Source: an uncultured bacterium
Lineage (GTDB): Bacteria > Patescibacteriota > Saccharimonadia > UBA4664
DNA length: 64,000 bases
Direction: 5' to 3'
NCBI GenBank assembly: GCA_963740635.1
Contig: CAVUEQ010000001.1
Location: 337,026-401,025 of the forward strand
Below, piece by piece: positions 1 to 64,000 of the stretch (positions within the stretch are counted from its first letter, which is position 1; each line of letters starts with the position of its first letter). Both the position numbers and the translations under genes were made by a program. The notes below the pieces were generated by a model that saw nothing but the letters and a program-made list of their open reading frames with translations, searched no databases and was not told the origin of the DNA.

Positions 1-905
1 TTGGCCTCCGGGGCTTTGATGGATGCCACGACTTCGAGCAGCTTGTCGACCTGCATGGCTGCCAGGTCCGCGATATTGTAGCCGTCGACTTTCACCGACA
101 AGGCCTGCTGGCTCAAGCGGGCGCCGTGGCACAGCTGGCAAGCGCCCATGGTGATGAAGGGGGTGATTTGCTTTTGGGTGCGCTCGGACATAGTCTTGAG
201 GTCGCGCAGGATGTATTTTTTGATAAAGGTATTTTCGAGGCCTTCGTGGGTGATGTTAATGCCGTTGACCTTCACCTTGCGCACCTCGGCATGCAGGAAT
301 TCGTCCATCTCGGCGGCGGTAAAGTCGGACAACTTCTTCGCGGTGTTGACGCCGGCCGCCTTGATGATGGTCAGACCCCAAAAGCTGCCGGGCTCGTAGC
401 CGGGCAGCTTAATGGCGCCCTCGTCGATGGACTTGGAGGTGTCTAGCACCAGTTCGCGGTCCATGGTCATCATGCGGCCCATGCCGTTGCAATCGGGGCA
501 CATGCCGGCCGGGTCGTTGAACGAAAACAGGTTGGCATAGCCGATAGACGGCCGGCCGACGCGCGAAAACATCAGGCGCAGAGCAGTGGCAATGTCGGTG
601 ACGGTGCCGACGGTGGAGTGCGATCCGCCGCCTAGGCGCTTCTGGTCGACAATTGCGGCCATGCTGAGGTTCTTGATTTCGTCAGCCTGCGGCTGGGTGA
701 GGTGCGGCAGGAAGTTTCGAACGAACATGCTAAAGTTTTCGTTGAGCAGGCGCTGGGCTTCGGCCGCCACCGTATCGAATACCAGCGACGATTTACCCGA
801 GCCGGACACGCCGGTGAAGACGGTGATACGCCGCTTGGGGATGCGGACAGAGACATTCTTTAAATTGTTCTCGCGGGCACCTTTGATTTCGATATATTCT
901 GGCAT
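1..905 (-). CDS. UvrA-like ABC ATPase (UvrA paralogue), N-terminal part; the gene runs off the left edge
   Basis: Own translation from ATG 903-905: MPEYIEIKGARENNLKNVSVRIPKRRITVFTGVSGSGKSSLVFDT (Walker A), later GMCPDCNGMG zinc motif. Frame is open to position 1. Absent from the ORF track because there is no stop in the window. Confidence 0.75.
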   Translation of the reverse strand, partial: MPEYIEIKGARENNLKNVSVRIPKRRITVFTGVSGSGKSSLVFDTVAAEAQRLLNENFSMFVRNFLPHLTQPQADEIKNLSMAAIVDQKRLGGGSHSTVGTVTDIATALRLMFSRVGRPSIGYANLFSFNDPAGMCPDCNGMGRMMTMDRELVLDTSKSIDEGAIKLPGYEPGSFWGLTIIKAAGVNTAKKLSDFTAAEMDEFLHAEVRKVKVNGINITHEGLENTFIKKYILRDLKTMSERTQKQITPFITMGACQLCHGARLSQQALSVKVDGYNIADLAAMQVDKLLEVVASIKAPEA

Positions 906-929
906 GGCTAATCTGTCCTTTTAGAGTGG

Positions 930-1358
930 CTATAGGTCACGGTATACTTCACGGCGGTGGCCGGCTTTAAGGATAAGTATCGTGAGGACGTTGTCGTCTA
1001 TTCGATATATTACCCTGTAATCGGCGGGGCGTATTCTGTACACATTGTCTGAGCCCCGGATTTTGGTGGCGCTAGCGGGTCTTGGCTCGTGAGCCAGCAT
1101 TTGGATCTTTCGTACAATTGTGTTTCGGATTTGGGCCGACAGCTTGCGAAGTTCTTTTTCGACTGACTGTTTGTAGAGTAGCTTATACATGCGGGTAGGC
1201 GCGGAAGTCAACAGCAGGCCCTCGGTGCGGAATTGCTTTACAAGATCATCGAAAGCCAGAGCCGGTTCATTTTCGCGCTTTTTGGCATCTTCGAGGTCTT
1301 CCAGATCTTCAAGTATTTGGTATTTGACCGCGTTCTCAACGAACGAACTGATAGTCAT
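930..1358 (-). CDS. Single ORF fusing a RelB/ParD-like antitoxin segment (aa 1-56) to a RelE/ParE-family toxin (aa 57-142)
   Basis: C-terminal part MYKLLYKQSVEKELRKLSAQIRNTIVRKIQMLAHEPRP..KIRGSDNVYRIRPADYRVIYRIDDNVLTILILKAGHRREVY is typical RelE/ParE. N-terminal part ..LEDLEDAKKRENEPALAFDDLVKQFRTEGLL looks like the cognate antitoxin C-terminus. There is no stop between them; the internal ATG is at 1188-1190. Confidence 0.6.
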   Translation of the reverse strand: MTISSFVENAVKYQILEDLEDLEDAKKRENEPALAFDDLVKQFRTEGLLLTSAPTRMYKLLYKQSVEKELRKLSAQIRNTIVRKIQMLAHEPRPASATKIRGSDNVYRIRPADYRVIYRIDDNVLTILILKAGHRREVYRDL

Positions 1359-1376
1359 GGATTATAACGTCAACAT

Positions 1377-1404
1377 AGCAAATAAATCCTTGGCTGGGCG
1401 GCAG
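1377..1404. repeat. Distal copy of an imperfect direct repeat (att-like) matching 3304-3332
   Basis: AGCAAATAAATCCTTGGCTGGGCGGCAG vs AGCCAATAATCCCTTGGCTGGGGCGGTAG: about 24 of 29 positions match, with one 1-nt indel. The right half equals the 3' end of tRNA-Gln. Confidence 0.5.
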
Positions 1405-1495
1405 TTCTGGTGTTGAGGTCAATATTAAAGAAATCCGGCCGTTGCTTGACCTAAGCGACGATTGTAGCGAGGCCGCAGAATGTTAGCTAGACTTG

Positions 1496-2143
1496 TTACG
1501 AAATAGCGTCGAGTTCCCCGCCGAAGCTGTCCATGGCTTTTTGGAACAGTTCTCGCGATTCATGCCGGTAGGCTTTAGCGGGAAGGCCTGGGTCGTGGAA
1601 GATAACATCATTGTCTTCAAAGCCGACGATTACAACAGAGTGTCCCATATAGCCGGACCGGTGATTGAGCACTCGGCTGTTTACGGGAGCTCGAACAATC
1701 CAGCCGTCACGAAGAGCTTTCTCCGCAATTTCAACCGTGGGCTTTTCGGGAATCAGGTTTACCTTGTTCAAGAATTCTGGAACGACCGATTGCTCATACG
1801 GTATGTCATGAGCTTTAGCAGAATAGTCGGCTGCTTCATCACCGAGCACTCGTCGCATGTAACCCAATCCATCCCGCTGAAAAGCGCGCCAGTCATGCGT
1901 ATCCCATCTTTTAATCTCAAATCCCTGGTCTGCGAGCCAGACCAAATAGTGGGTCGCGAATGCTCCCCCTTCCGGCGATTTGTGGGTTATATCTTCAAGC
2001 TCTTTGATCGAAAATTCCCGTTGTGGCATAAGAACAGCGAGCATCATCTTGAGACTCATGACTACACAGTGCTCACCATTGGGGAAAGCCTTGGTGGCAA
2101 AACTTGGATAAAAAGGAATGTCTTTGCGAAGGATGGCCTGCAT
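1496..2143 (-). CDS. Papain-fold (C39-like) cysteine peptidase domain protein
   Basis: 215 aa with a candidate Cys/His pair (NGEHCVVMSLKMM ... YMGHSVVIVGFEDNDVIFHDPG). Lower-GC region. The antisense 280-aa ORF is treated as a shadow. Confidence 0.45.
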   Translation of the reverse strand: MQAILRKDIPFYPSFATKAFPNGEHCVVMSLKMMLAVLMPQREFSIKELEDITHKSPEGGAFATHYLVWLADQGFEIKRWDTHDWRAFQRDGLGYMRRVLGDEAADYSAKAHDIPYEQSVVPEFLNKVNLIPEKPTVEIAEKALRDGWIVRAPVNSRVLNHRSGYMGHSVVIVGFEDNDVIFHDPGLPAKAYRHESRELFQKAMDSFGGELDAIS

Positions 2144-2278
2144 GAGCTCATTTTACCTGAGAACATGCCATCATGGCACTTGACAAATGGACGAATAACT
2201 GCATGGCCGGGGAGAGAGTATTTGTTCCAAACTCTTGAGTATGACGATGACCTGGATATGGACGAAATCCGCAGCCTG

Positions 2279-2833
2279 CTACTGCCTGATGAAGAGCAGC
2301 AAGAGACCGGCGATAACCCCCGTGGTCCCGATTAGCTTCTGGCGAGTGAGTTCGTCCTTGAAAAGAATAACTGCGAGCGCCGTGACGGCACCAATTGAAG
2401 CGGCGTTGGTTGCATTCACGTAGCCCACGTTTGGCGCAATGCTGATGGCATAAAAGTTGAAAAAGTTAAATCCTGCCGCAGCGATACCGATAAGAACGAA
2501 GGGGCGGAACTGTTTAGTTACGACCGCAAAGTCGATTTCTCTAACAAGCATTTCGATAATTATACAGGCAACGGCAATTGCAAAGAGGTACGTGAGGAAG
2601 ACAATTGTCGGCATGCCTTGCGATATCAGGTGCTTGGCCATGAGCGAAAGGAATGCCCAACACAAGAACGACCCGAGGGCAAGCGGAACCCAGGCATTGC
2701 CCTTGGCATGGTGAGCCTCCCTGGGGTTGATCATGATTAGCGCTGACGAGGCAACGATTATGGCGATTGCGATTATCGCCGGCACGGTTAGGAGGGCGCC
2801 AAAAAGAGGGACGGCTAGGATCGATGTTAGCAC
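2279..2833 (-). CDS. EamA/DMT-family membrane protein, short (possibly N-terminally truncated)
   Basis: 184 aa, about 6 TM segments, EamA-like C-terminal half (..GAVTALAVILFKDELTRQKLIGTTGVIAGLLLL). Full-length family members are about 290 aa. Confidence 0.55.
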   Translation of the reverse strand: MLTSILAVPLFGALLTVPAIIAIAIIVASSALIMINPREAHHAKGNAWVPLALGSFLCWAFLSLMAKHLISQGMPTIVFLTYLFAIAVACIIIEMLVREIDFAVVTKQFRPFVLIGIAAAGFNFFNFYAISIAPNVGYVNATNAASIGAVTALAVILFKDELTRQKLIGTTGVIAGLLLLFIRQ

Positions 2834-2940
2834 TACGTAACAGTGGAGCCCTTAGCTCCCGTAGACCTGGGAGTAGACCTAGCCACATGCGGCGCTCTCA
2901 TCCGTCGTCGATGTCTTCCGAGATCTTGGCAACGCCGAAC

Positions 2941-3201
2941 CTACTTCAAGATCCTCTTCACGCTGCTCAGGCTGATGCCATAGCGTTCGGCAAGCTCGCG
3001 CTTGGTTGTCCCCGAGTCCGCGTCGGCAGCAAGCTTGTGGATGGCGTCCGCACCAATTCGATCGACGAGCCGCCAGCGCCTGAGAGCCGGGGGAAGGGAG
3101 ACGGCGTGGCCAGCGCCGACCTTGATGGCATTCACCGCCTGGGCAGCCTGCGCGACTACCTCCCGCACTTCGGGGTTCGAGAGACGTCCCCTTAGGTCCA
3201 A
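2941..3201 (-). CDS. Small helix-turn-helix protein; C-terminus resembles a resolvase/invertase-type HTH (possible recombinase remnant)
   Basis: ..DADSGTTKRELAERYGISLSSVKRILK*. The track ORF (2941-3393) runs into tRNA-Gln, so I trimmed it to the in-frame TTG at 3199-3201. The start is uncertain. Confidence 0.35.
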   Translation of the reverse strand: MDLRGRLSNPEVREVVAQAAQAVNAIKVGAGHAVSLPPALRRWRLVDRIGADAIHKLAADADSGTTKRELAERYGISLSSVKRILK

Positions 3202-3303
3202 GCTTGTGGCTATATGGGTGGCAGAATTCGAACTGAATAAAGGCTTAACTGAGGGATAAATGAAAAAATAGTAAAAGTATGATAATATTTCGTGGCTTAG
3301 CAA

Positions 3304-3332
3304 AGCCAATAATCCCTTGGCTGGGGCGGTAG
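3304..3332. repeat. tRNA-proximal copy of the att-like direct repeat (see 1377-1404)
   Basis: Covers the last 15 nt of tRNA-Gln (3318-3332) plus the 14 nt downstream of it. Confidence 0.5.
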
Positions 3333-3392
3333 GGTTCGAACCTACGATTGACGGTACCAAAAACCGTTGCCTTACCACTTGGCCACGCCCCA
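3318..3392 (-). tRNA. tRNA-Gln (anticodon TTG), CCA encoded
   Basis: TGGGGCG TG GCC AAGTGGTAA GGC A ACGGT TTTTGGT ACCGT CAATC GTAGG TTCGAAC CCTAC CGCCCCA G CCA. Cloverleaf folded by hand; U1-A72 as in bacterial tRNA-Gln. Confidence 0.9.
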
Positions 3393-3484
3393 ATGTTGGG
3401 CCCCGATAGAGCTAAACAAGGTTAAATTTTAGCCTAACCCTTGTTCTTGCGCAAATGCAGCCGCTTATGTCATAATTTGGCCGT

Positions 3485-4513
3485 ATGGAGCTCTCCGCGC
3501 ACAACATTTTCAAGGTCTTGGGGCTCACCGCGATCTTTGTGGGCGGGTTGTTCGCGGCTTATATGGTGCGGGTGCAATTGGTATGGATCGGGACGGCGTT
3601 TTTCCTCGCCATAGCGCTAAATCCGTCGGTTGAGCGCATTAAGGTGGCGGTCCGAAGTCGCGCAACGGCGGTGGCTACAGTCTTTTTATTGGCAGCAGCG
3701 TTGCTAACTTTTCTGATCGCAGCCCTGACGCCGCCCCTCGTGACCCAAACCGAGCGGCTCGTCACTAATTTACCGGGCTACACCGACGAGCTGGTGAACG
3801 GGAATTCGGCGATATCCGACCAGATTCGGGCCAATCATCTGGTGGAACGGGTGAAGGACAGCCAGGCCGAGATTTTGAAGTACGCGTCCACGGCCGGCGG
3901 TTCGTTTTTCTCGATTTTGCAGCGGCTGTTTTCGAGTTTTGCTGCTGGACTGACGATTCTTGTGCTGACGGTATTTATGCTTCTCGAAGGGCCGCGGTGG
4001 GTAAATGTATTTTGGCGGCTGGTACCGGAGAAACGCCGGTCTCATGGCCGGGAGCTGGCGAAGCAAATGTATGGCGCCGTGACGGGTTATGTGTTCGGGT
4101 ACTTGCTGATGAGCCTGCTGGCGGCTACGCTAACGATCATAATGTTGTCTATTCTGCGGGTACCATACGCGGTGCCGCTGGGTATTTTGGTCGGAATATT
4201 TGATTGGCTCCCGCTAGTGGGGGCGACTATCGGCGCCACGGTTGTGGTGATCGCGGCCCTATTTCACGATCCGACTGCCGGCGTGGTAATGATTATATTT
4301 TTCTTGATTTACCAACAAATCGAAAACCATATTTTACAGCCTCTGGTGCAGGGGCGGACGGTGAAAATGTCACCGCTGATGGTGTTGATCTCGGTACTGA
4401 TAGGGATTGGCCTAGGCGGCCTGCTGGGAGCGATTGTGGCGATACCGGTGGGCGCGAGTGTTCAGATAATAATGCGGGATCTGCTAAAGCGCCGAGCGCT
4501 GGGCAACAACTAG
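3485..4513 (+). CDS. AI-2E family transporter (PerM/YhhT-like permease)
   Basis: 342 aa polytopic protein with family-typical ..GIFDWLPLVGATIGA.. and ..YQQIENHILQPLVQGRTVKMSPL.. Confidence 0.85.
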   Translation: MELSAHNIFKVLGLTAIFVGGLFAAYMVRVQLVWIGTAFFLAIALNPSVERIKVAVRSRATAVATVFLLAAALLTFLIAALTPPLVTQTERLVTNLPGYTDELVNGNSAISDQIRANHLVERVKDSQAEILKYASTAGGSFFSILQRLFSSFAAGLTILVLTVFMLLEGPRWVNVFWRLVPEKRRSHGRELAKQMYGAVTGYVFGYLLMSLLAATLTIIMLSILRVPYAVPLGILVGIFDWLPLVGATIGATVVVIAALFHDPTAGVVMIIFFLIYQQIENHILQPLVQGRTVKMSPLMVLISVLIGIGLGGLLGAIVAIPVGASVQIIMRDLLKRRALGNN

Positions 4514-4517
4514 GAAG

Positions 4518-4904
4518 CTAGTTCGTAGCGCCTGATTCGTCGAGGAAATCGCGAATGCGTGCGACGATGTCTTGAGGGGTGTGCTGGGATTTAATGAGGT
4601 AATCCAGGACGCCCATGGATTTGGCCTGGGTGATATCGCGGGACGTGGACTTGTTGCTGATCACCACGGCTTTGACCCGCGGATGCTGTTGTTGCAGTTG
4701 GTAGGCCCTCAGGAACTCCAGACCGGTCATGCGGGGCATGATCATGTCGACCAGGATCACATCCGGCTCGCGGCGAGTGGCTTTCTCAAGCCCCTCCATG
4801 CCATCGACGGCGGTGTCCACCGCGAATCCTTCCATTTCCAGTTTGGTGGCGTAGATTTCGCGCAGGAGTTCGTCGTCTTCGATCAGGAGTACGTGCTTAG
4901 TCAT
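4518..4904 (-). CDS. Receiver-only response regulator (CheY-like)
   Basis: MTKHVLLIEDDELLREIYATKLEMEGFAVDTAVDG..PDVILVDMIMPRMTGLEF..VISNK. Trimmed to ATG 4902-4904, which forms an ATGA overlap with the stop of the upstream ORF. The track's longer N-terminus is His/Arg/Pro-rich. Confidence 0.85.
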   Translation of the reverse strand: MTKHVLLIEDDELLREIYATKLEMEGFAVDTAVDGMEGLEKATRREPDVILVDMIMPRMTGLEFLRAYQLQQQHPRVKAVVISNKSTSRDITQAKSMGVLDYLIKSQHTPQDIVARIRDFLDESGATN

Positions 4905-5143
4905 TCCCGCACCAGCCGGTTCATTTTGAGGGCGTATTCGTCTATGATGGTGCGGTCTTCGGTGAGGAGGCCGAGCGTGATTTTCGTCCATTCAATCAGT
5001 TTCGGCAGGTCTTCGCTGGCGAGTTCCCGCGGCTCCTTGCCGAGGTGGAAAGTGATCTGCCTGGACACGAACCGCTCGGCCGCGGGGCCTAAGTATTCCT
5101 CCGCGATAGAGGTGACTTGATGGTAGAGCTCTTCATCGGTCAT
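4901..5143 (-). CDS. Small hypothetical protein inside the two-component operon
   Basis: 80 aa from ATG 5141-5143 (MTDEELYHQVTSIAEEYLGPAAERF..). Its stop overlaps the response-regulator start. No family recognised. Confidence 0.4.
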   Translation of the reverse strand: MTDEELYHQVTSIAEEYLGPAAERFVSRQITFHLGKEPRELASEDLPKLIEWTKITLGLLTEDRTIIDEYALKMNRLVRE

Positions 5144-5156
5144 AAGGCGTTCCCGT

Positions 5157-6110
5157 TCATTTGGCCAGTTCAATGCGCGCGAGCTTTTTGGCCCCGCGTC
5201 TTACAAACACGAATCCGACGGCGTACAGAATTAGTAAAGAGTATAGGAGTATCAGGATGGGTGCTAGTCGCATTTTGGCAAGAATGTTGACCGCGAATGT
5301 GAGTACCTGCGCTAAGCTGACGAAGATTATTACTCCCCAAAGACCGCGCATGAGGTCCTGGAGGGCCTGGCGGTAGAGCACGCCCTTCACTTTGGCGGCG
5401 TATTTGCCAATGTTGATAGCCGACAGCAGCCCGATATACCAAGCCGCCAGGTACGGGAGCACCAGCGTGAACAATAGGGTGCTGTGCGGCACCAGCGCGC
5501 TCGAAGTGGGTGTGGTTCCCGGGATAGGTGTCTGCTGGCTGGTCAGAAATTCCAGTATCAGCAGGACGGCGAACAGGGCGTAGCCGGCGGTGAACGCCAG
5601 CGTGCCAATGGTCCAGGTTTTAAAATGGGCAATTTTCCGGAGGCCGAGGGAGCCGGAAAACGTGAGGCCGAAGCCGATCAGGCTGGCGATGGGCGGTATG
5701 TGGTCGCGAATAACGATAAACGGGTTGTAGATGCTCGTGCCCAGCAGGTAGGGCATGGCAGCGCTAAACAGCGCCTGCGCGGCCAGGTACCCGATGATCC
5801 AGAGCAAGCCGTTGGCGATGCGGTGGAGGCTGCTGGATTCTGCGCCCTGGGGCAGCATTGACGCGTAGTTTTTGAAAGCCACAATCCCGCGGATGGCCAT
5901 GATCCAGATGATGAGCACCGGGATCAGGATCGTCAGGCGCAACAGGGTAAGCTGAGGGCTTGAAAGCCCAAAGGTGTTGGGGCCATAAGGGGCGCGCAAG
6001 GTTATGATCGCGTAGCCGGCCCAGGTTACTAAAATGGCCGCCACGGCGAACTGGCCTAAGTGCCAGGGGCGGTTGGACTGCAGCCCGGATGCCATTACGG
6101 TGCGCTCCAT
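5157..6110 (-). CDS. Polytopic membrane protein, unknown function (candidate sensory partner of the soluble kinase)
   Basis: 317 aa with about 8 hydrophobic segments. Its start overlaps the stop of the upstream kinase by 16 nt. Confidence 0.6.
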   Translation of the reverse strand: MERTVMASGLQSNRPWHLGQFAVAAILVTWAGYAIITLRAPYGPNTFGLSSPQLTLLRLTILIPVLIIWIMAIRGIVAFKNYASMLPQGAESSSLHRIANGLLWIIGYLAAQALFSAAMPYLLGTSIYNPFIVIRDHIPPIASLIGFGLTFSGSLGLRKIAHFKTWTIGTLAFTAGYALFAVLLILEFLTSQQTPIPGTTPTSSALVPHSTLLFTLVLPYLAAWYIGLLSAINIGKYAAKVKGVLYRQALQDLMRGLWGVIIFVSLAQVLTFAVNILAKMRLAPILILLYSLLILYAVGFVFVRRGAKKLARIELAK

Positions 6111-7354
6111 TTTATGGGCAGGCTGACGGCGAATGTAGTCCCCGTGCCCGGCTTAGACGTGACCTCGATGCTGCCGCTGTGGAGCTCAATAATGCTCTTG
6201 GTGAGGAACAGGCCCAGGCCGGTGCCGCCGACGTGGGCGGACAGCTCGTTGGGCAGGCGCGAGAATTTGGTGAAAAGCTTGGCCTGGTCGGTCTCGGAGA
6301 TTCCAACGCCCTGATCGGCCACGCACAGACTGGCGTGGTCTTGGCGGCGTGACAAGGTGACATGTATGCGGCCGCTGGGCGGGGTGTATTTGCTGGCGTT
6401 AGAGACCAGGTTGTCGATGACCATGCGGATGCGTTTGCCGTCGATGAGCGCTTTGAGCTGGTTGGGGGTTTTGAGAGTGAGGCTTTGGCGCCGGGCCTTG
6501 ATGGTTCCCAGGTGCTCGGTGACCGAATCGCGGACGATCGGGACGATATCTTCATAATCCGGGTCGAGCTCGAACCGGCCGGCGTCGACCAGGGCGACGT
6601 CGAGCAGGTCCTCGATGACTTGCAGCTGGTGGTTGTTGCTGTCGGCGGCTTTGTTGAGGTATTTGCGCTGAATGTCGGTGATAGGGCCGAAGTCGCCGGC
6701 CGTAATCATCGAGAGGATGGACTTGACGGCCGTGGCGGGGGTGCGAAGTTGATGGCTGGCCAGCGACACGAATTCGTCCTTGGCGATGTCGAGCTGCCGT
6801 TCGCCGGTGAGGTCGCGGAACACCTCGATAGCCCCCACCGGGATGCCGCCCGTAACGATCGCCGAGATGGTGAGATGGACCGGGATGGCGTTTCCGGTCT
6901 TGGTGAGGTAGTTGGCGTAGGTTGAAATAGTTTTCCCGGTCGTGAGGGCTTTGATGATGGGGCGCGACATGGGCGTAAGGGGTTGCGAAAACCGGTCGAC
7001 GGCAATGATGGTTTTGGGGAACCATTTGCCGATTAATTCCGCTTCGGGAAACCCCAGGGCGGTGGCGGCGTAGGCGTTGACCATGGTTATGACCCCGTGC
7101 GAATCGGTGGCAATCAAGCCCTCGCCCAGATTGTTGAGCATGGCTTCGTTTTTGAGCTGGTATTCTTCGACGGCCGCGCTGGTCCGGCGCAGCTCCTGCT
7201 GGAGCCTATGAATATACTGGGCTTCCGATTCCCCGTCGTGGATGGAGTAGATTTTGCGTCCGGGACCGGGACGAGTTGAATGAATGCCTTTGACGTCTCT
7301 CAAATCGCATGCTCCGCCATCATGAATACTGGCATTAATTCTATATAGCGCCAA
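6095..7354 (-). CDS. Soluble PAS-domain sensor histidine kinase
   Basis: PAS-like LGEGLIATDSHGVITMVNAYAATALGF. HisKA H-box FVSLASHQLRTPATAV. HATPase N/G boxes (DNLVSNASKYT, ADQGVGI, GGTGLGL). No TM segment. The start (TTG 7352-7354) is uncertain. Confidence 0.85.
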   Translation of the reverse strand: MALYRINASIHDGGACDLRDVKGIHSTRPGPGRKIYSIHDGESEAQYIHRLQQELRRTSAAVEEYQLKNEAMLNNLGEGLIATDSHGVITMVNAYAATALGFPEAELIGKWFPKTIIAVDRFSQPLTPMSRPIIKALTTGKTISTYANYLTKTGNAIPVHLTISAIVTGGIPVGAIEVFRDLTGERQLDIAKDEFVSLASHQLRTPATAVKSILSMITAGDFGPITDIQRKYLNKAADSNNHQLQVIEDLLDVALVDAGRFELDPDYEDIVPIVRDSVTEHLGTIKARRQSLTLKTPNQLKALIDGKRIRMVIDNLVSNASKYTPPSGRIHVTLSRRQDHASLCVADQGVGISETDQAKLFTKFSRLPNELSAHVGGTGLGLFLTKSIIELHSGSIEVTSKPGTGTTFAVSLPIKWSAP

Positions 7355-7507
7355 ATGCTTAAGGCTTTAACATAAAAGACAAGAAATGCTCCCATAAGCG
7401 GGTGAAATTCAGATTTTGGCATATACTCAGCTGCTTACCAGCTTGATCTGAGGCCGATCTTCCGGGCAAACCTGTTCCCGGAAAATACCTACTTTTTCGG
7501 AGGCATA

Positions 7508-8974
7508 CTAAAAGGTAGGTAATTTTGTCCTGTGCCAGCGGGGTCCGGCGGGCGTGTCATCGAGGCCGATACCTTGCTCCGCTAACTTATCGCGCAACTC
7601 GTCGGCCTTGGCCCAGTCTTTGGCCTGGCGGGCTGTTTCGCGGGCGGCGATGCGCTTCTTTTGATCGGCGGTGATGTCTGTATTTTTGGAAAGATCTAAT
7701 CCCAGTAAACGGTCGACTTCTTCCAGGAAAACATTGAAATATGGAATTGTGCTCTTGTGTGGTAGTTCATTTGAGGTGAGCGTGTAAAGGCTACTTAGCA
7801 TTGCCAAGGCTTTGGGAGTGTTTAGGTCATCTTCCATGTGCTCCGTAATCCCACCCAAAGTATGATCGTATTCACCTTCCCGTGTACCCCGATGGCTGTC
7901 ACTAGGCTGGAACCGGAGTGCGGCAAGCGCATGATAGTTGAGTAGCCGGTTTTGGGCGGCTTCGAGGGAGTCCCAGGTGAAGTTGAGCTCAGAACGGTAG
8001 TGGGCCTGGAGGTAGAGCAGGCGCAGGGCGAGCGGGTGGAAGCCGCGGTCGGTAACTTCCTTGAGGGTGTAGGCGTTGCCTTTGGACTTGGACATTTTGA
8101 CGCCGTCGACGAGGTTGAATTCGTTGTGGACCCAGGTGTGCGCGAGGGGGTGGCCGAAGGCGGCTTCGGTTTGGGCCATTTCGTTGGGGTGGTGGGTGCC
8201 GATGTGGTCGACGCCGCCGGTGTGGATGTCGATGGGGTCGCCGAGGGTGGCATGGATGATGGCCGAGCATTCGAGGTGCCAGCCGGGGAAGCCGTCGCCC
8301 CAGGGTGAGCGCCAGTGCATGGTGTGGCCGGCGTAACGGCCGACGGTGAAGAACCAGACCGCGAAGTCGTGAGGGTGGTGCTTATCGGGGTCGGTGACAA
8401 CTCCGGTGCGGGCGGCGACCTCTTTGTCTGCGAGTTTTTGGCCGGATAATTCGCCGTACGAAGGCAATTTGGTCACGTCGAAATAGATGGCCTGCTTGGT
8501 AATGTAGGCATAACCTTTGTAGATAAGCGTTTTTACCATGCTGACCTGCTCGGGAATGAAGTCGGTGGCGCGGGCGTAAGTATCATGGAACTGTAAGTTT
8601 TTTTCGCGCTTCGGATCGACGCTGGGCGGTAGGATGTTTAGGGCGGCCATGTCGCGCTTGAAGGCCTCGGTGTAATGCTCGGCGACTTCCCAGACGGTTT
8701 TGCCTTCGCGCGCGGCGCCTTTTTCGAGTTTGTCCTCGCCCTCGTCGGCGTCTGATACCAGATGGCCGACGTCGGTGATGTTCATGGTGTGCTTCACTTT
8801 GTAGCCGTTAGCTTCGAGCGTGCGGCGGAGGGTGTCGTTGAAGACCGCGTTGCGGAGGTTGCCGATGTGGTAGTAGTTGTAGACCGTGGGACCACAGGTG
8901 TAAAGCGTGACTTCGCCTGGTTTCTGCGGCTTGAAGTCCTCGACTTTACGCGTTAGCGTGTTGTGCAGGCGCAT
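7508..8974 (-). CDS. cysS: Cysteinyl-tRNA synthetase
   Basis: MRLHNTLTRKVEDFKPQKPGEVTLYTCGPTVYNYYHIGNLR (HIGH region) and KMSKSKGN. Confidence 0.95.
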   Translation of the reverse strand: MRLHNTLTRKVEDFKPQKPGEVTLYTCGPTVYNYYHIGNLRNAVFNDTLRRTLEANGYKVKHTMNITDVGHLVSDADEGEDKLEKGAAREGKTVWEVAEHYTEAFKRDMAALNILPPSVDPKREKNLQFHDTYARATDFIPEQVSMVKTLIYKGYAYITKQAIYFDVTKLPSYGELSGQKLADKEVAARTGVVTDPDKHHPHDFAVWFFTVGRYAGHTMHWRSPWGDGFPGWHLECSAIIHATLGDPIDIHTGGVDHIGTHHPNEMAQTEAAFGHPLAHTWVHNEFNLVDGVKMSKSKGNAYTLKEVTDRGFHPLALRLLYLQAHYRSELNFTWDSLEAAQNRLLNYHALAALRFQPSDSHRGTREGEYDHTLGGITEHMEDDLNTPKALAMLSSLYTLTSNELPHKSTIPYFNVFLEEVDRLLGLDLSKNTDITADQKKRIAARETARQAKDWAKADELRDKLAEQGIGLDDTPAGPRWHRTKLPTF

Positions 8975-9950
8975 TCGGATGCTCCTTGTATTTGGCGAAG
9001 GCGCTGACTAGCTGGCGCTTTTCGTATTTTACATCAGTGGATTTGCAACGGTAGGCCGCGGCGTTGGGGTGGCCGCCTCCGCCCAGGAGTTCGGCAATGG
9101 GGCCGGCGGCTTCGATGGTGGAGCGCAGCGGGACGTTGATTTTGGTGCCGTAATTTTTGAATACGGCCACCAGTTCAACGCCTTTGGTCCATTGCATTTC
9201 GGACAGGATGAGGGTGTAGGGCTCGGCGATGTCATTGTATTTGGCGACGGTTTCGGGGTCGATTTCGGCGATGGCCAGCGCGCCGTCCTGGAAAAACTCG
9301 ACCGATTCGAGCAGGCGGCCCTTGAGATGCAGTAGGTCGGGTGTGAGGGCCGTATACTCTTTGCGTGATTTGGCGAGTTCGTAGAGGCTGACTCCTGCTT
9401 TAGTGAGCTCGGCCAGCATGGCGACGCTGTGGGCGGTGGTGCCGGAGGTGGTGAGGCCGAGCGAATCGGCCAGGAGGGCGCTGGCGAGTTTGGTGGCGGC
9501 TTGGGGGTTGATGGGCCACTTGAGGTCCAGCGCGATCTGGGTGATAACCTCGGAAGTGGATACGGCTTCCTCGACGATTTCGGTGACCTCAAACGGGAAT
9601 GGCTGCCTGCTGACGTGGTGGTCGATGATGAGGAACGGCTTGCCGGCCAGCTCGGGCTGGTAGTGCTCCAGCGCCGACTTGATGAGCGCCGGGCTGCCGG
9701 TGTCGACCAGGATGGTGAGGTCGAAGCTTTTCGGAAAGTTTTGCCCCACGCGGTCCCAGCCTTCGAGGAAATGCAGGTAGGTCTCGGGCTCTTTATATGA
9801 GTACAGGCGCACCTGCTTGCCCATATCGCCGAGGATTTCCTCGAGCGCCAGCGCTGAGCCCAGGCTGTCGCCGTCAGGGGAATCGGGCTGGAGTACAAGG
9901 ATGGCGTTGGCCGAATCGATGAGTTTTTTGATTTGGTTGGGCGAGGTCAT
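8946..9950 (-). CDS. nrnA: DHH/DHHA1 phosphoesterase (NrnA-like oligoribonuclease/pAp phosphatase)
   Basis: ..PDSPDGDSLGSALAL.., ..IIDHHVS.., ..GGGGHPNAAAY.. Its 3' end overlaps the cysS start by 29 nt. Confidence 0.8.
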   Translation of the reverse strand: MTSPNQIKKLIDSANAILVLQPDSPDGDSLGSALALEEILGDMGKQVRLYSYKEPETYLHFLEGWDRVGQNFPKSFDLTILVDTGSPALIKSALEHYQPELAGKPFLIIDHHVSRQPFPFEVTEIVEEAVSTSEVITQIALDLKWPINPQAATKLASALLADSLGLTTSGTTAHSVAMLAELTKAGVSLYELAKSRKEYTALTPDLLHLKGRLLESVEFFQDGALAIAEIDPETVAKYNDIAEPYTLILSEMQWTKGVELVAVFKNYGTKINVPLRSTIEAAGPIAELLGGGGHPNAAAYRCKSTDVKYEKRQLVSAFAKYKEHPNAPAQHANA

Positions 9951-9980
9951 GCGTGTAATCCGGTGAATGATGAGGATCTC

Positions 9981-10304
9981 CTAGGTGAAAAATGTGCGCA
10001 GAGCAGTCAGTAATTGCTCGCTGGTGTGGCGGTCTAGCGCAGCCAACCGGGTGAGCAACCGGTTGCGGTCTATGACGCGCACTTGGTCGACGGCGGCTTG
10101 CGCTTGCCGGCCCATAAAGTCGAAGTCCAGGCGGAAGGCATAACTATGCGCGGCGGAGGTGAGCGGCACAATGACAACGGTGTTTAGATGCTTGTTGGTG
10201 GCATCCGGTGAAACGACTATGCAGGGGCGGGTCTTGCGAAGTTCTGAGCCAAGGCTTGGGTCGAGGGGAGTAAGCCAGATATCAAACCGTTTTACCATTG
10301 CCAT
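9981..10304 (-). CDS. mazF: MazF/PemK-family endoribonuclease toxin
   Basis: MVKRFDIWLTPLDPSLGSELRKTRPCIVVSPD..VVIVPLTS. The start overlaps the end of the antitoxin gene. Confidence 0.85.
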   Translation of the reverse strand: MAMVKRFDIWLTPLDPSLGSELRKTRPCIVVSPDATNKHLNTVVIVPLTSAAHSYAFRLDFDFMGRQAQAAVDQVRVIDRNRLLTRLAALDRHTSEQLLTALRTFFT

Positions 10305-10549
10305 TGGGTCTCGTCCCAAGCTGATTCGGTGTTCTCGCCGAGCAATAAGGAGTCATCGCCCCGCCGGTGCATGGCTTTGGCCGACTCTTCCCAGTCTTTG
10401 TGGACGCCCTCCGCGGGTGTAATGACGAGTTCGTTACCCCGCGTTTCGATTTGCAGGTCGCCCGCCCATTGCAGTTCGTCGAGTAGCTTTTTGGGCAGGC
10501 GAATCCCCCGGGAGTTGCCAATGGGTACTATCTTAGCAGTGGTCTTCAT
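10292..10549 (-). CDS. mazE: AbrB/MazE/SpoVT-type antitoxin
   Basis: MKTTAKIVPIGNSRGIRLPKKLLDEL.. swapped-hairpin motif, acidic C-terminus, located directly upstream of mazF. Confidence 0.8.
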   Translation of the reverse strand: MKTTAKIVPIGNSRGIRLPKKLLDELQWAGDLQIETRGNELVITPAEGVHKDWEESAKAMHRRGDDSLLLGENTESAWDETQWQW

Positions 10550-10598
10550 AAGGCCATCTTAATTTAACCGGAATGTAGTTACAAGTAATTATCTGTTT

Positions 10599-11198
10599 TC
10601 AAAATGCCTGCCTCCCTTGGAGGGCGCGGCCGAGGGTGATTTGGTCCGCATACTCGAGATCGCCCCCCACTGGCAAGCCGCGGGCCAGGCGCGTGAGGGT
10701 GACGCCGGTGGGCTCGAGATGAGAGCGAATGTACATGGCGGTGGATTCGCCCTCGAGGCTGGGGTTGGTGGCCAAAATCACCTCTTCCACTCCCCCGTCC
10801 TGCACGCGGCGCAGGAGGCTTTGGATTTCCAGGCGGTCGGGGCCGATGCCGTCGATGGGGCTGATGACGCCCCCGAGCACGTGGTAGAGGCCCTGGTAGA
10901 GCCCGGTTTTCTCGATAGCGACCACATCAAACGGCTCCTCGACTACGGCGATAGTGCCGCGGGTGCGGTGCGGCGAGGTGCACACCTCACACTCCTCGGC
11001 CTCGGCGAAATTGAAGCAGGTGCGGCAGTTGCGGACGCCGGCGTGGAGGCCGTCGAGGGCGGCGCCGAGCGAGGCCGCGCGGGCCGGGTCGGATTTGAGC
11101 ACATGAAAGGCCAGCCGTTCGGCCGTGCGCGGGCCAACACCGGGCAGTTTGCCCAGCTCGGTGATGAGGCGCTCAACTGACGACGGCACGATTTGCAT
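10599..11198 (-). CDS. recR: Recombination protein RecR
   Basis: MQIVPSSVERLITELGKLPGVGPRTAERLAFHVL, a C4 zinc finger (CRTCFNFAEAEECEVC) and a Toprim segment. Trimmed from the track ORF, whose first 88 aa are Arg/Ser/Pro-rich. Confidence 0.95.
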   Translation of the reverse strand: MQIVPSSVERLITELGKLPGVGPRTAERLAFHVLKSDPARAASLGAALDGLHAGVRNCRTCFNFAEAEECEVCTSPHRTRGTIAVVEEPFDVVAIEKTGLYQGLYHVLGGVISPIDGIGPDRLEIQSLLRRVQDGGVEEVILATNPSLEGESTAMYIRSHLEPTGVTLTRLARGLPVGGDLEYADQITLGRALQGRQAF

Positions 11199-11241
11199 AC
11201 TTATACCATAATTTGGGGAACTACCCCGTCTTCCGAAGAGT

Positions 11242-11529
11242 CTACAGCCCAGGCAGGCCGAGTCCGCCGGCGACACTGCGCATCTTTTCGGCGGCCAGCT
11301 GTTGCGAGCGCGTGATGGCCTGGGTGATGGCCGATTCGATCCATTTCTCGACCTTGGCGATGTCGGCCTCGCGCACGATGTCCTCGTTGAGCGTGACCTT
11401 CTGGATCTTCTGTTCGCCGTTAATTTTAACCTTGACCGCGCCGTTGCCGGCCTCAACCTCAATGACTTCTTTGGCCAGGGCGCTTTGGATTTTCTTCAGC
11501 TCAAATAGCGCCTTGCTCTTCTCAAACAT
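11242..11529 (-). CDS. ybaB: YbaB/EbfC nucleoid-associated protein
   Basis: 95 aa, ..EVEAGNGAVKVKINGEQKIQKVTLNEDIV.., ends GLGLPGL. Located directly upstream of recR. Confidence 0.9.
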   Translation of the reverse strand: MFEKSKALFELKKIQSALAKEVIEVEAGNGAVKVKINGEQKIQKVTLNEDIVREADIAKVEKWIESAITQAITRSQQLAAEKMRSVAGGLGLPGL

Positions 11530-11540
11530 TTAAACTCCTT

Positions 11541-13418
11541 ATGCTTTGTTCTACAATGTGGGTAATGACTATACTCAATCGTATCACAGGCAGGGTTATC
11601 GGGTTTGGGCGCCGTTATCATGCGTGGCTAGCGGCCGGGATGATCGGGGTAATGGCGATGCTGGCGTTTGGGAGCATGATCGGCAACTCGGCGATTGTGG
11701 ATGAGGTGGCCCACATCCCGGCGGGGTACTCGTATGTCCACTATTCCGATTACCGGCTAAACCCGGAGCATCCGCCGCTCATCAAGGATCTGGCCGGCCT
11801 GCCGCTGCAGTTTCTGGGTTTGAAGTTCCCCGATTATGAGGCGTCCTGGACGACGGACGTGAACGGCCAGTGGGAGGCGGGTTGGAACTTCTTGTACCAC
11901 ATCGGCAACGATCCGGACTGGATACTATTTTGGGCCAGGCTGCCGATACTGGTGCTGATGCTGGCATTTGGGGCGGTGTTGTATGTGATTGTGCGCCGCC
12001 GGTGGGGTGTCGCGGCCGCCTTGGCTACCCTGTTTTTGTATGCTCTGAGCCCAAATTTCATTGCCCACGGGACGCTGGTGACCACCGATTTGGGTGCCAG
12101 TGTGTTTATATTCCTGGCCATTGTGGCGTTTGGGCGGTTCGTGAATAAGCCGGCGGGTTCGAATGTTGTGATTTTGGGCTTGGCCTTGGCCGGGGCCGAG
12201 CTGGCGAAGTTTTCGGCGATATTGCTGTACCCGTTTTTGGGCGCCGTGGCCTTATGTCTGGTGTACCTGCTGAGAAGGCCCGAGGGAGTGCCGGCCCGGG
12301 CCAAGACCTACTTGGGCGGGTTTATCGGCGCCTCGGCTCTCAGCCTGGGGGTGATTTGGGCCTACTATGCCACCCAAGTGGCCAGGATGCCGGTGGAGGT
12401 GCAGAGCCGGCTCATTAGCGGCTCGCTGCCGTCGGACAACATGCGTCCGATTGCCAACCTGCTGATGCACGTGAACAGTCTGCCCCTGATGAAGTCGTTG
12501 GTGCAGTATCTGCTGGGTGTCACGATGGTGTATGGCCGGGTGACCGGCGGGAACGTCACGTATTTTAACGGCCAGGTGACGAATGAGAGCTTCCATGCTT
12601 ACTTTCCGGAGCTGTTCGCGCTGAAGACCCAGATCGCGCTGTTGCTGCTGATGCTGGGATTGTTGGTTTGGCTGGGGTGGCGGGTCCTGCGGCTGCCGGT
12701 GCGCCAATGGGCCACCGCGCTGGTCGAGAACGTGCGCGCTCATGTGCTGGAGTGGACGCTCGGGGTGTTTGCCTTGTTCTACTTTGGCGTATCGGTGGCT
12801 GGTAATCTGAATTTGGGTATCAGGCACGTGCTGCCGGTGTACTTGCCGCTGTTTCTGCTGGTGGCGTTGGGTACGGTGAAGGTGCTCCGGAGTGTGAAGG
12901 GCAAGCACCTGTTTGGGCCGGCCATGGCCGCTGTTATGGCTTTGGCCCTGTGGTATGGGGGGAGCACGGTGCTGGCCTACCCGAATTATTTGTCATACTT
13001 CAATGAATCGATTGGCGGGCAGGGCAATTCGGGCAAATACTTCTCGGATTCGAGCGTCGATTGGGGCCAGGATTTGCGGCGGTTGGTGAAATATGTAAAA
13101 GCGCATCCCGAGATACATAAAATTGCGGTCGACTATTTCGGTGGCGGCGCCCCCGAGTATTACTTTTGCGCCCGCAAGTACGCGAATGGCCAGCTGATCG
13201 CTACTTCGGCCGGGTATGACTGCTCCGACAGTCAGTACGTGGAGTGGCATGCGCAATACGGTCAGTATACCGGGCAATATATAGCGGTTTCGGAAACCTT
13301 CCTGGAAAACGACCGTTATTACGCCGCCAAACAGAACCGTGCCGGGTATGAGTACCTGCGCCAGCGTGAGCCGAAGACTATCATCGGCAACAGTATCTAC
13401 GTTTACCAGCTCTACTAA
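11541..13418 (+). CDS. Family-39 (PMT/ArnT-like) lipid-carrier-dependent glycosyltransferase, polytopic
   Basis: 625 aa. First-loop motif ..VDEVAHIPAGYSYVHYSDYRLNPEHPPLIKDL.., many TM segments, C-terminal soluble domain. Confidence 0.8.
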   Translation: MLCSTMWVMTILNRITGRVIGFGRRYHAWLAAGMIGVMAMLAFGSMIGNSAIVDEVAHIPAGYSYVHYSDYRLNPEHPPLIKDLAGLPLQFLGLKFPDYEASWTTDVNGQWEAGWNFLYHIGNDPDWILFWARLPILVLMLAFGAVLYVIVRRRWGVAAALATLFLYALSPNFIAHGTLVTTDLGASVFIFLAIVAFGRFVNKPAGSNVVILGLALAGAELAKFSAILLYPFLGAVALCLVYLLRRPEGVPARAKTYLGGFIGASALSLGVIWAYYATQVARMPVEVQSRLISGSLPSDNMRPIANLLMHVNSLPLMKSLVQYLLGVTMVYGRVTGGNVTYFNGQVTNESFHAYFPELFALKTQIALLLLMLGLLVWLGWRVLRLPVRQWATALVENVRAHVLEWTLGVFALFYFGVSVAGNLNLGIRHVLPVYLPLFLLVALGTVKVLRSVKGKHLFGPAMAAVMALALWYGGSTVLAYPNYLSYFNESIGGQGNSGKYFSDSSVDWGQDLRRLVKYVKAHPEIHKIAVDYFGGGAPEYYFCARKYANGQLIATSAGYDCSDSQYVEWHAQYGQYTGQYIAVSETFLENDRYYAAKQNRAGYEYLRQREPKTIIGNSIYVYQLY

Positions 13419-13436
13419 GTGACTTCAGGTCTAAAC

Positions 13437-13461
13437 AAAACGAGCCCGGAGGCTCGTTTTG
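13437..13461. terminator. Bidirectional intrinsic terminator between convergent glycosyltransferase genes
   Basis: AAA ACGAGCC CGGA GGCTCGT TTTT: perfect 7-bp stem with A-run and T-run flanks. Confidence 0.65.
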
Positions 13462-13567
13462 CGATAGTTAATGGTCCTAATGTGGGTACCTGCAGTACTC
13501 AAAATAGGTCCACCTCACAACTACCTGCTTTGGTTGTAACACTAGCGGTTCTAAGAATCAAGCGTTT

Positions 13568-14338
13568 TTAATAAACGGGCTTATGGACGTAGCTGGCGCG
13601 CGTGTAGCGGCCTGTCCACAGGCCCAGGCGGACCTTGAAGGGGTCCATGAAGCTAGACAAGGCGACCCCCAGGAGCGAGTCGCCGACCAGGCCGGCGGCG
13701 GCGGTTTTGGGGTCTTTCCAATCGGGGGTTTCGATAAAATCGATTTTGTAACCGAGGGTGCGGGCGATGCCCAGGACCTCCAGGTCGAAGCTCCATTGCA
13801 GCATGGTCATGCGGCTGAAGATTTCTTCGGCGGCTTCGGCTTCGAAGACCTTGAAGCCGCATTGGGTGTCTTTGATGCCGGGCACCACCAGTACTTGGGC
13901 CGCGAGATTGGCGGCTTTGGACATGACCTTGCGGCTGAACTCCTTGTGGATGGTGAACAGGTTGCGGACCGCGATGGCGACTTTGCCGCCTCGCTGCATG
14001 AAGGCGTGGACCTCGTCGAGGTGAGTCAGCGGTGTGGCCAGGTCGGCGTCCATGAACAACCGGTAGCGGCCCCGGGCCTCAAACATGCCCAGCCGGACGT
14101 CGCGGCCCTTCCCGACCCGCGGTCCGGCGTTGACCACGCGGAAATGCTTGAACAGCTTGGTTTGGGCGGCGGCGATTTTGGCGGTGCCGTCGGGGCTGTC
14201 GGGCACCACCACCAGTACCTCGACGTGGCCGTAGTCCCGGGAATCCAGGAATTTGGCCAGTTCGGCCAGCTTGCCGGCGATGAGAGCGGCCTCCATGTAG
14301 GCCGGGATGATGATGCTGAGGCCGATTTGGTCTGCCAT
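13568..14338 (-). CDS. Family-2 glycosyltransferase (polyprenyl-phosphate sugar synthase-like)
   Basis: LSIIIPAYMEAALI.., VVVPDSPDGT.., FMDADLATPL (DXD). Confidence 0.85.
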   Translation of the reverse strand: MADQIGLSIIIPAYMEAALIAGKLAELAKFLDSRDYGHVEVLVVVPDSPDGTAKIAAAQTKLFKHFRVVNAGPRVGKGRDVRLGMFEARGRYRLFMDADLATPLTHLDEVHAFMQRGGKVAIAVRNLFTIHKEFSRKVMSKAANLAAQVLVVPGIKDTQCGFKVFEAEAAEEIFSRMTMLQWSFDLEVLGIARTLGYKIDFIETPDWKDPKTAAAGLVGDSLLGVALSSFMDPFKVRLGLWTGRYTRASYVHKPVY

Positions 14339-15876
14339 TACTTTGTGGTCTCGTAAATGTAGTAAATCTCGATTTGGTTGAAGCTGGAGTAGAGCGGGCG
14401 CAGCACGCCGCCCGGGAATTTGGCCTTGAGGGTTTTCACGGCTTCGTCACGGCTGGCGGCGGTGATGTAGAACTGGCGGTTGGTGGCGGCGATGGGCAAG
14501 GCGGTGAGGTCGGCGGGGGTCATGATCCGGTATTTGGTGCGTCCCCGGTCGAGGTAGTCGACCACCGGAGTTTGGTCGGATGGAATTACCACATAGCGCT
14601 CGCCGGCAAAGTTGTCGTAGCGCAAACGGGCCGCGATTTGGTTGGCGCCTTCATTGTAGGCAATGTAGACGGCGGTGCTGCCTGCCCAAGCCTTGAAGTA
14701 CTGCGTGTAGCCTTGGAGCAGCGTGAGGGTGAGGAGCAGGATGATGGCGGCTTGGCCGGTGGCGCGGGCGGCCGAATTGACCGGGAAGGTGGCGTACCAC
14801 ATCTCGAGCATGTAGCCGGTGCCAATACCGACTAGCGCGAAGATTAGAGGCAGAGCGCCGGCGGCCCAGCTGGCATTGGGGGTGCCGGTAGTGGTGAGGG
14901 TGGCGGGTATTAGCATCACCAGGGTGAAGAGCATCACGATGCGGTAGCGGCCTTTGTCGAGGCGCGAAACGGCGACGAGCAGGCCGGCTATCATCATGAG
15001 GCCAACGAAAGCGTTGAGCATAGGTTCGGGCGCCAGATTATGCCGGTAATTCTCGTCGCCGTGCACATTGAACATCAGTAAGACTTTGACGAGGTTGCTC
15101 AGGAAGGTTTGGGGGTTGGTGACAAGGCTCAGCGCATGCGGCAGGTCGCGCAAGGCGGTGAGCGAGACGGCTACAATGTAGCCAAGGATGGCGAGGCCGG
15201 CGGCGAGAATGGCGGCTCCGGTGGCGCGGCGCGAGGGGTCGGCGAACAACTTGTGGGCTCGCGCGAGGCGCCAGATGGCCACCGCCAGCACGGTGAGGAC
15301 CAACAGCCAGCCAAGCGGGCCGCTCAGCAGATCCAGCGCGAGGGCCGCGCCAACGACGGCGTAGCGGCCGGAGGTTGGGTGCCTCAGGGCGCGGCGGCAG
15401 GCCCAGAGCGTGAACGGCACCAGCAGCGGCGGCAAGGCCGAGGGCAGGCCGGAGCGGGCAATGGTAACGGCCCAGGGCGACACGGCCATGGTGAACGCGC
15501 CGGCCCACGCGACGCGCTTGCCAAACCAGTCCCGCAGCCAAATCCAGGTCATCACGACCGCGGCTACACCCAGCAGGGCGCTCCAAAGCCGCAGACCCGG
15601 GCCGTTGTGCAGCAGGTGGGCCGGGATTGCCTGTAGCCAGACCCACAGCGGCGCATAGCTGTTGGCGGCATTGAGCGAGGGCACCGGGTGGGTAAAGTTT
15701 ACGGCCAGGCCCTGCAGGCCGATGCGAGCGGAGGCTTCGTCGAGGCCGGGCGGCAGGGTAGTGATCTGGTAGAACCTGAAAAATGCGGCAATGCCCGTGA
15801 CCGCCAGTACACCTACCGGGGTCCAGAACCGGCCGAGCCAGGCGAAGGGCGGAACGGCTGCGGGCTTCTTAGGCAT
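14338..15876 (-). CDS. Second GT39/ArnT-like polytopic glycosyltransferase
   Basis: Start trimmed to MPKKPAAVPPFAWLGRFW.. (ATG 15874-15876; 8-nt overlap with the gtrA-like gene). FRFYQITTLPPGLDEASA.. loop, about 12 TM segments, soluble C-terminus. Confidence 0.75.
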   Translation of the reverse strand: MPKKPAAVPPFAWLGRFWTPVGVLAVTGIAAFFRFYQITTLPPGLDEASARIGLQGLAVNFTHPVPSLNAANSYAPLWVWLQAIPAHLLHNGPGLRLWSALLGVAAVVMTWIWLRDWFGKRVAWAGAFTMAVSPWAVTIARSGLPSALPPLLVPFTLWACRRALRHPTSGRYAVVGAALALDLLSGPLGWLLVLTVLAVAIWRLARAHKLFADPSRRATGAAILAAGLAILGYIVAVSLTALRDLPHALSLVTNPQTFLSNLVKVLLMFNVHGDENYRHNLAPEPMLNAFVGLMMIAGLLVAVSRLDKGRYRIVMLFTLVMLIPATLTTTGTPNASWAAGALPLIFALVGIGTGYMLEMWYATFPVNSAARATGQAAIILLLTLTLLQGYTQYFKAWAGSTAVYIAYNEGANQIAARLRYDNFAGERYVVIPSDQTPVVDYLDRGRTKYRIMTPADLTALPIAATNRQFYITAASRDEAVKTLKAKFPGGVLRPLYSSFNQIEIYYIYETTK

Positions 15877-16345
15877 TTTTGAATACCACTTTTTTGTACA
15901 TGATGTAATTCCAGGTGAGGCTGACCATGGTGGCGATGGCTTTGGCGCCATTTTTTATGATGAATTGGTCGTGGGCGGAGATTCCGAGCATGTGCGCCAG
16001 GGCGAGAACCAGCGCCAGCGGCGCCAGCCATACTTCTGTCAGTAACTTTATGGTGCCCGTTTGCAGAATGTAGAGACCGAAGCCGGTGACGGCCAGAAAC
16101 AGCAGGATTTGGCGGTGAACCGATGCCTGGTTGGCGCCTTTGAATACCACGTGGCGGTTGGCCAGGAAGCTGAAGGTCATGGCGATGGTGGTGGAAACAA
16201 TGTTGGACTGGACGAGGGTGAGGCCGACAATACCGGACAAAATATTATATATTGCGAAGTCGATCGCGGTGTTGAGTATGCCGACAACGCCAAATTTTCC
16301 GGCCCGGACAATTTCGTGGCGCCTACTCGGTTGGGTGTTCGACAC
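15869..16345 (-). CDS. GtrA-family membrane protein
   Basis: ..KFGVVGILNTAIDFAIYNIL.., 4 TM segments, 158 aa. Confidence 0.85.
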   Translation of the reverse strand: MSNTQPSRRHEIVRAGKFGVVGILNTAIDFAIYNILSGIVGLTLVQSNIVSTTIAMTFSFLANRHVVFKGANQASVHRQILLFLAVTGFGLYILQTGTIKLLTEVWLAPLALVLALAHMLGISAHDQFIIKNGAKAIATMVSLTWNYIMYKKVVFKNA

Positions 16346-16410
16346 TATGACCTCAATAACTTGTGCATTGCCTTGAGCATAACCGTTATCCGCAATCCTG
16401 TAAACCGAGC

Positions 16411-17826
16411 CTACGCCCGGCCATGGTAGCTGCCGCGGGGTGCGTCGGCGAAGCGGCGCTGCTCCGGGTGGAAGTAGAGCTCGATATCGCCGATGGGGCC
16501 GTTGCGGTGCTTTTTGATCATGACTTCGGTGATGTTTTCGTCGGCCTGCTTGTCGTAGTACCAGGGCCGGTAGATGAAGGCCACCACGTCGGCGTCTTGC
16601 TCGATGGAGCCGGAGTCGCGCAGGTCGGACAGCTGCGGGATCGGGGGGTTGCGGCTTTCGACGGCGCGCGAGAGTTGGGACAGGGCGATGACCGGCACGT
16701 TGAGCTCGCGCGCGAGGCCCTTGAGGCCCCTGCTGATCTCCGAGACCTCCTGCTGGCGGCCTTCGGCTGTGCGGGCGCCGCCGGAGATGAGCTGGAGGTA
16801 GTCGATGACGATGAGGCCCAGGCCGTGCTCGGCCTGCAGGCGGCGAGCTTTGGTGCGCATTTCCATGACGTTGGTGAGGGCGGAGTCGTCGATGTAGAGC
16901 GGGGCTTCGGACAGCTCGGCCATGGCTTCGTTGATGCGCGGGAAATCCTCGTCGTCGAGGGCGCCGGTGCGCAGTTTCCAGGAGTCGATGCCCGATTCGA
17001 TGGCCAGGAGCTGGTCGATGAGCTGCTCCTTGGACACCTCAAGGCTGAAGAAGCCGACTGGTATCCCCTCTTTGGCGGCCACGTGGTGGGCGATATTCAT
17101 TACGAGGGTAGTTTTACCCATGGAGGGGCGGGCGGCCAGGATGAGCAGGTCGGAGTTTTGCAGGCCGGCCAGCAAATGGTCGAGGTCGCGGAAGCCGGTG
17201 GGGATGCCCCGGAGCTTGTCGGCGTTGGTGTGCATCTCGTTGAGGCGGTCGAAGCTGTCGGCCAGTATGGAATGAATCGGGATGAAGTTTTGCTTGAGGT
17301 TTTTCTGGGAGACTTCGAAGATGGTTTGCTCGGCTTTGTCGAGCAGGGAATCGAGGGGGGTTTGCTCGTCGTAGCCAAATTGGGTGATGTTACTGGCGGC
17401 GGCGATGAGGCGGCGCAGGGTAGCTTTGTGCGACACGATGCCGGCGTAGTGGACCACGTGGGCGGCCGTCGGGACGGCGGTGGTGAGTTCGGCGATGTAG
17501 GCTGAGCCGCCGATGCGCTCAAGCTCACCGGCCCCGGAGAGTTTGTTTGAGAGGCTGACGATGTCGATGGGAGCCCGTTGCTCGTAGAGGTCCATGATGG
17601 CGGCGTAAATGAGGGCGTGGCGGTCGTTGTAGAAATCTTCGGCCGACACCACGTCGGCCACGCGGATGATGGCGTCTTTTTCGATCAGGATCGATCCCAG
17701 CAGGCTGATTTCGGCCTCGAGGTTTTGCGGGGGCACGCGGCCGGCGGCCACTTCGCGCTCGAGGATCTGGCCGATGCTGGGGGTAGCGGGAGTCCCGGGG
17801 CGCTGTTTGGTGTCGGTGCGCGGCAT
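16411..17826 (-). CDS. dnaB: Replicative DNA helicase DnaB
   Basis: PPQNLEAEISLLGSILIE.., Walker A ARPSMGKTT, ..IVIDYLQLI.. Confidence 0.95.
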   Translation of the reverse strand: MPRTDTKQRPGTPATPSIGQILEREVAAGRVPPQNLEAEISLLGSILIEKDAIIRVADVVSAEDFYNDRHALIYAAIMDLYEQRAPIDIVSLSNKLSGAGELERIGGSAYIAELTTAVPTAAHVVHYAGIVSHKATLRRLIAAASNITQFGYDEQTPLDSLLDKAEQTIFEVSQKNLKQNFIPIHSILADSFDRLNEMHTNADKLRGIPTGFRDLDHLLAGLQNSDLLILAARPSMGKTTLVMNIAHHVAAKEGIPVGFFSLEVSKEQLIDQLLAIESGIDSWKLRTGALDDEDFPRINEAMAELSEAPLYIDDSALTNVMEMRTKARRLQAEHGLGLIVIDYLQLISGGARTAEGRQQEVSEISRGLKGLARELNVPVIALSQLSRAVESRNPPIPQLSDLRDSGSIEQDADVVAFIYRPWYYDKQADENITEVMIKKHRNGPIGDIELYFHPEQRRFADAPRGSYHGRA

Positions 17827-19370
17827 TATTCGATGACCTCCCCGCCCAAAATTTCTAAGGCCGAGCTCACCAGGTCCGCGGTTTGGCCGCGCCCCCGCCG
17901 GCCGGGTTTGCCGGTCTCTTCGGTGCGGGCGCTGAACTTGAGGCGCCGGCCATAAACCTTGGCGATGGCGGTCTCGACGGCAGTGCGGTTGGCGGTTTTG
18001 AGGAACAGGTCGCGGTGGAAATTGAAGCGGGGCTTGATAGTGATCTCAGCGTCCGAAAAGTCGAGCGGATACATTTGCAGAAGTGCGGCCAAAGAGTTGT
18101 TTTCGGCTTTTATAAGCATCAAAACCTTGGGCCACAATTTAGCGTCGGCCGACGCGGACTGGCTATGAGACGATATCCCCTTGGGTTCGGGTGATGATTG
18201 AGTCGATTTTTCTGGCGTTAGAGTTTTCGGTGCACCTGTTGATGTGTCGGGCTGCGTCTTATTTGCATTAGTTACAGGAACCTCGATTTTTACCTGGGCA
18301 GTATCAGTTACCGTAACCGTATCGACAACTGAAATCGGGTGTGCCAGCTGGACCAGGGTAGCTTCCAATGACAGTTGCGGCCAGTCTGATTTTTCGATGG
18401 CAACCAGTTTTTCTATGACTGATGCAATCCGCTCAATTGGAAGCTCGGCAAGTTCCTGCGTCGCCGAATTGGGCGCTTTCGGAAGAATACCGGTGTTGGC
18501 AAGTAGGGCCGTGCGCCATTGCAGAGCCAGCTGGTTCGCAACCCGCGTAGCTTGCGCGCCGGCCTGGTGAAGCCGGGCAGTAATCCTGAGTGCCTCGGCT
18601 GGACTCCCCTTGGCGATAGCCAAACTCAACGCATCGATTTCCTCGGTGGTGGTATAGCCTAGCAGTTCACGAACCTGCTCGTCGGTAATTTCGGCTTTAG
18701 AGCTGGCAAGTTGATCTAAGGTACTGATGGCATCCCGAAAACTGCCGCCGGCTGAAGCGGCAACTATCTTGAGCGCAGCCTCTGATACCATAATTTTTTC
18801 GCTGGCGGTGATTTTTTGGAGTTGCTTAACGATATCTTCTTCCGAAATCCGCTTAAACGAAAACGCTTGCGTTCTAGAAACGATAGTCTCTGGAAGCTTA
18901 TGCGCTTCGGTGGTGGCGAGGATAAATACGACGTGGGACGGCGGCTCCTCCAGGGTCTTAAGCAAGGCGTTAAACGCCTCAGTTGTAAGCATATGCACTT
19001 CGTCGATGATATAGACCTTATACTGGCCTTGAGTGGGGGCCAGGTTCACTTTGTCCCGGAGATCGCGAATAGAATCAATCGAACGGTTGGAGGCGGCGTC
19101 CATTTCGATAATATCGAGCGACGAATTGATGGCCGTGAGGCAGTTGGGGCATTGATTGCAGGGTTTGGGCTCGCCGGTGCAATTGAGGGCGCGGGCGAGC
19201 AGACGGGCGACGCTGGTTTTGCCGACCCCGCGCGGGCCGGTGAACAGGTAGGCATGACGCAGGCGGCCGCTGGCCAGAGCCGACGTCAATGTGCGCACCA
19301 CGTGTTCCTGGCCGACAACGTCGGCGAACGTGTTGCTGCGGTATTTGCGGTACAGCGCCTCGGCCATCAA
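17826..19370 (-). CDS. dnaX: DNA polymerase III gamma/tau subunit
   Basis: YRKYRSNTFADVVGQEHV..HAYLFTGPRGVGKTS..CNQCPNC.. Confidence 0.9.
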   Translation of the reverse strand: MMAEALYRKYRSNTFADVVGQEHVVRTLTSALASGRLRHAYLFTGPRGVGKTSVARLLARALNCTGEPKPCNQCPNCLTAINSSLDIIEMDAASNRSIDSIRDLRDKVNLAPTQGQYKVYIIDEVHMLTTEAFNALLKTLEEPPSHVVFILATTEAHKLPETIVSRTQAFSFKRISEEDIVKQLQKITASEKIMVSEAALKIVAASAGGSFRDAISTLDQLASSKAEITDEQVRELLGYTTTEEIDALSLAIAKGSPAEALRITARLHQAGAQATRVANQLALQWRTALLANTGILPKAPNSATQELAELPIERIASVIEKLVAIEKSDWPQLSLEATLVQLAHPISVVDTVTVTDTAQVKIEVPVTNANKTQPDTSTGAPKTLTPEKSTQSSPEPKGISSHSQSASADAKLWPKVLMLIKAENNSLAALLQMYPLDFSDAEITIKPRFNFHRDLFLKTANRTAVETAIAKVYGRRLKFSARTEETGKPGRRGRGQTADLVSSALEILGGEVIE

Positions 19371-19433
19371 CCCCTCACTTCAGGCTCCAATTATATCTGA
19401 TTGGGGCGTGACTTCATAGTGGATAAGCTTAGG

Positions 19434-19973
19434 TTATCTGTGTGATTTCAGGTGTTCCAGCAGCTGCCGGGCGGCTTGGCCTCGGGCACTGAACTGGTTC
19501 TTTTCCTCGGTCGTAATTTCAGCATTTGTTTTGGCTTGCCCTTCCGCTAAAAAGATAGGGTCAAACCCGAACCCATTTTCCCCTCTCGGGGCCACGATTT
19601 GCCCATGGAATTCGGACGAAAAGATGTGGGTCGAACCGTCGGCCGACCGGTAGCCGATAGTGACGCGCGACGTAGCGGAGTGGTCTTTGTAATGCGTGAC
19701 CAGCTCAGCCAGCCCGGCGGGCTTGAGAGAATCCAGGAACCATTTGATAAGCGGTCCGGGCAGTGGGTCGATGCAGTGAAAAATAAGCGATACATCTTCG
19801 ACGATAAATTCGCCGTCGTGGAGCTTGGCGGCTTGGGCGAGTTTATGCTCGATGACGGTGCTGGGGTCGAGGGACTGGATCTCGTCGAGCTCGAGCGCGA
19901 GTTGCTCGATTTCCGGGATCACGGCCTTTACTTCGCGAAATTTACCGGCGTTGCCGGTGATGAAATACAGCAT
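19434..19973 (-). CDS. rdgB: Non-canonical purine NTP pyrophosphatase (RdgB/HAM1 family)
   Basis: MLYFITGNAGKFREV.., ..GFGFDPIF.., ..EEKNQFSARGQA.. Confidence 0.85.
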   Translation of the reverse strand: MLYFITGNAGKFREVKAVIPEIEQLALELDEIQSLDPSTVIEHKLAQAAKLHDGEFIVEDVSLIFHCIDPLPGPLIKWFLDSLKPAGLAELVTHYKDHSATSRVTIGYRSADGSTHIFSSEFHGQIVAPRGENGFGFDPIFLAEGQAKTNAEITTEEKNQFSARGQAARQLLEHLKSHR

Positions 19974-20191
19974 TAATGAAATAGCCCTTCGACCCGCTGC
20001 TTGAGGTTGTTGACTTTGGAGTCGAGACTTTTGACCGACTGGGTAATCTTGTCGTTACGCTCCAGGGTCTGAATGCGGTTATTTTGGGAGCTGACGGTTT
20101 TGAGCAGGGATAACGTCACGAGTGCATTAAGGACCACCACGACCACGACGGCGATGGCAATGTTGCGCTTACCGGCGGGAGTGAGCTGCAT
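19973..20191 (-). CDS. Small membrane-anchored coiled-coil protein, hypothetical
   Basis: 72 aa with one TM segment (IAIAVVVVVVLNALVTLSLL). Its stop abuts the rdgB start. Confidence 0.4.
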   Translation of the reverse strand: MQLTPAGKRNIAIAVVVVVVLNALVTLSLLKTVSSQNNRIQTLERNDKITQSVKSLDSKVNNLKQRVEGLFH

Positions 20192-20194
20192 GGC

Positions 20195-20761
20195 CTAGCC
20201 GATAACGGCTTCGATGGCGGCCCATTCGGCGTCGCCCTCTTCAGGGATTACCATCGTCACCTGGTCGCCGGGCTGGGCCTTGAAATAGGTGACGCTGGCG
20301 AAGAGCACGTGGTATTCCTTGCCGCGGGCTTCCACGAAGTAGGCCCCGTCTTTGAGGTTGAGGGTGCCGATGAGCTTCTTGCGCTCTACCGGGCCGATTT
20401 GCTTGTAGATGAAAGTGCCGTCGTCGCCGATGATGAGCTTGAGCTGGTCGCCCTGGACGAGTTTGGACTTAGAGGCGTAGTTGGCGGGCACAGGGTAGGA
20501 TTTGCCGTCGGGGCCGATCATGTGCTGGCCGTCGAAGCCGCCCTCGATGACTTTGCCGCTTTGGGCGGTGCTGGATTTGGCTTCGGCCACCGAAACGGTC
20601 TCATCGGAACCGATGAGGCTGGTGAGCAACTCTTTGGCTCCGGCCAGGTTGGTTTCGGCCGATTCGATGAGTTTCTTGAGCGTCTTGAGTTGTTTTTCCG
20701 TAATATCTGCCACCAAAAATCCCTTTGGTATTGGTTTCCACACACTTGCTGGTTCATTCAT
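20195..20761 (-). CDS. Hypothetical protein
   Basis: Protein-like composition. Trimmed to ATG 20759-20761 (MNEPASVWKP..). No family recognised. Confidence 0.5.
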   Translation of the reverse strand: MNEPASVWKPIPKGFLVADITEKQLKTLKKLIESAETNLAGAKELLTSLIGSDETVSVAEAKSSTAQSGKVIEGGFDGQHMIGPDGKSYPVPANYASKSKLVQGDQLKLIIGDDGTFIYKQIGPVERKKLIGTLNLKDGAYFVEARGKEYHVLFASVTYFKAQPGDQVTMVIPEEGDAEWAAIEAVIG

Positions 20762-20794
20762 ACTACGAGGCGCGAACAAAGTCAAAACAAATTA

Positions 20795-20820
20795 CAAAAA
20801 AGAGACCCGCAACGGGTCTC
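20795..20820 (-). terminator. Intrinsic terminator downstream of rplL
   Basis: Minus strand reads GAGACCCG TTG CGGGTCTC TTTTTTG. Confidence 0.8.
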
Positions 20821-20842
20821 AATTTTGTGCGAAAACTCAGTT

Positions 20843-21268
20843 TTACTGCAGCTCGACGCTGGCGCCGGCGGCTTCGAGCTTGGACTTGGCGTCTTCGGCG
20901 TCGGCCTTGGCGATGTTTTCCTTGACGGGCTTGGGAGCGGCGTCCACGAGGGCCTTGGACTCGGCCAGGCCGAGGCCGGTGATCTCGCGAACGGCCTTGA
21001 TGACGTTGATCTTCTGGTCGCCGGCTGCGGCCAGGACGACCGTGAAGGCCGACTTCTCTTCGGCGGCCGGGCCCTCTTCGGCGGCGGCGGGGGCGGCGAC
21101 GGCGGCTGCGGGGGCCGCGGCGCTCACACCATAGTGCTTCTCGAGCACTTTCACGAGCTCACTCAGCTCGAGCACGCTCAGCTTGTCGATCTGCTCAACG
21201 AGCTTCTCGAACTTAGCGGGTACTTCAAATTTCTCTACGGTGGTTTTCTCCTCAGTAGCTTCAGCCAT
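20843..21268 (-). CDS. rplL: 50S ribosomal protein L7/L12
   Basis: ..[19 protein letters not shown].., Ala-rich hinge, ..[21 protein letters not shown].. Confidence 0.95.
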
Positions 21269-21326
21269 TTTGAGATCCTTTCTCTCTAAGCTCCGATCTT
21301 TCTTGGGTTAAGATTGGAGCTTGTGT

Positions 21327-21857
21327 TTATGCTTTCGCTTCGCTCAATGCATTTAACACGTTAATTATATTTCTCACATTGCCGGACATGACACCGACAA
21401 AACCGGTCAGCGGGGCCGCGATGGTGCCGACGACCTGAGCAATGAGTTGCTCGCGGGTGGGCAGGGTCGCCAGGGCCTTCACCTCGGCGGCCGACAGGAC
21501 TTGCCCGTCGCCGGTGATGGCGCCCACGATCTCCAGGGCCTCGTGCTTCTGGGCGTACTGGAAGACCACGCGGGCCGGGGCTACCTCATCTTCGAAGCCC
21601 ATGGCGAGCGCCATCGGGCCGGTGAAGGTGGCTGGGTCGATGCCCTTGAAGGCGGGGTTGCCGGCGGCGGCCAGGCGCAGCAGCGTGTTTTTGGTGACAC
21701 GGTAGCTAATGCCTTCGTCGCGCAGCACGGTGCGCAGACCCTCGACCTCGCGGACGGTGAGCCCCCGGTAGTCGGTCATGACGGCCAGTTTGAGGCGGCT
21801 AAGCTCACCGCTGAGGGTGTCAACGGCTTGCTCTTTGGCGGCTCGGGTGATGGCCAT
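21327..21857 (-). CDS. rplJ: 50S ribosomal protein L10
   Basis: MAITRAAKEQAVDTLSGELSRLKLAVMTDYRGLTVREVEGLR.. Confidence 0.95.
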   Translation of the reverse strand: MAITRAAKEQAVDTLSGELSRLKLAVMTDYRGLTVREVEGLRTVLRDEGISYRVTKNTLLRLAAAGNPAFKGIDPATFTGPMALAMGFEDEVAPARVVFQYAQKHEALEIVGAITGDGQVLSAAEVKALATLPTREQLIAQVVGTIAAPLTGFVGVMSGNVRNIINVLNALSEAKA

Positions 21858-22020
21858 ACTAGTCTCCTGACATTCGGGTTAATAATGAAAAATCTCTCGT
21901 CAGCCGAGAGACATACAAAACGTTCCATGCTCTGAGCCACATCGTGCGACGGGCCCGGTCCGGAATCGCCTCGGTAGCGGATTAAGCTCGTGTGAGCAGC
22001 TACTGTCTTCGGTGAACTTG
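21858..22020 (-). promoter_or_regulatory. rplJ 5' leader (candidate L10 leader) with a terminator-like hairpin
   Basis: About 160-nt untranslated leader. Minus strand carries TCTCTCG GCTGA CGAGAGA TTTTT at 21887-21911, 30 nt before the start codon. AGGAG lies 7 nt upstream of the ATG. Confidence 0.4.
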
Positions 22021-22023
22021 GGT

Positions 22024-22052
22024 ATACTACCTGATAATGGCTGATGGGTCAA
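22024..22052 (-). promoter_or_regulatory. Candidate sigma-70-type promoter for rplJL
   Basis: Minus strand TTGACC (22047-22052), 17-nt spacer, TAGTAT (22024-22029). Confidence 0.4.
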
Positions 22053-22317
22053 TGCTTTCGTGCGGGGCAAGTGTACAGACAATGGGGTGGCGAGGCCGCT
22101 CGGAGGGACATGTGTTTTTCCAATTGATGTTGTAATAAGGTTTTATACTCAAACGTGAACTTGTCCTGCATGCCATGTGCGCTTGTTACCTAATAATATG
22201 GCTTTAAGGGCCGATTGTTCTCGGAAGATGAGAAGAATTGAGGCAAGAAGTAGCCATACCATCATTTTGAAAAATGGCGTTCCCTCCGAGGGAGTAAAGT
22301 ATTGAGGGGGCCGAGAC

Positions 22318-22725
22318 TCATTGAGTCTCGGCCCCATTGTCGGTTAGGTTGGGGTCTGGGGTTTCGTCGACGCCCTCGAGGTCTTGAAGGGTTCCGACGA
22401 TGAGCTCGCTGCGCCTCTTGCCGATGAGGCGGTCAAGTTTGGCCCTGAGACGGGCCAACCTCGGCAGGTCCTCGGCGCCTTCGAGTTTGAAGTGGTGCGT
22501 GATGCGCTCGATCCACAGCACTAGGCTGTGGACGGTGGCGGTTTCGTCGGCGACATCCACCTTGGTCTCGGCTGCGACATCCGGCGCAGGATTCAAGATG
22601 TCATCAAGCTGGCGGACGTCACCGGCGAGTTTCTCGGCAGAGACGCGTAAGCGGATGCGCCTCACGATGACCACCGCGATGATTGTCAACGCGCTGAAAG
22701 TCGCGGCCTTTCTTGTTCCGGGCAT
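22318..22725 (-). CDS. Hypothetical membrane-anchored protein
   Basis: Trimmed to MPGTRKAATFSALTIIAVVIVRR.. (ATG 22723-22725). One N-terminal TM segment, acidic C-terminus. A 14-bp perfect palindrome (22307-22335) spans the stop codon. Confidence 0.4.
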   Translation of the reverse strand: MPGTRKAATFSALTIIAVVIVRRIRLRVSAEKLAGDVRQLDDILNPAPDVAAETKVDVADETATVHSLVLWIERITHHFKLEGAEDLPRLARLRAKLDRLIGKRRSELIVGTLQDLEGVDETPDPNLTDNGAETQ

Positions 22726-22864
22726 TGGGACTCCTACGGTCGGTGGGCATATCCGTAACAGACAGTATACATAAAAACGGGGAAGGCGGCCCGGGGCTTG
22801 TGGGCCCCGAACCGCCTTCAGCGCGGCAGACTGGTAGTCCGCCACACTGTTGCTGAAAATCCTC

Positions 22865-24223
22865 CTATCCTTCTATCGCGAGAGGCATATGGTCACCAAA
22901 CTGAGTTGCTAATGCAAATGCCTGTTCCATATTGAACCTCGGGTCTACCCGCGAGCGATAACCTGTTCGCAGGTCGGCTGGAATGATCCGCCCTGGTCCG
23001 CCCAGGCATTCGCTCACGTTGTCGTGTGTGGCTTCCAGGTGCAATCCTCCCGGGAACAGCCCGAAGCTGCTGACGATGTCGGCGAAGAGCAGGCACTCAC
23101 GCAAGATATCGTCGTACTTGCGGGTCTTGATCTTGCTTTGCTCGTCTCCTTCCACTTGGACCTCGACGTTATTTCCGTGCATGGGGTCAGTGAGCAGAAT
23201 GACCGGCTTACCGGTCTTGATGACCTGCTCCAGAATTGGTGGCAGGCACTCTTCGATCTTACTGACCCCGAACCGCATGATGAACGTGAGGCGGCCCGGT
23301 GTCCCGTTCGGGTCGAGCTTGTCCACGATTTGCGGGATGTGCTCAGGAGGCGTCCCTGGGCCCACCTTGTACCCGATCGGGTTGGCGATGGAAGCGGCAT
23401 AATCCACGTGAGCTCCATCTGGGTCGCCGGTCCGGTAGCCGAGCCAGCCCATGTGTGTCCCAAGGTTGTACTTCTTGCCTGTATCGGGATCGCGCCGGGT
23501 AAGCGACCGCTCATATCCGAGCTCGAGGAGTTCGCGTGACAGGTTCATCCTGGGCACGGCTAGAATCGGGTCCGCGGTGTTAGCGCCGCACGCCTTCATG
23601 AACGCAACGGCCCGGTCGATGAGCCCTGAAAGCTCGCGGAACCTAGCGCCCTCGATCGACTTCGATTTGCGCAGTGTGCTCCAGGACTTGAGCAGGTCGA
23701 GGCTGAGGTCGCCGGACCGCACGTAGTTGCCAATGAGGTTGTGTGTACTCATCGACTGGTTGTACGCCTGGAGGAGCCGGTTCGGGTCGGGCACCCGCTG
23801 AGCGAGCTCGATGCCGTTGACAGCGTCACCGTAGTAGCTGTAGTACCGGACGCCGTTGATGGTGACGTACTGGCTGCTGCGGGGCTTGAAGAACTGTGAC
23901 CAGCGCAGGAATCTCGCGACCGGCAGCCCCAGTTTGTACTGGAGCACGATGGACACCTCGACAAGGTGCGCCACCTGGGCTCGCATGTAGAGCTCGAGCT
24001 CCGGGCTGTCCTTGAAAGTCTCCGCGCAGTCCCCCATCATGAGCGCGATTGCCAGACCCTGGGCGACGGCGGCGAGTTCGGCCGTCCCGGCGTCGATGGC
24101 CCGGGGGTCGGTAATGCCCGGGCGTTTTCGGATTTGACGCAGCACCGAGCGGTACTGGGCGCGGTTGGGCCACGGGGCCTGGTGCAGCGGTGCGGCTTTG
24201 CGGATGCGCGTTGGTGTTGTCAC
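22865..24223 (-). CDS. Class II 3-deoxy-7-phosphoheptulonate (DAHP) synthase homologue
   Basis: 452 aa, GTG start with AGGGGG 6 nt upstream. Family blocks MMGDCAETF, QFFKPRSS, NPIGYKVGPG, IMRFG, LLTDPMHGNN, GGLHLEATHDNVSECLGG, VDPRFN. Candidate Cys/His/Glu/Asp metal ligands are all present. Confidence 0.8.
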   Translation of the reverse strand: MTTPTRIRKAAPLHQAPWPNRAQYRSVLRQIRKRPGITDPRAIDAGTAELAAVAQGLAIALMMGDCAETFKDSPELELYMRAQVAHLVEVSIVLQYKLGLPVARFLRWSQFFKPRSSQYVTINGVRYYSYYGDAVNGIELAQRVPDPNRLLQAYNQSMSTHNLIGNYVRSGDLSLDLLKSWSTLRKSKSIEGARFRELSGLIDRAVAFMKACGANTADPILAVPRMNLSRELLELGYERSLTRRDPDTGKKYNLGTHMGWLGYRTGDPDGAHVDYAASIANPIGYKVGPGTPPEHIPQIVDKLDPNGTPGRLTFIMRFGVSKIEECLPPILEQVIKTGKPVILLTDPMHGNNVEVQVEGDEQSKIKTRKYDDILRECLLFADIVSSFGLFPGGLHLEATHDNVSECLGGPGRIIPADLRTGYRSRVDPRFNMEQAFALATQFGDHMPLAIEG

Positions 24224-24290
24224 CTAAGCCCCCTTGGGCGGTTGGGTTGGATGGATATTCAGTTTTGATGTACGCGGGGCCTAATTTCTA

Positions 24291-24317
24291 AAAAACCTGC
24301 CCCGGGGGCAGGTTTTA
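24291..24317. terminator. Hairpin with A/T flanks between the IS copy and the DAHP synthase gene
   Basis: AAAAACCTGCC CCGGG GGCAGGTTTTA. Confidence 0.5.
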
Positions 24318-24451
24318 AGGGTGTGCGGTGTTAAAACCTAGCCTCGGGGAAGGTTGCTCGTAAACCAGTAGTAGTAGAAGGTTGGGCGGCTAGAAGTCAT
24401 TTGTGGGGATTATGCCTGGCTACAGAGCACAAGTCAAGGGCGAAATATCGC

Positions 24452-25335
24452 GGTTCTGTCCACTAAACCGGAACAGCCATACTCTTAAGTAATGTGAATG
24501 GGTCTCGAAATAGTTCAGGGTGGCTCCTCCGTGCCTGAAACTCCTGCAGTATGCCGGACAAGAAGCGCTTCAAGAAGCGGTCGCGGGTTCGGATGACAAA
24601 CCGGTCCAGGCAGCTCCAGACATTCTCGGCCCGGTTGGTTGGCCCGAAGTGCCCCCGGTCATGGTTGCAGACGACGAGTCCGTAGCCGACGTCCTCGAGC
24701 CCCAGATGGGAAGCGTGGGCGTCAGCATGAATGAGGCTGCCGACCTCAGCGTGACGGTCAAGGAAGCCCTCAACGGTATCTTGGGCTACATCCGGAATGA
24801 CCTCTAGTCGCACTTTGTTTGTTTCCCGGTCGACCACCCCCATGACAATAGCTTGGTTGCCATATTTCTGGTGACCCAGGAAGGACTCGTCAATCTCCAG
24901 GAGGCCAGCCAATGGGTCGCCCTCACTGCGGGGCAACCGGGACCGGAGCCGTTCCAGCCACCGCTGCACCGTCGGGTAGCTGAGGCCGGTCGCCACCACA
25001 ATGTCGCCTGGAGAGTGCTTGCCCTGCCAACAGATGACGAGGGCCAGGATCTTGACCCAGGACAGCTTCGAGAACCCGAATCCCAGGTTGCGCTTGAGGC
25101 TCCATTTCCGGCGGCAGGTACCGCACCACAGGTATTTCTCCCGTACAAGTATTGTCTTGTGGCTTTGCCAAGGGCAAACCAGGCCATTGGGATATATTTC
25201 CCGGACCACCAGCTCGACACACTCCTGGTTATCCCGGGGCAGATTTATTAAGGTATACATTGGAACAAGTCTCCTTGCTTTAAGTTATTGCCGTAACTTA
25301 AGTGTAGAACTTGTTCCGCTTTAGTTTAGAGAACC
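24452..25335 (-). mobile_element. IS1595-family insertion sequence, copy A (884 bp)
   Basis: Identical base for base to 32372-33255. Imperfect terminal inverted repeats GGTTCTGTCCACTAAACCGGAACA / GGTTCTCTAAACTAAAGCGGAACA (20 of 24). 9-bp direct target duplication AAATATCGC at 24443-24451 and 25336-25344. Confidence 0.9.
24463..25260 (-). CDS. IS1595-family (ISXO2-like DDE) transposase
   Basis: 265 aa. N-terminal Cys-rich zinc ribbon (CPW..CGTCRRKW), then ..LLEIDESFLG.., ..GSLIHADAHASH.., ..PTNRAENVWSCLDRF.. Confidence 0.85.
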   Translation of the reverse strand: MYTLINLPRDNQECVELVVREIYPNGLVCPWQSHKTILVREKYLWCGTCRRKWSLKRNLGFGFSKLSWVKILALVICWQGKHSPGDIVVATGLSYPTVQRWLERLRSRLPRSEGDPLAGLLEIDESFLGHQKYGNQAIVMGVVDRETNKVRLEVIPDVAQDTVEGFLDRHAEVGSLIHADAHASHLGLEDVGYGLVVCNHDRGHFGPTNRAENVWSCLDRFVIRTRDRFLKRFLSGILQEFQARRSHPELFRDPFTLLKSMAVPV

Positions 25336-25356
25336 AAATATCGCCGGCAGGTGTGG

Positions 25357-25396
25357 GTAGCATGGAGGCCGCGGGTTAGCTCGGCCTCCATGCTAC
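25357..25396 (-). terminator. Strong hairpin downstream of the glyA-side operon
   Basis: Perfect 15-bp stem GTAGCATGGAGGCCG (25357-25371) / CGGCCTCCATGCTAC (25382-25396) with a 10-nt loop. No clear U-tract. Confidence 0.45.
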
Positions 25397-25400
25397 GTCG

Positions 25401-25763
25401 CTACGACGGATCCTCGCTCCCTGGCCGGCGCTCCTTGGTCGCATCTTTGAGATCCGATTTCGCTGCTAGCTCCAACAGATCCGATTCAAGGCCTAGCCCG
25501 CCGGGTGGGTGGAGGGGAACTCCGCGCCGCATGCGCTTCAGGGCACCCAGCAGTCGTCCCCAGCGCGACATGCCATGCTCGTCGATGCTGCCTGCCCGGT
25601 CCAGATCTTGCAGTGCAGCCGCCAGTGGTGGGTCGCGTTCTGGCCGGGTGAGCGCGATTGAAATTCGTTTGATCAATTCGGCGGCTGCTAGGCTATGGTC
25701 ACGCGAAAGTTTGTTGAGCTCTCTGTAGGAGAACCTAAAGTGGATTAGGCTGGCGAATACCAC
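25401..25763 (-). CDS. Hypothetical protein (weak call)
   Basis: 120-aa ORF overlapping the glyA 3' end by 19 nt. No family recognised. The opposite-strand ORF is Arg/Ser-rich. Confidence 0.3.
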   Translation of the reverse strand: MVFASLIHFRFSYRELNKLSRDHSLAAAELIKRISIALTRPERDPPLAAALQDLDRAGSIDEHGMSRWGRLLGALKRMRRGVPLHPPGGLGLESDLLELAAKSDLKDATKERRPGSEDPS

Positions 25764-27004
25764 CAGTTAAGTTTTTTGGCGAGCTTTAACGCGAACTCCT
25801 TGGCTTCATCTTCACTGGTTTTCCCTAGCGCCAGGCCGGCAATGAGGCGGCCGAGTTTGGTGGCTTGGGCCGGGGTGAGGCCGCGGCTGGCCAGGGCCGC
25901 CGTGCCGAAGCGCATGCCGCTGGGGCGCCAGGCTGATTTGGTATCAAACGGGATCATGTTGCGGTTACTAATGATGCCTGCCCTCTCGAGACTGCGCTGA
26001 AACTCCAGGCTGTCGACGTCGTCCGGGAGCTTGATGAGGCAAAGATGGTTTTGGGTGGGGCTCACGACCTCCAGACCGCCCGCTTCGGCACCGGCTTCGA
26101 GCGCCCGGCAGGTGTCGAGGATGGCCTGCGAGTAATCCTTGAAGCTGCGCCCGTCGGGGTGCTGCTCTTCGCCTAGAATCTCGAGCAGGGCCTGGCCGGC
26201 CGCGGCAATTTGATGCAGGTGCGGGCCGCCGGACGTGCCCGGGAAAATGGTCTTGTTGATGGCCGGCATGTGTCCGGTTTTGGCAAACAGCATGGCCCCA
26301 CGCGGGCCGCGGAAGGTTTTGTGCGTGGTCATGCTCACAAAATCCGCGCCCTCGTCCCCCGCGCGAAACGGCGTGTCGTGCAGCCCGGCCGCTACCAGCC
26401 CGTTGATGTGGGCGATGTCGGCCAGCACCAATGCCCCGGCCTCGTGCGCCCACTTGGTAAATTGAGCGAATTTGTACTGGCGCGGGTAGGCGGAAAAGCC
26501 CAGGATGACCAATTTGGGCTTATGCTCGGCCAGCTTAGCCCTGTAATCGTCCTCGTCGATATCGAAGGTGTGTGGGGCGGTCTCTTTTACGTCATAATTG
26601 ACAAGCTTGAAGAATTTGAGGTAATTGCTGGTGGCGTGGAGGTGGCTGAGGTGTCCGCCGTTGGCCAGGTTGAGGCTCATGATGGTGTCACCGGCCTCGA
26701 GCATGGCCAAATACACCATGGTGTTGGCAGGGGAGCCCGAAAGGACCTGCACGTTTACGCCGTACTCGCCGGTGGCATCAAAGACTTCGAGGGCTTTTTG
26801 TTGCACGAAAGTTTCCATTTCGTCGGCGTACACATTGCCGGCATAATAGCGCTTGCCGGGGGTACCCTCGGCGTACTTGTTGCTCCAAACGCTGCCGAGC
26901 AGGTCAAGCGCCGCCTGCGAGGGGTAATTCTCGGAGGCTATCAGGTTGAGGGTGTCGCGTTGCTTGTCGAATTCCTGGGCGGTAAGGTCTGAAAGTTTAC
27001 TCAT
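25745..27004 (-). CDS. glyA: Serine hydroxymethyltransferase
   Basis: ..LIASENYPS.., ..GGHLSHL.., ..TTHKTFRGPRGAM.. Confidence 0.95.
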   Translation of the reverse strand: MSKLSDLTAQEFDKQRDTLNLIASENYPSQAALDLLGSVWSNKYAEGTPGKRYYAGNVYADEMETFVQQKALEVFDATGEYGVNVQVLSGSPANTMVYLAMLEAGDTIMSLNLANGGHLSHLHATSNYLKFFKLVNYDVKETAPHTFDIDEDDYRAKLAEHKPKLVILGFSAYPRQYKFAQFTKWAHEAGALVLADIAHINGLVAAGLHDTPFRAGDEGADFVSMTTHKTFRGPRGAMLFAKTGHMPAINKTIFPGTSGGPHLHQIAAAGQALLEILGEEQHPDGRSFKDYSQAILDTCRALEAGAEAGGLEVVSPTQNHLCLIKLPDDVDSLEFQRSLERAGIISNRNMIPFDTKSAWRPSGMRFGTAALASRGLTPAQATKLGRLIAGLALGKTSEDEAKEFALKLAKKLNWWYSPA

Positions 27005-27019
27005 GGGCAGTTGTGCTCC

Positions 27020-27433
27020 TTATTCTTGAATTTGCTTGAACTTGTCAGCAATTAACGCGGGTACCTCACTTAGACGCTCATATCTAACCAAAGAATACTT
27101 CTTTGACGGGATACCCTCAACCAGTCTAGAAATATGCGTGGCTTTGTGGGCTAATGCCAATACGGGCTTGTCGTGTTTTTCGATGGCAGTGGCAATTTCA
27201 TATCCCAGACCGATGGCCGGGTAATCGCAGATGGCCACGAACAGGTCGCAAGAGCCGACATTGGTGACAATGTCGCGCTGGTAGACATCTGCCGGCGTGC
27301 CGCCCACGAGCCCGATAAATTCCAATACCTCAAAGCGGGAGTGCAGTTCGCGCTTCATGTCTGCAATGGCCGCTACAAATTCAGGCGGGGCTTGGGTGAG
27401 TGAATGCCCGATGTAAAGTTTGGGCTTAGGCAT
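27020..27433 (-). CDS. Nucleoside 2-deoxyribosyltransferase-like superfamily protein
   Basis: Trimmed to MPKPKLYIGHSL.. (ATG 27431-27433; 8-nt overlap with tmk). ..CDLFVAICDYPAIGLGYEIATAIEKHDKPVLAL.. fits the NDT/Rcl-type fold with a conserved Glu. Confidence 0.6.
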   Translation of the reverse strand: MPKPKLYIGHSLTQAPPEFVAAIADMKRELHSRFEVLEFIGLVGGTPADVYQRDIVTNVGSCDLFVAICDYPAIGLGYEIATAIEKHDKPVLALAHKATHISRLVEGIPSKKYSLVRYERLSEVPALIADKFKQIQE

Positions 27434-28124
27434 GTGCGGCTCCGATGAGCGGTTTAACCAGGCGCCGGATTTCGCCCTGGATGTCGTCGATGGTGCGGAT
27501 TTTGCCCTCGGGGGCGCAGTCGATGGCGGTGACGGTGCCCGATAGCAGGCGGCAGATTTCGGCATAGGTGGTGGCTACGCGCCCGAGGTAGGCTAGGTCG
27601 TCTTCATGGATGTCGCGGGTTTTGCCCCCGAGGTGGGCGCGGCCGCCGCGCTGGTCGACCAAGCCGCGGGCTATGCCGGCCGGCATTTGCAGCACAATGT
27701 TGAGGTCGGGGCGCGGGATGCCCAGGATGCCGTATTCGAGATCTTCGTTCCAGGCAAAGTAGCGGCGGCGTTCCTCGGGTGAACTGATTTTGGCTCCCTG
27801 ATGGCCCATATTCGATATTACGTAGCGGTCACAGATGATGGTTTTTCCTGCTGATAAAGCCTTTTCAATGTCAGCTGCGGTGTCAAAGCGGTCGAGGGCG
27901 TAGAACAGTGAGCTCCGGTAGGCATCAACATCGTCAACTGTGCCGTATCCCCCGTTCAGGTATTTTTCGACGAAGTAGGCGGATGGCTGGCCGTAGCGCG
28001 GGAAGTCGAACGACTTTGTGTGCACGCCTTGCTCAGTGAGCCATTCGGTGAGTAATTGGTAATGCGTGCTCTTACCCGAGCCGTCGCTACCCTCAATAAC
28101 GATGAAGTGTCCCCTATTTGGCAT
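27426..28124 (-). CDS. tmk: Thymidylate (dTMP) kinase
   Basis: GHFIVIEGSDGSGKSTH.. P-loop, DRY motif (CDRYVISN). Confidence 0.9.
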   Translation of the reverse strand: MPNRGHFIVIEGSDGSGKSTHYQLLTEWLTEQGVHTKSFDFPRYGQPSAYFVEKYLNGGYGTVDDVDAYRSSLFYALDRFDTAADIEKALSAGKTIICDRYVISNMGHQGAKISSPEERRRYFAWNEDLEYGILGIPRPDLNIVLQMPAGIARGLVDQRGGRAHLGGKTRDIHEDDLAYLGRVATTYAEICRLLSGTVTAIDCAPEGKIRTIDDIQGEIRRLVKPLIGAAHA

Positions 28125-28638
28125 GGGCTTTGGTTAAAGTATTGTTCGGATTGGCTTTGTTAAACAGGAACTCGCTGCCTTCGAGAAGGTACACCTGCTT
28201 TATTCCGGCCGCAATCATTTTGTCCCAGCAAGGCTGGCAGCACCACCAATGGCCCCAGAGGTAAATGTCGGCGCCGTTGACGTCAACGCCAGCACCCTGG
28301 GCCGCGGCCAGGGCTTTGGCCTCGCCGTGGTTCTTGGGGTGGCAGCCTTCGCAGAGTTCGTAACCCTGGCCTGTGGGGATGCCGCGCCGCACGCGTTCGC
28401 AGCCGTGCAGGCGGTGGTAGTCGCTGCCGTTGGCGCCTTTGGCGATGATTTTGCCGTCGCGCACGATGACGCTGCTGTTGGGCATGGCGTCGTCGAGCGA
28501 CTCAGCCTTGGCGGTTTTTTCGGCCTCACGCATAAATTCGTTGCCGGCCGGCACGTACTCAATCGTCCGGCCCGCGGGCAAATAGGGGTAGCTCACGCTG
28601 TGCACCGATTTCACCACCATATTATATACTGTTAGCAT
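28114..28638 (-). CDS. CMP/dCMP-type zinc deaminase (dCMP deaminase-like)
   Basis: ..HGCERV..CEGCHPKNHGEAKALAAA.. (HxE) and ..WWCCQPCWDKMIAAGIKQVYLL (PCxxC). The alternative start is M7 at 28618-28620. Confidence 0.75.
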   Translation of the reverse strand: MLTVYNMVVKSVHSVSYPYLPAGRTIEYVPAGNEFMREAEKTAKAESLDDAMPNSSVIVRDGKIIAKGANGSDYHRLHGCERVRRGIPTGQGYELCEGCHPKNHGEAKALAAAQGAGVDVNGADIYLWGHWWCCQPCWDKMIAAGIKQVYLLEGSEFLFNKANPNNTLTKAHAK

Positions 28639-28639
28639 T

Positions 28640-29476
28640 ATGGCGCGATTTGACCAGATTTACCAAGACTTGCTGCGGGACATTTTGCGCGACGGGATCG
28701 CCGAAACCAACGGCCGCACCGGGCATGAAACCAAAGCGCTGCCGGGCATAAGCTTTTCGGTAGACACAGCGCGCGAAGGGTTCCCACTGCTGGGCCTGCG
28801 CAAAATCCCGCTGAAGGTGTTTATTGCCGAGCAAATCTGGTTTGTGAGCGGGGCGCGGCGGCCCGACGATTTTCTGCGCGACTTCACCAAGATTTGGGAC
28901 GACTTCACCAACCCCAACGACGTGGTGACAGTGGCCTATGGCTACCGCTGGCGGCGGCATTTTGGCCGCGACCAGCTGGCGGCGCTGGTGGCGCTGCTGG
29001 AGAATGACCCATCGAGCCGGCACGGTGTGGTGGTGACGTGGGACCCGTCGAGCGACGGACTGGGCGGCACTGCCCGGGGCAATGTTCCCTGCCCCTACAC
29101 GTTTACGGTTAACATCATCGGCGGGCGGCTGCACCTGCACAATATCGTGCGCTCCAATGACGTGATGCTGGGCCTCCCTCACGATGTGGCCGGGTTCGCG
29201 CTGCTGCAGGCGATGCTGGCGCAGCGGCTGGGGGTGGAGCCGGGCGTGTACACGCATTCGATCTCGAATGCCCACATTTACGACATTCATTACGAGGCGG
29301 CTGAATCGATGCTCGAGCGCACGACCGACCAGCCAAAGGTGGACCTGGAGCTACCGCACGATTCGTTTAAGCGGGCGGAGGGCAAGGATCCGGTGTTGGT
29401 GCAGGAGATCTTTGAGGCTTTGAGCAGCCAATATCACCCGTCTGATGCGGTGCCAGGCCTGAGGATTGTACTTTGA
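28640..29476 (+). CDS. thyA: Thymidylate synthase (ThyA) family enzyme with an atypical pyrimidine-specificity residue
   Basis: RTGHET, FIAEQIWFV, AYGYRWR, DPSSRHGVVVTW, VPC(151)PY, VRSNDVMLGLPHD(182)VAGFALL, NAHIY, and the C-terminal ..VPGLRIVL tail. See the finding on D182. Confidence 0.8.
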   Translation: MARFDQIYQDLLRDILRDGIAETNGRTGHETKALPGISFSVDTAREGFPLLGLRKIPLKVFIAEQIWFVSGARRPDDFLRDFTKIWDDFTNPNDVVTVAYGYRWRRHFGRDQLAALVALLENDPSSRHGVVVTWDPSSDGLGGTARGNVPCPYTFTVNIIGGRLHLHNIVRSNDVMLGLPHDVAGFALLQAMLAQRLGVEPGVYTHSISNAHIYDIHYEAAESMLERTTDQPKVDLELPHDSFKRAEGKDPVLVQEIFEALSSQYHPSDAVPGLRIVL

Positions 29477-29976
29477 AAGTGGTGCTGGTGGCGGGTATAA
29501 CGGCTGACGGGTTTATAGCCCGGCATGCGGGCCAGACGTCGATGGACTGGACGAGCCCGGAGGACAAGAAACATTTCGTGCAGGTCACGAAAGAGTTGGG
29601 GACGATGGTGCTGGGCTCGACTACGTTTGACACCATCGGGAGGGCATTGCCGGGCCGGCGCATGATCGTGATGACCAGCCGGCCGGAAGCTTACGAGGTG
29701 CCTGGGGTTGAAACCTTTACCGGGAGTGCCCAGGATTTGGTGTCAGAACTCGAATCCGAAGGTGTGCCGGCGCTAGCGGTCATTGGCGGGGCCGGTGTGT
29801 ACGGACAATTTCTGGCCGCGGGGCTGGCCGACGAACTGATGCTCACGGTTGAGCCGCACGTATTTGGCCGTGGTATTACGCTGGCTGATGCCGATCTTGA
29901 CCTCAAGCTGCGGCTGCTGGACACGCAAAAGCTCGGGGAGAATTCAATAGTTATTCAATACGAAGTGGAGCGATAA
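29473..29976 (+). CDS. Dihydrofolate reductase family protein (RibD C-terminal-like fold)
   Basis: MKVVLVAGITADGFIA.., ..MVLGSTTFDTIG.., ..VIGGAGVYGQFL.. The TTG start overlaps the thyA stop by 4 nt. Confidence 0.7.
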   Translation: MKVVLVAGITADGFIARHAGQTSMDWTSPEDKKHFVQVTKELGTMVLGSTTFDTIGRALPGRRMIVMTSRPEAYEVPGVETFTGSAQDLVSELESEGVPALAVIGGAGVYGQFLAAGLADELMLTVEPHVFGRGITLADADLDLKLRLLDTQKLGENSIVIQYEVER

Positions 29977-29977
29977 C

Positions 29978-30640
29978 ATGGCAATTTTGACGCGTATCCA
30001 GATTCTCGAGCGCATGAAGCAGGAGAATTTGGGTTTCTCGCCCAACCTGGACACATTTCAGTTGCAGGAGCATTCGATTGATTTACGGCTAGGGTTCACT
30101 TTCCTGATCCCGAAATCGTGGCAGCTGACGCCGCGAGGGCGCGAGGCGGTTTCGATTGACTCGTTTGGTGACAACGTGTATCCGGCGCCGCATTTCGATG
30201 TGGTGGAGTTGGAAAAAGGGCAATATTTTGAATTGCTGCCGGGCGAACACATCACGGTGTCGACGCTGGAGGCGGTAAAAATACCTAACGACCTCATGGC
30301 CGTGCTTTACCCGCGTTCCAGCACCAACCGCCGGGGTTTGAGCGTGGACCTCACCGGCATCGTAGATAGCGGCTACGAGGGGCAGCTAATTATTCCGTTA
30401 AGAAACAGCACCGCCCACCAGACCATCCGGCTCTACCCAGGTGAGCGCATTTGCCAGATAATCTTTGAGGAACTGGGGCACAAAGTTAGCCCGCGCCGGA
30501 GCCGCTACCACAAAAAGGACATCATTGAGGGGATGATTGTAGAGGGCCAGCCCAAGGAGCGTGAGGTCGAGATGGCGCTGATTCGCAAGGGCGAAATCCG
30601 CGAGCTCAAGGCCGAACATGCGGTGGATGTAGACTCCTAA
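29978..30640 (+). CDS. dcd: dCTP deaminase family protein
   Basis: MAILTRIQILERM.., ..SIDLRLG.., ..GIVDSGYEGQLIIPLRNST..IRLYPGERICQIIF.. About 25 aa of C-terminal extension. Confidence 0.85.
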   Translation: MAILTRIQILERMKQENLGFSPNLDTFQLQEHSIDLRLGFTFLIPKSWQLTPRGREAVSIDSFGDNVYPAPHFDVVELEKGQYFELLPGEHITVSTLEAVKIPNDLMAVLYPRSSTNRRGLSVDLTGIVDSGYEGQLIIPLRNSTAHQTIRLYPGERICQIIFEELGHKVSPRRSRYHKKDIIEGMIVEGQPKEREVEMALIRKGEIRELKAEHAVDVDS

Positions 30641-30772
30641 ATACATGATTCGCCTAGAATACGCGAAGCCGCACCTGAGGGTTAGGAGGAAGCCGGCGCC
30701 GAAAAGATGATCCGGTTGCGTAAAAATACTTAAAATTGGTATGCATAAAAATTTTTAGTAATTATGCAAAAG

Positions 30773-30804
30773 CAGAACAGCCCCTTGCAAGAGGGGCTGT
30801 TCTG
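30773..30804. terminator. Convergent terminator between dcd and rplA
   Basis: CAGAACAGCCCCT TGCAAG AGGGGCTGTTCTG: 13-bp stem, followed on the minus strand by CTTTTGC. Confidence 0.7.
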
Positions 30805-30818
30805 GTGGGCTGGGATGT

Positions 30819-31832
30819 TTATTTTTTGCCGGTGGCGACGGCGGAGATGGTGGCCGCAGAGTCGACCTTGATGCCGGGGCCCATACTCGTGGTGACGGCG
30901 ATGGCCTTCACGTAGGTGCCCTTGGCGGTGGCCGGTTTGGCCTTGAGGATGGCCGCGAGGAAGGTGGTGACGTTTTCGGCCAGTGCCTCGGGCTTAAAGG
31001 AGACCTTGCCGACGGCCTGGTGAATGATGGCCTGCTTGTCGATGCGGAACTCGACCCGCCCGGCCTTGGCCTCTTTCACGGCTTTGGCGACGTCGGGGGT
31101 GACAGTGCCGGATTTGGGGTTGGGCATGAGGCCGCGCGGGCCGAGGACCTTGGCGACTTTGCCCAGGGTGGCCATGCCGGCCGGGGTGGCTACGAGCATG
31201 TCGAAGTTGAGCTTGCCGGCCTCGATGTCTTTGAGCAGCTTGTCGGCGCCCACGATGTCGGCGCCGGCGGCCTTGGCCTCATCGGCGGCTTTGCCGTCGG
31301 CGTAGACGGCCACGCGGATGGTCTTGCCGGTCCCGTGCGGCAGAACCACGGTGGAGCGGACCATTTGGTCTGCCTGGCGCGGGTCGACGCCGAGGTTGAT
31401 GTGCAGCTCCACTGAGCTATCGAACTTGGTGCTGGCGGTCTTGCGGGCCAGGTCCAGGGCTTCGTCGAGCGCGTAGGGTTTGCCGGGCTCGATGAACTTC
31501 GCGGCTTCGCGGTATTTCTTGCCGTGCTGGTGGAGCGGGTTGGGTACGGAGCGCTTGGCGGGCTTAGGGGCTTCTCCGGCTGCGGCCTCTGCCTCGGCCC
31601 GGTGCTCCTTGGCCTCCTGGCGGGCCTCTTCGGCTTCGGCTTCGCGGACGGCCTTGGCACTGTGTTTGCCGGCCTTGGTCAGTTTGGCTTCGGCCCCGGT
31701 GGTCACTTCTTCGGCCTCAGCAGTTTCGGTTTCGGCAACTGCTTCGGTATCAGTGGTGATTTCCTCGGTAGGTTCGACTTCGGGTGTCTCCACTACTTCT
31801 TCAACTTCCGCGGTTTTCTTCTTGGTTGCCAT
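30819..31832 (-). CDS. rplA: 50S ribosomal protein L1 with an acidic N-terminal extension of about 100 aa
   Basis: The canonical L1 core starts near ..[24 protein letters not shown].. (about aa 103). The ATG at 31830-31832 overlaps the rplK stop (TAATG). Confidence 0.9.
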
Positions 31833-32266
31833 TACTGCGTTACCTCGATGCCCATGGAGCGGGCCTGGCCGGCAACAATTTTGGCGGCGGCCTCCAGGCT
31901 GTGGGCGTTCATGTCCTGGATTTTCTTTTCGGCCAGTTCGTTGACCTGGGCCTGAGTGAGCGTACCAACTTTGGTCTTGTTGGGCACGCCTGAGCCTTTG
32001 TCGACGCCGGCGGCATGGCGGATCTGACTGGCCATCGTTTCGCTTTTAAAGCTGAAGATGAAGGTGCGGTCTTCGTAAATCTGGACCTTCACATTGAGCA
32101 ATTGGTCGCCTAAATCGCGGGTTTGGTCGTTGAACGCGTTAATGAAGTCCATCATGTTGACGCCGTGCGCACCGAGCATCGAACCAACCGGGGGCGCCGG
32201 AGTAGCTTTGCCCGCTTGCACGCGGAATTTAATATTGGCCTTTACAGGCTTGGCAACTGTGGCCAT
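31832..32266 (-). CDS. rplK: 50S ribosomal protein L11
   Basis: ..[34 protein letters not shown].. Confidence 0.95.
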
Positions 32267-32371
32267 AGAATTCTCCTAGTGGTCAAACGGCCGCTCGGCG
32301 GCCTCCCACGCGTTATGTTAACTGTGAGATGGTAACAGATTGTGGGCGGCTTGGGAAGAGTATTATGACTG

Positions 32372-33255
32372 GGTTCTGTCCACTAAACCGGAACAGCCAT
32401 ACTCTTAAGTAATGTGAATGGGTCTCGAAATAGTTCAGGGTGGCTCCTCCGTGCCTGAAACTCCTGCAGTATGCCGGACAAGAAGCGCTTCAAGAAGCGG
32501 TCGCGGGTTCGGATGACAAACCGGTCCAGGCAGCTCCAGACATTCTCGGCCCGGTTGGTTGGCCCGAAGTGCCCCCGGTCATGGTTGCAGACGACGAGTC
32601 CGTAGCCGACGTCCTCGAGCCCCAGATGGGAAGCGTGGGCGTCAGCATGAATGAGGCTGCCGACCTCAGCGTGACGGTCAAGGAAGCCCTCAACGGTATC
32701 TTGGGCTACATCCGGAATGACCTCTAGTCGCACTTTGTTTGTTTCCCGGTCGACCACCCCCATGACAATAGCTTGGTTGCCATATTTCTGGTGACCCAGG
32801 AAGGACTCGTCAATCTCCAGGAGGCCAGCCAATGGGTCGCCCTCACTGCGGGGCAACCGGGACCGGAGCCGTTCCAGCCACCGCTGCACCGTCGGGTAGC
32901 TGAGGCCGGTCGCCACCACAATGTCGCCTGGAGAGTGCTTGCCCTGCCAACAGATGACGAGGGCCAGGATCTTGACCCAGGACAGCTTCGAGAACCCGAA
33001 TCCCAGGTTGCGCTTGAGGCTCCATTTCCGGCGGCAGGTACCGCACCACAGGTATTTCTCCCGTACAAGTATTGTCTTGTGGCTTTGCCAAGGGCAAACC
33101 AGGCCATTGGGATATATTTCCCGGACCACCAGCTCGACACACTCCTGGTTATCCCGGGGCAGATTTATTAAGGTATACATTGGAACAAGTCTCCTTGCTT
33201 TAAGTTATTGCCGTAACTTAAGTGTAGAACTTGTTCCGCTTTAGTTTAGAGAACC
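32372..33255 (-). mobile_element. IS1595-family insertion sequence, copy B (884 bp)
   Basis: Identical to copy A. 9-bp target duplication TTATGACTG at 32363-32371 and 33256-33264; the right-hand copy contains the stop codon of the DUF2277-like gene. Confidence 0.9.
32383..33180 (-). CDS. IS1595-family transposase (identical to 24463-25260)
   Basis: Same 265-aa product. Confidence 0.85.
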   Translation of the reverse strand: MYTLINLPRDNQECVELVVREIYPNGLVCPWQSHKTILVREKYLWCGTCRRKWSLKRNLGFGFSKLSWVKILALVICWQGKHSPGDIVVATGLSYPTVQRWLERLRSRLPRSEGDPLAGLLEIDESFLGHQKYGNQAIVMGVVDRETNKVRLEVIPDVAQDTVEGFLDRHAEVGSLIHADAHASHLGLEDVGYGLVVCNHDRGHFGPTNRAENVWSCLDRFVIRTRDRFLKRFLSGILQEFQARRSHPELFRDPFTLLKSMAVPV

Positions 33256-33531
33256 TTATGACTGCAGCCCGAACCGCTTGATTGCGCGTTCGTGGGCTTT
33301 GGCGGCTTCGACTTCACGGTTTTTGGGTTCGGCGTCGGTGATGAGCGAGTTGAGCAAGCGTCGTGCGACACCTGTGACCTCCTCAACCCCGCGGTCGAAA
33401 GCGGCTTCGTTGGCCTGGGACGGCTCGTGGTAGCCGGACAGTTTGCGCACGAACTGCAGGGTGGCGTCGTGGATTTCGTGCTCGGTGGCAGGCGGATCGA
33501 AGTTAAATAGCGTCTTAATATTGCGGCACAT
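33256..33531 (-). CDS. DUF2277-like small protein
   Basis: MCRNIKTLFNFDPPATEHEIHDATLQFVRKLSGYHEPSQANEAAF.. matches my recollection of that family. Confidence 0.65.
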   Translation of the reverse strand: MCRNIKTLFNFDPPATEHEIHDATLQFVRKLSGYHEPSQANEAAFDRGVEEVTGVARRLLNSLITDAEPKNREVEAAKAHERAIKRFGLQS

Positions 33532-33559
33532 GGCGGCCTCCTTTATCGTATTTTACAGA

Positions 33560-34066
33560 ATGAAATTGAGCTTTCTGGCCAAGATCGAGATCACGGGAGT
33601 AAATCCGTATGTGTTGGTGACTTCTGAGCTGGCTGTGCAGATGCGGCCGGATTGGCATGGGCCAATGCCGGTACGGGTGCAGATTAACGGGCAACCTGAA
33701 CCCCCTTGGCATATCAACATGATGCCAATGGGCCACGGGAATTTCTACTTGTATTTGGCCGGAGTAGTGCGCAAGGCGTCGAAAACCGGCGTGGGCGATG
33801 TAGTGCGGGTGGTGGTGGAATTTGATGAGGGTTACCGCGGTGGGCCGGATGATCTGCCGGAGTGGTTCGAAGAGGCGGTGGCGGGGAATGTGACGGCTTC
33901 GGCCAACTGGCAGGCGCTCACGCCCAGCCGCCAAAAAGAGGTGGTGCGGTATCTGCGGGCGCTGAAATCGGACGAGGCCCGCGAGCGCAATCTGGAGAAG
34001 GTGATGCGAATGTTGGCAGGCGAGAGCGGCCACTGGATGGGCCGGGATTGGGAAGACGGGCAGTAG
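33560..34066 (+). CDS. DUF1905 / YdeI (OmpD-associated)-like protein
   Basis: Trimmed to ATG 33560 (MKLSFLAKIEITGVNPYVLV..). C-terminal ..WQALTPSRQKEVVRYLRALKSDEARERNLEKVM.. Confidence 0.65.
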   Translation: MKLSFLAKIEITGVNPYVLVTSELAVQMRPDWHGPMPVRVQINGQPEPPWHINMMPMGHGNFYLYLAGVVRKASKTGVGDVVRVVVEFDEGYRGGPDDLPEWFEEAVAGNVTASANWQALTPSRQKEVVRYLRALKSDEARERNLEKVMRMLAGESGHWMGRDWEDGQ

Positions 34067-34069
34067 TAG

Positions 34070-34612
34070 CTAGATCTTCTTGACCTGGAGGCTGTCAAGC
34101 TCGACGGGGGTTTCGCGGCCGAACATGTTGACCAGAACTTTGATCTTGCCCTTGTTCTCGTCGATTTCGTTGACCATGCCGTCGAAGCCCTTGAAGGGGC
34201 CGTCGACGATGTTGACCGCTTCCCCGACCGAGAAGTCGATCTTGAATTTGGGCTCTTCCACGCCCATGCGTTTTTGGATGTGCTTGACTTCATCTTCGGA
34301 GATTGGCGTGGGGGTGGTGCCGGAGCCGACGAAGCCGGTGACGTTGGGGGTGTTGCGCACCACGTACCAGGAATCTTCGGTGACGTCCATTTGGACTAGG
34401 ACGTAGCCCGGGAAAATGCGGCGTTCGACGATGCGGCGGCGGCCATTCTTGATCTCGATCTGGTTTTCCTTGGGCACGATGACATCAAAGATTTTGCCGG
34501 CCATGTGCATGGTCTCAATACGTTGGCGCAGGTTCTCGGCCACACGGTCTTCGTAGCCGGAATAGGTGTGGATTACGTACCAATGCTTGGATTTGGTATG
34601 GCTCTCGGTCAT
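34070..34612 (-). CDS. nusG: Transcription termination/antitermination factor NusG
   Basis: KHWYVIHTYSGYEDRV.., ..FPGYVLVQM.., KOW ..GEAVNIVDGPFKGFDGMV.. Confidence 0.95.
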   Translation of the reverse strand: MTESHTKSKHWYVIHTYSGYEDRVAENLRQRIETMHMAGKIFDVIVPKENQIEIKNGRRRIVERRIFPGYVLVQMDVTEDSWYVVRNTPNVTGFVGSGTTPTPISEDEVKHIQKRMGVEEPKFKIDFSVGEAVNIVDGPFKGFDGMVNEIDENKGKIKVLVNMFGRETPVELDSLQVKKI

Positions 34613-34620
34613 TATTACCC

Positions 34621-34839
34621 TTACTTAACGATTATTTTCTGGACCAGCGAAGAAAAGATGACGTCGAGACCGCCGAGAAAAGCGGCGAAGACGAGCGAAA
34701 ACGCGATGACCATGAGCGTGAGGCGGATGGTGGCGCGGCGGCCAGGCCAGGTGACTTTGCCAAGCTCAATGCGCGATGCTCGAATGTATTCGATAAAGGG
34801 CTTCGTGGCGCTGGTCTCCGATGGGCCGTGGTGTGAAAT
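34621..34839 (-). CDS. secE: Preprotein translocase subunit SecE (start codon unresolved)
   Basis: Own translation: ..TKPFIEYIRASRIELGKVTWPGRRATIRLTLMVIAFSLVFAAFLGGLDVIFSSLVQKIIVK*. No in-frame ATG, GTG or TTG lies upstream of the TM segment. The 5' limit given is the in-frame ATT, 3 codons after an in-frame TAA. Confidence 0.6.
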   Translation of the reverse strand: MSHHGPSETSATKPFIEYIRASRIELGKVTWPGRRATIRLTLMVIAFSLVFAAFLGGLDVIFSSLVQKIIVK

Positions 34840-34916
34840 GCGGCCAAATTAAAAAAGCCGGGGGCTTTGTCAATGATATTGCCTGAAAAAACGCCAAAAG
34901 TCAACCGGATTCGGGC

Positions 34917-36686
34917 CTAACCTAACCTGATCCAGGGCAGTAAGGCGGTGGCTGCCACCACCAATACGCTGACGGCAACAATGAGGGCGAGCGGTGTGCG
35001 GCGGGCCTCTTCGGGCTGGCGGCTGGAGAGGAGCGTGACCGCGGCGCCGGGGCGGTCGGCGGTGACCAGGGTGCGGTAGAGCATGGACCACCAGGCCGCT
35101 GTCCCCACGCCCATGAGTGCGCCGGCCAGCCAGGCCAGAACGCCCGCGGCCACGGCTACGGCTATCTGGTAGGCCGGCGGCGCCAGGACGGCGATGGCCA
35201 CGCCGACGGCCAGCAGCGGGACGGCCAGTACGGCCTCCGTGAGTAACGCCCCAAAGCGCGGGCCGATCAGCTCGATCCGGTGGCTAAACAGGCTCCAGCC
35301 GAGCTTGGCGGCCGTGGCGGCGCGGTGGGTAGTGAGGGCCAGGTTGACTCCGGCCAGCCCGCGAGAGATCGCCAGAGCGGTCATGAGGTACAGAATGATA
35401 AGGTACGAGGCGAAGAGGAGGCCGAGCTGGAGGTTCGCGTTCATGGGCCAGGATTCGCCGCCGGTCATAAACAACGCTACGCCCGCTGCCAGCAGGGCCA
35501 GCTCGCCGGCGCCATAGCCCAGGTCGAGCCGGAGCCGGCGGCCGAAGGTGTTGACGGCCGTGCCGAACTGCCGGCTGAGGGTGGCCGGCCGTTGGTCGGC
35601 TTCGCGGGCGATGCCGTAAATGATGGCGGTTTGGCATAGGCTGCGCCCAATGTAATAGATAACGGCCAGGAGCAGGGTTTCGGCGAGGAGTTTTGGTCCG
35701 GAATTAATGACGGTATTGGCCAGTTTGCTGACGTCGTGGGTGAGCAGCCACCACACGCCGTAGCCCGCGGCGACGCCGATTGCGGCGGTGCCCAGCGCGG
35801 CCAGGCCGACCAACTTGGGCCGGAAGCGAGCGCGGAAGCTGAAGGCTATGGCCGGGCCGTAATGCAGGGGCGGCACGCCGACGCGGTGCGCATGGCTGTG
35901 GTGCGGCTTGGCCTTGTGCGCGTGGCGGGCGGCCGGCTGGGTCTGGTCGCGGACCGCGGTGGCTGACGGTCCCGGGGGTGTGGTCCTAGGCTCAGGGGCG
36001 GCGGCAGGTTCGGGGGCGGCGGCCGGGTCAGAGGAGGCGGGTTCGGAGGCCGCGCCCGCGGCCGAAGACGCCGGCGGCGATGGACGGCGGGGTGCCAGAT
36101 CGCTCATGCGGCGCGGGCCGGGCGCTGCGGACGAAGTGGCCGCGCGGGCAGTCGCAATCGTAGGCGCTGAGGGCAGAGTGGCCGCTGCGGGGGCGCTGCT
36201 GGCGACTACCCGCGGCACGTCGAGCCGGCCTGCCTTGGGGCGGCCGGCTTTGCGCCGCTTGGGCTTGGCGGTGGGCTGGCCGTCGCCGCCGGGAGTGGCC
36301 GGGTCGGCGCCGGGAACCAGCCGCTTGCGGCCATGAATGATGGGTACACCCGTCGTCCCGCTGGAATCGTGCGCCTCCGAGACCGCCGGGACCGCCGGGA
36401 CCGCCGGGGCTTCGGCCGGCTTGTCTGCCGCTTCCGGTTCGCCGGACGCGGCGGCGGGCATTGGCGTGGCAGCGGCGGCGGCCCCCACCGGCAGTATCTT
36501 GACCCCTTCAGGCAACCCGTTCGCTTGCACTGCCACTTTGGGCTTGCCCTTGGCAGCCGCTTTGGCCGCGGCTTTGACGGCAGCCTTGTCGACCACCTCC
36601 TCAGGTACCATTTGGCCACAGTTAATACAGAAATGCTGATCCTGGACAGCAATAATCTGATCGCTATGGCAGTTTGGGCAAACCAT
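34917..36686 (-). CDS. Zinc-ribbon / disordered linker / polytopic membrane protein, unknown function
   Basis: MVCPNCHSDQIIAVQDQHFCINCGQ (CxxC..CxxC), about 250 aa of Ala/Pro-rich linker, then about 8 TM segments. Confidence 0.6.
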   Translation of the reverse strand: MVCPNCHSDQIIAVQDQHFCINCGQMVPEEVVDKAAVKAAAKAAAKGKPKVAVQANGLPEGVKILPVGAAAAATPMPAAASGEPEAADKPAEAPAVPAVPAVSEAHDSSGTTGVPIIHGRKRLVPGADPATPGGDGQPTAKPKRRKAGRPKAGRLDVPRVVASSAPAAATLPSAPTIATARAATSSAAPGPRRMSDLAPRRPSPPASSAAGAASEPASSDPAAAPEPAAAPEPRTTPPGPSATAVRDQTQPAARHAHKAKPHHSHAHRVGVPPLHYGPAIAFSFRARFRPKLVGLAALGTAAIGVAAGYGVWWLLTHDVSKLANTVINSGPKLLAETLLLAVIYYIGRSLCQTAIIYGIAREADQRPATLSRQFGTAVNTFGRRLRLDLGYGAGELALLAAGVALFMTGGESWPMNANLQLGLLFASYLIILYLMTALAISRGLAGVNLALTTHRAATAAKLGWSLFSHRIELIGPRFGALLTEAVLAVPLLAVGVAIAVLAPPAYQIAVAVAAGVLAWLAGALMGVGTAAWWSMLYRTLVTADRPGAAVTLLSSRQPEEARRTPLALIVAVSVLVVAATALLPWIRLG

Positions 36687-36810
36687 TAGCGTTATTTAAG
36701 CATGATCCAGGCTGAATCTCAATGACCATAGCAGGACCCACCCTCACTTTCAGGCATCTCCAAAGGCAAGGGCTATCGCGGGCCTATTAAGCCTTGAAAA
36801 CGGTCGCAGC

Positions 36811-37128
36811 CGGCGTGCTCGGAGGACGCAGTGTTTCGTAAATATATGGTATAGCTACTTTTATCAGGCATCCGGTGGCCAGAGCCTATGGGGAGCCATA
36901 TTTGCCGAAAAGAGGCTGTTGATTGAAGTGAAATGGGCGTAAGCAGTGGTATGAAGCATGAATGCTAGACTGGGAATAATCCCCCAAAACGGCAAAGCAG
37001 CCAAGGCGCCTGAGCCGTCCATCAGCGTCGCCCAATTGCCCCACAACTAGCGCCGTGATAGCCCGTCTTATCTGTAAAACCCTACTATGACATGAAACTA
37101 CTAACCTCTGCTCCCTCCGAGCACGCCG
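36811..37128. repeat. Inner perfect 15-bp inverted repeat pair (IR-B), nested in IR-A
   Basis: CGGCGTGCTCGGAGG at 36811-36825 and CCTCCGAGCACGCCG at 37114-37128. Confidence 0.9.
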
Positions 37129-37162
37129 TGTGCAGGTGAAGTGATGGTATAGCTGTTTATCA
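36846..37162 (+). repeat. Direct repeat pair resembling an extended -10 element
   Basis: ATGGTATAGCTACTTTTATCA at 36846-36866 and ATGGTATAGCTGTTTATCA at 37144-37162. Each lies 15-20 nt to the right of an IR-B arm. Confidence 0.7.
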
Positions 37163-37281
37163 CTGGGCGTGTGTCAAAAGTGAGGGTGGGTCGGAACTTA
37201 AGCCTGGCGACTTATCCACTTTCGTCCACAGTTTTTTTGTGCAGGCTTACGACAAATGGTGGGTTGTCCTGGGAAGTTTGT

Positions 37282-38964
37282 CTAATTCGTGCGCTGGTCT
37301 GCCGGAAGGGTGGACCCGGCTGCCAGGGCAATGGCCTCGCTGGCCGCCTTGTCGCTCCGCCGGGGCACCAAGACCCGGAAGGTCGAGCCGTGGTTGAGTT
37401 TCGAGGTGAAACTGATTTGAACGCCCATTTTTTCGGCCAACTTGTGGGTGATATAAAGGCCCAAACCGGTGCCGCCGGTTTGGCGGGTGCGGTAATCTTC
37501 CGAGCGGTAGAATTTGGTGAAGATCTTGGATTTGTCGCTGGCCGAGATGCCGATGCCGGAATCTTTGACCAAGAACTCTATGCCTTCCGCGACCGCATGC
37601 ACCCCCAGGGTGACTGTGCCGCTGGTGGTGTATTTGATGGCGTTGGTGAGGAAGTTTTGCAGAATTTCGCGCAGCTCGTACTGGCTGGTGACCATGCTCC
37701 CCAGGCCGGGATCGACCTCGAGTTCGAGTTCGAGATGCCGCGCTTGCGCCTGCGGGCGGTAATCGCGGGCCAGCTCGTTGGCTAGCTCAGCGACGTCGAT
37801 CAGCTCGACCTTGAGCTTGAGGTCGCCGCGCTCAGCCCTAGACAATGTCGTGAGGTCTGCGATGAGCTCGCTCAAAAACACGATGTTCTCATGGGCCTGG
37901 CCTACCAGGGTTTTGGCTTTGGGGTCAATCTTGGCATATCCCGGCAGCAGCGCGGTCGACAGGTTGGCCTCGGCGATGGCCAGCGGCGTGCGCAGTTCGT
38001 GGCTGGTCACGGAAATAAATTCGTCGCGTTCCTCGTCGAGCGTCTTCTCCTTGGTGATGTCGCGGAAAACGGCCATGTAGCCGCCCCAGTTGCTGCGGTC
38101 GTAGCCAAAGACATGCACCGGAGTCACAGTCAGGTCCAGGATCAGCTTGGAGCCGTCCGGGGCTTGGTAGTGCAGGTCCTGGCGGTTGACGGAGTGCTCT
38201 TCACTGACAATGAGGTGGAGCAAGTTGACGCGGTGGCCGGATTTGTCTTCGAGGGGCAGTAATGCGTTGATGGGCTGGCCGTTGATATCGCGGTTGGTAT
38301 TCAGCAGCTCGAGCGCGGCCGCGTTGTAGAGGTAGACCTTCCCCTCTTCGTTGATGGCCAGCACGGCGTTACTTAAGGAATTAATGAGGCTGAGCAAACG
38401 CTGGCGCTCGTTTTCGATGCGGCGGGTGAAGCGCCCTTCGAGCAGGTATTCTTCGTCGCGGCTGCGAACGGATTGCTCAGCCACGAGGCTGAAAATAATT
38501 AAGATCACGAGCTTGATGATGAACACAAACTCCGGGGCGTTGGGTTCGGGCAAAAGCTGGACCCGCAGCAAAAAGAGCGTAATTACCACCTGGGTGCTGA
38601 GCGAAAACGCGAATCCGGCGATGCCGTAGCTGGCGATGGTGCCGATGATCAACAGATAGAATAGCGGATAATAGGGGCTGGCGAGGCCGCCGGTGAGAAA
38701 GATGAGGCCCAGGACGAAGCCGTGGTCGACGGCCAGGGAGTTGGCGCGGGAGCCAAAGAAATCGTGGTCCCGCAGCTTGCGGCTGTAGCGCAACAGGTTG
38801 TAGAGGGCCGTGAACACTACCATCGTGAGGATGATGAGGTTGTTGGCGCCGTCGAACGGGTAGGTAATGAAAACTAGCGCCAACACAATCCAGCGGACGT
38901 TGCGGCTAGACGTCTCGTAATATTCGTCCCGGTCATATACGGGTCGCTTGAGCTGTGCCCTCAT
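37282..38964 (-). CDS. Membrane sensor histidine kinase (N-terminal multi-TM domain, PAS, HisKA, HATPase)
   Basis: About 6 TM segments, PAS-like LSNAVLAINEEGKVYLYN.., H-box FISVTSHELRTPLAI, N/G boxes (NFLTNAIKYT, DSGIGI, GGTGLGL). Confidence 0.85.
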   Translation of the reverse strand: MRAQLKRPVYDRDEYYETSSRNVRWIVLALVFITYPFDGANNLIILTMVVFTALYNLLRYSRKLRDHDFFGSRANSLAVDHGFVLGLIFLTGGLASPYYPLFYLLIIGTIASYGIAGFAFSLSTQVVITLFLLRVQLLPEPNAPEFVFIIKLVILIIFSLVAEQSVRSRDEEYLLEGRFTRRIENERQRLLSLINSLSNAVLAINEEGKVYLYNAAALELLNTNRDINGQPINALLPLEDKSGHRVNLLHLIVSEEHSVNRQDLHYQAPDGSKLILDLTVTPVHVFGYDRSNWGGYMAVFRDITKEKTLDEERDEFISVTSHELRTPLAIAEANLSTALLPGYAKIDPKAKTLVGQAHENIVFLSELIADLTTLSRAERGDLKLKVELIDVAELANELARDYRPQAQARHLELELEVDPGLGSMVTSQYELREILQNFLTNAIKYTTSGTVTLGVHAVAEGIEFLVKDSGIGISASDKSKIFTKFYRSEDYRTRQTGGTGLGLYITHKLAEKMGVQISFTSKLNHGSTFRVLVPRRSDKAASEAIALAAGSTLPADQRTN

Positions 38965-38998
38965 ATGCTTTTAGCTTAACTGTTTTACAGGGCTGGGG

Positions 38999-39571
38999 CT
39001 AGTGCCGGCGGCGTTTGTGCTTGCGCGATTTTTGTTTGGGGGTGGTGGCTTGGATTTCAGGCTCGGGGCCGGGGGCTGGTTCGGGGGTGGAGTCAGCTTC
39101 GGGCTCTTGTATGGTGCGTACTGCCGGCCGAGGGGCAATCCGATTTTCAGCGAAGCGGCGGCGGTCACGCATCACAATTGCGCCGAGTCCAATTACTACG
39201 GCGATGGCCAGCGTTAAACCGAGCCAGGTCCAATTGTTGGCCGGGCTGCCGGTTTGCTGATGCGGCCCGTCGCCTTCGGTGGAGAGCACCTGAAGCTGGT
39301 CGGTGCTGGGTGCAGCCCCTTGGAGGGCGTTCGAGGGCGCGGTGAGGCCGGAGGAGTCGTTGGTGGTGGATTGCAGAGGTGAATTGCCGGCCGGCTGCAG
39401 CGAACCGGCGTCGGCGTTGGAGCCGCCCGCACCCGCGCCGCCGCTACTGGATTGCGGCCCGAGGCCGGCCGAGCTGGCTGAGTCAGGGGCTGGGGCCGGG
39501 GCGGTGTCATCGGCCAAGGCCACGGCCGGCATGAATGCCAGGAGGAGCGAGATCAGGAGGCGTTTGGACAT
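38999..39571 (-). CDS. Exported low-complexity protein with a C-terminal membrane anchor, hypothetical
   Basis: Trimmed to MSKRLLISLLLAFMPAVALA (signal peptide; ATG 39569-39571). Ser/Gly/Ala-rich, one TM segment (WTWLGLTLAIAVVIGLGAIV), basic tail. Confidence 0.5.
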   Translation of the reverse strand: MSKRLLISLLLAFMPAVALADDTAPAPAPDSASSAGLGPQSSSGGAGAGGSNADAGSLQPAGNSPLQSTTNDSSGLTAPSNALQGAAPSTDQLQVLSTEGDGPHQQTGSPANNWTWLGLTLAIAVVIGLGAIVMRDRRRFAENRIAPRPAVRTIQEPEADSTPEPAPGPEPEIQATTPKQKSRKHKRRRH

Positions 39572-39653
39572 GCAGATATTGTACTGGTTTGAGTCCATGC
39601 CCACAAACAAAAGAACCCCGTTTGCGGGATTCCTTGTTGAATAATTACGTGGT

Positions 39654-39690
39654 GCCGGAGGCAGCGGCCCGATGAGCCACTGCCTCCGGC
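39654..39690 (-). terminator. GC-rich hairpin downstream of the 39711-40187 gene
   Basis: GCCGGAGGCAG (39654-39664) / CTGCCTCCGGC (39680-39690): 11-bp stem, 15-nt loop. Weak U-tract. Confidence 0.45.
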
Positions 39691-39710
39691 TTTGCACCTT
39701 GTACCACATG

Positions 39711-40187
39711 TCACCTGCTCGGGGCGCCTTCCTGGCCGGTCGCTGAGGCCGGTTCGGCTCGGAGCGCTCGGACGTCGAACGCCACGTTCGAGATGGCGAA
39801 GAACGCCGACGCGTTTGTGGCGGAGACCGCGACGTAGGCGAACGACATCCCGTGACCCCAGCCAATCTGCGCGAGGTCGATCACCACGATGAACGTGGTG
39901 ATGCCGGTAGCCCACGTGCACAACCGGGACACCTTGCTCAGCCGGTCGTAGGGCATCTCGAGGAGGCGAGGCATGGCCAGGACACCACCGGCCTTGTGGG
40001 CCACAATGTAGCTGGCTGCTGCCAGGAGTACCGCTGCCACGAGGAATCCGAAGGCGCGGCCGGTGCCGGAGTGGCTTTGAGCCGGCGCGACATGTGCGAT
40101 GTAGAGTCCGGCCAGGGCGAGACCCGTGGCCGCGATTGCGGCGCGGGCGTTCTTGGTACGGCGAGACGGGCGGTTGGTACTGGTCAT
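39711..40187 (-). CDS. Hypothetical 4-TM membrane protein
   Basis: 158 aa with four hydrophobic segments. No family recognised. Confidence 0.5.
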   Translation of the reverse strand: MTSTNRPSRRTKNARAAIAATGLALAGLYIAHVAPAQSHSGTGRAFGFLVAAVLLAAASYIVAHKAGGVLAMPRLLEMPYDRLSKVSRLCTWATGITTFIVVIDLAQIGWGHGMSFAYVAVSATNASAFFAISNVAFDVRALRAEPASATGQEGAPSR

Positions 40188-40197
40188 GGTGTGCTCC

Positions 40198-40425
40198 TTA
40201 CGTAGAGTAGGCTTTGGCCAGCTGCCTCATAGTCATGCCTAGGGTGATGAAGGTGACACCAGCGAAATTTACGGTGCCGATGTCGTAGTCGATCAGGAAC
40301 ATGCCATAAAGGACCAGCATGCCTCCTGTAAAGCGGTTAAACCGCCAGATCAGTTTCGTCATGCCGGCTCCCCGGGGTCGTAGGTGGTAGTAGGTGCTTC
40401 TAAACACGGCAAAACAGTTTGCCAT
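40198..40425 (-). CDS. Small 2-TM membrane protein, hypothetical
   Basis: Probable start at MTKLIWRF.. (ATG 40360-40362). Sits 10 nt upstream of the next membrane gene. Confidence 0.35.
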   Translation of the reverse strand: MANCFAVFRSTYYHLRPRGAGMTKLIWRFNRFTGGMLVLYGMFLIDYDIGTVNFAGVTFITLGMTMRQLAKAYST

Positions 40426-40475
40426 GCGAAACTATTATATAATACTCATGCCTAACGGTCAAGTATATCGGGCGT

Positions 40476-42314
40476 CTATGACCGGTTGCGTTTGCGCTCG
40501 ATGTTGGTGAGGTAACGCTTGCGCATGCGAATATTCTCGGGCGTAATCTCGAGCAACTCGTCGTTTTCGATGAAATCGAGAGCTTCCTCTAGTGTGAGGT
40601 CAGTGAAGGGTGTGAGCTGGGTCTTCATGTCGGTGGACGATGCGCGGACGTTGGTGAGTTTCTTTTCTTTGGTGACGTTGATTTCCATATCTTCGCCGCG
40701 GCGGTTGAGGCCGATGATCATGCCCTCATAGACCAAGGTAGCCGGCCCGATGAAAGCCGTGCCGCGTTCCTCGACGGTTTCGAGACTGTAGGTAGTGGCG
40801 GCGCCGGTTTCGGCCGAGATGAGAACTCCGTTGCGCAATTGCTGAAGCGCCGGAGCGACGGGTTCATAGCCGGCGAGCAGACTATTGGCGATGGCCGTGC
40901 CTTTGGTGCTTGTGAGCAGCACGTTGCGCAGGCCGAGCAGGGCGCGGGTGGGCAGGGTGAAGACGAGGCGCGTGGTGGCCTTGGTGGTGGGCTCCATGGT
41001 GACGAGGTTGGCGCGGCGGCGGCCGAGTTCGGAGGTGACGGCGCCCACGAATTCCTCGGGGACCTCGACCGTCAGCTCTTCGATGGGCTCGACGGTGCGG
41101 CCGTTTTCTTCCTTGGTGACCACTTGCGGGCGGCCGACTTCGAGCTCGTAGCCCTCGCGGCGCAGAGTTTCGATAAGGACTGAGAGGTGCAGCTCACCGC
41201 GTCCGGATACCAGGAAGTCGGTGCCGCGGTCGACCGCGCGCAGGCCCACGTTGGTTTCGAGCTCGCGCTCGAGGCGGGTGCCGATTTGACGGCTGGTGGT
41301 GTACTTGCCCTCGCGCCCGGCGAACGGGCTGGTATTGGGGCCGACCTGAATCTGCAGCGTGGGCGCTTCGATTTCCATGACCGGCAGGGGCTCGGGGTTG
41401 CCGGGGGCCGTGAGCGTGCCGCCGATGTTGGCCGCTCCCACGCCGGTGATCCAGACGATGTCGCCGGCCACGGCCTCGGTGACCTCAACCCGCTCCAGGC
41501 CACTCGCCACGAACAGCTTGTCGGATTTGGCGTTCGAAACGGTGCCGTCGCGGTGGATGTAGGCCAGCGGAGTGTTCGGGGTAAGGCGGCCGCGCTGAAT
41601 CCGGCCGATTGAGTACTTGCCCTGATACGAGTCCCAGGCCAGCGATGTCACGAGCATCTGGAAGTCGCCGTCCAAGTCGGCAGCCGGGGCTGGAATGTCG
41701 TTGATAATGGCGTTGAATATGGGGTTAAGGTCGGCCGCGGCGTCGATTTCGGTCTCGGTGGGCAGGTGGTCCCACGCTTTGCCGTCGCGGCCGATAGCGT
41801 AATACACGGGAAATTCTAATTGGTCATCGGACACTGCGAGATCGAGGAACAGATGCTCGACCTCGCTCACGACTTCGGCGATGCGCGAGTCCCGTTTGTC
41901 GATTTTGTTGACCACTACCACGGGCTGCAGGCCGAGAGCCAGCGCCCGCGACAGCACGAATTTGGTCTGCGGCATAGGGCCTTCCTGGGCGTCCACGATC
42001 AGTAGGCAGCCGTCGGCCATGTTGAGCGTGCGCTCCACTTCCCCGCTGAAATCCGCGTGGCCGGGCGTGTCGATGATGTTGATCTTGTAGCCGTCGTGAT
42101 TGACCGCGATGGTCTTGGCCGAAATCGTAATCCCCCGCTCGCGCTCCAGGTCGCCGGTGTCGAGGATAGCAGTTTGCTGCATTTCGGCTTGGTTATCGCG
42201 AAAAGTACCCGCTTGCTTCAGCAGGCCGTCCACTAGGGTGGTTTTGCCGTGGTCAACATGCGCGATGATGGCGACGTTGCGGATTTGGCCGGTTTTGATC
42301 TGGGTGGGGTTCAT
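40476..42314 (-). CDS. typA: Translational GTPase TypA/BipA
   Basis: [19 protein letters not shown].., [13 protein letters not shown]; 612 aa. Confidence 0.95.
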
Positions 42315-42477
42315 GTCAGCTCACATTAAAACGCCGGGGAACAAGCCCGCGGCGCGGTTCGTATCGTTTTTATTCTAACATATCCGCTTGCGTTTGTCAC
42401 TACGAAATGTAACCCGCCCCTGGCGCCCCCAACGGGACGCCAGGCGACGGGCGTGGATGGCCCACAAAGCGAGTTGA

Positions 42478-42993
42478 TCATGCGGCGCGCCTGGGACCGA
42501 GCAAACGGGCGAGGGTCGCAGCGGCTATCACCATCCCAGCCGGCGTTTCACGCCCGAGCTCTTCCTTCAGCCATAGCGAAACTTTAGCTCTCCGTAACGG
42601 CGATGACATTTCGACTTTGCCGTTTGCGAGCTCGGCCAGCACGGCAATTTCTGTCTTGGGGAGCCCGTCCTCATGGAGGAGGGTATGCAGCGTGTTCTCG
42701 CAGACCATGAGCTGGTCTAGCTCCGACTTCAGGCCCAGAGCCTCAAGTGTATCGAGGAGCTCGAAGTCGCCGGAGATGGCCTCGACCAGCACGCCGCCGA
42801 CGCTGACGCCGCCTAGAATCCGTTGGGCCTCTTCGCGCATCTTCATGAACTGCCTTTCGCTCAGACCAAGGCGCGTACGGATGTCTTTCGCGGTCTTTCC
42901 GACGGCGTAGTAGGCGATCATCGCCTCCTGTTTGTCGGATAGTTCCCGAACAGGCTTCCTGCTGGGTCTTGCTGCCAAGCTGGGTTTGCTCAT
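42478..42993 (-). CDS. Putative LuxR/sigma-region-4-type HTH protein
   Basis: Trimmed to MSKPSL.. (ATG 42991-42993). ..LSDKQEAMIAYYAVGKTAKDIRTRLGLSERQFMKMREEAQRIL.. resembles a LuxR-type HTH. Confidence 0.45.
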   Translation of the reverse strand: MSKPSLAARPSRKPVRELSDKQEAMIAYYAVGKTAKDIRTRLGLSERQFMKMREEAQRILGGVSVGGVLVEAISGDFELLDTLEALGLKSELDQLMVCENTLHTLLHEDGLPKTEIAVLAELANGKVEMSSPLRRAKVSLWLKEELGRETPAGMVIAAATLARLLGPRRAA

Positions 42994-43106
42994 GATGGGC
43001 TCCAAGCTGTCAAAGGTGCCCCGGGTGGACACTAAGGCGATTATCAAACATTCCAATGCTTGTGTCAATTTGAATGATGCGTCCGGATGTGGTAAAAGTT
43101 ATCGGT

Positions 43107-44420
43107 ATGAATGACCTCACGATCGCTGAATTACCGGCCAAAGCCGGGCACACAGCCACGGTGCGCGGCTGGCTGCACAAACGCCGGGACCTGGGCGGAA
43201 TTGCCTTTGTGGTGGTGCGCGACCGCACCGGGCTGGTCCAGGCCGTTATAAAAGATGAGGAGCAGCAGGCCAAGCTGCACGGACTGCAAAACGGGACGGT
43301 GCTTTCGCTTACGGGCGAGGTGAAGGCCGACGAGCGGGCGGTGGGAGGGGTGGAACTGCATTCGCCTGCGGTTGAGGTTATCTCCCCCGTGACCGAGGTG
43401 ATGCCGGTGGAGATCGATAAGCCACTCGACCACAAAAGCGAGAATTTCGACGTTTTGTTTGAGAACCGGGTGGTGGGTCTGCGCAACCTCAACGAGCGCG
43501 CGATATTCCGGGTGCAGGCAGCAGTGGGGCGGGCGTTTAGGCGCTATTTTGAAGAGCGGGGGTATACCGAAATCCACACCCCCAAGCTGCTAGCGGGCGC
43601 GACCGAAGGCGGCGCCGAGGTGTTTAAGACCGATTATTTCGGGCAGCGGGCCACGCTGGCGCAATCGCCGCAGTTTTACAAGCAAATGATGGTGGGGGTG
43701 TTTGAACGCGTGTTTGAGATGGGGCCGGTGTACCGCGCCGAGCCGAGCGTAACCACCCGTCACATGAGCGAATACGTGTCGCTGGACGCGGAGGTCGGCT
43801 TTATCACCTTCGACGAACTCCTGACCATGCTGTCGGAGCTATTGGGCTACATGGTGGATTCGGCCTGGAAAGAGGCCGGTGCAGAGCTGAAATTGCTGGG
43901 GGCGGTGCAGCCGAAGCTGAGCAAGGAGCTGCCGCGGCTGACCATGTCCGAAATTCACGAATTGTATTCGAACGCGACCGGCGAAGACACACGACGCGAG
44001 CTGGACCTCATACCGGCCGAGGAGCGTTGGATATGCGACTATGCGGCCAAGGAGCTGGGTTCCGAGGCCGTGTTTGTGACTGAGTGGCCGGCCCGGGATG
44101 CCAAGTTTTACCACTTGATGGAAGACGACCGGCCGGAGATTGCCGTGCGCGCCGATCTGATATTTCGCGGTGTAGAAATTGTGACCAGCAGCATGCGCGA
44201 GCACCGCTACGACAAGCTGGTGAAGCAACTGCATGACATGGCTAAGGGCGACCCCGACAGCGATGGATATAAGTATTACATTTCAGCGTTTAAATACGGG
44301 ATGCCGCCCCACGGGGGGTTTGGAATGGGTTTGGAGCGCGTGACGCAGGAGCTGATCGGCCTGCACAACGTCAAAGAGGCGACCTTGTTCCCGCGCGACA
44401 CCAAGCGCCTGGCGCCGTAG
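43107..44420 (+). CDS. aspS: Aspartyl-tRNA synthetase, archaeal/eukaryotic-type (class IIb, short form)
   Basis: ..VRGWLHKRRDLGGIAFVVVRDRTGLVQ.. (OB fold), ..FRAEPS-like YRAEPSVTTRH.., ..GGFGMGLERV.. The track start at 43074 is possible; ATG 43107 fits the family N-terminus better. Confidence 0.9.
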   Translation: MNDLTIAELPAKAGHTATVRGWLHKRRDLGGIAFVVVRDRTGLVQAVIKDEEQQAKLHGLQNGTVLSLTGEVKADERAVGGVELHSPAVEVISPVTEVMPVEIDKPLDHKSENFDVLFENRVVGLRNLNERAIFRVQAAVGRAFRRYFEERGYTEIHTPKLLAGATEGGAEVFKTDYFGQRATLAQSPQFYKQMMVGVFERVFEMGPVYRAEPSVTTRHMSEYVSLDAEVGFITFDELLTMLSELLGYMVDSAWKEAGAELKLLGAVQPKLSKELPRLTMSEIHELYSNATGEDTRRELDLIPAEERWICDYAAKELGSEAVFVTEWPARDAKFYHLMEDDRPEIAVRADLIFRGVEIVTSSMREHRYDKLVKQLHDMAKGDPDSDGYKYYISAFKYGMPPHGGFGMGLERVTQELIGLHNVKEATLFPRDTKRLAP

Positions 44421-44427
44421 TATCTCG

Positions 44428-45381
44428 CTATGTCTGGCTGGCTGAGCCGCCGGCCCACGCCGGAGCCAGGCGCCGGACCCGCTGGATGGCCGGGCGGTGC
44501 CAGCCCTTGGCGATTACCAGCTCTGAAACAAAGTAGGCCCCCGCGCCATACAAAATCCCCAGAAGCACATCAAATACGTAGTGTTCACCGAGGTAAACCA
44601 CCCCAATCCAAACCGAAACCGGGTAGATCAAAAACAGCGCGGCTGCCCGCCAACCAAAAAACTTGCGCACGAACAGCAGGTCGAGCGTGGGGTAGGCGGC
44701 ATGCAGCGACGGCACGGCCGCGACCGGGTTGGGGTTGAAATGCATGTACAAGTTCGGAACCGAGTGGACGCCCCAGGCCCACCAGATAGTCGTGGACAGC
44801 TTGTTGATCGGGTCAATGAGGTGCATGTCCGAGGCCATCCAGGGGGGCGCCGCCGGGAAGATAATGTAGGTGATGAACCCGGCGTAGCTCAGGGCCAGCA
44901 GGGCGCCAGCGAACTGCCAATACCGGTTGGGCCGGAATTTCCAAATGAGCGCCGCCAGGATAAACGGCGCCAGGAAGTGCAGCATGTAGACGAAGTAGAA
45001 ATAGTAATCGTACCAATGGAGGGTGCCGTGGAACCAAGCCTGCTGAAGGACATTATTGGGCAGGTGCCCGCCAAACAGCCACTTGTCGAAGTTGATCATC
45101 TCGGTGAAATGCACGTGCTTGTCGATCAGGGGCGCGAAGCCGCGCAGGGCGTCATACGAGACCAGCAGCGCCACGAACGGGGTGAATTTGCGGATATATT
45201 CCTTGCCGTGGCCGTAGATGGCGAAGATGGTTAAGAATACCAGGAACAGGACATCGGGTGACCAAAACGTCTTGAACAAGACCAGGAAAGACAGCACTAC
45301 AACGATGTACAAATGCCGGTAGCGCAGAAGCCCGGCGGCGCTGGTGAGTACGCGTTTGAGCTGCCGGATGGGGATGGTCAT
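44428..45381 (-). CDS. PAP2-superfamily membrane protein (Aur1/inositol-phosphotransferase-like)
   Basis: ..AAVPSLHAAYP.. and ..GEHYVFDVLLGILYG.. PAP2 C2/C3-like motifs. Polytopic. Confidence 0.7.
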   Translation of the reverse strand: MTIPIRQLKRVLTSAAGLLRYRHLYIVVVLSFLVLFKTFWSPDVLFLVFLTIFAIYGHGKEYIRKFTPFVALLVSYDALRGFAPLIDKHVHFTEMINFDKWLFGGHLPNNVLQQAWFHGTLHWYDYYFYFVYMLHFLAPFILAALIWKFRPNRYWQFAGALLALSYAGFITYIIFPAAPPWMASDMHLIDPINKLSTTIWWAWGVHSVPNLYMHFNPNPVAAVPSLHAAYPTLDLLFVRKFFGWRAAALFLIYPVSVWIGVVYLGEHYVFDVLLGILYGAGAYFVSELVIAKGWHRPAIQRVRRLAPAWAGGSASQT

Positions 45382-45403
45382 GCCATGAATCCTGAGTTTA
45401 ATA

Positions 45404-45973
45404 TCATTTTGGAGCCGGGCCCTGAGGCAATGCTGAGAGCTTCTTCTCGGCGCGGGAAGTTAGAACTGCCAAGGCGGCGAGCGCGGTGACTTTGGCATCC
45501 CAAAGCGGATTGTGGGGTGAGCCGGCCGGATTACCAGCCGCTTTTATCACGAACTCCCGCCGCTGGGCCGGTGTGACGACGCCCAGCGCCAGCAGCATTG
45601 ACGACAAATCATAGTATGGGAACGGGTGGTCAAATTCGCGCCCGGGCATGTCGTCTTCTTGGCAGGCAATCAAAAACCGGGCCTCCACCGGGTAGGGGTT
45701 GGCGGCCACGATTACGTCCACACCTTCTTTGGCGGCGGTGTACCAGGCCCAAAAAGCCGCCCGGAGCTCACGGGCGGTACGGGCAGTTTCGGGGACATCA
45801 GCCATCGGGCCGAGCACGTTCTCGGAGACCCAGGGGTCGACCGGGCCGGTAATCGGGCAGCGCCCCACAAACTGGCTCCTGATGTGGCCGCCCGGTTCCA
45901 TCACCACACCCGCGACGGCAAAGGCCTCGCCGTGCAGGCCGTTGCTCTCAACATCAAAGGCTAGGACAAGCAT
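45404..45973 (-). CDS. DEDDh-type 3'-5' exonuclease domain protein
   Basis: Exo I LAFDVESNGL, Exo III ..HNPLWDAKV.. 189 aa. Confidence 0.6.
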   Translation of the reverse strand: MLVLAFDVESNGLHGEAFAVAGVVMEPGGHIRSQFVGRCPITGPVDPWVSENVLGPMADVPETARTARELRAAFWAWYTAAKEGVDVIVAANPYPVEARFLIACQEDDMPGREFDHPFPYYDLSSMLLALGVVTPAQRREFVIKAAGNPAGSPHNPLWDAKVTALAALAVLTSRAEKKLSALPQGPAPK

Positions 45974-46016
45974 GCCGTTATTATAGCAGCCCCAAGTGGG
46001 TTATGATGTTAACTTG

Positions 46017-46868
46017 ATGACTGCCCGCGAAACTAAAATAGCAACCCAATCCCTGGTGGCGGCGCTGGTAATAAATACGGCGCTCACGGTGTTCGAATTG
46101 GCGGCCGGCGTGCTGGTCGGCAGCTTGGCGCTAATCGCCGACGGCAGCCGCAATCTCACCGATAGCCTGGTGATCGCCGTGGCCTATGCCGCCGAGCATA
46201 TCAGCCGCCGGGAGCCGGATAGCCAGCGCACGTGGGGTTATGGGCGGGTTAAGATCATTGCTTCGCTGATTAATACGGGCATCATTTTGGCCGTGGCAAT
46301 CTCGATTGGCTACGAGGCCATAAGCCGCTTTGCGCACCCGGCGAGCGTTCCCGGCGGGCCGATCATTATGGTGGCGGCAGCAAGTGTAGTAATTAACGCG
46401 ATCGCGGCCGCCTTCTTGTACAGGCACAAAAAGGACATAAATGTGCGGGCAGCCTATACGAGCTTGAAATTTGGGGCTATCAGCTCGGTCGGGATTGTGG
46501 TGGCCGGGCTTGTGATCGTGGCGTTCGGAGCGAGTTGGGTAGACGGCGCGTCGGGTTTGGCAGTGGCATTAATACTGCTGTATGCGACGGTGAGGTTGGC
46601 GCGCGATGCCACGCACATTTTGCTGGAGGGCGTGCCGGCCGGGATCAATATGATACATGTGGAGGAATCGCTGCTCGAAATTAAGGGCGTTGAACGGATC
46701 GGGGAAGTCCACGCGTGGACTATTGAGCCGAAAAACTATGCGTTCAGTTGCCATATGATTGTGAGGGACGATTATTTGTCCGAGGGGCACTTACTGGCGG
46801 CAGAGGCCAAAGGAATTCTCAAGCACAAATTCCATTTTTCGCACTCCACGATCGAGATTCAGCAATAG
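46017..46868 (+). CDS. Cation diffusion facilitator (CzcD-like) transporter
   Basis: ..GSLALIADGSRNLTDSLV.., 6 TM segments, C-terminal cytoplasmic domain ..VHAWTIEPKNYAFSCHMIV.. Trimmed to ATG 46017. Confidence 0.85.
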   Translation: MTARETKIATQSLVAALVINTALTVFELAAGVLVGSLALIADGSRNLTDSLVIAVAYAAEHISRREPDSQRTWGYGRVKIIASLINTGIILAVAISIGYEAISRFAHPASVPGGPIIMVAAASVVINAIAAAFLYRHKKDINVRAAYTSLKFGAISSVGIVVAGLVIVAFGASWVDGASGLAVALILLYATVRLARDATHILLEGVPAGINMIHVEESLLEIKGVERIGEVHAWTIEPKNYAFSCHMIVRDDYLSEGHLLAAEAKGILKHKFHFSHSTIEIQQ

Positions 46869-46879
46869 CCTTCCGGGCC

Positions 46880-48535
46880 CTAGGTGGTTGGAGCCGCCGG
46901 GGTGGCGGCCGCTGCGGCGGGCGCTGCCGGGGTCGCCGGGGCCAGCGGCAGGGTGAAGCTCAGGCTGGAGCCGACGCCCGGAGCCGATGATTCCACCTGA
47001 ATAGTGCCACCCATTTGTTCCACCAGCTTCTTGCTAATGAACAGGCCGAGGCCGGAGCCGCGCAAGGCGTCTTTGGACTGCACCTGCGAAAACCGCTTGA
47101 ACAGCATATTTTGGGCGGCTTGGTCCATCCCCCGGCCCGTGTTGGTGACGTAAACCGACATCTTGTCGCCCGCGGCCTCAGCCTTCACGGTGATGCTGCC
47201 GGAATCGGTGAATTTCATGGCGTTGCCAAACAGGTTCAGGATGACCTGCTGCACGCGGTCTTTGTCGGCCAACACCAGCGGCAGGGTCGGCGGACAGTCC
47301 ACGGTGACCGCGACGCCCTTGGCCTTGGCGGTGGCCGTGAGCTGCGGCGCCAGTGTGCCCGCGATATCGGCCAGGGCGAAGGGCTGGGATTGGAACGGGA
47401 TTTTGCCGGTCTCCATGCGCGCGGCATCGAGGTACACGTTGACCACGCCGATGAGCTGGGCGCCGGCCTGATCGATACTGTCGGCCATGTGGTCGAATTT
47501 GGGATCTTTCACGACCTTGGAGAACTGGAACTTCATGAGTTGGGCGTAATCCCGGATGACTGTCAGCGGTGTGCGCAACTCGTGGTTGGCGATGGAAAAG
47601 AATTCGTTTTTGAGGGCGATGGTCCGGTCGCGCGTACGGAGCGTGAGGGTCAGAAAAATGATTAGGGCAATCGCACCGGCGGTGTCGAAGGCGATAATTA
47701 ACAGGTAGCGCCCCACGGCCGTGGCGGCGGTCTGGTGAATGTCGCGCGGGCGGGTCACGCGCGCTACGAGGGCGGGTTTGCCATAGATGTCGTCGATGGT
47801 CTGGTAGCCCACTATCTCATTATCCGACGGTATTTTGATGGCGGCCTTGGCGCCGGTGGGTGTACCGATAGCGGCTTTAACATCGGCTGGGCGGTTCGGG
47901 TCGTCGATGCGGATGTAGTTGAGACTGAGGTGCGTGAGCGACGACAGAGCAGTTATTTCGCCGGGCGAGATGTCGAAGGCAAACACCAATGTCCCGTGGT
48001 AGGGCCCGGTGGAGTCGGAGGTGAGGATGGGCAGGGCCACGAACTGCACGGTGCGCCCGGCCAGCGGCAGAATGCCCTTGGACTCACTGCCGTCGGCGGT
48101 CGCGAGGAGTTTGCTGCCGGGCTTGAAGGCATCGAGGAGCCCCTGAGGCACCGGTTCATCGTCACCCTTATCGGTATCGACCCCCTTCGCATACACCGGC
48201 TTCTGCTTGGTATTGAAGAACAGCATGTAATTGATGCCGAGGTTTTTGAGCGAGCCGGACCCCAGGTTCGACTTAATGTAGGCGGCGTTGCGGTCCTGCA
48301 CAAAGGCGTAAGTGTCGTCCCAAGAGGCCCAGTTGGTGGCTTTGAATTTGAGTTGGTCAATGCGGTTGGCCAGCGCATCAACGGCGCGGGCGGTGTTGGT
48401 CTGAATGCTTTGGTCTTCGATTTTTTGGAAGGCCGTATTAATGACCGTGGAGGTGGCAAAGTAAAACACCCCAAGCGCAGCCAGGGCTACCAGAATGATC
48501 GCGGCTAACGGTCTGGACTTTAGCATTGCCATCAT
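46880..48535 (-). CDS. Sensor histidine kinase with a CHASE4-like extracytoplasmic domain
   Basis: TM segment, then ..ATNWASWDDTYAFVQD.. (motif I associate with CHASE4), second TM segment, H-box FFSIANHELRTPLTV, then HATPase. Ala/Pro tail. Confidence 0.75.
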   Translation of the reverse strand: MMAMLKSRPLAAIILVALAALGVFYFATSTVINTAFQKIEDQSIQTNTARAVDALANRIDQLKFKATNWASWDDTYAFVQDRNAAYIKSNLGSGSLKNLGINYMLFFNTKQKPVYAKGVDTDKGDDEPVPQGLLDAFKPGSKLLATADGSESKGILPLAGRTVQFVALPILTSDSTGPYHGTLVFAFDISPGEITALSSLTHLSLNYIRIDDPNRPADVKAAIGTPTGAKAAIKIPSDNEIVGYQTIDDIYGKPALVARVTRPRDIHQTAATAVGRYLLIIAFDTAGAIALIIFLTLTLRTRDRTIALKNEFFSIANHELRTPLTVIRDYAQLMKFQFSKVVKDPKFDHMADSIDQAGAQLIGVVNVYLDAARMETGKIPFQSQPFALADIAGTLAPQLTATAKAKGVAVTVDCPPTLPLVLADKDRVQQVILNLFGNAMKFTDSGSITVKAEAAGDKMSVYVTNTGRGMDQAAQNMLFKRFSQVQSKDALRGSGLGLFISKKLVEQMGGTIQVESSAPGVGSSLSFTLPLAPATPAAPAAAAATPAAPTT

Positions 48536-48579
48536 TATAACGCTTACGGTCCATATTTTGCGAGCACCTTAAGTAATTT

Positions 48580-49056
48580 CTACGACTGGGCTCCGACAGC
48601 TAAGTGGTGCGCCCAGACAGCAACCCGCTCGAGTTCACCATCTGCGAGCGGCCCTTCCTTGCCGGTGACCACGAAGGCGCCGGGGTCTTTGGCTATAAGT
48701 CCGCCCTTGGCCTTGAGCGCGCGAGCGATTTTTTCCGCTGCAAACCCGATAGTCTTGATTAGCAGTTTGAGCGCAAACCCTTGCTTCGCGATTGAAAGAC
48801 GCGTGTCGAAGGCTGCAACCTTGAGCCCATTGAGGCTCGGCAGATGGCCGATAAACTCCTGAGTGGGCTGGGTGGGCCGGCCGCCTTGGGTTGGCGAGCC
48901 GACTATAAGTAGATCGACGCCCGTGAGGTCCTCCTCCTGGCTTTCAGAGATACGTTTCATTTTCACCGGCCCGCGGGAGCTAAGCGCGTCTTCGATGGCC
49001 TGCGCCACCTTGGCCGTGTTGCCATAAGCTGAATCGTACATAATTAAAGCGTTCAT
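48580..49056 (-). CDS. Flavodoxin-family protein
   Basis: MNALIMYDSAYGNTAKVAQAIEDAL.., ..LLIVGSPTQGGRP.. Confidence 0.8.
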   Translation of the reverse strand: MNALIMYDSAYGNTAKVAQAIEDALSSRGPVKMKRISESQEEDLTGVDLLIVGSPTQGGRPTQPTQEFIGHLPSLNGLKVAAFDTRLSIAKQGFALKLLIKTIGFAAEKIARALKAKGGLIAKDPGAFVVTGKEGPLADGELERVAVWAHHLAVGAQS

Positions 49057-49216
49057 GGTCTCCTCCTAGATACACACTTTATTTATAGGAGGAACCGGGC
49101 CGCCGGGCTGTAGCGCCGGGTACGTAATATTTGTGATAAAAGTCACATAATCAAGGCTATTTCTCATATCATGGAGGACGCCCCTGCGGGCGCCTCCATT
49201 GGCAATCGCAAGGGCG

Positions 49217-49855
49217 TTAGGCCGCATGAGCCGCGACATCGTCGACGTGTGGCAACGGGAGTCCCCGAAAACCGCGGAATCTGATGGCCTGGTAGCGGTG
49301 GGTCCCGCCGCCTTTGGGATGCGACGGTACTAGCTTGCCGGCCCTGAGGTAATCGAGCAGCAGGAACCATACAACCGCCGAGATCACGATGGACATCCAG
49401 ATGGCAACAGGGCCGGTAGTGAATAGAACGGTCGCGAACAGTACCGCGTATAGGACTGTGCCAGCCCGGTGGATATTGCCGGGCGTGATGATCACGCGTT
49501 TGGCCTTCAGCAACCACCAGTTACGTAATATCAAGACAATGTCCCGGACAATTACCGGCATCACGATCCAGATCGTCTCGGGTATGAGCCACATCACCAG
49601 GGCTGCCGTAGTATGGATTGTTATCCGGTCGACTACAGCGTCTAATACATGGCGGCCATTTGTGTCTACCCCGAGCTTGCGGGCAACGACGCCGTCTCCG
49701 ATGTCGGCGACGATGACGGCCACCAACAAGGCCACCGACAGGTATGGCGATGCATGCCGCCACAATGACGCGCAGAGCCCTGCCCCAAGAACGAGGCGTG
49801 ATGCCGTGGCCTCAAGCAGGAGGGTTTCACGGTTTGATCTACCGCTTTTACTCAT
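49217..49855 (-). CDS. CDP-alcohol phosphatidyltransferase family protein
   Basis: DIGDGVVARKLGVDTNGRHVLDAVVDR fits D(x)2DG(x)2AR..G(x)3D(x)3D. Confidence 0.8.
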   Translation of the reverse strand: MSKSGRSNRETLLLEATASRLVLGAGLCASLWRHASPYLSVALLVAVIVADIGDGVVARKLGVDTNGRHVLDAVVDRITIHTTAALVMWLIPETIWIVMPVIVRDIVLILRNWWLLKAKRVIITPGNIHRAGTVLYAVLFATVLFTTGPVAIWMSIVISAVVWFLLLDYLRAGKLVPSHPKGGGTHRYQAIRFRGFRGLPLPHVDDVAAHAA

Positions 49856-49933
49856 GGCCGATTACCTCGATTCCAAGGTGCGGGCCGACGGGTTTCGACC
49901 GTAATTAATATAGCATTGAAAAAATACCTGGGT

Positions 49934-50536
49934 TTAGCGCAGCCACCAAGCCAGCAGGTCGGCGATGGTGTGGGCCATGGCCGGTGCTGTCCAGGTGTTA
50001 GTGACGGCTCTCAGGGATCCTAGCCACAACCCCACGGCCAGGTCCAGGGGCAACACCTGCCAACCATAAAGCGGGACATGGAGCAATGCGAAAGCGACTG
50101 CGCTTACGAGGATAGCGACGGATTGTCCGCGCCAGTTCGTGACTGCATCGTATAAGGTCCCTCTCAAAAAGAATTCTTCAGCGGTGGCAACTATTGTCAC
50201 AGCTACAGCCCAGCCGAGATAACCCTGGACAGATACGGGAGGCTGTCCAGAAAGGTGCGCGACAACGGCAGGCACGCACAGCGCCAGTCCTCCAAGCAGG
50301 CCGATGATGGCGGCTCGTTTGGAGATGACGAACCTGGTGCCGGCAGCGAGGCCCAGTGCTATGAGGCAACCGGCGAAGACGAGCCCGGCGGAGGCCGACC
50401 CGGCGACGGCGTGACCACCTATCACTAGGCGCACCATCACGGCTAGTGTGAATCCGGCCAGGAGACCGAGAACGACGAGAGCCGGGTGCTTAGTGCTTAT
50501 TGGTGCGCTGGTCATCACGATTCTTTTCCCGTCCAT
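49934..50536 (-). CDS. CPBP (CAAX/Abi) intramembrane glutamic protease
   Basis: ..ATAEEFFLRG.. and ..AFALLH.. motifs. Polytopic. Confidence 0.75.
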   Translation of the reverse strand: MDGKRIVMTSAPISTKHPALVVLGLLAGFTLAVMVRLVIGGHAVAGSASAGLVFAGCLIALGLAAGTRFVISKRAAIIGLLGGLALCVPAVVAHLSGQPPVSVQGYLGWAVAVTIVATAEEFFLRGTLYDAVTNWRGQSVAILVSAVAFALLHVPLYGWQVLPLDLAVGLWLGSLRAVTNTWTAPAMAHTIADLLAWWLR

Positions 50537-51281
50537 TGCCGGCTCCGGGGCCTAGCCGGCGAATACCTAGTATGAACAGGGCGATTGCTAAACCAAGCAA
50601 CCCCACCAACGCATATTTGGCCGGCGAGCTTGATTTGTTATTTGATGTGCCGATGCTAGAGTTTTGGTCCGGGGGCGGACTTGCGAGCGGCACATCCTTG
50701 GCCATGGCATAATCCCCCGGCCCCTTAAAGGCGCTTTCATAGATGTCGTTGCCGGCCTGGGATGTGACCACGGACACCCATTTGCCGCCTGGTGTACGGT
50801 AAACAATTGCCACCGTTCCCGTAAGCCGAATTCCCTGGGGGAGGCGCAAGAACAGTTCTCCGTAGCTGGGGTTGAATTTGGGCTGACCGGATTGAGCAGC
50901 AGCGGTAACCTCGTATACGTTGCCGGCAATCGTTCCGGGCTTCGGCTGATCCGACGCGGCAAGCGGGACGGCTTTGATCGTGATCTTGCCGGTGTCGTTT
51001 GCCAGCGATACAGCTTTCGGGGAGAGTGTGAGTTCGAACTGAGGCCCAGTCTCTCCCGTGGAGATGCTGACGCCGTCAATTAAGTCCGAGGCGGAAAAAG
51101 TGCCTTTTGCCGAGGTGGCATCCAGCACGCTGGAGTCAGCGAGCGGGTTTGACTGGTCGACGTACCGGTATGGCTCATCCGGGAAGCCCACACCATCGTA
51201 TAGAGGCACCACCCGTGGCCCGATGAGAGCTGAAGCCAGCACCGCTGCACCGGAAAGTAGCAGCCAGCGGCGGGAGGTCAC
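50490..51281 (-). CDS. Exported protein with a C-terminal TM anchor, hypothetical
   Basis: Signal-like MTSRRWLLLSGAAVLASALIG, beta-rich body, C-terminal YALVGLLGLAIALFILGI. Confidence 0.5.
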   Translation of the reverse strand: MTSRRWLLLSGAAVLASALIGPRVVPLYDGVGFPDEPYRYVDQSNPLADSSVLDATSAKGTFSASDLIDGVSISTGETGPQFELTLSPKAVSLANDTGKITIKAVPLAASDQPKPGTIAGNVYEVTAAAQSGQPKFNPSYGELFLRLPQGIRLTGTVAIVYRTPGGKWVSVVTSQAGNDIYESAFKGPGDYAMAKDVPLASPPPDQNSSIGTSNNKSSSPAKYALVGLLGLAIALFILGIRRLGPGAGNGREKNRDDQRTNKH

Positions 51282-52729
51282 TTAAGCGCGACCTGCTGCG
51301 AAATGGGCGTTGCCATACTCGAATCTCCTGATTGCTCCTTAACGAGTGGTTGGGCCAGTAGCCAGAGACTGAGCATGGTGTAGGCAACCATGGCAGCGAT
51401 CCAGGGATATTCAGACATTCGGGCGGCTTCTTCGGTTTTGCCCTCTTTTACGAGGTGTCTGTGCGCTAGCACGACGGCCAGAATGTGGGCAATGACAATT
51501 ACGGCGACCGCGATATACCAGGCGGTGCCGGTTGACAGAATGTGAGTATTTGGTTCGTATGTATCATTAAACGGGTACGGGAGGTGAATCGGCCAGGAAT
51601 CACTGCCGGTGGGGTTGCCGATCAGCGGGAACATGAGCTGGCCGTTAATCATGAGGTACTGCAGGTAATGGGCTAGCAGGTAAGCAAAGGAGATGGGCAG
51701 GAGTGACGGCAACAATCCGGTGAGGGCTTGGAGCGGGGAGTGTTTGCGCGAGCCGGCCAGGCTTACGCCGGCAGCGAAGGCAATAAAGAAGCCCCATAGA
51801 ATCGCTGCAACCAGGGCGAAAGCCACCATCGCCAACACGTCGTAGGCAATGGTGCCAACCGCGATACTGCTAGGTAGCCGCTGTTGCAGGTTGCTCCATA
51901 ATGGGGTGGAAAGAAGGCCGTCGAAGCTAACGCTGGCCAAAAGCAACACTATGAACGTAACGCGGCTCGGCGCGGCGGCGAAGGTGGAGTCCAGACCGCC
52001 CAGAAAACCGCGCCGGCCGGGCGACCCGAACCGGAAATACCCAAGCCGGCCCCAGGTGTTGAAAAGCACAGTGAAGACCTCCCCTTTTTCGAGCCAGGCC
52101 TGTCCAAAAATGAGGCCCAGGGCGGCGCTGCCCACACCGTACGAGAGAAGGGCGAGCGCCAGGTTTCCCGGCACCGTCATCGTAATGTTGAAGATCAGCT
52201 CGCTGGCGATTATCAGGTAAAACAGGCCTACCGCCGGCCACCAGCCGAGCCAATTTGGCCATGCCAGGGCATTTTTCCGGGCAAGCACCAGCTGCCGTAG
52301 CCGGGAGCTATCGGCTAATTTCGCGAGATTCGCAAACGGGTTCAATGGCTGCGTCCAGTCGCCGGTAACGCCGCAGGAGAGAGCCACCCCTACCCATATG
52401 ATTACCCAGAACAGCGTAGGCAGAATATTTTCCGGTATTTCTTGGGAGCCGCTGAATCCTCCGGCAATAATTCCGGCCAGCGCCAGAAGGCTAACCACAG
52501 TGGAAATCCACCCTAGTCTTTTGATGGGCGGCTTGTCTTCGGCGGTCACCGCGGGAACGGCCGCTACCTTGCGCCCAAGGACGAGGAAGAAAGATAGGAG
52601 CACCACGCCGGCGCCGGCGAACACAAACAAACCTAACGGTATTGGCAATTCATATCGCTGCCCGAAGGCATGAGCGAGGAAAAGAGTTGGCGCGAAAAGA
52701 TGAACCAACGGCATCTGCATTGCTCCCAT
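51278..52729 (-). CDS. Large polytopic membrane protein, unknown function
   Basis: Trimmed to MGAMQMPLVHLF.. (ATG 52727-52729) because the track ORF runs into tRNA-Trp. About 12 TM segments. Confidence 0.55.
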   Translation of the reverse strand: MGAMQMPLVHLFAPTLFLAHAFGQRYELPIPLGLFVFAGAGVVLLSFFLVLGRKVAAVPAVTAEDKPPIKRLGWISTVVSLLALAGIIAGGFSGSQEIPENILPTLFWVIIWVGVALSCGVTGDWTQPLNPFANLAKLADSSRLRQLVLARKNALAWPNWLGWWPAVGLFYLIIASELIFNITMTVPGNLALALLSYGVGSAALGLIFGQAWLEKGEVFTVLFNTWGRLGYFRFGSPGRRGFLGGLDSTFAAAPSRVTFIVLLLASVSFDGLLSTPLWSNLQQRLPSSIAVGTIAYDVLAMVAFALVAAILWGFFIAFAAGVSLAGSRKHSPLQALTGLLPSLLPISFAYLLAHYLQYLMINGQLMFPLIGNPTGSDSWPIHLPYPFNDTYEPNTHILSTGTAWYIAVAVIVIAHILAVVLAHRHLVKEGKTEEAARMSEYPWIAAMVAYTMLSLWLLAQPLVKEQSGDSSMATPISQQVALK

Positions 52730-52778
52730 ACTTGTTGGCTTGATGATAGCAATCGCAATATCTAAAGGCAAACTTAAT

Positions 52779-52854
52779 TGGCAGGGGTGGCAGGACTCGA
52801 ACCCACGACACACGGTTTTGGAGACCGTTGCTCTACCAACTGAGCTACACCCCT
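52779..52854 (-). tRNA. tRNA-Trp (anticodon CCA), CCA encoded
   Basis: AGGGGTG TA GCTC AGTTGGTA GAGC A ACGGT CTCCAAA ACCGT GTGTC GTGGG TTCGAGT CCTGC CACCCCT G CCA. Confidence 0.9.
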
Positions 52855-52905
52855 ACGCTAGCGAATAACTGGTATATTGTACTGAAATTAAGCGTTTTCG
52901 TCGAG

Positions 52906-53766
52906 CTAGTGACCCGTGAGACGGCCGATGAGGATGAGCGTGAGGCCGAAGACAGCGATAATGGTGGCTGTAATTTTTTCGCGGAGCTGAGTGCGTTCGT
53001 TTAGAATGAAAACCCCAGCCATCACCGTAATGGGCACGCTCATGCCGGACACGTAGTTGGTGACCGCCAGCGAGCCAAAGAGCAGGGCCAACACGTAACC
53101 CCAGGCCGAGAGCGACCGCAACGCCAGGAGCGTAATGGTGTGCCGGCCGAAATGCTCGATAAAGTGATCCATTTTCACCCGGCGCTGCCAGACCCAGGCC
53201 CAGAGTATGGTCGTGGCGAGTAATCCTGAAACTAGTAGGTAGCGGACCAGGCCGATGTGGACGATGTTGTACTTTTCGAGGGTGGCGTGGGTCGAGAAGA
53301 ACAGCGTGATCAAGATTCCTATGACGATGGGCTTGGATGCGTAGCGCCGTTCGCGGTGGAGGTTGAGGGCGATAATACTGGCGAAAATTATCATCCCGCC
53401 CACGAGCTGTAGCGTTGTTGGTAGTTCGCCCAGGAAAATGAAGCCCAGGATTGTGGTGAATAGTAGGCGCAAGCTGAAAATGATCGTGAATACGGAAACT
53501 TCGAGGTACTTGAGAGCGATGATGCCAAGAAATTGAATCCCAACGAGGAAAAGTCCGTTTAGAACCAGTAGCGCCCATTGCCAGGGCTGCAAGTGCAGAT
53601 CAACTCCGGCGAATGCTACTACGAACAGGACGGGGATGAATACGGCAGTTTGCATGAGGGCCGCCAGGAGAGTCTTGTCGATTTTGCTTAGCGCGCTCCG
53701 GCGCAGCAGCACGGTGTAGCCAACCAGGCCTACCAAGTGGAATGTGAGAAGAGTTACCCAAAGCAT
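52906..53766 (-). CDS. EamA/DMT-family permease
   Basis: 286 aa, 10 TM segments, two EamA-like halves. Confidence 0.8.
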   Translation of the reverse strand: MLWVTLLTFHLVGLVGYTVLLRRSALSKIDKTLLAALMQTAVFIPVLFVVAFAGVDLHLQPWQWALLVLNGLFLVGIQFLGIIALKYLEVSVFTIIFSLRLLFTTILGFIFLGELPTTLQLVGGMIIFASIIALNLHRERRYASKPIVIGILITLFFSTHATLEKYNIVHIGLVRYLLVSGLLATTILWAWVWQRRVKMDHFIEHFGRHTITLLALRSLSAWGYVLALLFGSLAVTNYVSGMSVPITVMAGVFILNERTQLREKITATIIAVFGLTLILIGRLTGH

Positions 53767-53827
53767 AATGATGATTCTAGCACCAAAAAGGCCGCTCTAT
53801 GCGGCCCAGATGGTTTTAATCGAAGCC

Positions 53828-53989
53828 TTATTTAGACTCTTTGAACACGACCACTTTGCGCAGAAGCTTGGAGTACTTCTTGGCGGTGATGCGCTCGGTG
53901 GTATTCTTGGGGTTCTTGGAGGTGGTGTAGACCATGGTGGGGTCCTCGTCGGATCGCAGCGTGATGAAGGGACGGTTGCGCTTGGGCAT
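53828..53989 (-). CDS. rpmG: 50S ribosomal protein L33
   Basis: Own translation (below the track's size cut-off): MPKRNRPFITLRSDEDPTMVYTTSKNPKNTTERITAKKYSKLLRKVVVFKESK*. Confidence 0.8.
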   Translation of the reverse strand: MPKRNRPFITLRSDEDPTMVYTTSKNPKNTTERITAKKYSKLLRKVVVFKESK

Positions 53990-54204
53990 TATTTGGCTTC
54001 CTTGTTATTGTCTTGGTCGGTGGCCTTGGGGGTGATGGCTGAGGCGATGAGGTAGAGCAACAGCCCCGGCACAACGCCGGTCATGACGTCGGCGGTGAGC
54101 ACGATGAGGCGCACGATGGTGACATCGACCTCAAAGTAGTCGGCCAGGCCGGCACACAGGCCGGTGATTTTCTTTTCGCGGGTGTTGAGGACGAGGCGCT
54201 TCAT
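53989..54204 (-). CDS. PspC-domain membrane protein
   Basis: ..KKITGLCAGLADYFEVDVTIVRLIVL.. Its stop overlaps the rpmG start (TAATG). Confidence 0.7.
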   Translation of the reverse strand: MKRLVLNTREKKITGLCAGLADYFEVDVTIVRLIVLTADVMTGVVPGLLLYLIASAITPKATDQDNNKEAK

Positions 54205-54234
54205 GGAAATTAATGAATCCTATAATTTACTAAA

Positions 54235-54309
<75 letters not shown>

Positions 54310-54353
54310 ACGTTGAACTCAGCAACAATAACACAAAATAGATGTTCGGTAAA

Positions 54354-54439
54354 TGGTGCCGGGTGAGAGATTCGAACTCCCGAAGGCTAATGCCAGGTGA
54401 TTTACAGTCACCCCTCGTTGGCCACTTGAGTAACCCGGC
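54354..54439 (-). tRNA. tRNA-Tyr (anticodon GTA), long variable arm, CCA encoded
   Basis: GCCGGGT..GGTGA CTGTAAA TCACC TGGCATTAGCCTTC GGGAG TTCGAAT CTCTC ACCCGGC A CCA. Confidence 0.9.
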
Positions 54440-54455
54440 AGGATGTGAAAATTAC

Positions 54456-54530
54456 TGGAGCCGGCGACAGGAATCGAACCCGTAACCCACACTTTACAAA
54501 AGTGTTGCTCTACCGTTGAGCCACGCCGGC
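54456..54530 (-). tRNA. tRNA-Thr (anticodon TGT), CCA encoded
   Basis: GCCGGCG TG GCTC AACGGTA GAGC A ACACT TTTGTAA AGTGT GGGTT ACGGG TTCGATT CCTGT CGCCGGC T CCA. Confidence 0.9.
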
Positions 54531-54563
54531 CTAAAGAACCTGGATAGTGTAACAGTTCCCGGG

Positions 54564-55229
54564 TTATGTGGGCAAGTGGATGCCGAGGCGGCGCGCGGCG
54601 GTGCGATTGGACGGCTCGAGCTCGTAGATGCGGCGGTAGGTGGCCTTGGCGTCGCTGGGGCGTTCGGCTTCGTCGTAGGCATCGGCTAGGCGCTGGAGGG
54701 TGCGGACGGCCGGCTCGAGGTCTACGGCCTGGCTGAAGGCGGTGATAGCCGAGGCGGTGTCTTTGAGCTTGAGATGCGCCTTGCCGAGGCCGACGAAGCG
54801 CTGTGCGGACGGCTCGAGCATGATGGCCTTTTGGTAGGCGGCCACGGATTTGATGTAGTTGCGGTTATCGTAGAAGGCCAGCGCGAGGTTCTGGAGAGTG
54901 CTGCCGGAGGGGTGGAGCCGGGTGGCTATTTGGAAACATTCGATAGCGTCGGGCATGTTCTTTTGGGTTGAGTAAATTATGCCTAAGTGTACGTAGGCGG
55001 TGACGTTTTTGTGGTCAATCTTGAGGACGTTCAGGTAGGCCTTTTCGGCCGCCAGCCACTTGCGTTCGGAGTAGAGGCGGTCGGCGAAGGTGGTGAGAGC
55101 GGCGAGTTGGGGGTTGGGCCGCTTGGGGGCTAGCGTGGGTGCCGGCTGGGCTGCTTGGGTGTGGGCGAGGCCGGATAGGCTGCGGGCCAGCACCAGCCAG
55201 GCCCCGGCGATGACGACCAGCTCGTACAC
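54564..55229 (-). CDS. Membrane-anchored tetratricopeptide-repeat protein
   Basis: N-terminal TM segment, then repeated 34-aa A..Y..AL..DP-type units. Confidence 0.7.
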   Translation of the reverse strand: MYELVVIAGAWLVLARSLSGLAHTQAAQPAPTLAPKRPNPQLAALTTFADRLYSERKWLAAEKAYLNVLKIDHKNVTAYVHLGIIYSTQKNMPDAIECFQIATRLHPSGSTLQNLALAFYDNRNYIKSVAAYQKAIMLEPSAQRFVGLGKAHLKLKDTASAITAFSQAVDLEPAVRTLQRLADAYDEAERPSDAKATYRRIYELEPSNRTAARRLGIHLPT

Positions 55230-55262
55230 TAGCCGCGCTCCCTCATTAGCTGAGTCCCCTCA

Positions 55263-56036
55263 TTAGCCTAGCTCCAGCATGAGGCGCTCGAGGGCAACCC
55301 GGGGCGAGACTTTGGCCGCCAGCTGAGTGCGGTAGGTCTCGAGGGCGGCGAGGCGCCGGCTGGCCGTTGGCGGATCGAGTTCGGCTGCTGCCACGGCGGC
55401 GGTGGTGCGGTGGTGAAGTTCTTCGCCAAAGGCCTGGAGGTCGGCGCCGGAACCGGCCAGCCGCGTAGCCAGGAGCAGCTTCTCGAACAAACTGCTGGTG
55501 GTGGCGGTGTTAACGGCGGCTTCAAGGGCCGGGGCCCGCTCAGCGGCTGCGGTATTAGCGCCGGGGCCGGCGTTGGCACTGCTGCCGGCGGGCTCTAGAA
55601 ACCGCACGGCCCGGCAGCGCGAGCGGACGGTGGGCAGAAGGCTTTCGATGTTGTCAGCCACCAGGATAATGAGTGTGGCCGGGGGTGGTTCTTCCAGGAG
55701 TTTGAGCAGGGCGTTTTGGGCTTCTGGGGTGAGAAGATGCGCGTCTTCAATGATGGCTACGCGGGTGGCGCCGGCGGTGTACGTCCGCAGCGCCAGCTCC
55801 GTGATGAGGCCCCTGACCTGCTCGATGCCGAGGCTGGGTTTGTCGCCGCGGTTGATGCGGATGAGGTCAGGGTAACGGCAAGGCAGGAGCGCGGCTAATT
55901 CGAGGGCGGGGGCGATGGGGCCAAGGCTGGGCGGGCCGTGGAATATGACGCTGCCGGCCGGATGATTGAGCAGCCCTTCGAGCTGGGCGGCGGTGCCCGG
56001 ATGCAGGATGAGCTTGGAGCTGAACGCCTGATTCAT
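55263..56036 (-). CDS. holB: DNA polymerase III delta' subunit
   Basis: ..VIFHGPPSLGP.., ..NALLKLLEEPPPATLIILVADNIESLLPTVRSRC.. Confidence 0.75.
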   Translation of the reverse strand: MNQAFSSKLILHPGTAAQLEGLLNHPAGSVIFHGPPSLGPIAPALELAALLPCRYPDLIRINRGDKPSLGIEQVRGLITELALRTYTAGATRVAIIEDAHLLTPEAQNALLKLLEEPPPATLIILVADNIESLLPTVRSRCRAVRFLEPAGSSANAGPGANTAAAERAPALEAAVNTATTSSLFEKLLLATRLAGSGADLQAFGEELHHRTTAAVAAAELDPPTASRRLAALETYRTQLAAKVSPRVALERLMLELG

Positions 56037-56038
56037 GG

Positions 56039-56947
56039 CTATGACTCCCCCGCCTCGAGCCGGCGGAGGGCCTGCCGCAGGTCGGCCGGCAAGGGGCAGG
56101 CGAGCTTGAGCTGCCGGCCTGAGGGCGCTGTAAACTCTAGCGCGGCGGCGTGGAGGAACTGCCGGCGCAGCCCCAGCGGCCGGCGCGGCGGGCCATAGGT
56201 GGTATCGCCGGCCACGGGGTGGCCGAGCGCCGCGAAATGCACCCGCAGCTGGTGGGTGCGGCCGGTGAGCGGGCGGGCCTCCAGGAGGCTGTAGCCGCGG
56301 TAGCGCCGGCTGGTGCGGTAGCTGGTGGAGGCATCGCGCCCGTCCGCCACCACCGCCGAGCGCAAGGGGTGCGCCGGATTGCGTCCGAGCGGCAGATTGA
56401 TGACGGCCGCTTCGTGCGGTGTATGCCCCACCACCAGCAGCTGGTAGGTTTTGTGGACCCGGCGGCCCTTGAACGCCGCCTGCAGGTAGGCCTTGGCCGC
56501 CGGATTTTTGGCGATCACCAGCAGGCCGGATGTGTCCCGGTCGAGCCGGTGCACAATCCCCGGCCGCTGCGGGTCTTCGGTGTCGGTGGTGCGCGCGCGG
56601 GCGAAGTCGGCCACGGTGGCGGCCGGCAAGGTGGCGCGGCCCGCGCCTGGATGCACCGTGATGCCCGCCGGCTTATCTACCACCAACAGGTCATCATCCT
56701 CATAAACCACCGTTAGTTCCGGGGCGACGAGAGCGCCCGCCGCAGAGGCCGGCTCCGGCCGCACCTCCACCTGGTCGCCGGTTTGCATCAGGTAGCTGGC
56801 GCGCCCGGGCCGCCCGTTCACGCTCACTAGCCCCGACCGAACCAGCCGGGCGGCCTGGCTGCGCGGCTGGCCCGTCACGGCGGCCAAATACACATCGAGC
56901 CGCTCGTGAGCGGCTCCGGCAGGCGCGGTGAAGGCGTTTGCCGTCAC
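56039..56947 (-). CDS. rluD: RluA-family 23S rRNA pseudouridine synthase (RluD-like) with an S4 domain
   Basis: ..ERLDVYLA.., ..LLVVDKPAGITVHPG.., ..HRLDRDTSGLLVIAKN.. Confidence 0.85.
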   Translation of the reverse strand: MTANAFTAPAGAAHERLDVYLAAVTGQPRSQAARLVRSGLVSVNGRPGRASYLMQTGDQVEVRPEPASAAGALVAPELTVVYEDDDLLVVDKPAGITVHPGAGRATLPAATVADFARARTTDTEDPQRPGIVHRLDRDTSGLLVIAKNPAAKAYLQAAFKGRRVHKTYQLLVVGHTPHEAAVINLPLGRNPAHPLRSAVVADGRDASTSYRTSRRYRGYSLLEARPLTGRTHQLRVHFAALGHPVAGDTTYGPPRRPLGLRRQFLHAAALEFTAPSGRQLKLACPLPADLRQALRRLEAGES

Positions 56948-57939
56948 CGGATGATCTCCGATGCGCTCGTGAGGTCGGGTTTCGCTCCAAGTATAATGAG
57001 CCGGTCGCCCGGGTAGATAATTTCTTTGCCTGTAGGCCGCACGCGGCTGGTGCCGTCCGCGCCGTTGATGGCAATGACCGTGGCGCCGATTTCGCCCTCG
57101 GCGAGGGTTTTGCCAAGCCGGTGCCCGGCCAGCTTCGAGCCCTGGCTGACTACCATTTCCTCAACCTCGAGCTCGGTGAGGCCGTTTTTGCCGGTCATGA
57201 TGTCCATGTAGTCGACCACGTTGGGCCGCAGCGCCATCGAAGCCATGTGGTAGCCGCCGATTTGGTACGGCATGGCCACCCGGTTGGCGCCGGCGTGCTT
57301 GAGCTTGGATTCATTTTCGGGGCGGTTGGCCCTGGCCACAATGTACAAATCCGGGTTGAGCGCCCGGGCGGCCAGGACCACAAACAGGTTCAGCGAATCC
57401 TCGCTGAGGCAAGCCACCAGCCCGGCGGCCCGCTCGATGCCGACAGCTTTGAGCGCTGACTCATCGGTTGAGTCCATCGTGAGCGCCATTTGGCCTTTTT
57501 CGAGCGCGTCGTGGACCTTGGCGTCGTCGCGGTCGAGTCCCACGAACGGCACATTCTCGTGCTGCATCTCTCCGGCGACTTGCGCTCCCACGCGTCCAAG
57601 CCCGCAAACAATGTAATGCTCTTTTAGTTTTTCGACTTTTGTTAACACTCTTATCCTGCGTACGTTATCACTAAGACCCATCATATATTCGGCTAACCAC
57701 TTGAGCAAATAGGCGACTAAGCCGAGGCTCGAGATTATCAGGATTACTACCAGAAGGCGCGACGGAGTGTCGCGAAACCCGAAGTGGTCGTAGTGAGTGA
57801 GCAGGATGATGAGCGTGGTGTAGAGCGCCTCCCAAATGGATATGTGTGCGAAGTAGGCAAAGCCAAACGTACCGAGCATGGCAATGCCCACAACAAAAAT
57901 GATGAGTCCACGGATGGTCCGCTTGGTATGCTCCTTCAT
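56944..57939 (-). CDS. 2-TM pore-loop channel with RCK (TrkA-N/TrkA-C) domains; non-canonical selectivity filter
   Basis: Pore helix SIWEALYTTLIILLT followed by HYDHFG instead of TVGYGD. Rossmann IVCGLGRVG. C-terminal TrkA-C. Confidence 0.75.
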   Translation of the reverse strand: MKEHTKRTIRGLIIFVVGIAMLGTFGFAYFAHISIWEALYTTLIILLTHYDHFGFRDTPSRLLVVILIISSLGLVAYLLKWLAEYMMGLSDNVRRIRVLTKVEKLKEHYIVCGLGRVGAQVAGEMQHENVPFVGLDRDDAKVHDALEKGQMALTMDSTDESALKAVGIERAAGLVACLSEDSLNLFVVLAARALNPDLYIVARANRPENESKLKHAGANRVAMPYQIGGYHMASMALRPNVVDYMDIMTGKNGLTELEVEEMVVSQGSKLAGHRLGKTLAEGEIGATVIAINGADGTSRVRPTGKEIIYPGDRLIILGAKPDLTSASEIIR

Positions 57940-57977
57940 TAATATGAATTATAGCGCTTGTGCTCGACTATGTCATA

Positions 57978-59351
57978 ATGCAAAACATGGATACATTACC
58001 AGTATTAGTGACCACTCAATTTGGGACTGTGTTTTTAATGTTCGCCATAATCTTGCTGGCGGCCACCGTAAGCAACGTGATCGAGCGGTTTGGGCAGCCG
58101 CCGGTCGTTGGCCAGCTGCTCGCGGGTATCGTATTGTCGGCGCTTGGTTATTTTGGCTGGGGATTGATGCAGGAGGCAGCGACCAATACCATTCTGGCGT
58201 TTTTGGCTAGCTTCGGGGCCGTGATATTGTTGCTGTCAGCGGGTGTCGAGTCGAAGGTGCGCAGCCTGGCTAAGGTAGGCGCGAGTGCCCTGGCGGTGGC
58301 TCTTATCGGCGTGACGGTGCCTTTTTTGTCGGGCGTGTACTGGCTGGGACCGTGGCTGTTTCCGGACCAAAACGAGATTGCTTACTGGTTTTTGGGAGCG
58401 GCCTTAGTAGCAACCAGTGTGGGCATATCGGTAGCAATTTTCCGCGCGCTGGATATTGTGCGGACCCGGGCAGCCCAGACGGTGCTGGCGGCGGCCATCT
58501 TCGATGACATTCTGGGGCTCGTGATTTTGGCGGTGATGTCGGAGCTCGCAATCACGGGCAACATCGGGGTGAATGCGGTGAGCTTAATGGTGGTCAAATC
58601 GGTGGGCTTTTTATTTGGCTCTTTGGTGATCGGACAAGTCTCGGCCCAAGCTGTATCGAAGCTTTTCAGCAAACTCAACCACAACGCCACTTCCAAACTG
58701 GTGCTGGCGGTAACGTTGGCGCTCGTGCTCGGTTATGTGGCGGAGCTAGTGGGCCTGCAGCCGATTATCGGCGCGTTTGCGGCGGGTCTTTTGCTTACCG
58801 GCATGGCGTTCCAGGATTATGAGGAGTCGGACGTGGTGGAGGACCTGCTGTACCTGCGTAACGACTCGGACTCGGTGGACCGGCCCAAGATCAACCGGCT
58901 AATCGGCAAACACCGGCGGGCGCACCTGGGGGGTATGATCGACACGCTGGGGGCGGTGTCGGTGCCGGTGTTTTTCGTGTTTACGGGGCTCCAGATTAAT
59001 TTCGGCTCGCTATTGGACCCAGAGGTGTATGCGGCGGCCATTATCGTATCGGCAGTGGCGGTAGTGGGCAAAGTCGTGGCCGGCTTGGCTGCACGGGGCC
59101 GCATGAGGGAGAAGCTGGTGGTCGGCATCTCGATGGTTCCGCGCGGCGAGGTAGGGCTGATTTTCGCGGCTACAGCCAAGGCGCTGGGCGTTTTCGACGA
59201 GTCGATGTACTCGGTAGTTCTATTAACCATCGTCATTACCACTTTTGTGGCCCCGCCGGTGCTGATGCGCTTGATTGGCGTGCATGAAGGTTTAGGGTCG
59301 CGGGCGGCACGGCTGTTGGGCGGATTATTCGGCCGTCCAATCGAATCATAG
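57978..59351 (+). CDS. Cation:proton antiporter (CPA2/Kef-type Na+/H+ exchanger family)
   Basis: About 12 TM segments, ..AAIFDDILGLVILAV.. motif. Trimmed to ATG 57978. Confidence 0.8.
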   Translation: MQNMDTLPVLVTTQFGTVFLMFAIILLAATVSNVIERFGQPPVVGQLLAGIVLSALGYFGWGLMQEAATNTILAFLASFGAVILLLSAGVESKVRSLAKVGASALAVALIGVTVPFLSGVYWLGPWLFPDQNEIAYWFLGAALVATSVGISVAIFRALDIVRTRAAQTVLAAAIFDDILGLVILAVMSELAITGNIGVNAVSLMVVKSVGFLFGSLVIGQVSAQAVSKLFSKLNHNATSKLVLAVTLALVLGYVAELVGLQPIIGAFAAGLLLTGMAFQDYEESDVVEDLLYLRNDSDSVDRPKINRLIGKHRRAHLGGMIDTLGAVSVPVFFVFTGLQINFGSLLDPEVYAAAIIVSAVAVVGKVVAGLAARGRMREKLVVGISMVPRGEVGLIFAATAKALGVFDESMYSVVLLTIVITTFVAPPVLMRLIGVHEGLGSRAARLLGGLFGRPIES

Positions 59352-59415
59352 CCTAAGGAAAACCAAAGCACTCGCTGCGCGGTTACGGTAGGAGTGCGAG
59401 ATACGTCAGAGGGGT

Positions 59416-60708
59416 TTAGTGCGGCAAGTTTAGCAGGAAGCGGCGGAATTCATGGTAATTGGTGGTGGCGGCCTTCACGCGGGCCGGGCGCTCGCGGAGT
59501 GTGTCCAGGAGACGGGAGTTGGCCACGGGAATGCCGCACTTGGCTTCGATTTCGCGCGCGAATTTCTGGGGGGAGGCGGTGGCCACAATGACGTCGGCCA
59601 CGCCTTCGGCCGGGTTGGCGTCGCCGGCGGCCCAGGCGACGGCGGTGTGCGGGTCGAGCAGGTAGCCGTGCTCGCGCCAGACTTGTTGGATGGTCGTGCG
59701 GATAACCCGGTCGGTGATGGTAGCGCCGGTGATGGTGGCGGTGAGTTTGGCATGGTCGCCGCCAAAAACCTGGATCAGGCGCGGCAGGTTGTTGGGCCGG
59801 CCGACGTCCATGGCGTTGGCAAACGTGGCCGTGACGGTGCGCGCCTGTGCGTCCGCAGACAGCAGGTAGCGGTGGAGCAAATCATTGACATTGCAAGCGG
59901 CCAGGAACGAATGGATGGGCAGGCCCATGGCGCGCGCCAGGGCGCCGGCGGTGAGGTTGCCGAGGTTGCCCGAGGGCACCACAAAGCGAAGACGGCGGTC
60001 CAGGCCGTGGCCGGCCAGCGCGCCGGTAGCGTAGTAGGTCATTTGCGGCAAGAGGCGGCCCATGCTGATCGAATTGGCCGACGTGAGGCCAAGGCCCGCC
60101 AGCCGCGGGTCGCCGAGCGCGCGCTTCACCAGGTCCTGGCAGTCGTCGAATGTGCCGCCGACTTCCAGGGTACTAACGTTGGACGCCACGCGCGTGAGCT
60201 GCTCGCGCTGGAGCTGGCTGACGCGGCCGCGCGGGAATAGCACCACCACGGTGGTTCCGGGCACGTCCGCGAAACCCTGGGCGATGGCGCCGCCGGTGTC
60301 GCCGCTGGTGGCTACCAGTACTATCCGGGAACGTTGGGTTTTTTGGCTGTAGTAGCCCATAAATGCCGCCAGATAGCGGGCGGCGACGTCCTTGAAGGCG
60401 GCCGTGGGGCCATGGAACACTTCGAGGATCAGCTTGTTGCCAACCGGCACCAATGGTACGTCGAAGGTACTGGCCTGGGCGATAATAGCGTCGAGCTCGG
60501 CGGGGGCCAGCTCGTCTGAGAGCCACGCGCCCAGCACCGTCCGGGCCACTTCTTGGCGGGAGGCGCCGGCGAGACGGGCGAGTTTCGATCGCGGGATGGT
60601 TGGAATGACCTCAGGGAAATACAAGCTGCCGCCTGAGGCAATCCCCCGCTCTACAGCCTCCTGAAAACTCGCCGTATCGGTTGGGTTTCCGAGGCTGTAA
60701 AACTTCAT
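59416..60708 (-). CDS. thrC: Threonine synthase (E. coli ThrC type)
   Basis: MKFYSLGNPTDTASFQEAV.., ..FHGPTAAFKDVAAR.. (PLP lysine), ..ATSGDTGGA.., ..SANSISMGRLL.., ..PSGNLGNLTAG.. Confidence 0.9.
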   Translation of the reverse strand: MKFYSLGNPTDTASFQEAVERGIASGGSLYFPEVIPTIPRSKLARLAGASRQEVARTVLGAWLSDELAPAELDAIIAQASTFDVPLVPVGNKLILEVFHGPTAAFKDVAARYLAAFMGYYSQKTQRSRIVLVATSGDTGGAIAQGFADVPGTTVVVLFPRGRVSQLQREQLTRVASNVSTLEVGGTFDDCQDLVKRALGDPRLAGLGLTSANSISMGRLLPQMTYYATGALAGHGLDRRLRFVVPSGNLGNLTAGALARAMGLPIHSFLAACNVNDLLHRYLLSADAQARTVTATFANAMDVGRPNNLPRLIQVFGGDHAKLTATITGATITDRVIRTTIQQVWREHGYLLDPHTAVAWAAGDANPAEGVADVIVATASPQKFAREIEAKCGIPVANSRLLDTLRERPARVKAATTNYHEFRRFLLNLPH

Positions 60709-60712
60709 TGGC

Positions 60713-61111
60713 TTACCGCTTGGAGAACTGCGAAGCTTTGCGGGCCTTCTTGAGACCGGGCTTCATGCGCTCTTTTTCGCGGGGGTCGCGGGTGAGGAAA
60801 CCGGCCTTCTTGAGGGTGGGCCGCAGGTCTTCGCTCATGACGTTGAGAGCGCGGGCGATGGCCAGCTGGGCCGCTTCGGCCTGGCCGCGCTTGCCGCCGC
60901 CCTGGACATGCAGGCTCACGCGCAGCTTCTGTTCAACGCCGGCGAGTTTGAGGGGCTGCTCCACGACGGTCATGAGAGCGGCGTTATTGAAGTAGTCTGC
61001 CGCGGTCTTGTCGCCAACCACGATCTCGCCCTTGCCGGGGTAGAGCCGGGCAGTAGCGATGGCTTCCTTGCGGCGGCCGCGGGCGTAGTGGTAGTGAGCT
61101 GATTCTGCCAT
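60713..61111 (-). CDS. rpsI: 30S ribosomal protein S9
   Basis: ..GRRKEAIATARLYPGKG.., ends ..KKARKASQFSKR. Confidence 0.95.
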   Translation of the reverse strand: MAESAHYHYARGRRKEAIATARLYPGKGEIVVGDKTAADYFNNAALMTVVEQPLKLAGVEQKLRVSLHVQGGGKRGQAEAAQLAIARALNVMSEDLRPTLKKAGFLTRDPREKERMKPGLKKARKASQFSKR

Positions 61112-61545
61112 TATTTGGCCTCCAGGGGTTTAGGATTCTGGCCCGCGTGCGGGTGGTCGGCGCCGGGATAAACCTTGAGGCGGCGCAGGCGGTCGTCGGT
61201 GAGGCGGTTCTTGGGCAGCATGCCGGTGATGGCGCGCTCGACCGCCGAGGCGGGGTTGCGGGCCATGAGCTCGGCGAGGTTGGTTTCTTTGATGCCGCCG
61301 GGGTAGCCGGAGTGGCGGTAGTACTTCTTGTCCTCGAGCTTGTTGCCGGTGACGGCGATCTGGCCGGCGTTGATAATCACGATGTTGTCGCCGCAGTCGA
61401 GGTGCGGGCTGAAGCGGACTTTGTGCTTGCCGAGCAAGTAGGTGGCGGCCAGGGTGGCCAGGCGGCCGAGGGTGACGCCGGTAGCGTCGATCAGGTACCA
61501 GTCGTGGGTGAGGTCGGCCGGTTTGGGCGAATAAGTCTTAAGCAT
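61111..61545 (-). CDS. rplM: 50S ribosomal protein L13
   Basis: ..DWYLIDATGVTLGRLAT.. and ..YYRHSGYPGGIKE.. Confidence 0.95.
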   Translation of the reverse strand: MLKTYSPKPADLTHDWYLIDATGVTLGRLATLAATYLLGKHKVRFSPHLDCGDNIVIINAGQIAVTGNKLEDKKYYRHSGYPGGIKETNLAELMARNPASAVERAITGMLPKNRLTDDRLRRLKVYPGADHPHAGQNPKPLEAK

Positions 61546-62053
61546 TGCCGGGCTCCTCCTTCACTTCGGGCTCTTCGGTAGCGGCGGCTTTGGCTTTGGG
61601 CGCGGCTTTGGCCGGCGCCTTGGCCTCGCCACGGCGAGTCTCCGATTTCTTGGCTTTCTTGGCGGCCGGCGCGGCGGAGACTACAGGCTTGACGTCATTG
61701 AGCACGAGCTCAAGGCGGGCCATGGGGGCGTTGTCGCCGGGGCGGTTGGGCATCTTAATAATCCGGGTGTAACCGCCGCTGCGGCCCTCAAATGCGGGCG
61801 TGAGCTCCTGCTGGAACTTCTGCACGGCGTTTTCGGTGAGCAGCTCGCGGCGCAGGGAGCGGCCGCCGGCCAATGTGTTCTTCTTGGCGTAGGTCACGAG
61901 ACGCTCAAAGGCCGGCGCGACTTCTTTGGCCTTGGGCAGAGTGGTAGTGATAGCCTCGTGCAGTGTCAGCGAGGTGAGCTGGCCACGAACCAGCGCCCGG
62001 CGGGGGCCGGCGTCGCGTTGGAGCTTGCGACCGGTGTAGCCGTGGCGGTGCAT
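61538..62053 (-). CDS. rplQ: 50S ribosomal protein L17 with an Ala/Lys-rich C-terminal extension
   Basis: MHRHGYTGRKLQRDAGPRRAL.., ..GGYTRIIKMPNRPGDNAPMARLELV, then an AKP-rich tail of about 45 aa. Confidence 0.9.
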   Translation of the reverse strand: MHRHGYTGRKLQRDAGPRRALVRGQLTSLTLHEAITTTLPKAKEVAPAFERLVTYAKKNTLAGGRSLRRELLTENAVQKFQQELTPAFEGRSGGYTRIIKMPNRPGDNAPMARLELVLNDVKPVVSAAPAAKKAKKSETRRGEAKAPAKAAPKAKAAATEEPEVKEEPGNA

Positions 62054-62054
62054 G

Positions 62055-62993
62055 CTAGCCTACCTTCTCCTGGTCGGTGATACCGAGCTCGGCGATCTTC
62101 TCTTTAACTTCTTCATAGGCCTTGGTACCAAAGCCTTTGAGCTCACGGAGCTCGGTGTCGGACAACCGCATCAGGTCCTTGAGGCTCTTGATGTCGTTGT
62201 TGATGAGGGCGTTGGTGGTACGCGGGGTGAAGTTGATTTCCTCGATGCTGATTTTGCTCGAGCCGGGGTCGGCAGCGGCGCCGGTGGCCTGGGCGGCGTC
62301 TTCGGCGGTGAGGTTGCCGGCCACCACGCGGAAGTGCTCCACGAGGATCTCAGCGGCCTGGCGGATGGCTTCGTGAGGTGTGATGGTGCCGTCGGTTTCA
62401 ATTTCCATGACCAGGCGGTCGAGGTCGGTCATTTGGCCGACGCGGGTGTTTTCGACGTTGTAGCGCACACGGGCGATCGGCGAGTAGAGCGCGTCGACGG
62501 CGATCATGCCGACTTCGAGCTTCTCGGTCTCGCGGTTTTCGACCGGCACGTAGCCGCGGCCCTTTTCGACCTTGATTTCCATGCCGAGTTTGGTCTTGGC
62601 GTCGTCGAGGGTGGCGATGATTTGACCGGGGTTAACAATTTCGACGTCGGCCGTGGTCTTGATGTCGGCGGCGGTGACTTCGCCCTTCTTGGAGGCGGCC
62701 AGCACCAGGTATTGCGGCTCGTCGGAGAACACGCGGAAGCGCAGCTTCTTGAGGTTGAGAATAATCTCGACCACGTCCTCTTTGACGCCGTCGATGGTCG
62801 AGAACTCGTGCGAGACGCTGTCGATCTTGACGGCCGTGACGGCGGCGCCGCCCAGGCTCGAAAGAATGACTCGGCGCAAGCTGTTGCCCAGGGTCATGCC
62901 GTAGCCGGAATGCAGCGGCTCGACCACAAATGTGGCCTTGTTGCCTTCCTCTCGTACGGGCTTGAGCTCGGGGAGCTGAATCGGGTGTAACAC
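62055..62993 (-). CDS. rpoA: DNA-directed RNA polymerase alpha subunit
   Basis: ..[24 protein letters not shown].., C-terminal domain ..[20 protein letters not shown].. Confidence 0.95.
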   Translation of the reverse strand: [312 protein letters not shown]

Positions 62994-63008
62994 TTTGGTC
63001 GTCCTTCC

Positions 63009-63623
63009 TTACCTTGAATAAAATTCGATGATTAATTGCTCGTGAATCTCTTTGGTGATGTCCTCCCGGGCCGGGAGCCCGGTGACTTTGCCGGAGAGTT
63101 TCTTGGGGTCAAATGTCAGCCAGCGGACCTGAGAATTACCGGAAAGCTCGGCTGAGACTACAGTGAAATAGGCGTTTTTGGCGCTCTTGGGCCGGACCGT
63201 GAACTCGTCGCCGGGACCCAGCAGGATCGAAGGGATGTCGACCCGGCGGCCGTTGAGCATAAAGTGGCCGTGGGTAACCAGCTGGCGGGCCGACTGGCGG
63301 CTGGGGGCGAGGCCGAGGCGGTAAACGGCGTTGTCGAAGCGCTGCTCCAGCAGGGTGAGCAAAATGTCGCCGGTGTTGCCGGTGCGGCGTTCGGCGGTGT
63401 GCACGACCTTGGCAAACTGCTTCTCGAGCAGGCCGTACATGCGCTTCACCATCTGCTTCTGGCGCAGCTGCAACGCGTACTGGCTGGGCTTGCTGCGGCC
63501 GGCGTTGGGGCCGTGCTGGCCGGGCTTGTAGGGGTGCTTGGTGATACCCTTAATGGCCTTGGGGTGCAAAGCGACGGCTTCGCGGCGGCTCTGCTTAACG
63601 ATGGGGGTAAAATTGCGTGCCAT
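63009..63623 (-). CDS. rpsD: 30S ribosomal protein S4
   Basis: Trimmed to MARNFTPIVKQSRREAVAL.. (ATG 63621-63623). ..LEQRFDNAVYRLGLAPSRQSARQLVTHGHFMLNGRRVDIPS.. Confidence 0.95.
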   Translation of the reverse strand: MARNFTPIVKQSRREAVALHPKAIKGITKHPYKPGQHGPNAGRSKPSQYALQLRQKQMVKRMYGLLEKQFAKVVHTAERRTGNTGDILLTLLEQRFDNAVYRLGLAPSRQSARQLVTHGHFMLNGRRVDIPSILLGPGDEFTVRPKSAKNAYFTVVSAELSGNSQVRWLTFDPKKLSGKVTGLPAREDITKEIHEQLIIEFYSR

Positions 63624-63633
63624 TAGTCTGCTC

Positions 63634-64000
63634 CTATACCCTTCTCGCCTTGCGCGGGCGGCAGCCGCCATGGGGAATACCGGTGACGTCTTTGATGCTG
63701 GAAACGGCGATGCCCATAGTGGTGAGCGCGCGGATGGCCGACTCGCGGCCGCTGCCGACACCGTTTACCAGTACGTCGACGCGGCTGAGGCCAAAATCTT
63801 TGGCGGCGGTGGCGGCGCGTTCGGCTGCGGTCTGGGCGGCATACGGCGTGCTCTTCCTGCTGCCTTTGAAGCCGGAACTTCCGGCGCTCGCCCAAGACAG
63901 CGCGTTGCCGCGCTCGTCGGTGAAGGTGACGATGGTGTTGTTGAAGGTCGCCTGCACGTGCATTTGTCCGGCGGCAACCGAACGCTTGACCTTGCGGCGG
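63634..64000 (-). CDS. rpsK: 30S ribosomal protein S11 (5' end beyond the right edge)
   Basis: ..[56 protein letters not shown]..; the frame is open to position 64000. Confidence 0.9.

Follow-up and report, generated by a model that had tools for sequence, protein, structure and literature searches.

Cellular organisms are generally taken to have one of two enzymes, ThyA or ThyX, for turning dUMP into thymidylate. [quoted passage not shown] A preliminary description of the sequence had interpreted the protein as a candidate natural dCMP methylase. That interpretation was supported in every part that can be examined in silico, and the function is a prediction. Patescibacteria probably make thymidine via a methylated cytosine nucleotide that is then deaminated, because the TS gene carries the signature of the dCMP-methylating phage enzymes. 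The features of the locus are shown in Table 1.

Table 1. Features of the TS-like gene and its surroundings, in window coordinates
Feature	Position	Strand	Remarks
Serine hydroxymethyltransferase (SHMT)	25745..27004	-	Pfam SHMT 1.6e-106; regenerates CH2-THF
orf137, occasional module member	27020..27433	-	gene call; faint DNPH1/Rcl-like (dNMP N-hydrolase) similarity
dTMP kinase (Tmk)	27426..28124	-	Pfam Thymidylate_kin 1.5e-19
Divergent dCMP-deaminase-family gene	28114..28638	-	start ATG 28638 or GTG 28605; predicted 5-methyl-dCMP deaminase
TS-fold protein, 278 aa	28640..29476	+	predicted Xp12-type deoxycytidylate C5-methyltransferase (5-methyl-dCMP synthase)
N148-V-P-C151-P152	29081..29095	+	catalytic Cys; Asn at Cys-3 (E. 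coli L143), Pro at Cys+1 (E. coli H147)
Codon GAT, Asp182	29183..29185	+	E. coli Asn177 column, pyrimidine-selecting residue; Asp in 120/120 close homologues
TS-type C-terminal tail QYHPSDAVPGLRIVL	29429..29473	+	aligns with the C-terminus of E. coli ThyA
DHFR-family gene	29473..29976	+	Pfam DHFR_1 4e-17, RibD_C 8e-17; 4-nt overlap with the TS-like stop
Dcd-like protein without the deaminase Glu	29978..30640	+	Pro140 (CCG 30395-30397); candidate dCTP (or dUTP) pyrophosphatase

Fold and active site of the TS-like protein

The product of the TS-like gene matched Pfam Thymidylat_synt (PF00303) with E = 8.6e-52. Its AF2 model had a pLDDT of 83 and a TS fold, with a TMq of 0.7-0.79 against bacterial ThyA in Foldseek; the model speaks to the fold level only and holds no residue-level or ligand information. 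Among the NCBIfam models, the protein passed TIGR03284 (121 bits against a cut-off of 108) but fell under the cut-off of TIGR03283, the other of the two TIGRFAM TS models, and far under those of all seven NF-series equivalog TS models. The TS-type tail noted in the preliminary description was found again: QYHPSDAVPGLRIVL pairs with the end of E. coli ThyA, GYDPHPGIKAPVAI, and T4 gp42 was without a tail in the same comparison.

The preliminary description had placed an Asp at the invariant Asn177 column of ThyA by a gap-free alignment made by eye, and this was borne out. As Table 1 shows, the residue is Asp182. A phmmer search against solved bacterial ThyA structures set 'rsndvmlglphdvagfall' of the query opposite 'rsad(i/v)flgvpfniasyall', and MAFFT alignment with E. 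coli ThyA paired D182, C151, P152, N173, D174 and H128 with N177, C146, H147, C168, D169 and R127, respectively; P152 is the Pro after the catalytic Cys to which the preliminary description had also pointed. The E. coli ThyA and T4 gp42 sequences used as references agree with all the residue numbers that two papers give. Misalignment of D182 was ruled out by the agreement of phmmer against the PDB, two MAFFT runs and family profile tests, the profile HMMs having been derived from one of the two MAFFT alignments. A survey of relatives for Asn or Asp, which had been suggested earlier, gave Asp in 120 of the 120 closest homologues (68-100% identity) and in 129 of the 146 nearest 50%-identity representatives covering the column. 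Chance or a sequencing error was ruled out by the invariance of the Asp in the 120 homologues. These were from Patescibacteria/CPR wherever the source names the organism, and all were annotated as plain "thymidylate synthase". Relatives were present in 259 GTDB species genomes. As judged from these sequences, the Asp is a clade-wide feature in Patescibacteria and not peculiar to one genome.

Asp177 co-varies with Asn143, Pro147 and Phe83 (E. coli numbering, used hereafter), and the window protein has Asn148, Pro152 and Phe89 at Leu143, His147 and Trp83, respectively, as well as Val at Gln165 and His at Arg127. Leu143, His147 and Trp83 were all kept in the 18 Asn-type sequences of the alignment. 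The motif NVPCP was found in 117 of the 120 close CPR homologues, three having escaped the pattern search, and in 105 of the 122 Asp-type sequences in the alignment, in addition to the window protein and the enzyme of Xanthomonas phage Xp12 ('KNVPCP'). The catalytic Cys, Glu58, Tyr94, Arg166, Asp169, His207 and Tyr209 were retained, as were the deoxyribose markers Arg126 (Arg127 here) and Ser167 (Ser172 here). The D169 position (Asp174 here) was Asp in 140 of 140 aligned sequences. The RSND motif, which the preliminary description had likened to that of T4, is indeed common to T4 gp42 and the window protein but has no diagnostic value. Methylation versus hydroxymethylation is better indicated by Asn143, located at Cys-3. 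The meaning of Asn143 would be taken from Xp12 as the single reference, and Asn is not the 'bulky hydrophobic' residue at position 143 (Leu) to which water exclusion in ThyA has been attributed.

Family placement and comparison with characterised enzymes

Compared with a profile built from Asp-type sequences outside the CPR, the TS-like protein reached 316 bits, and with the Asn-type profile 218 bits; with the six signature columns masked, the scores were 263-273 and 200 bits, respectively. Pairwise, it shared 37.6% identity (162 bits) with the Xp12 enzyme, 30% (105 bits) with E. coli ThyA and 23% (39 bits) with T4 gp42, the most distant reference. Overall similarity thus groups the protein with the Xp12-type family and not with canonical ThyA or the hydroxymethylases.

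In every characterised family member cited, Asp177 goes with a cytosine substrate and Asn177 with uracil; the cases are T4 dCH, MilA, BcmA, TS, dUH, Xp12 TS, RB69/DLP3, five of seven metagenomic Asp-type TS and the engineered N177D and N229D enzymes. The Xp12 enzyme and five of its seven metagenomic phage relatives make 5-methyl-dCMP in vivo; no 5mdC was obtained with the other two of these Asp-type enzymes in the published assay. That natural dCMP methylases were already known, from Xp12 and from metagenomic phages, was absent from the preliminary description. Its statement that a change of Asn to Asp turns TS into a dCMP methylase agrees with the mutagenesis literature, in which the single changes in E. 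coli N177D and L. casei N229D gave enzymes that prefer and methylate dCMP. In contrast to these engineered enzymes, the Asp in the window protein is natural and invariant and is accompanied by co-varying changes at 143, 147, 83 and 165. The engineered enzymes are reportedly crippled laboratory mutants.

The Xp12 TS homologue (QNN97214.1) and the window protein have Asp177, Asn143, Pro147, Phe83, Asp169 and a TS-type tail in common; Xp12 TS carries NVPCP, LWDKF (Phe83) and Asp177 and shares long identical stretches with the window protein, for example AYGYRWRRHFGRDQL. Each of the two genes has a dCMP-deaminase-family gene and a DHFR gene in its neighbourhood, the order in Xp12 being TS, dCMP deaminase and DHFR, with the DHFR gene two genes downstream of TS. 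The two proteins differ at the R127 position, which is His in the window protein and Arg in Xp12, and at the C-terminus, which reads GLxIxL and NPKPEVxx, respectively. The window gene is chromosomal, lies in the nusG-rplKAJ region and is conserved across Patescibacteria, and it does not serve a phage in exchanging C for 5mC. The pyrophosphatase partner would also differ, being Dcd-like here, whereas MazG-like PRA-PH pyrophosphatases have been published as co-localising in modified-cytosine phage contigs. Transfer of the Xp12 trio en bloc was unsupported, the DHFRs being weakly similar (E = 4e-10) and the deaminases unrelated by BLAST.

Canonical ThyA (EC 2.1.1.45) has the same fold, catalytic Cys, tail and DHFR and SHMT operon partners, but the window protein differs from it by Asn177 to Asp, His147 to Pro, Leu143 to Asn, Trp83 to Phe, Gln165 to Val and Arg127 to His. 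The TS fold, the base-selecting Asp and RSND are common to the window protein and the dCMP hydroxymethylase T4 gp42. In T4 gp42, however, Asp145 at Cys-3 activates water, there is no tail and the product is THF, whereas the window protein has Asn at Cys-3, a tail and a coupled DHFR. Hydroxymethylases have Asp or Glu at Cys-3, and D145N abolishes hydroxymethylation in T4; neither an acidic residue at Cys-3 (Asn148) nor loss of the tail was found in the window protein. It also lacks the published D169N marker of 5-hydroxy-dCMP synthases of the RB69 gp48 type (Asp174 here) and the published markers of ribose acceptance in MilA-type CMP hydroxymethylases (Ala at S167, Lys at R126').

Neighbouring genes and conservation of the module

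All neighbourhood counts refer to 80 CPR genomes/loci carrying the TS-like gene. The adjacent divergent gene matched Pfam dCMP_cyt_deam_1 at 2.6e-10 and the dCMP deaminase of PDB 2HVV at 3.6e-4, with H-G-E at 28321-28329 and C-x-x-C within 28228-28242; both catalytic motifs were intact in 78-79 of the 80 loci. Such a neighbour was almost obligatory (79/80 loci), in keeping with the dCMP-deaminase-family assignment and the divergent arrangement given in the preliminary description. The spacing of 1 nt stated there, however, applies only to the longest ORF (ATG 28638); an independent gene call placed the start at 28605, leaving a gap of 34 nt. No relationship between the CPR and Xp12 deaminases was detectable by BLAST, which argues for their separate recruitment.

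Translational coupling of the TS-like and DHFR-family genes, as described earlier, was upheld by the overlap of the DHFR start (TTG 29473) with the TS-like stop (TGA 29474-29476), and the independent gene call gave the same overlap. The DHFR-family protein shared 31% identity with E. coli FolA, whose Asp27 and GG motif it retains, and 34% with the Xp12 DHFR. At 49 of the 80 loci the operon included a DHFR gene. SHMT and Tmk genes lay within 3 kb of the TS-like gene in 51 and 39 of the 80 loci, respectively.

A Dcd-like gene was found downstream of the TS-like gene in 78/80 loci. In comparison with E. coli Dcd (catalytic E138), 'qliiPlrns' stands opposite 'civlEfyns', and E-to-A and E-to-D variants in the PDB fall in the same column. 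The motif could be located in 76 CPR loci, and in all of them Pro took the place of the catalytic Glu. The Dcd-like protein was nonetheless above the NCBIfam dCTP_deam cut-off, and it keeps the Dcd-type RSSxxR motif. The same Pro variant occurred 1.7 and 2.7 kb from an Asp-type TS on virus-classified or phage-like contigs, and a search of a phage collection with the Dcd-like protein gave only distant Dcd or dUTPase matches, mostly from archaeal viruses. A separate canonical Dut was encoded in the same module in 21 of 80 loci; the Dcd-like protein is therefore not simply a dUTPase. A search of the window and of related loci totalling 1.19 Mb, which had one TS-like ORF per locus, gave neither a second ThyA nor a ThyX, and Tdk was found in one of these loci.

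The module lies here between rplA and rplJ, and its place beside rplK is kept in 46 of the 80 CPR loci; prophage or viral cargo was ruled out by this position. The chromosomal nusG-rplKAJ setting and the conservation across Patescibacteria therefore make the TS-like gene look like a housekeeping gene. Two IS1595 copies flank the module. Because each has its own target duplication they are independent insertions, and a composite transposon was ruled out.

Proposed route to thymidylate and rival explanations

From the residues, family placement and gene neighbourhood observed above, we infer the catalytic steps of a thymidylate module, conserved in Patescibacteria, that would run the classical pathway in reversed order. 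dCMP would be supplied, possibly from dCTP via the Dcd-like protein, which, having lost the deaminase glutamate, would be at most a pyrophosphatase; this is the weakest step. The TS-like enzyme would then methylate dCMP, as suggested by its active-site signature and its homology to the validated Xp12 enzyme, in whose family CH2-THF serves as both one-carbon donor and reductant and dCMP is converted to 5-methyl-dCMP plus dihydrofolate. The divergent deaminase-family enzyme, by its near-obligatory adjacency, may convert 5-methyl-dCMP to dTMP, which Tmk would phosphorylate, and the overlapping DHFR and the nearby SHMT would recycle dihydrofolate to CH2-THF. A housekeeping pathway from dCMP via 5-methyl-dCMP to dTMP, with a cellular Xp12-type enzyme as the core of the module, is the reading that we favour, with some confidence.

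Enzymes of this kind and such a route are already known in phages, and so far the route has been described only for phages. In Asp-type TS fusions, P0148 is joined with a dCMP deaminase and P0147 with a MazG-like pyrophosphatase. Phage deaminases adjoining Asp-type TS are 5mC-selective and were proposed as a source of dT nucleotides (bioRxiv 10.1101/2024.12.05.627091), a selectivity that the preprint calls polyphyletic and for which it does not give the conferring residues. That a route from 5-methyl-dC to dT nucleotides had been proposed for these phages was also missing from the preliminary description. The phage route through mSCD-B5 and the one predicted here would share the adjacent pair of Asp-type TS and deaminase and the order of the steps, cytosine being methylated first and deaminated second. 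mSCD-B5 requires triphosphates or ssDNA and serves a phage with fully 5mC DNA (same preprint), whereas the ComEB-like cellular deaminase would act before 5mdC enters DNA, presumably at the monophosphate level. Neither a cellular dCMP-methylase route nor a CPR TS with Asp was found in the literature searched.

The protein may instead be an ordinary dUMP-methylating TS in whose remodelled pocket a (protonated) Asp recognises uracil in the same way as Asn, with the classical order of steps and with Dut and the Dcd-like protein supplying dUMP. We regard this as unlikely, though with an appreciable probability. The dCMP deaminase, TS, DHFR, SHMT, Tmk and, in the 21 loci, canonical Dut are also the exact classical set for dCMP to dUMP to dTMP, and gene context alone cannot discriminate between the two routes because only the order of two steps differs. 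The retained catalytic residues and C-terminal tail and the TIGR03284 score are as expected of such an enzyme, CPR papers treat the gene as thyA, and cells need dTMP while no other TS was seen in the window or related loci. The dCMP-first order would moreover leave the dUMP made by Dut without an evident use, should the enzyme not accept dUMP, and 5-methyl-dCMP would have to be kept from CMP kinase, or else 5mC would appear at random in DNA. On the other hand, none of the Asp177 enzymes cited, natural or engineered, is selective for dUMP; His147 and Leu143, which the Asn-type sequences keep together with Trp83, are replaced along with Asn177; and the overall similarity is to the Xp12-type family.

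A dCMP-methylating enzyme might also serve DNA more than thymidylate, 5mC partly or fully replacing chromosomal C as in Xp12, with the Dcd-like protein as a dCTPase and the deaminase diverting some product to dT. We consider this improbable. The gene set resembles that of cytosine-substituting phages (Asp-type TS, deaminase, nucleotide pyrophosphatase), and the Dcd-like protein keeps RSSxxR yet would be unable to deaminate. Against this, no report of 5mC-substituted DNA in any cellular organism or CPR genome was found in the literature searched, and no dedicated 5mdCMP kinase was evident. The module is also found, together with Tmk, SHMT and DHFR, in the midst of genes for ribosomal proteins, as expected of a housekeeping dTMP pathway. 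There is likewise only a slim chance that Patescibacteria phosphorylate and incorporate part of the 5-methyl-dCMP, so that replication would install 5mC in place of some or even all of the cytosine, with the Dcd-like protein serving as a dCTPase like T4 gp56. That the enzyme modifies C5 of dCMP in some other way, by hydroxymethylation like T4 gp42 or by hydroxylation like RB69 gp48, is very improbable. Asp177 is common to these enzymes, Asn143 is polar, unlike the water-excluding Leu of ThyA, and the module holds a faint DNPH1-like (5hmdUMP N-hydrolase-like) ORF. The Asn at Cys-3, the residue that inactivates T4 gp42 for hydroxymethylation (D145N), nevertheless points to a methyl product, as do the Asp kept at D169, where 5-hydroxy-dCMP synthases have Asn, the presence of the tail, the overlapping DHFR, needed only by a dihydrofolate-producing reaction, and the remoteness of T4 gp42. 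Methylation rather than hydroxymethylation, already preferred in the preliminary description, would also agree with the closest characterised relative being the 5-methyl-dCMP enzyme of Xp12.

Implications

If the dCMP-first reading is true, thymidylate synthesis in a very large bacterial radiation follows a third scheme, in which a phage-type TS homologue methylates dCMP and deamination comes after, and it would suggest that genes of a core pathway have passed between CPR bacteria and phages. The annotations 'thymidylate synthase' and 'dCTP deaminase' would need correction in hundreds of CPR genomes, and metabolic models of obligate epibionts would change with respect to dUMP fate, folate demand and sensitivity to antifolates or FdUMP. 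Were 5mC in fact installed by replication, it would mark self DNA in scavengers of host nucleic acids, and this would be the first cellular genome with base substitution at the nucleotide level.

One further ORF of the module, orf137, had no match in Pfam or PHROG. All 12 of its full-region PDB matches were DNPH1/Rcl proteins, at E values of about 0.2-0.6, which are not significant, and the GxGYE motif was kept. Relatives of orf137 were found in 6 of the 80 loci, in five of them within 3 kb of the TS-like gene.

Active-site residues and fold of the TS-like protein

In phmmer alignments with solved bacterial ThyA structures, the segment 'rsndvmlglphdvagfall' of the TS-like protein paired with 'rsad(i/v)flgvpfniasyall'. 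Both phmmer and MAFFT placed Asp182 on E. coli ThyA Asn177, as claimed in the preliminary description, which had reported Asp at the invariant uracil-selecting Asn. As further shown by MAFFT, window residues C151, P152, N148, F89, V170 and H128 correspond to E. coli C146, H147, L143, W83, Q165 and R127, respectively, while Glu58, Trp80, Tyr94, Arg126, Arg166, Ser167, Asp169, His207 and Tyr209 (E. coli numbering, used below for ThyA positions) were retained. The E. coli ThyA and T4 gp42 reference sequences agreed with all residue numbers given in two structural papers. The AlphaFold2 model had the TS fold (pLDDT 83), and Foldseek matched it over its full length to bacterial ThyA (TMq 0.7-0.79). 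The C-terminal tail, described earlier as TS-type, indeed aligned with the end of E. coli ThyA. Feature positions are listed in the table.

Positions of features in the window
Feature	Position	Strand	Remark
tRNA Gln	3318-3392		
nusG-rplK-rplA-rplJ cluster with insertion	21327-34612		
Class-II DAHP synthase gene	22865-24223		
IS1595/ISXO2-family element	24452-25335		884 bp
orf137	27020-27433	-	between SHMT and tmk
dCMP-deaminase-family gene	28114-28638	-	H-G-E
TS-like gene	28640-29476	+	278 aa; Pfam Thymidylat_synt, E = 8.6e-52
D182 codon (GAT)	29183-29185	+	E. coli ThyA N177 column
Dcd-like gene	29978-30640		downstream of TS-like gene
Pro140 codon of Dcd-like gene	30395-30397		
IS1595/ISXO2-family element	32372-33255		884 bp
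tRNA Trp	52779-52854		
tRNA Thr	54235-54309		
tRNA Tyr	54354-54439		
tRNA Thr	54456-54530		

In published enzymes, position 177 is Asn with uracil substrates (TS/dUH) and Asp with cytosine substrates (MilA/BcmA/T4). Positions 177 and 147 were found by MetaGPA to discriminate best the TS homologues of cytosine-modified contigs, and the engineered N177D/N229D enzymes, as cited by MetaGPA, also support the pairing of Asp with cytosine. At Cys-3 (E. coli L143), TS has Leu and hydroxymethylases have Asp or Glu, and the T4 D145N change abolished 5hm-dCMP synthesis. Hydroxymethylases have no C-terminal tail, and because their folate product is THF they do not require a DHFR. D169N marks 5-hydroxy-dCMP synthases, and ribonucleotide use is marked by Ala at S167 and Lys at R126'. 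By all residue markers compared, the TS-like protein is predicted to be a methyl-forming enzyme, specific for deoxynucleotides and for cytosine, of the type found in Xanthomonas phage Xp12; the reading of Asn143 derives from Xp12 and its relatives.

The Xp12 TS homologue and five of seven metagenomic Asp-type homologues made 5mdC in vivo in E. coli, and the other two were inactive in that assay. The deaminases adjoining those phage enzymes prefer 5mC. The same authors proposed that these deaminases make dT nucleotides, bypassing dUMP-dependent TS, and cited cytosine-to-thymine labelling in Xp12. Natural dCMP methylases and the route from 5-methyl-dC to dT nucleotides are already known for phages.

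Distribution and family placement

In a survey for Asn versus Asp, the 120 best homologues in the databases, 68-100% identical to the query, had Asp without exception. Where named, their source organisms were Saccharimonadales, Parcubacteria, Paceibacterota or Colwellbacteria, and the protein name, where given, was 'thymidylate synthase'. Relatives were present in 259 GTDB species genomes, and the best 80 (63-72% identity) were all Patescibacteria (CPR) or unclassified MAGs. Among the best 150 representatives of 50%-identity clusters, 129 had Asp, 17 had Asn and 4 did not cover the column. Judged from these sequences, Asp at 177 is a feature of the clade and not an oddity of a single genome. 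Asp at 177 co-varied with Phe at 83, Asn at 143 and, mostly, Pro at 147, and most Asp-type sequences had lost Gln165, though some keep it; His147, Trp83 and Leu143 were found in all Asn-type sequences of the alignment.

The best matches in a phage collection were Xp12-like siphophages. The Xp12 homologue has KNVPCP, LWDKF and RSSD..GLPYD, and long segments of it are identical to the window protein. Pairwise identity was 37.6% to Xp12 TS (162 bits), 30% to E. coli ThyA (105 bits) and 23% to T4 gp42 (39 bits). Against a profile of 110 non-CPR Asp-type sequences, each less than 45% identical to the query, the protein scored 316 bits, compared with 218 bits against the Asn-type profile; masking six signature columns left scores of 263-273 and 200 bits. 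A crude NJ tree, which is not robust, agreed with this placement.

The nearest non-CPR relatives were on IMG/VR contigs or on phage-like contigs that also carry a terminase, HNH or helicase gene; in most cases an Asp-type TS had a deaminase gene and either a Dut or a Dcd-like gene close by. Two cluster representatives were natural fusions: N-terminal to an Asp-type TS domain, P0147 had a MazG-like PRA-PH pyrophosphatase and P0148 a dCMP deaminase. In P0165, an HNH domain occupied an extension at the N-terminus, ahead of the TS domain. Three viral-classified IMG/VR contigs (L089, L090 and L091) encoded TS homologues that share 51-64% identity with the window protein and have NVPCP and Asp; deaminase, Dut or Dcd-like genes were near them. 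These contigs may come from CPR phages or be CPR fragments that were misclassified, and they hint at CPR-phage gene exchange.

Gene neighbourhood

Neighbouring proteins of the window were searched by tblastn against the 80 loci, and genes within 3 kb were counted. The divergent dCMP-deaminase-family gene was found upstream in 79 loci and the Dcd-like gene downstream in 78; the counts for the other genes were 51 for SHMT, 49 for DHFR in an operon with the TS-like gene, 46 for rplK and 39 for Tmk. The window, part of a contig of about 829 kb, had the same gene order as Saccharibacteria loci. The DHFR-family gene, proposed earlier to be translationally coupled, overlaps the TS-like stop codon by 4 nt. 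The deaminase had been described as divergent and 1 nt away; the divergence stands, and the spacing applies only if the start codon at 28638 is chosen and not that at 28605.

The deaminase was most like ComEB-type dCMP deaminases and showed no relationship to the Xp12 deaminase by BLAST. H-[S/A/G]-E and C-x-x-C were kept in 78-79 of the 80 loci; the CPR family has mostly H-S-E (44/80), not the usual H-A-E, and a W-W-C-C-x-P-C zinc motif. The DHFR-family protein shared 31% identity with E. coli FolA and kept both Asp27 and the GG motif; in published work, CPR folA genes complemented an E. coli strain deleted for folA. Searches of the window and of 1.19 Mb from related loci detected neither ThyX nor a second TS homologue; the ThyX query had been validated against PDB, and a ThyX motif scan gave nothing either.

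In the Dcd-like protein, Pro140 replaces E. coli E138, the catalytic Glu of Dcd; PDB entries had wild-type, E-to-A and E-to-D variants in this column. Every CPR locus in which the motif was located (76 of 76) had this Pro, and so did Dcd-like genes lying 1.7-2.7 kb from an Asp-type TS on two contigs, L087 and L091, that are classified as viral or are phage-like. As the protein nevertheless passes the NCBIfam dCTP_deam cut-off, it is likely mis-annotated as 'dCTP deaminase' in CPR genomes; it may be a dCTP pyrophosphatase.

A canonical Dut of about 145 aa was located inside the module in 21 of the 80 loci (L003, L006, L008, L011, L014, L015, L017, L020, L025, L030, L037, L039, L040, L042, L049, L050, L054, L069, L070, L072 and L078) and not in the 64-kb window. 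Its motif 5, RGxxGFGSTGK, was present in both of two sequences inspected, and the usual order was Dut-tmk-SHMT-deaminase, then TS-DHFR-Dcd-like. These genomes therefore have two dUTPase-superfamily genes side by side, so the Dcd-like protein is not simply the cell's dUTPase.

The orf137 product had no Pfam or PHROG match. Its full-region PDB matches, all non-significant (E ~0.2-0.6), were DNPH1/Rcl 2'-deoxynucleoside 5'-phosphate (5hmdUMP) N-hydrolases, and the GxGYE motif was kept. Relatives occurred in six of the 80 loci, in five of them no more than 3 kb from the TS-like gene; the orf137 product could sanitise a by-product nucleotide.

Predicted pathway and alternatives

From sequence comparison, we consider it probable that CPR bacteria methylate dCMP and then deaminate it. 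The Dcd-like pyrophosphatase would convert dCTP to dCMP and PPi, or dCMP would come from salvage, which is the weakest of the steps. The TS-like enzyme would form 5-methyl-dCMP and DHF from dCMP and CH2-THF, the deaminase would yield dTMP and NH3, and Tmk would give dTDP, while DHFR and SHMT would return DHF through THF to CH2-THF. Since 5-methyl-dCMP is accepted by animal and phage dCMP deaminases, the deamination would involve no exotic chemistry. Against this order, dUMP would be left without an explained fate.

The same genes serve the classical order, deamination before methylation, so the case rests on the active-site signature and family placement and not on context. Both speak for the Xp12 type, and we regard an ordinary dUMP thymidylate synthase as rather unlikely. 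Production of 5mC for DNA seems quite improbable, and some other C5 chemistry would be very surprising.

CPR papers treat the gene as an ordinary thyA. Our literature search found no paper noting Asp in CPR 'ThyA' and none proposing a cytosine-first dT route for a cell. What is new is that a phage-type nucleotide-modifying enzyme appears to provide the housekeeping route to thymidylate in a large bacterial radiation, and the predicted methylation before deamination would be cheap to test.

Genomic setting

The module and the class-II DAHP synthase gene were inserted in the otherwise universal nusG-rplK-rplA-rplJ cluster. The adjoining rplK in 46 of the 80 CPR loci suggests that this placement is old and stable. 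Two IS1595/ISXO2-family elements, 100% identical and in direct orientation, bracket SHMT through rplK. A composite transposon was rejected, because each copy had its own target duplication of 8-9 bp (AAATATCG(C) and TTATGACTG), indicating independent recent insertions. If the two copies recombined, the thymidylate module would be lost entirely, together with rplKA. The window contains five tRNA genes and has a G+C content of 59%, which is high for a CPR genome.
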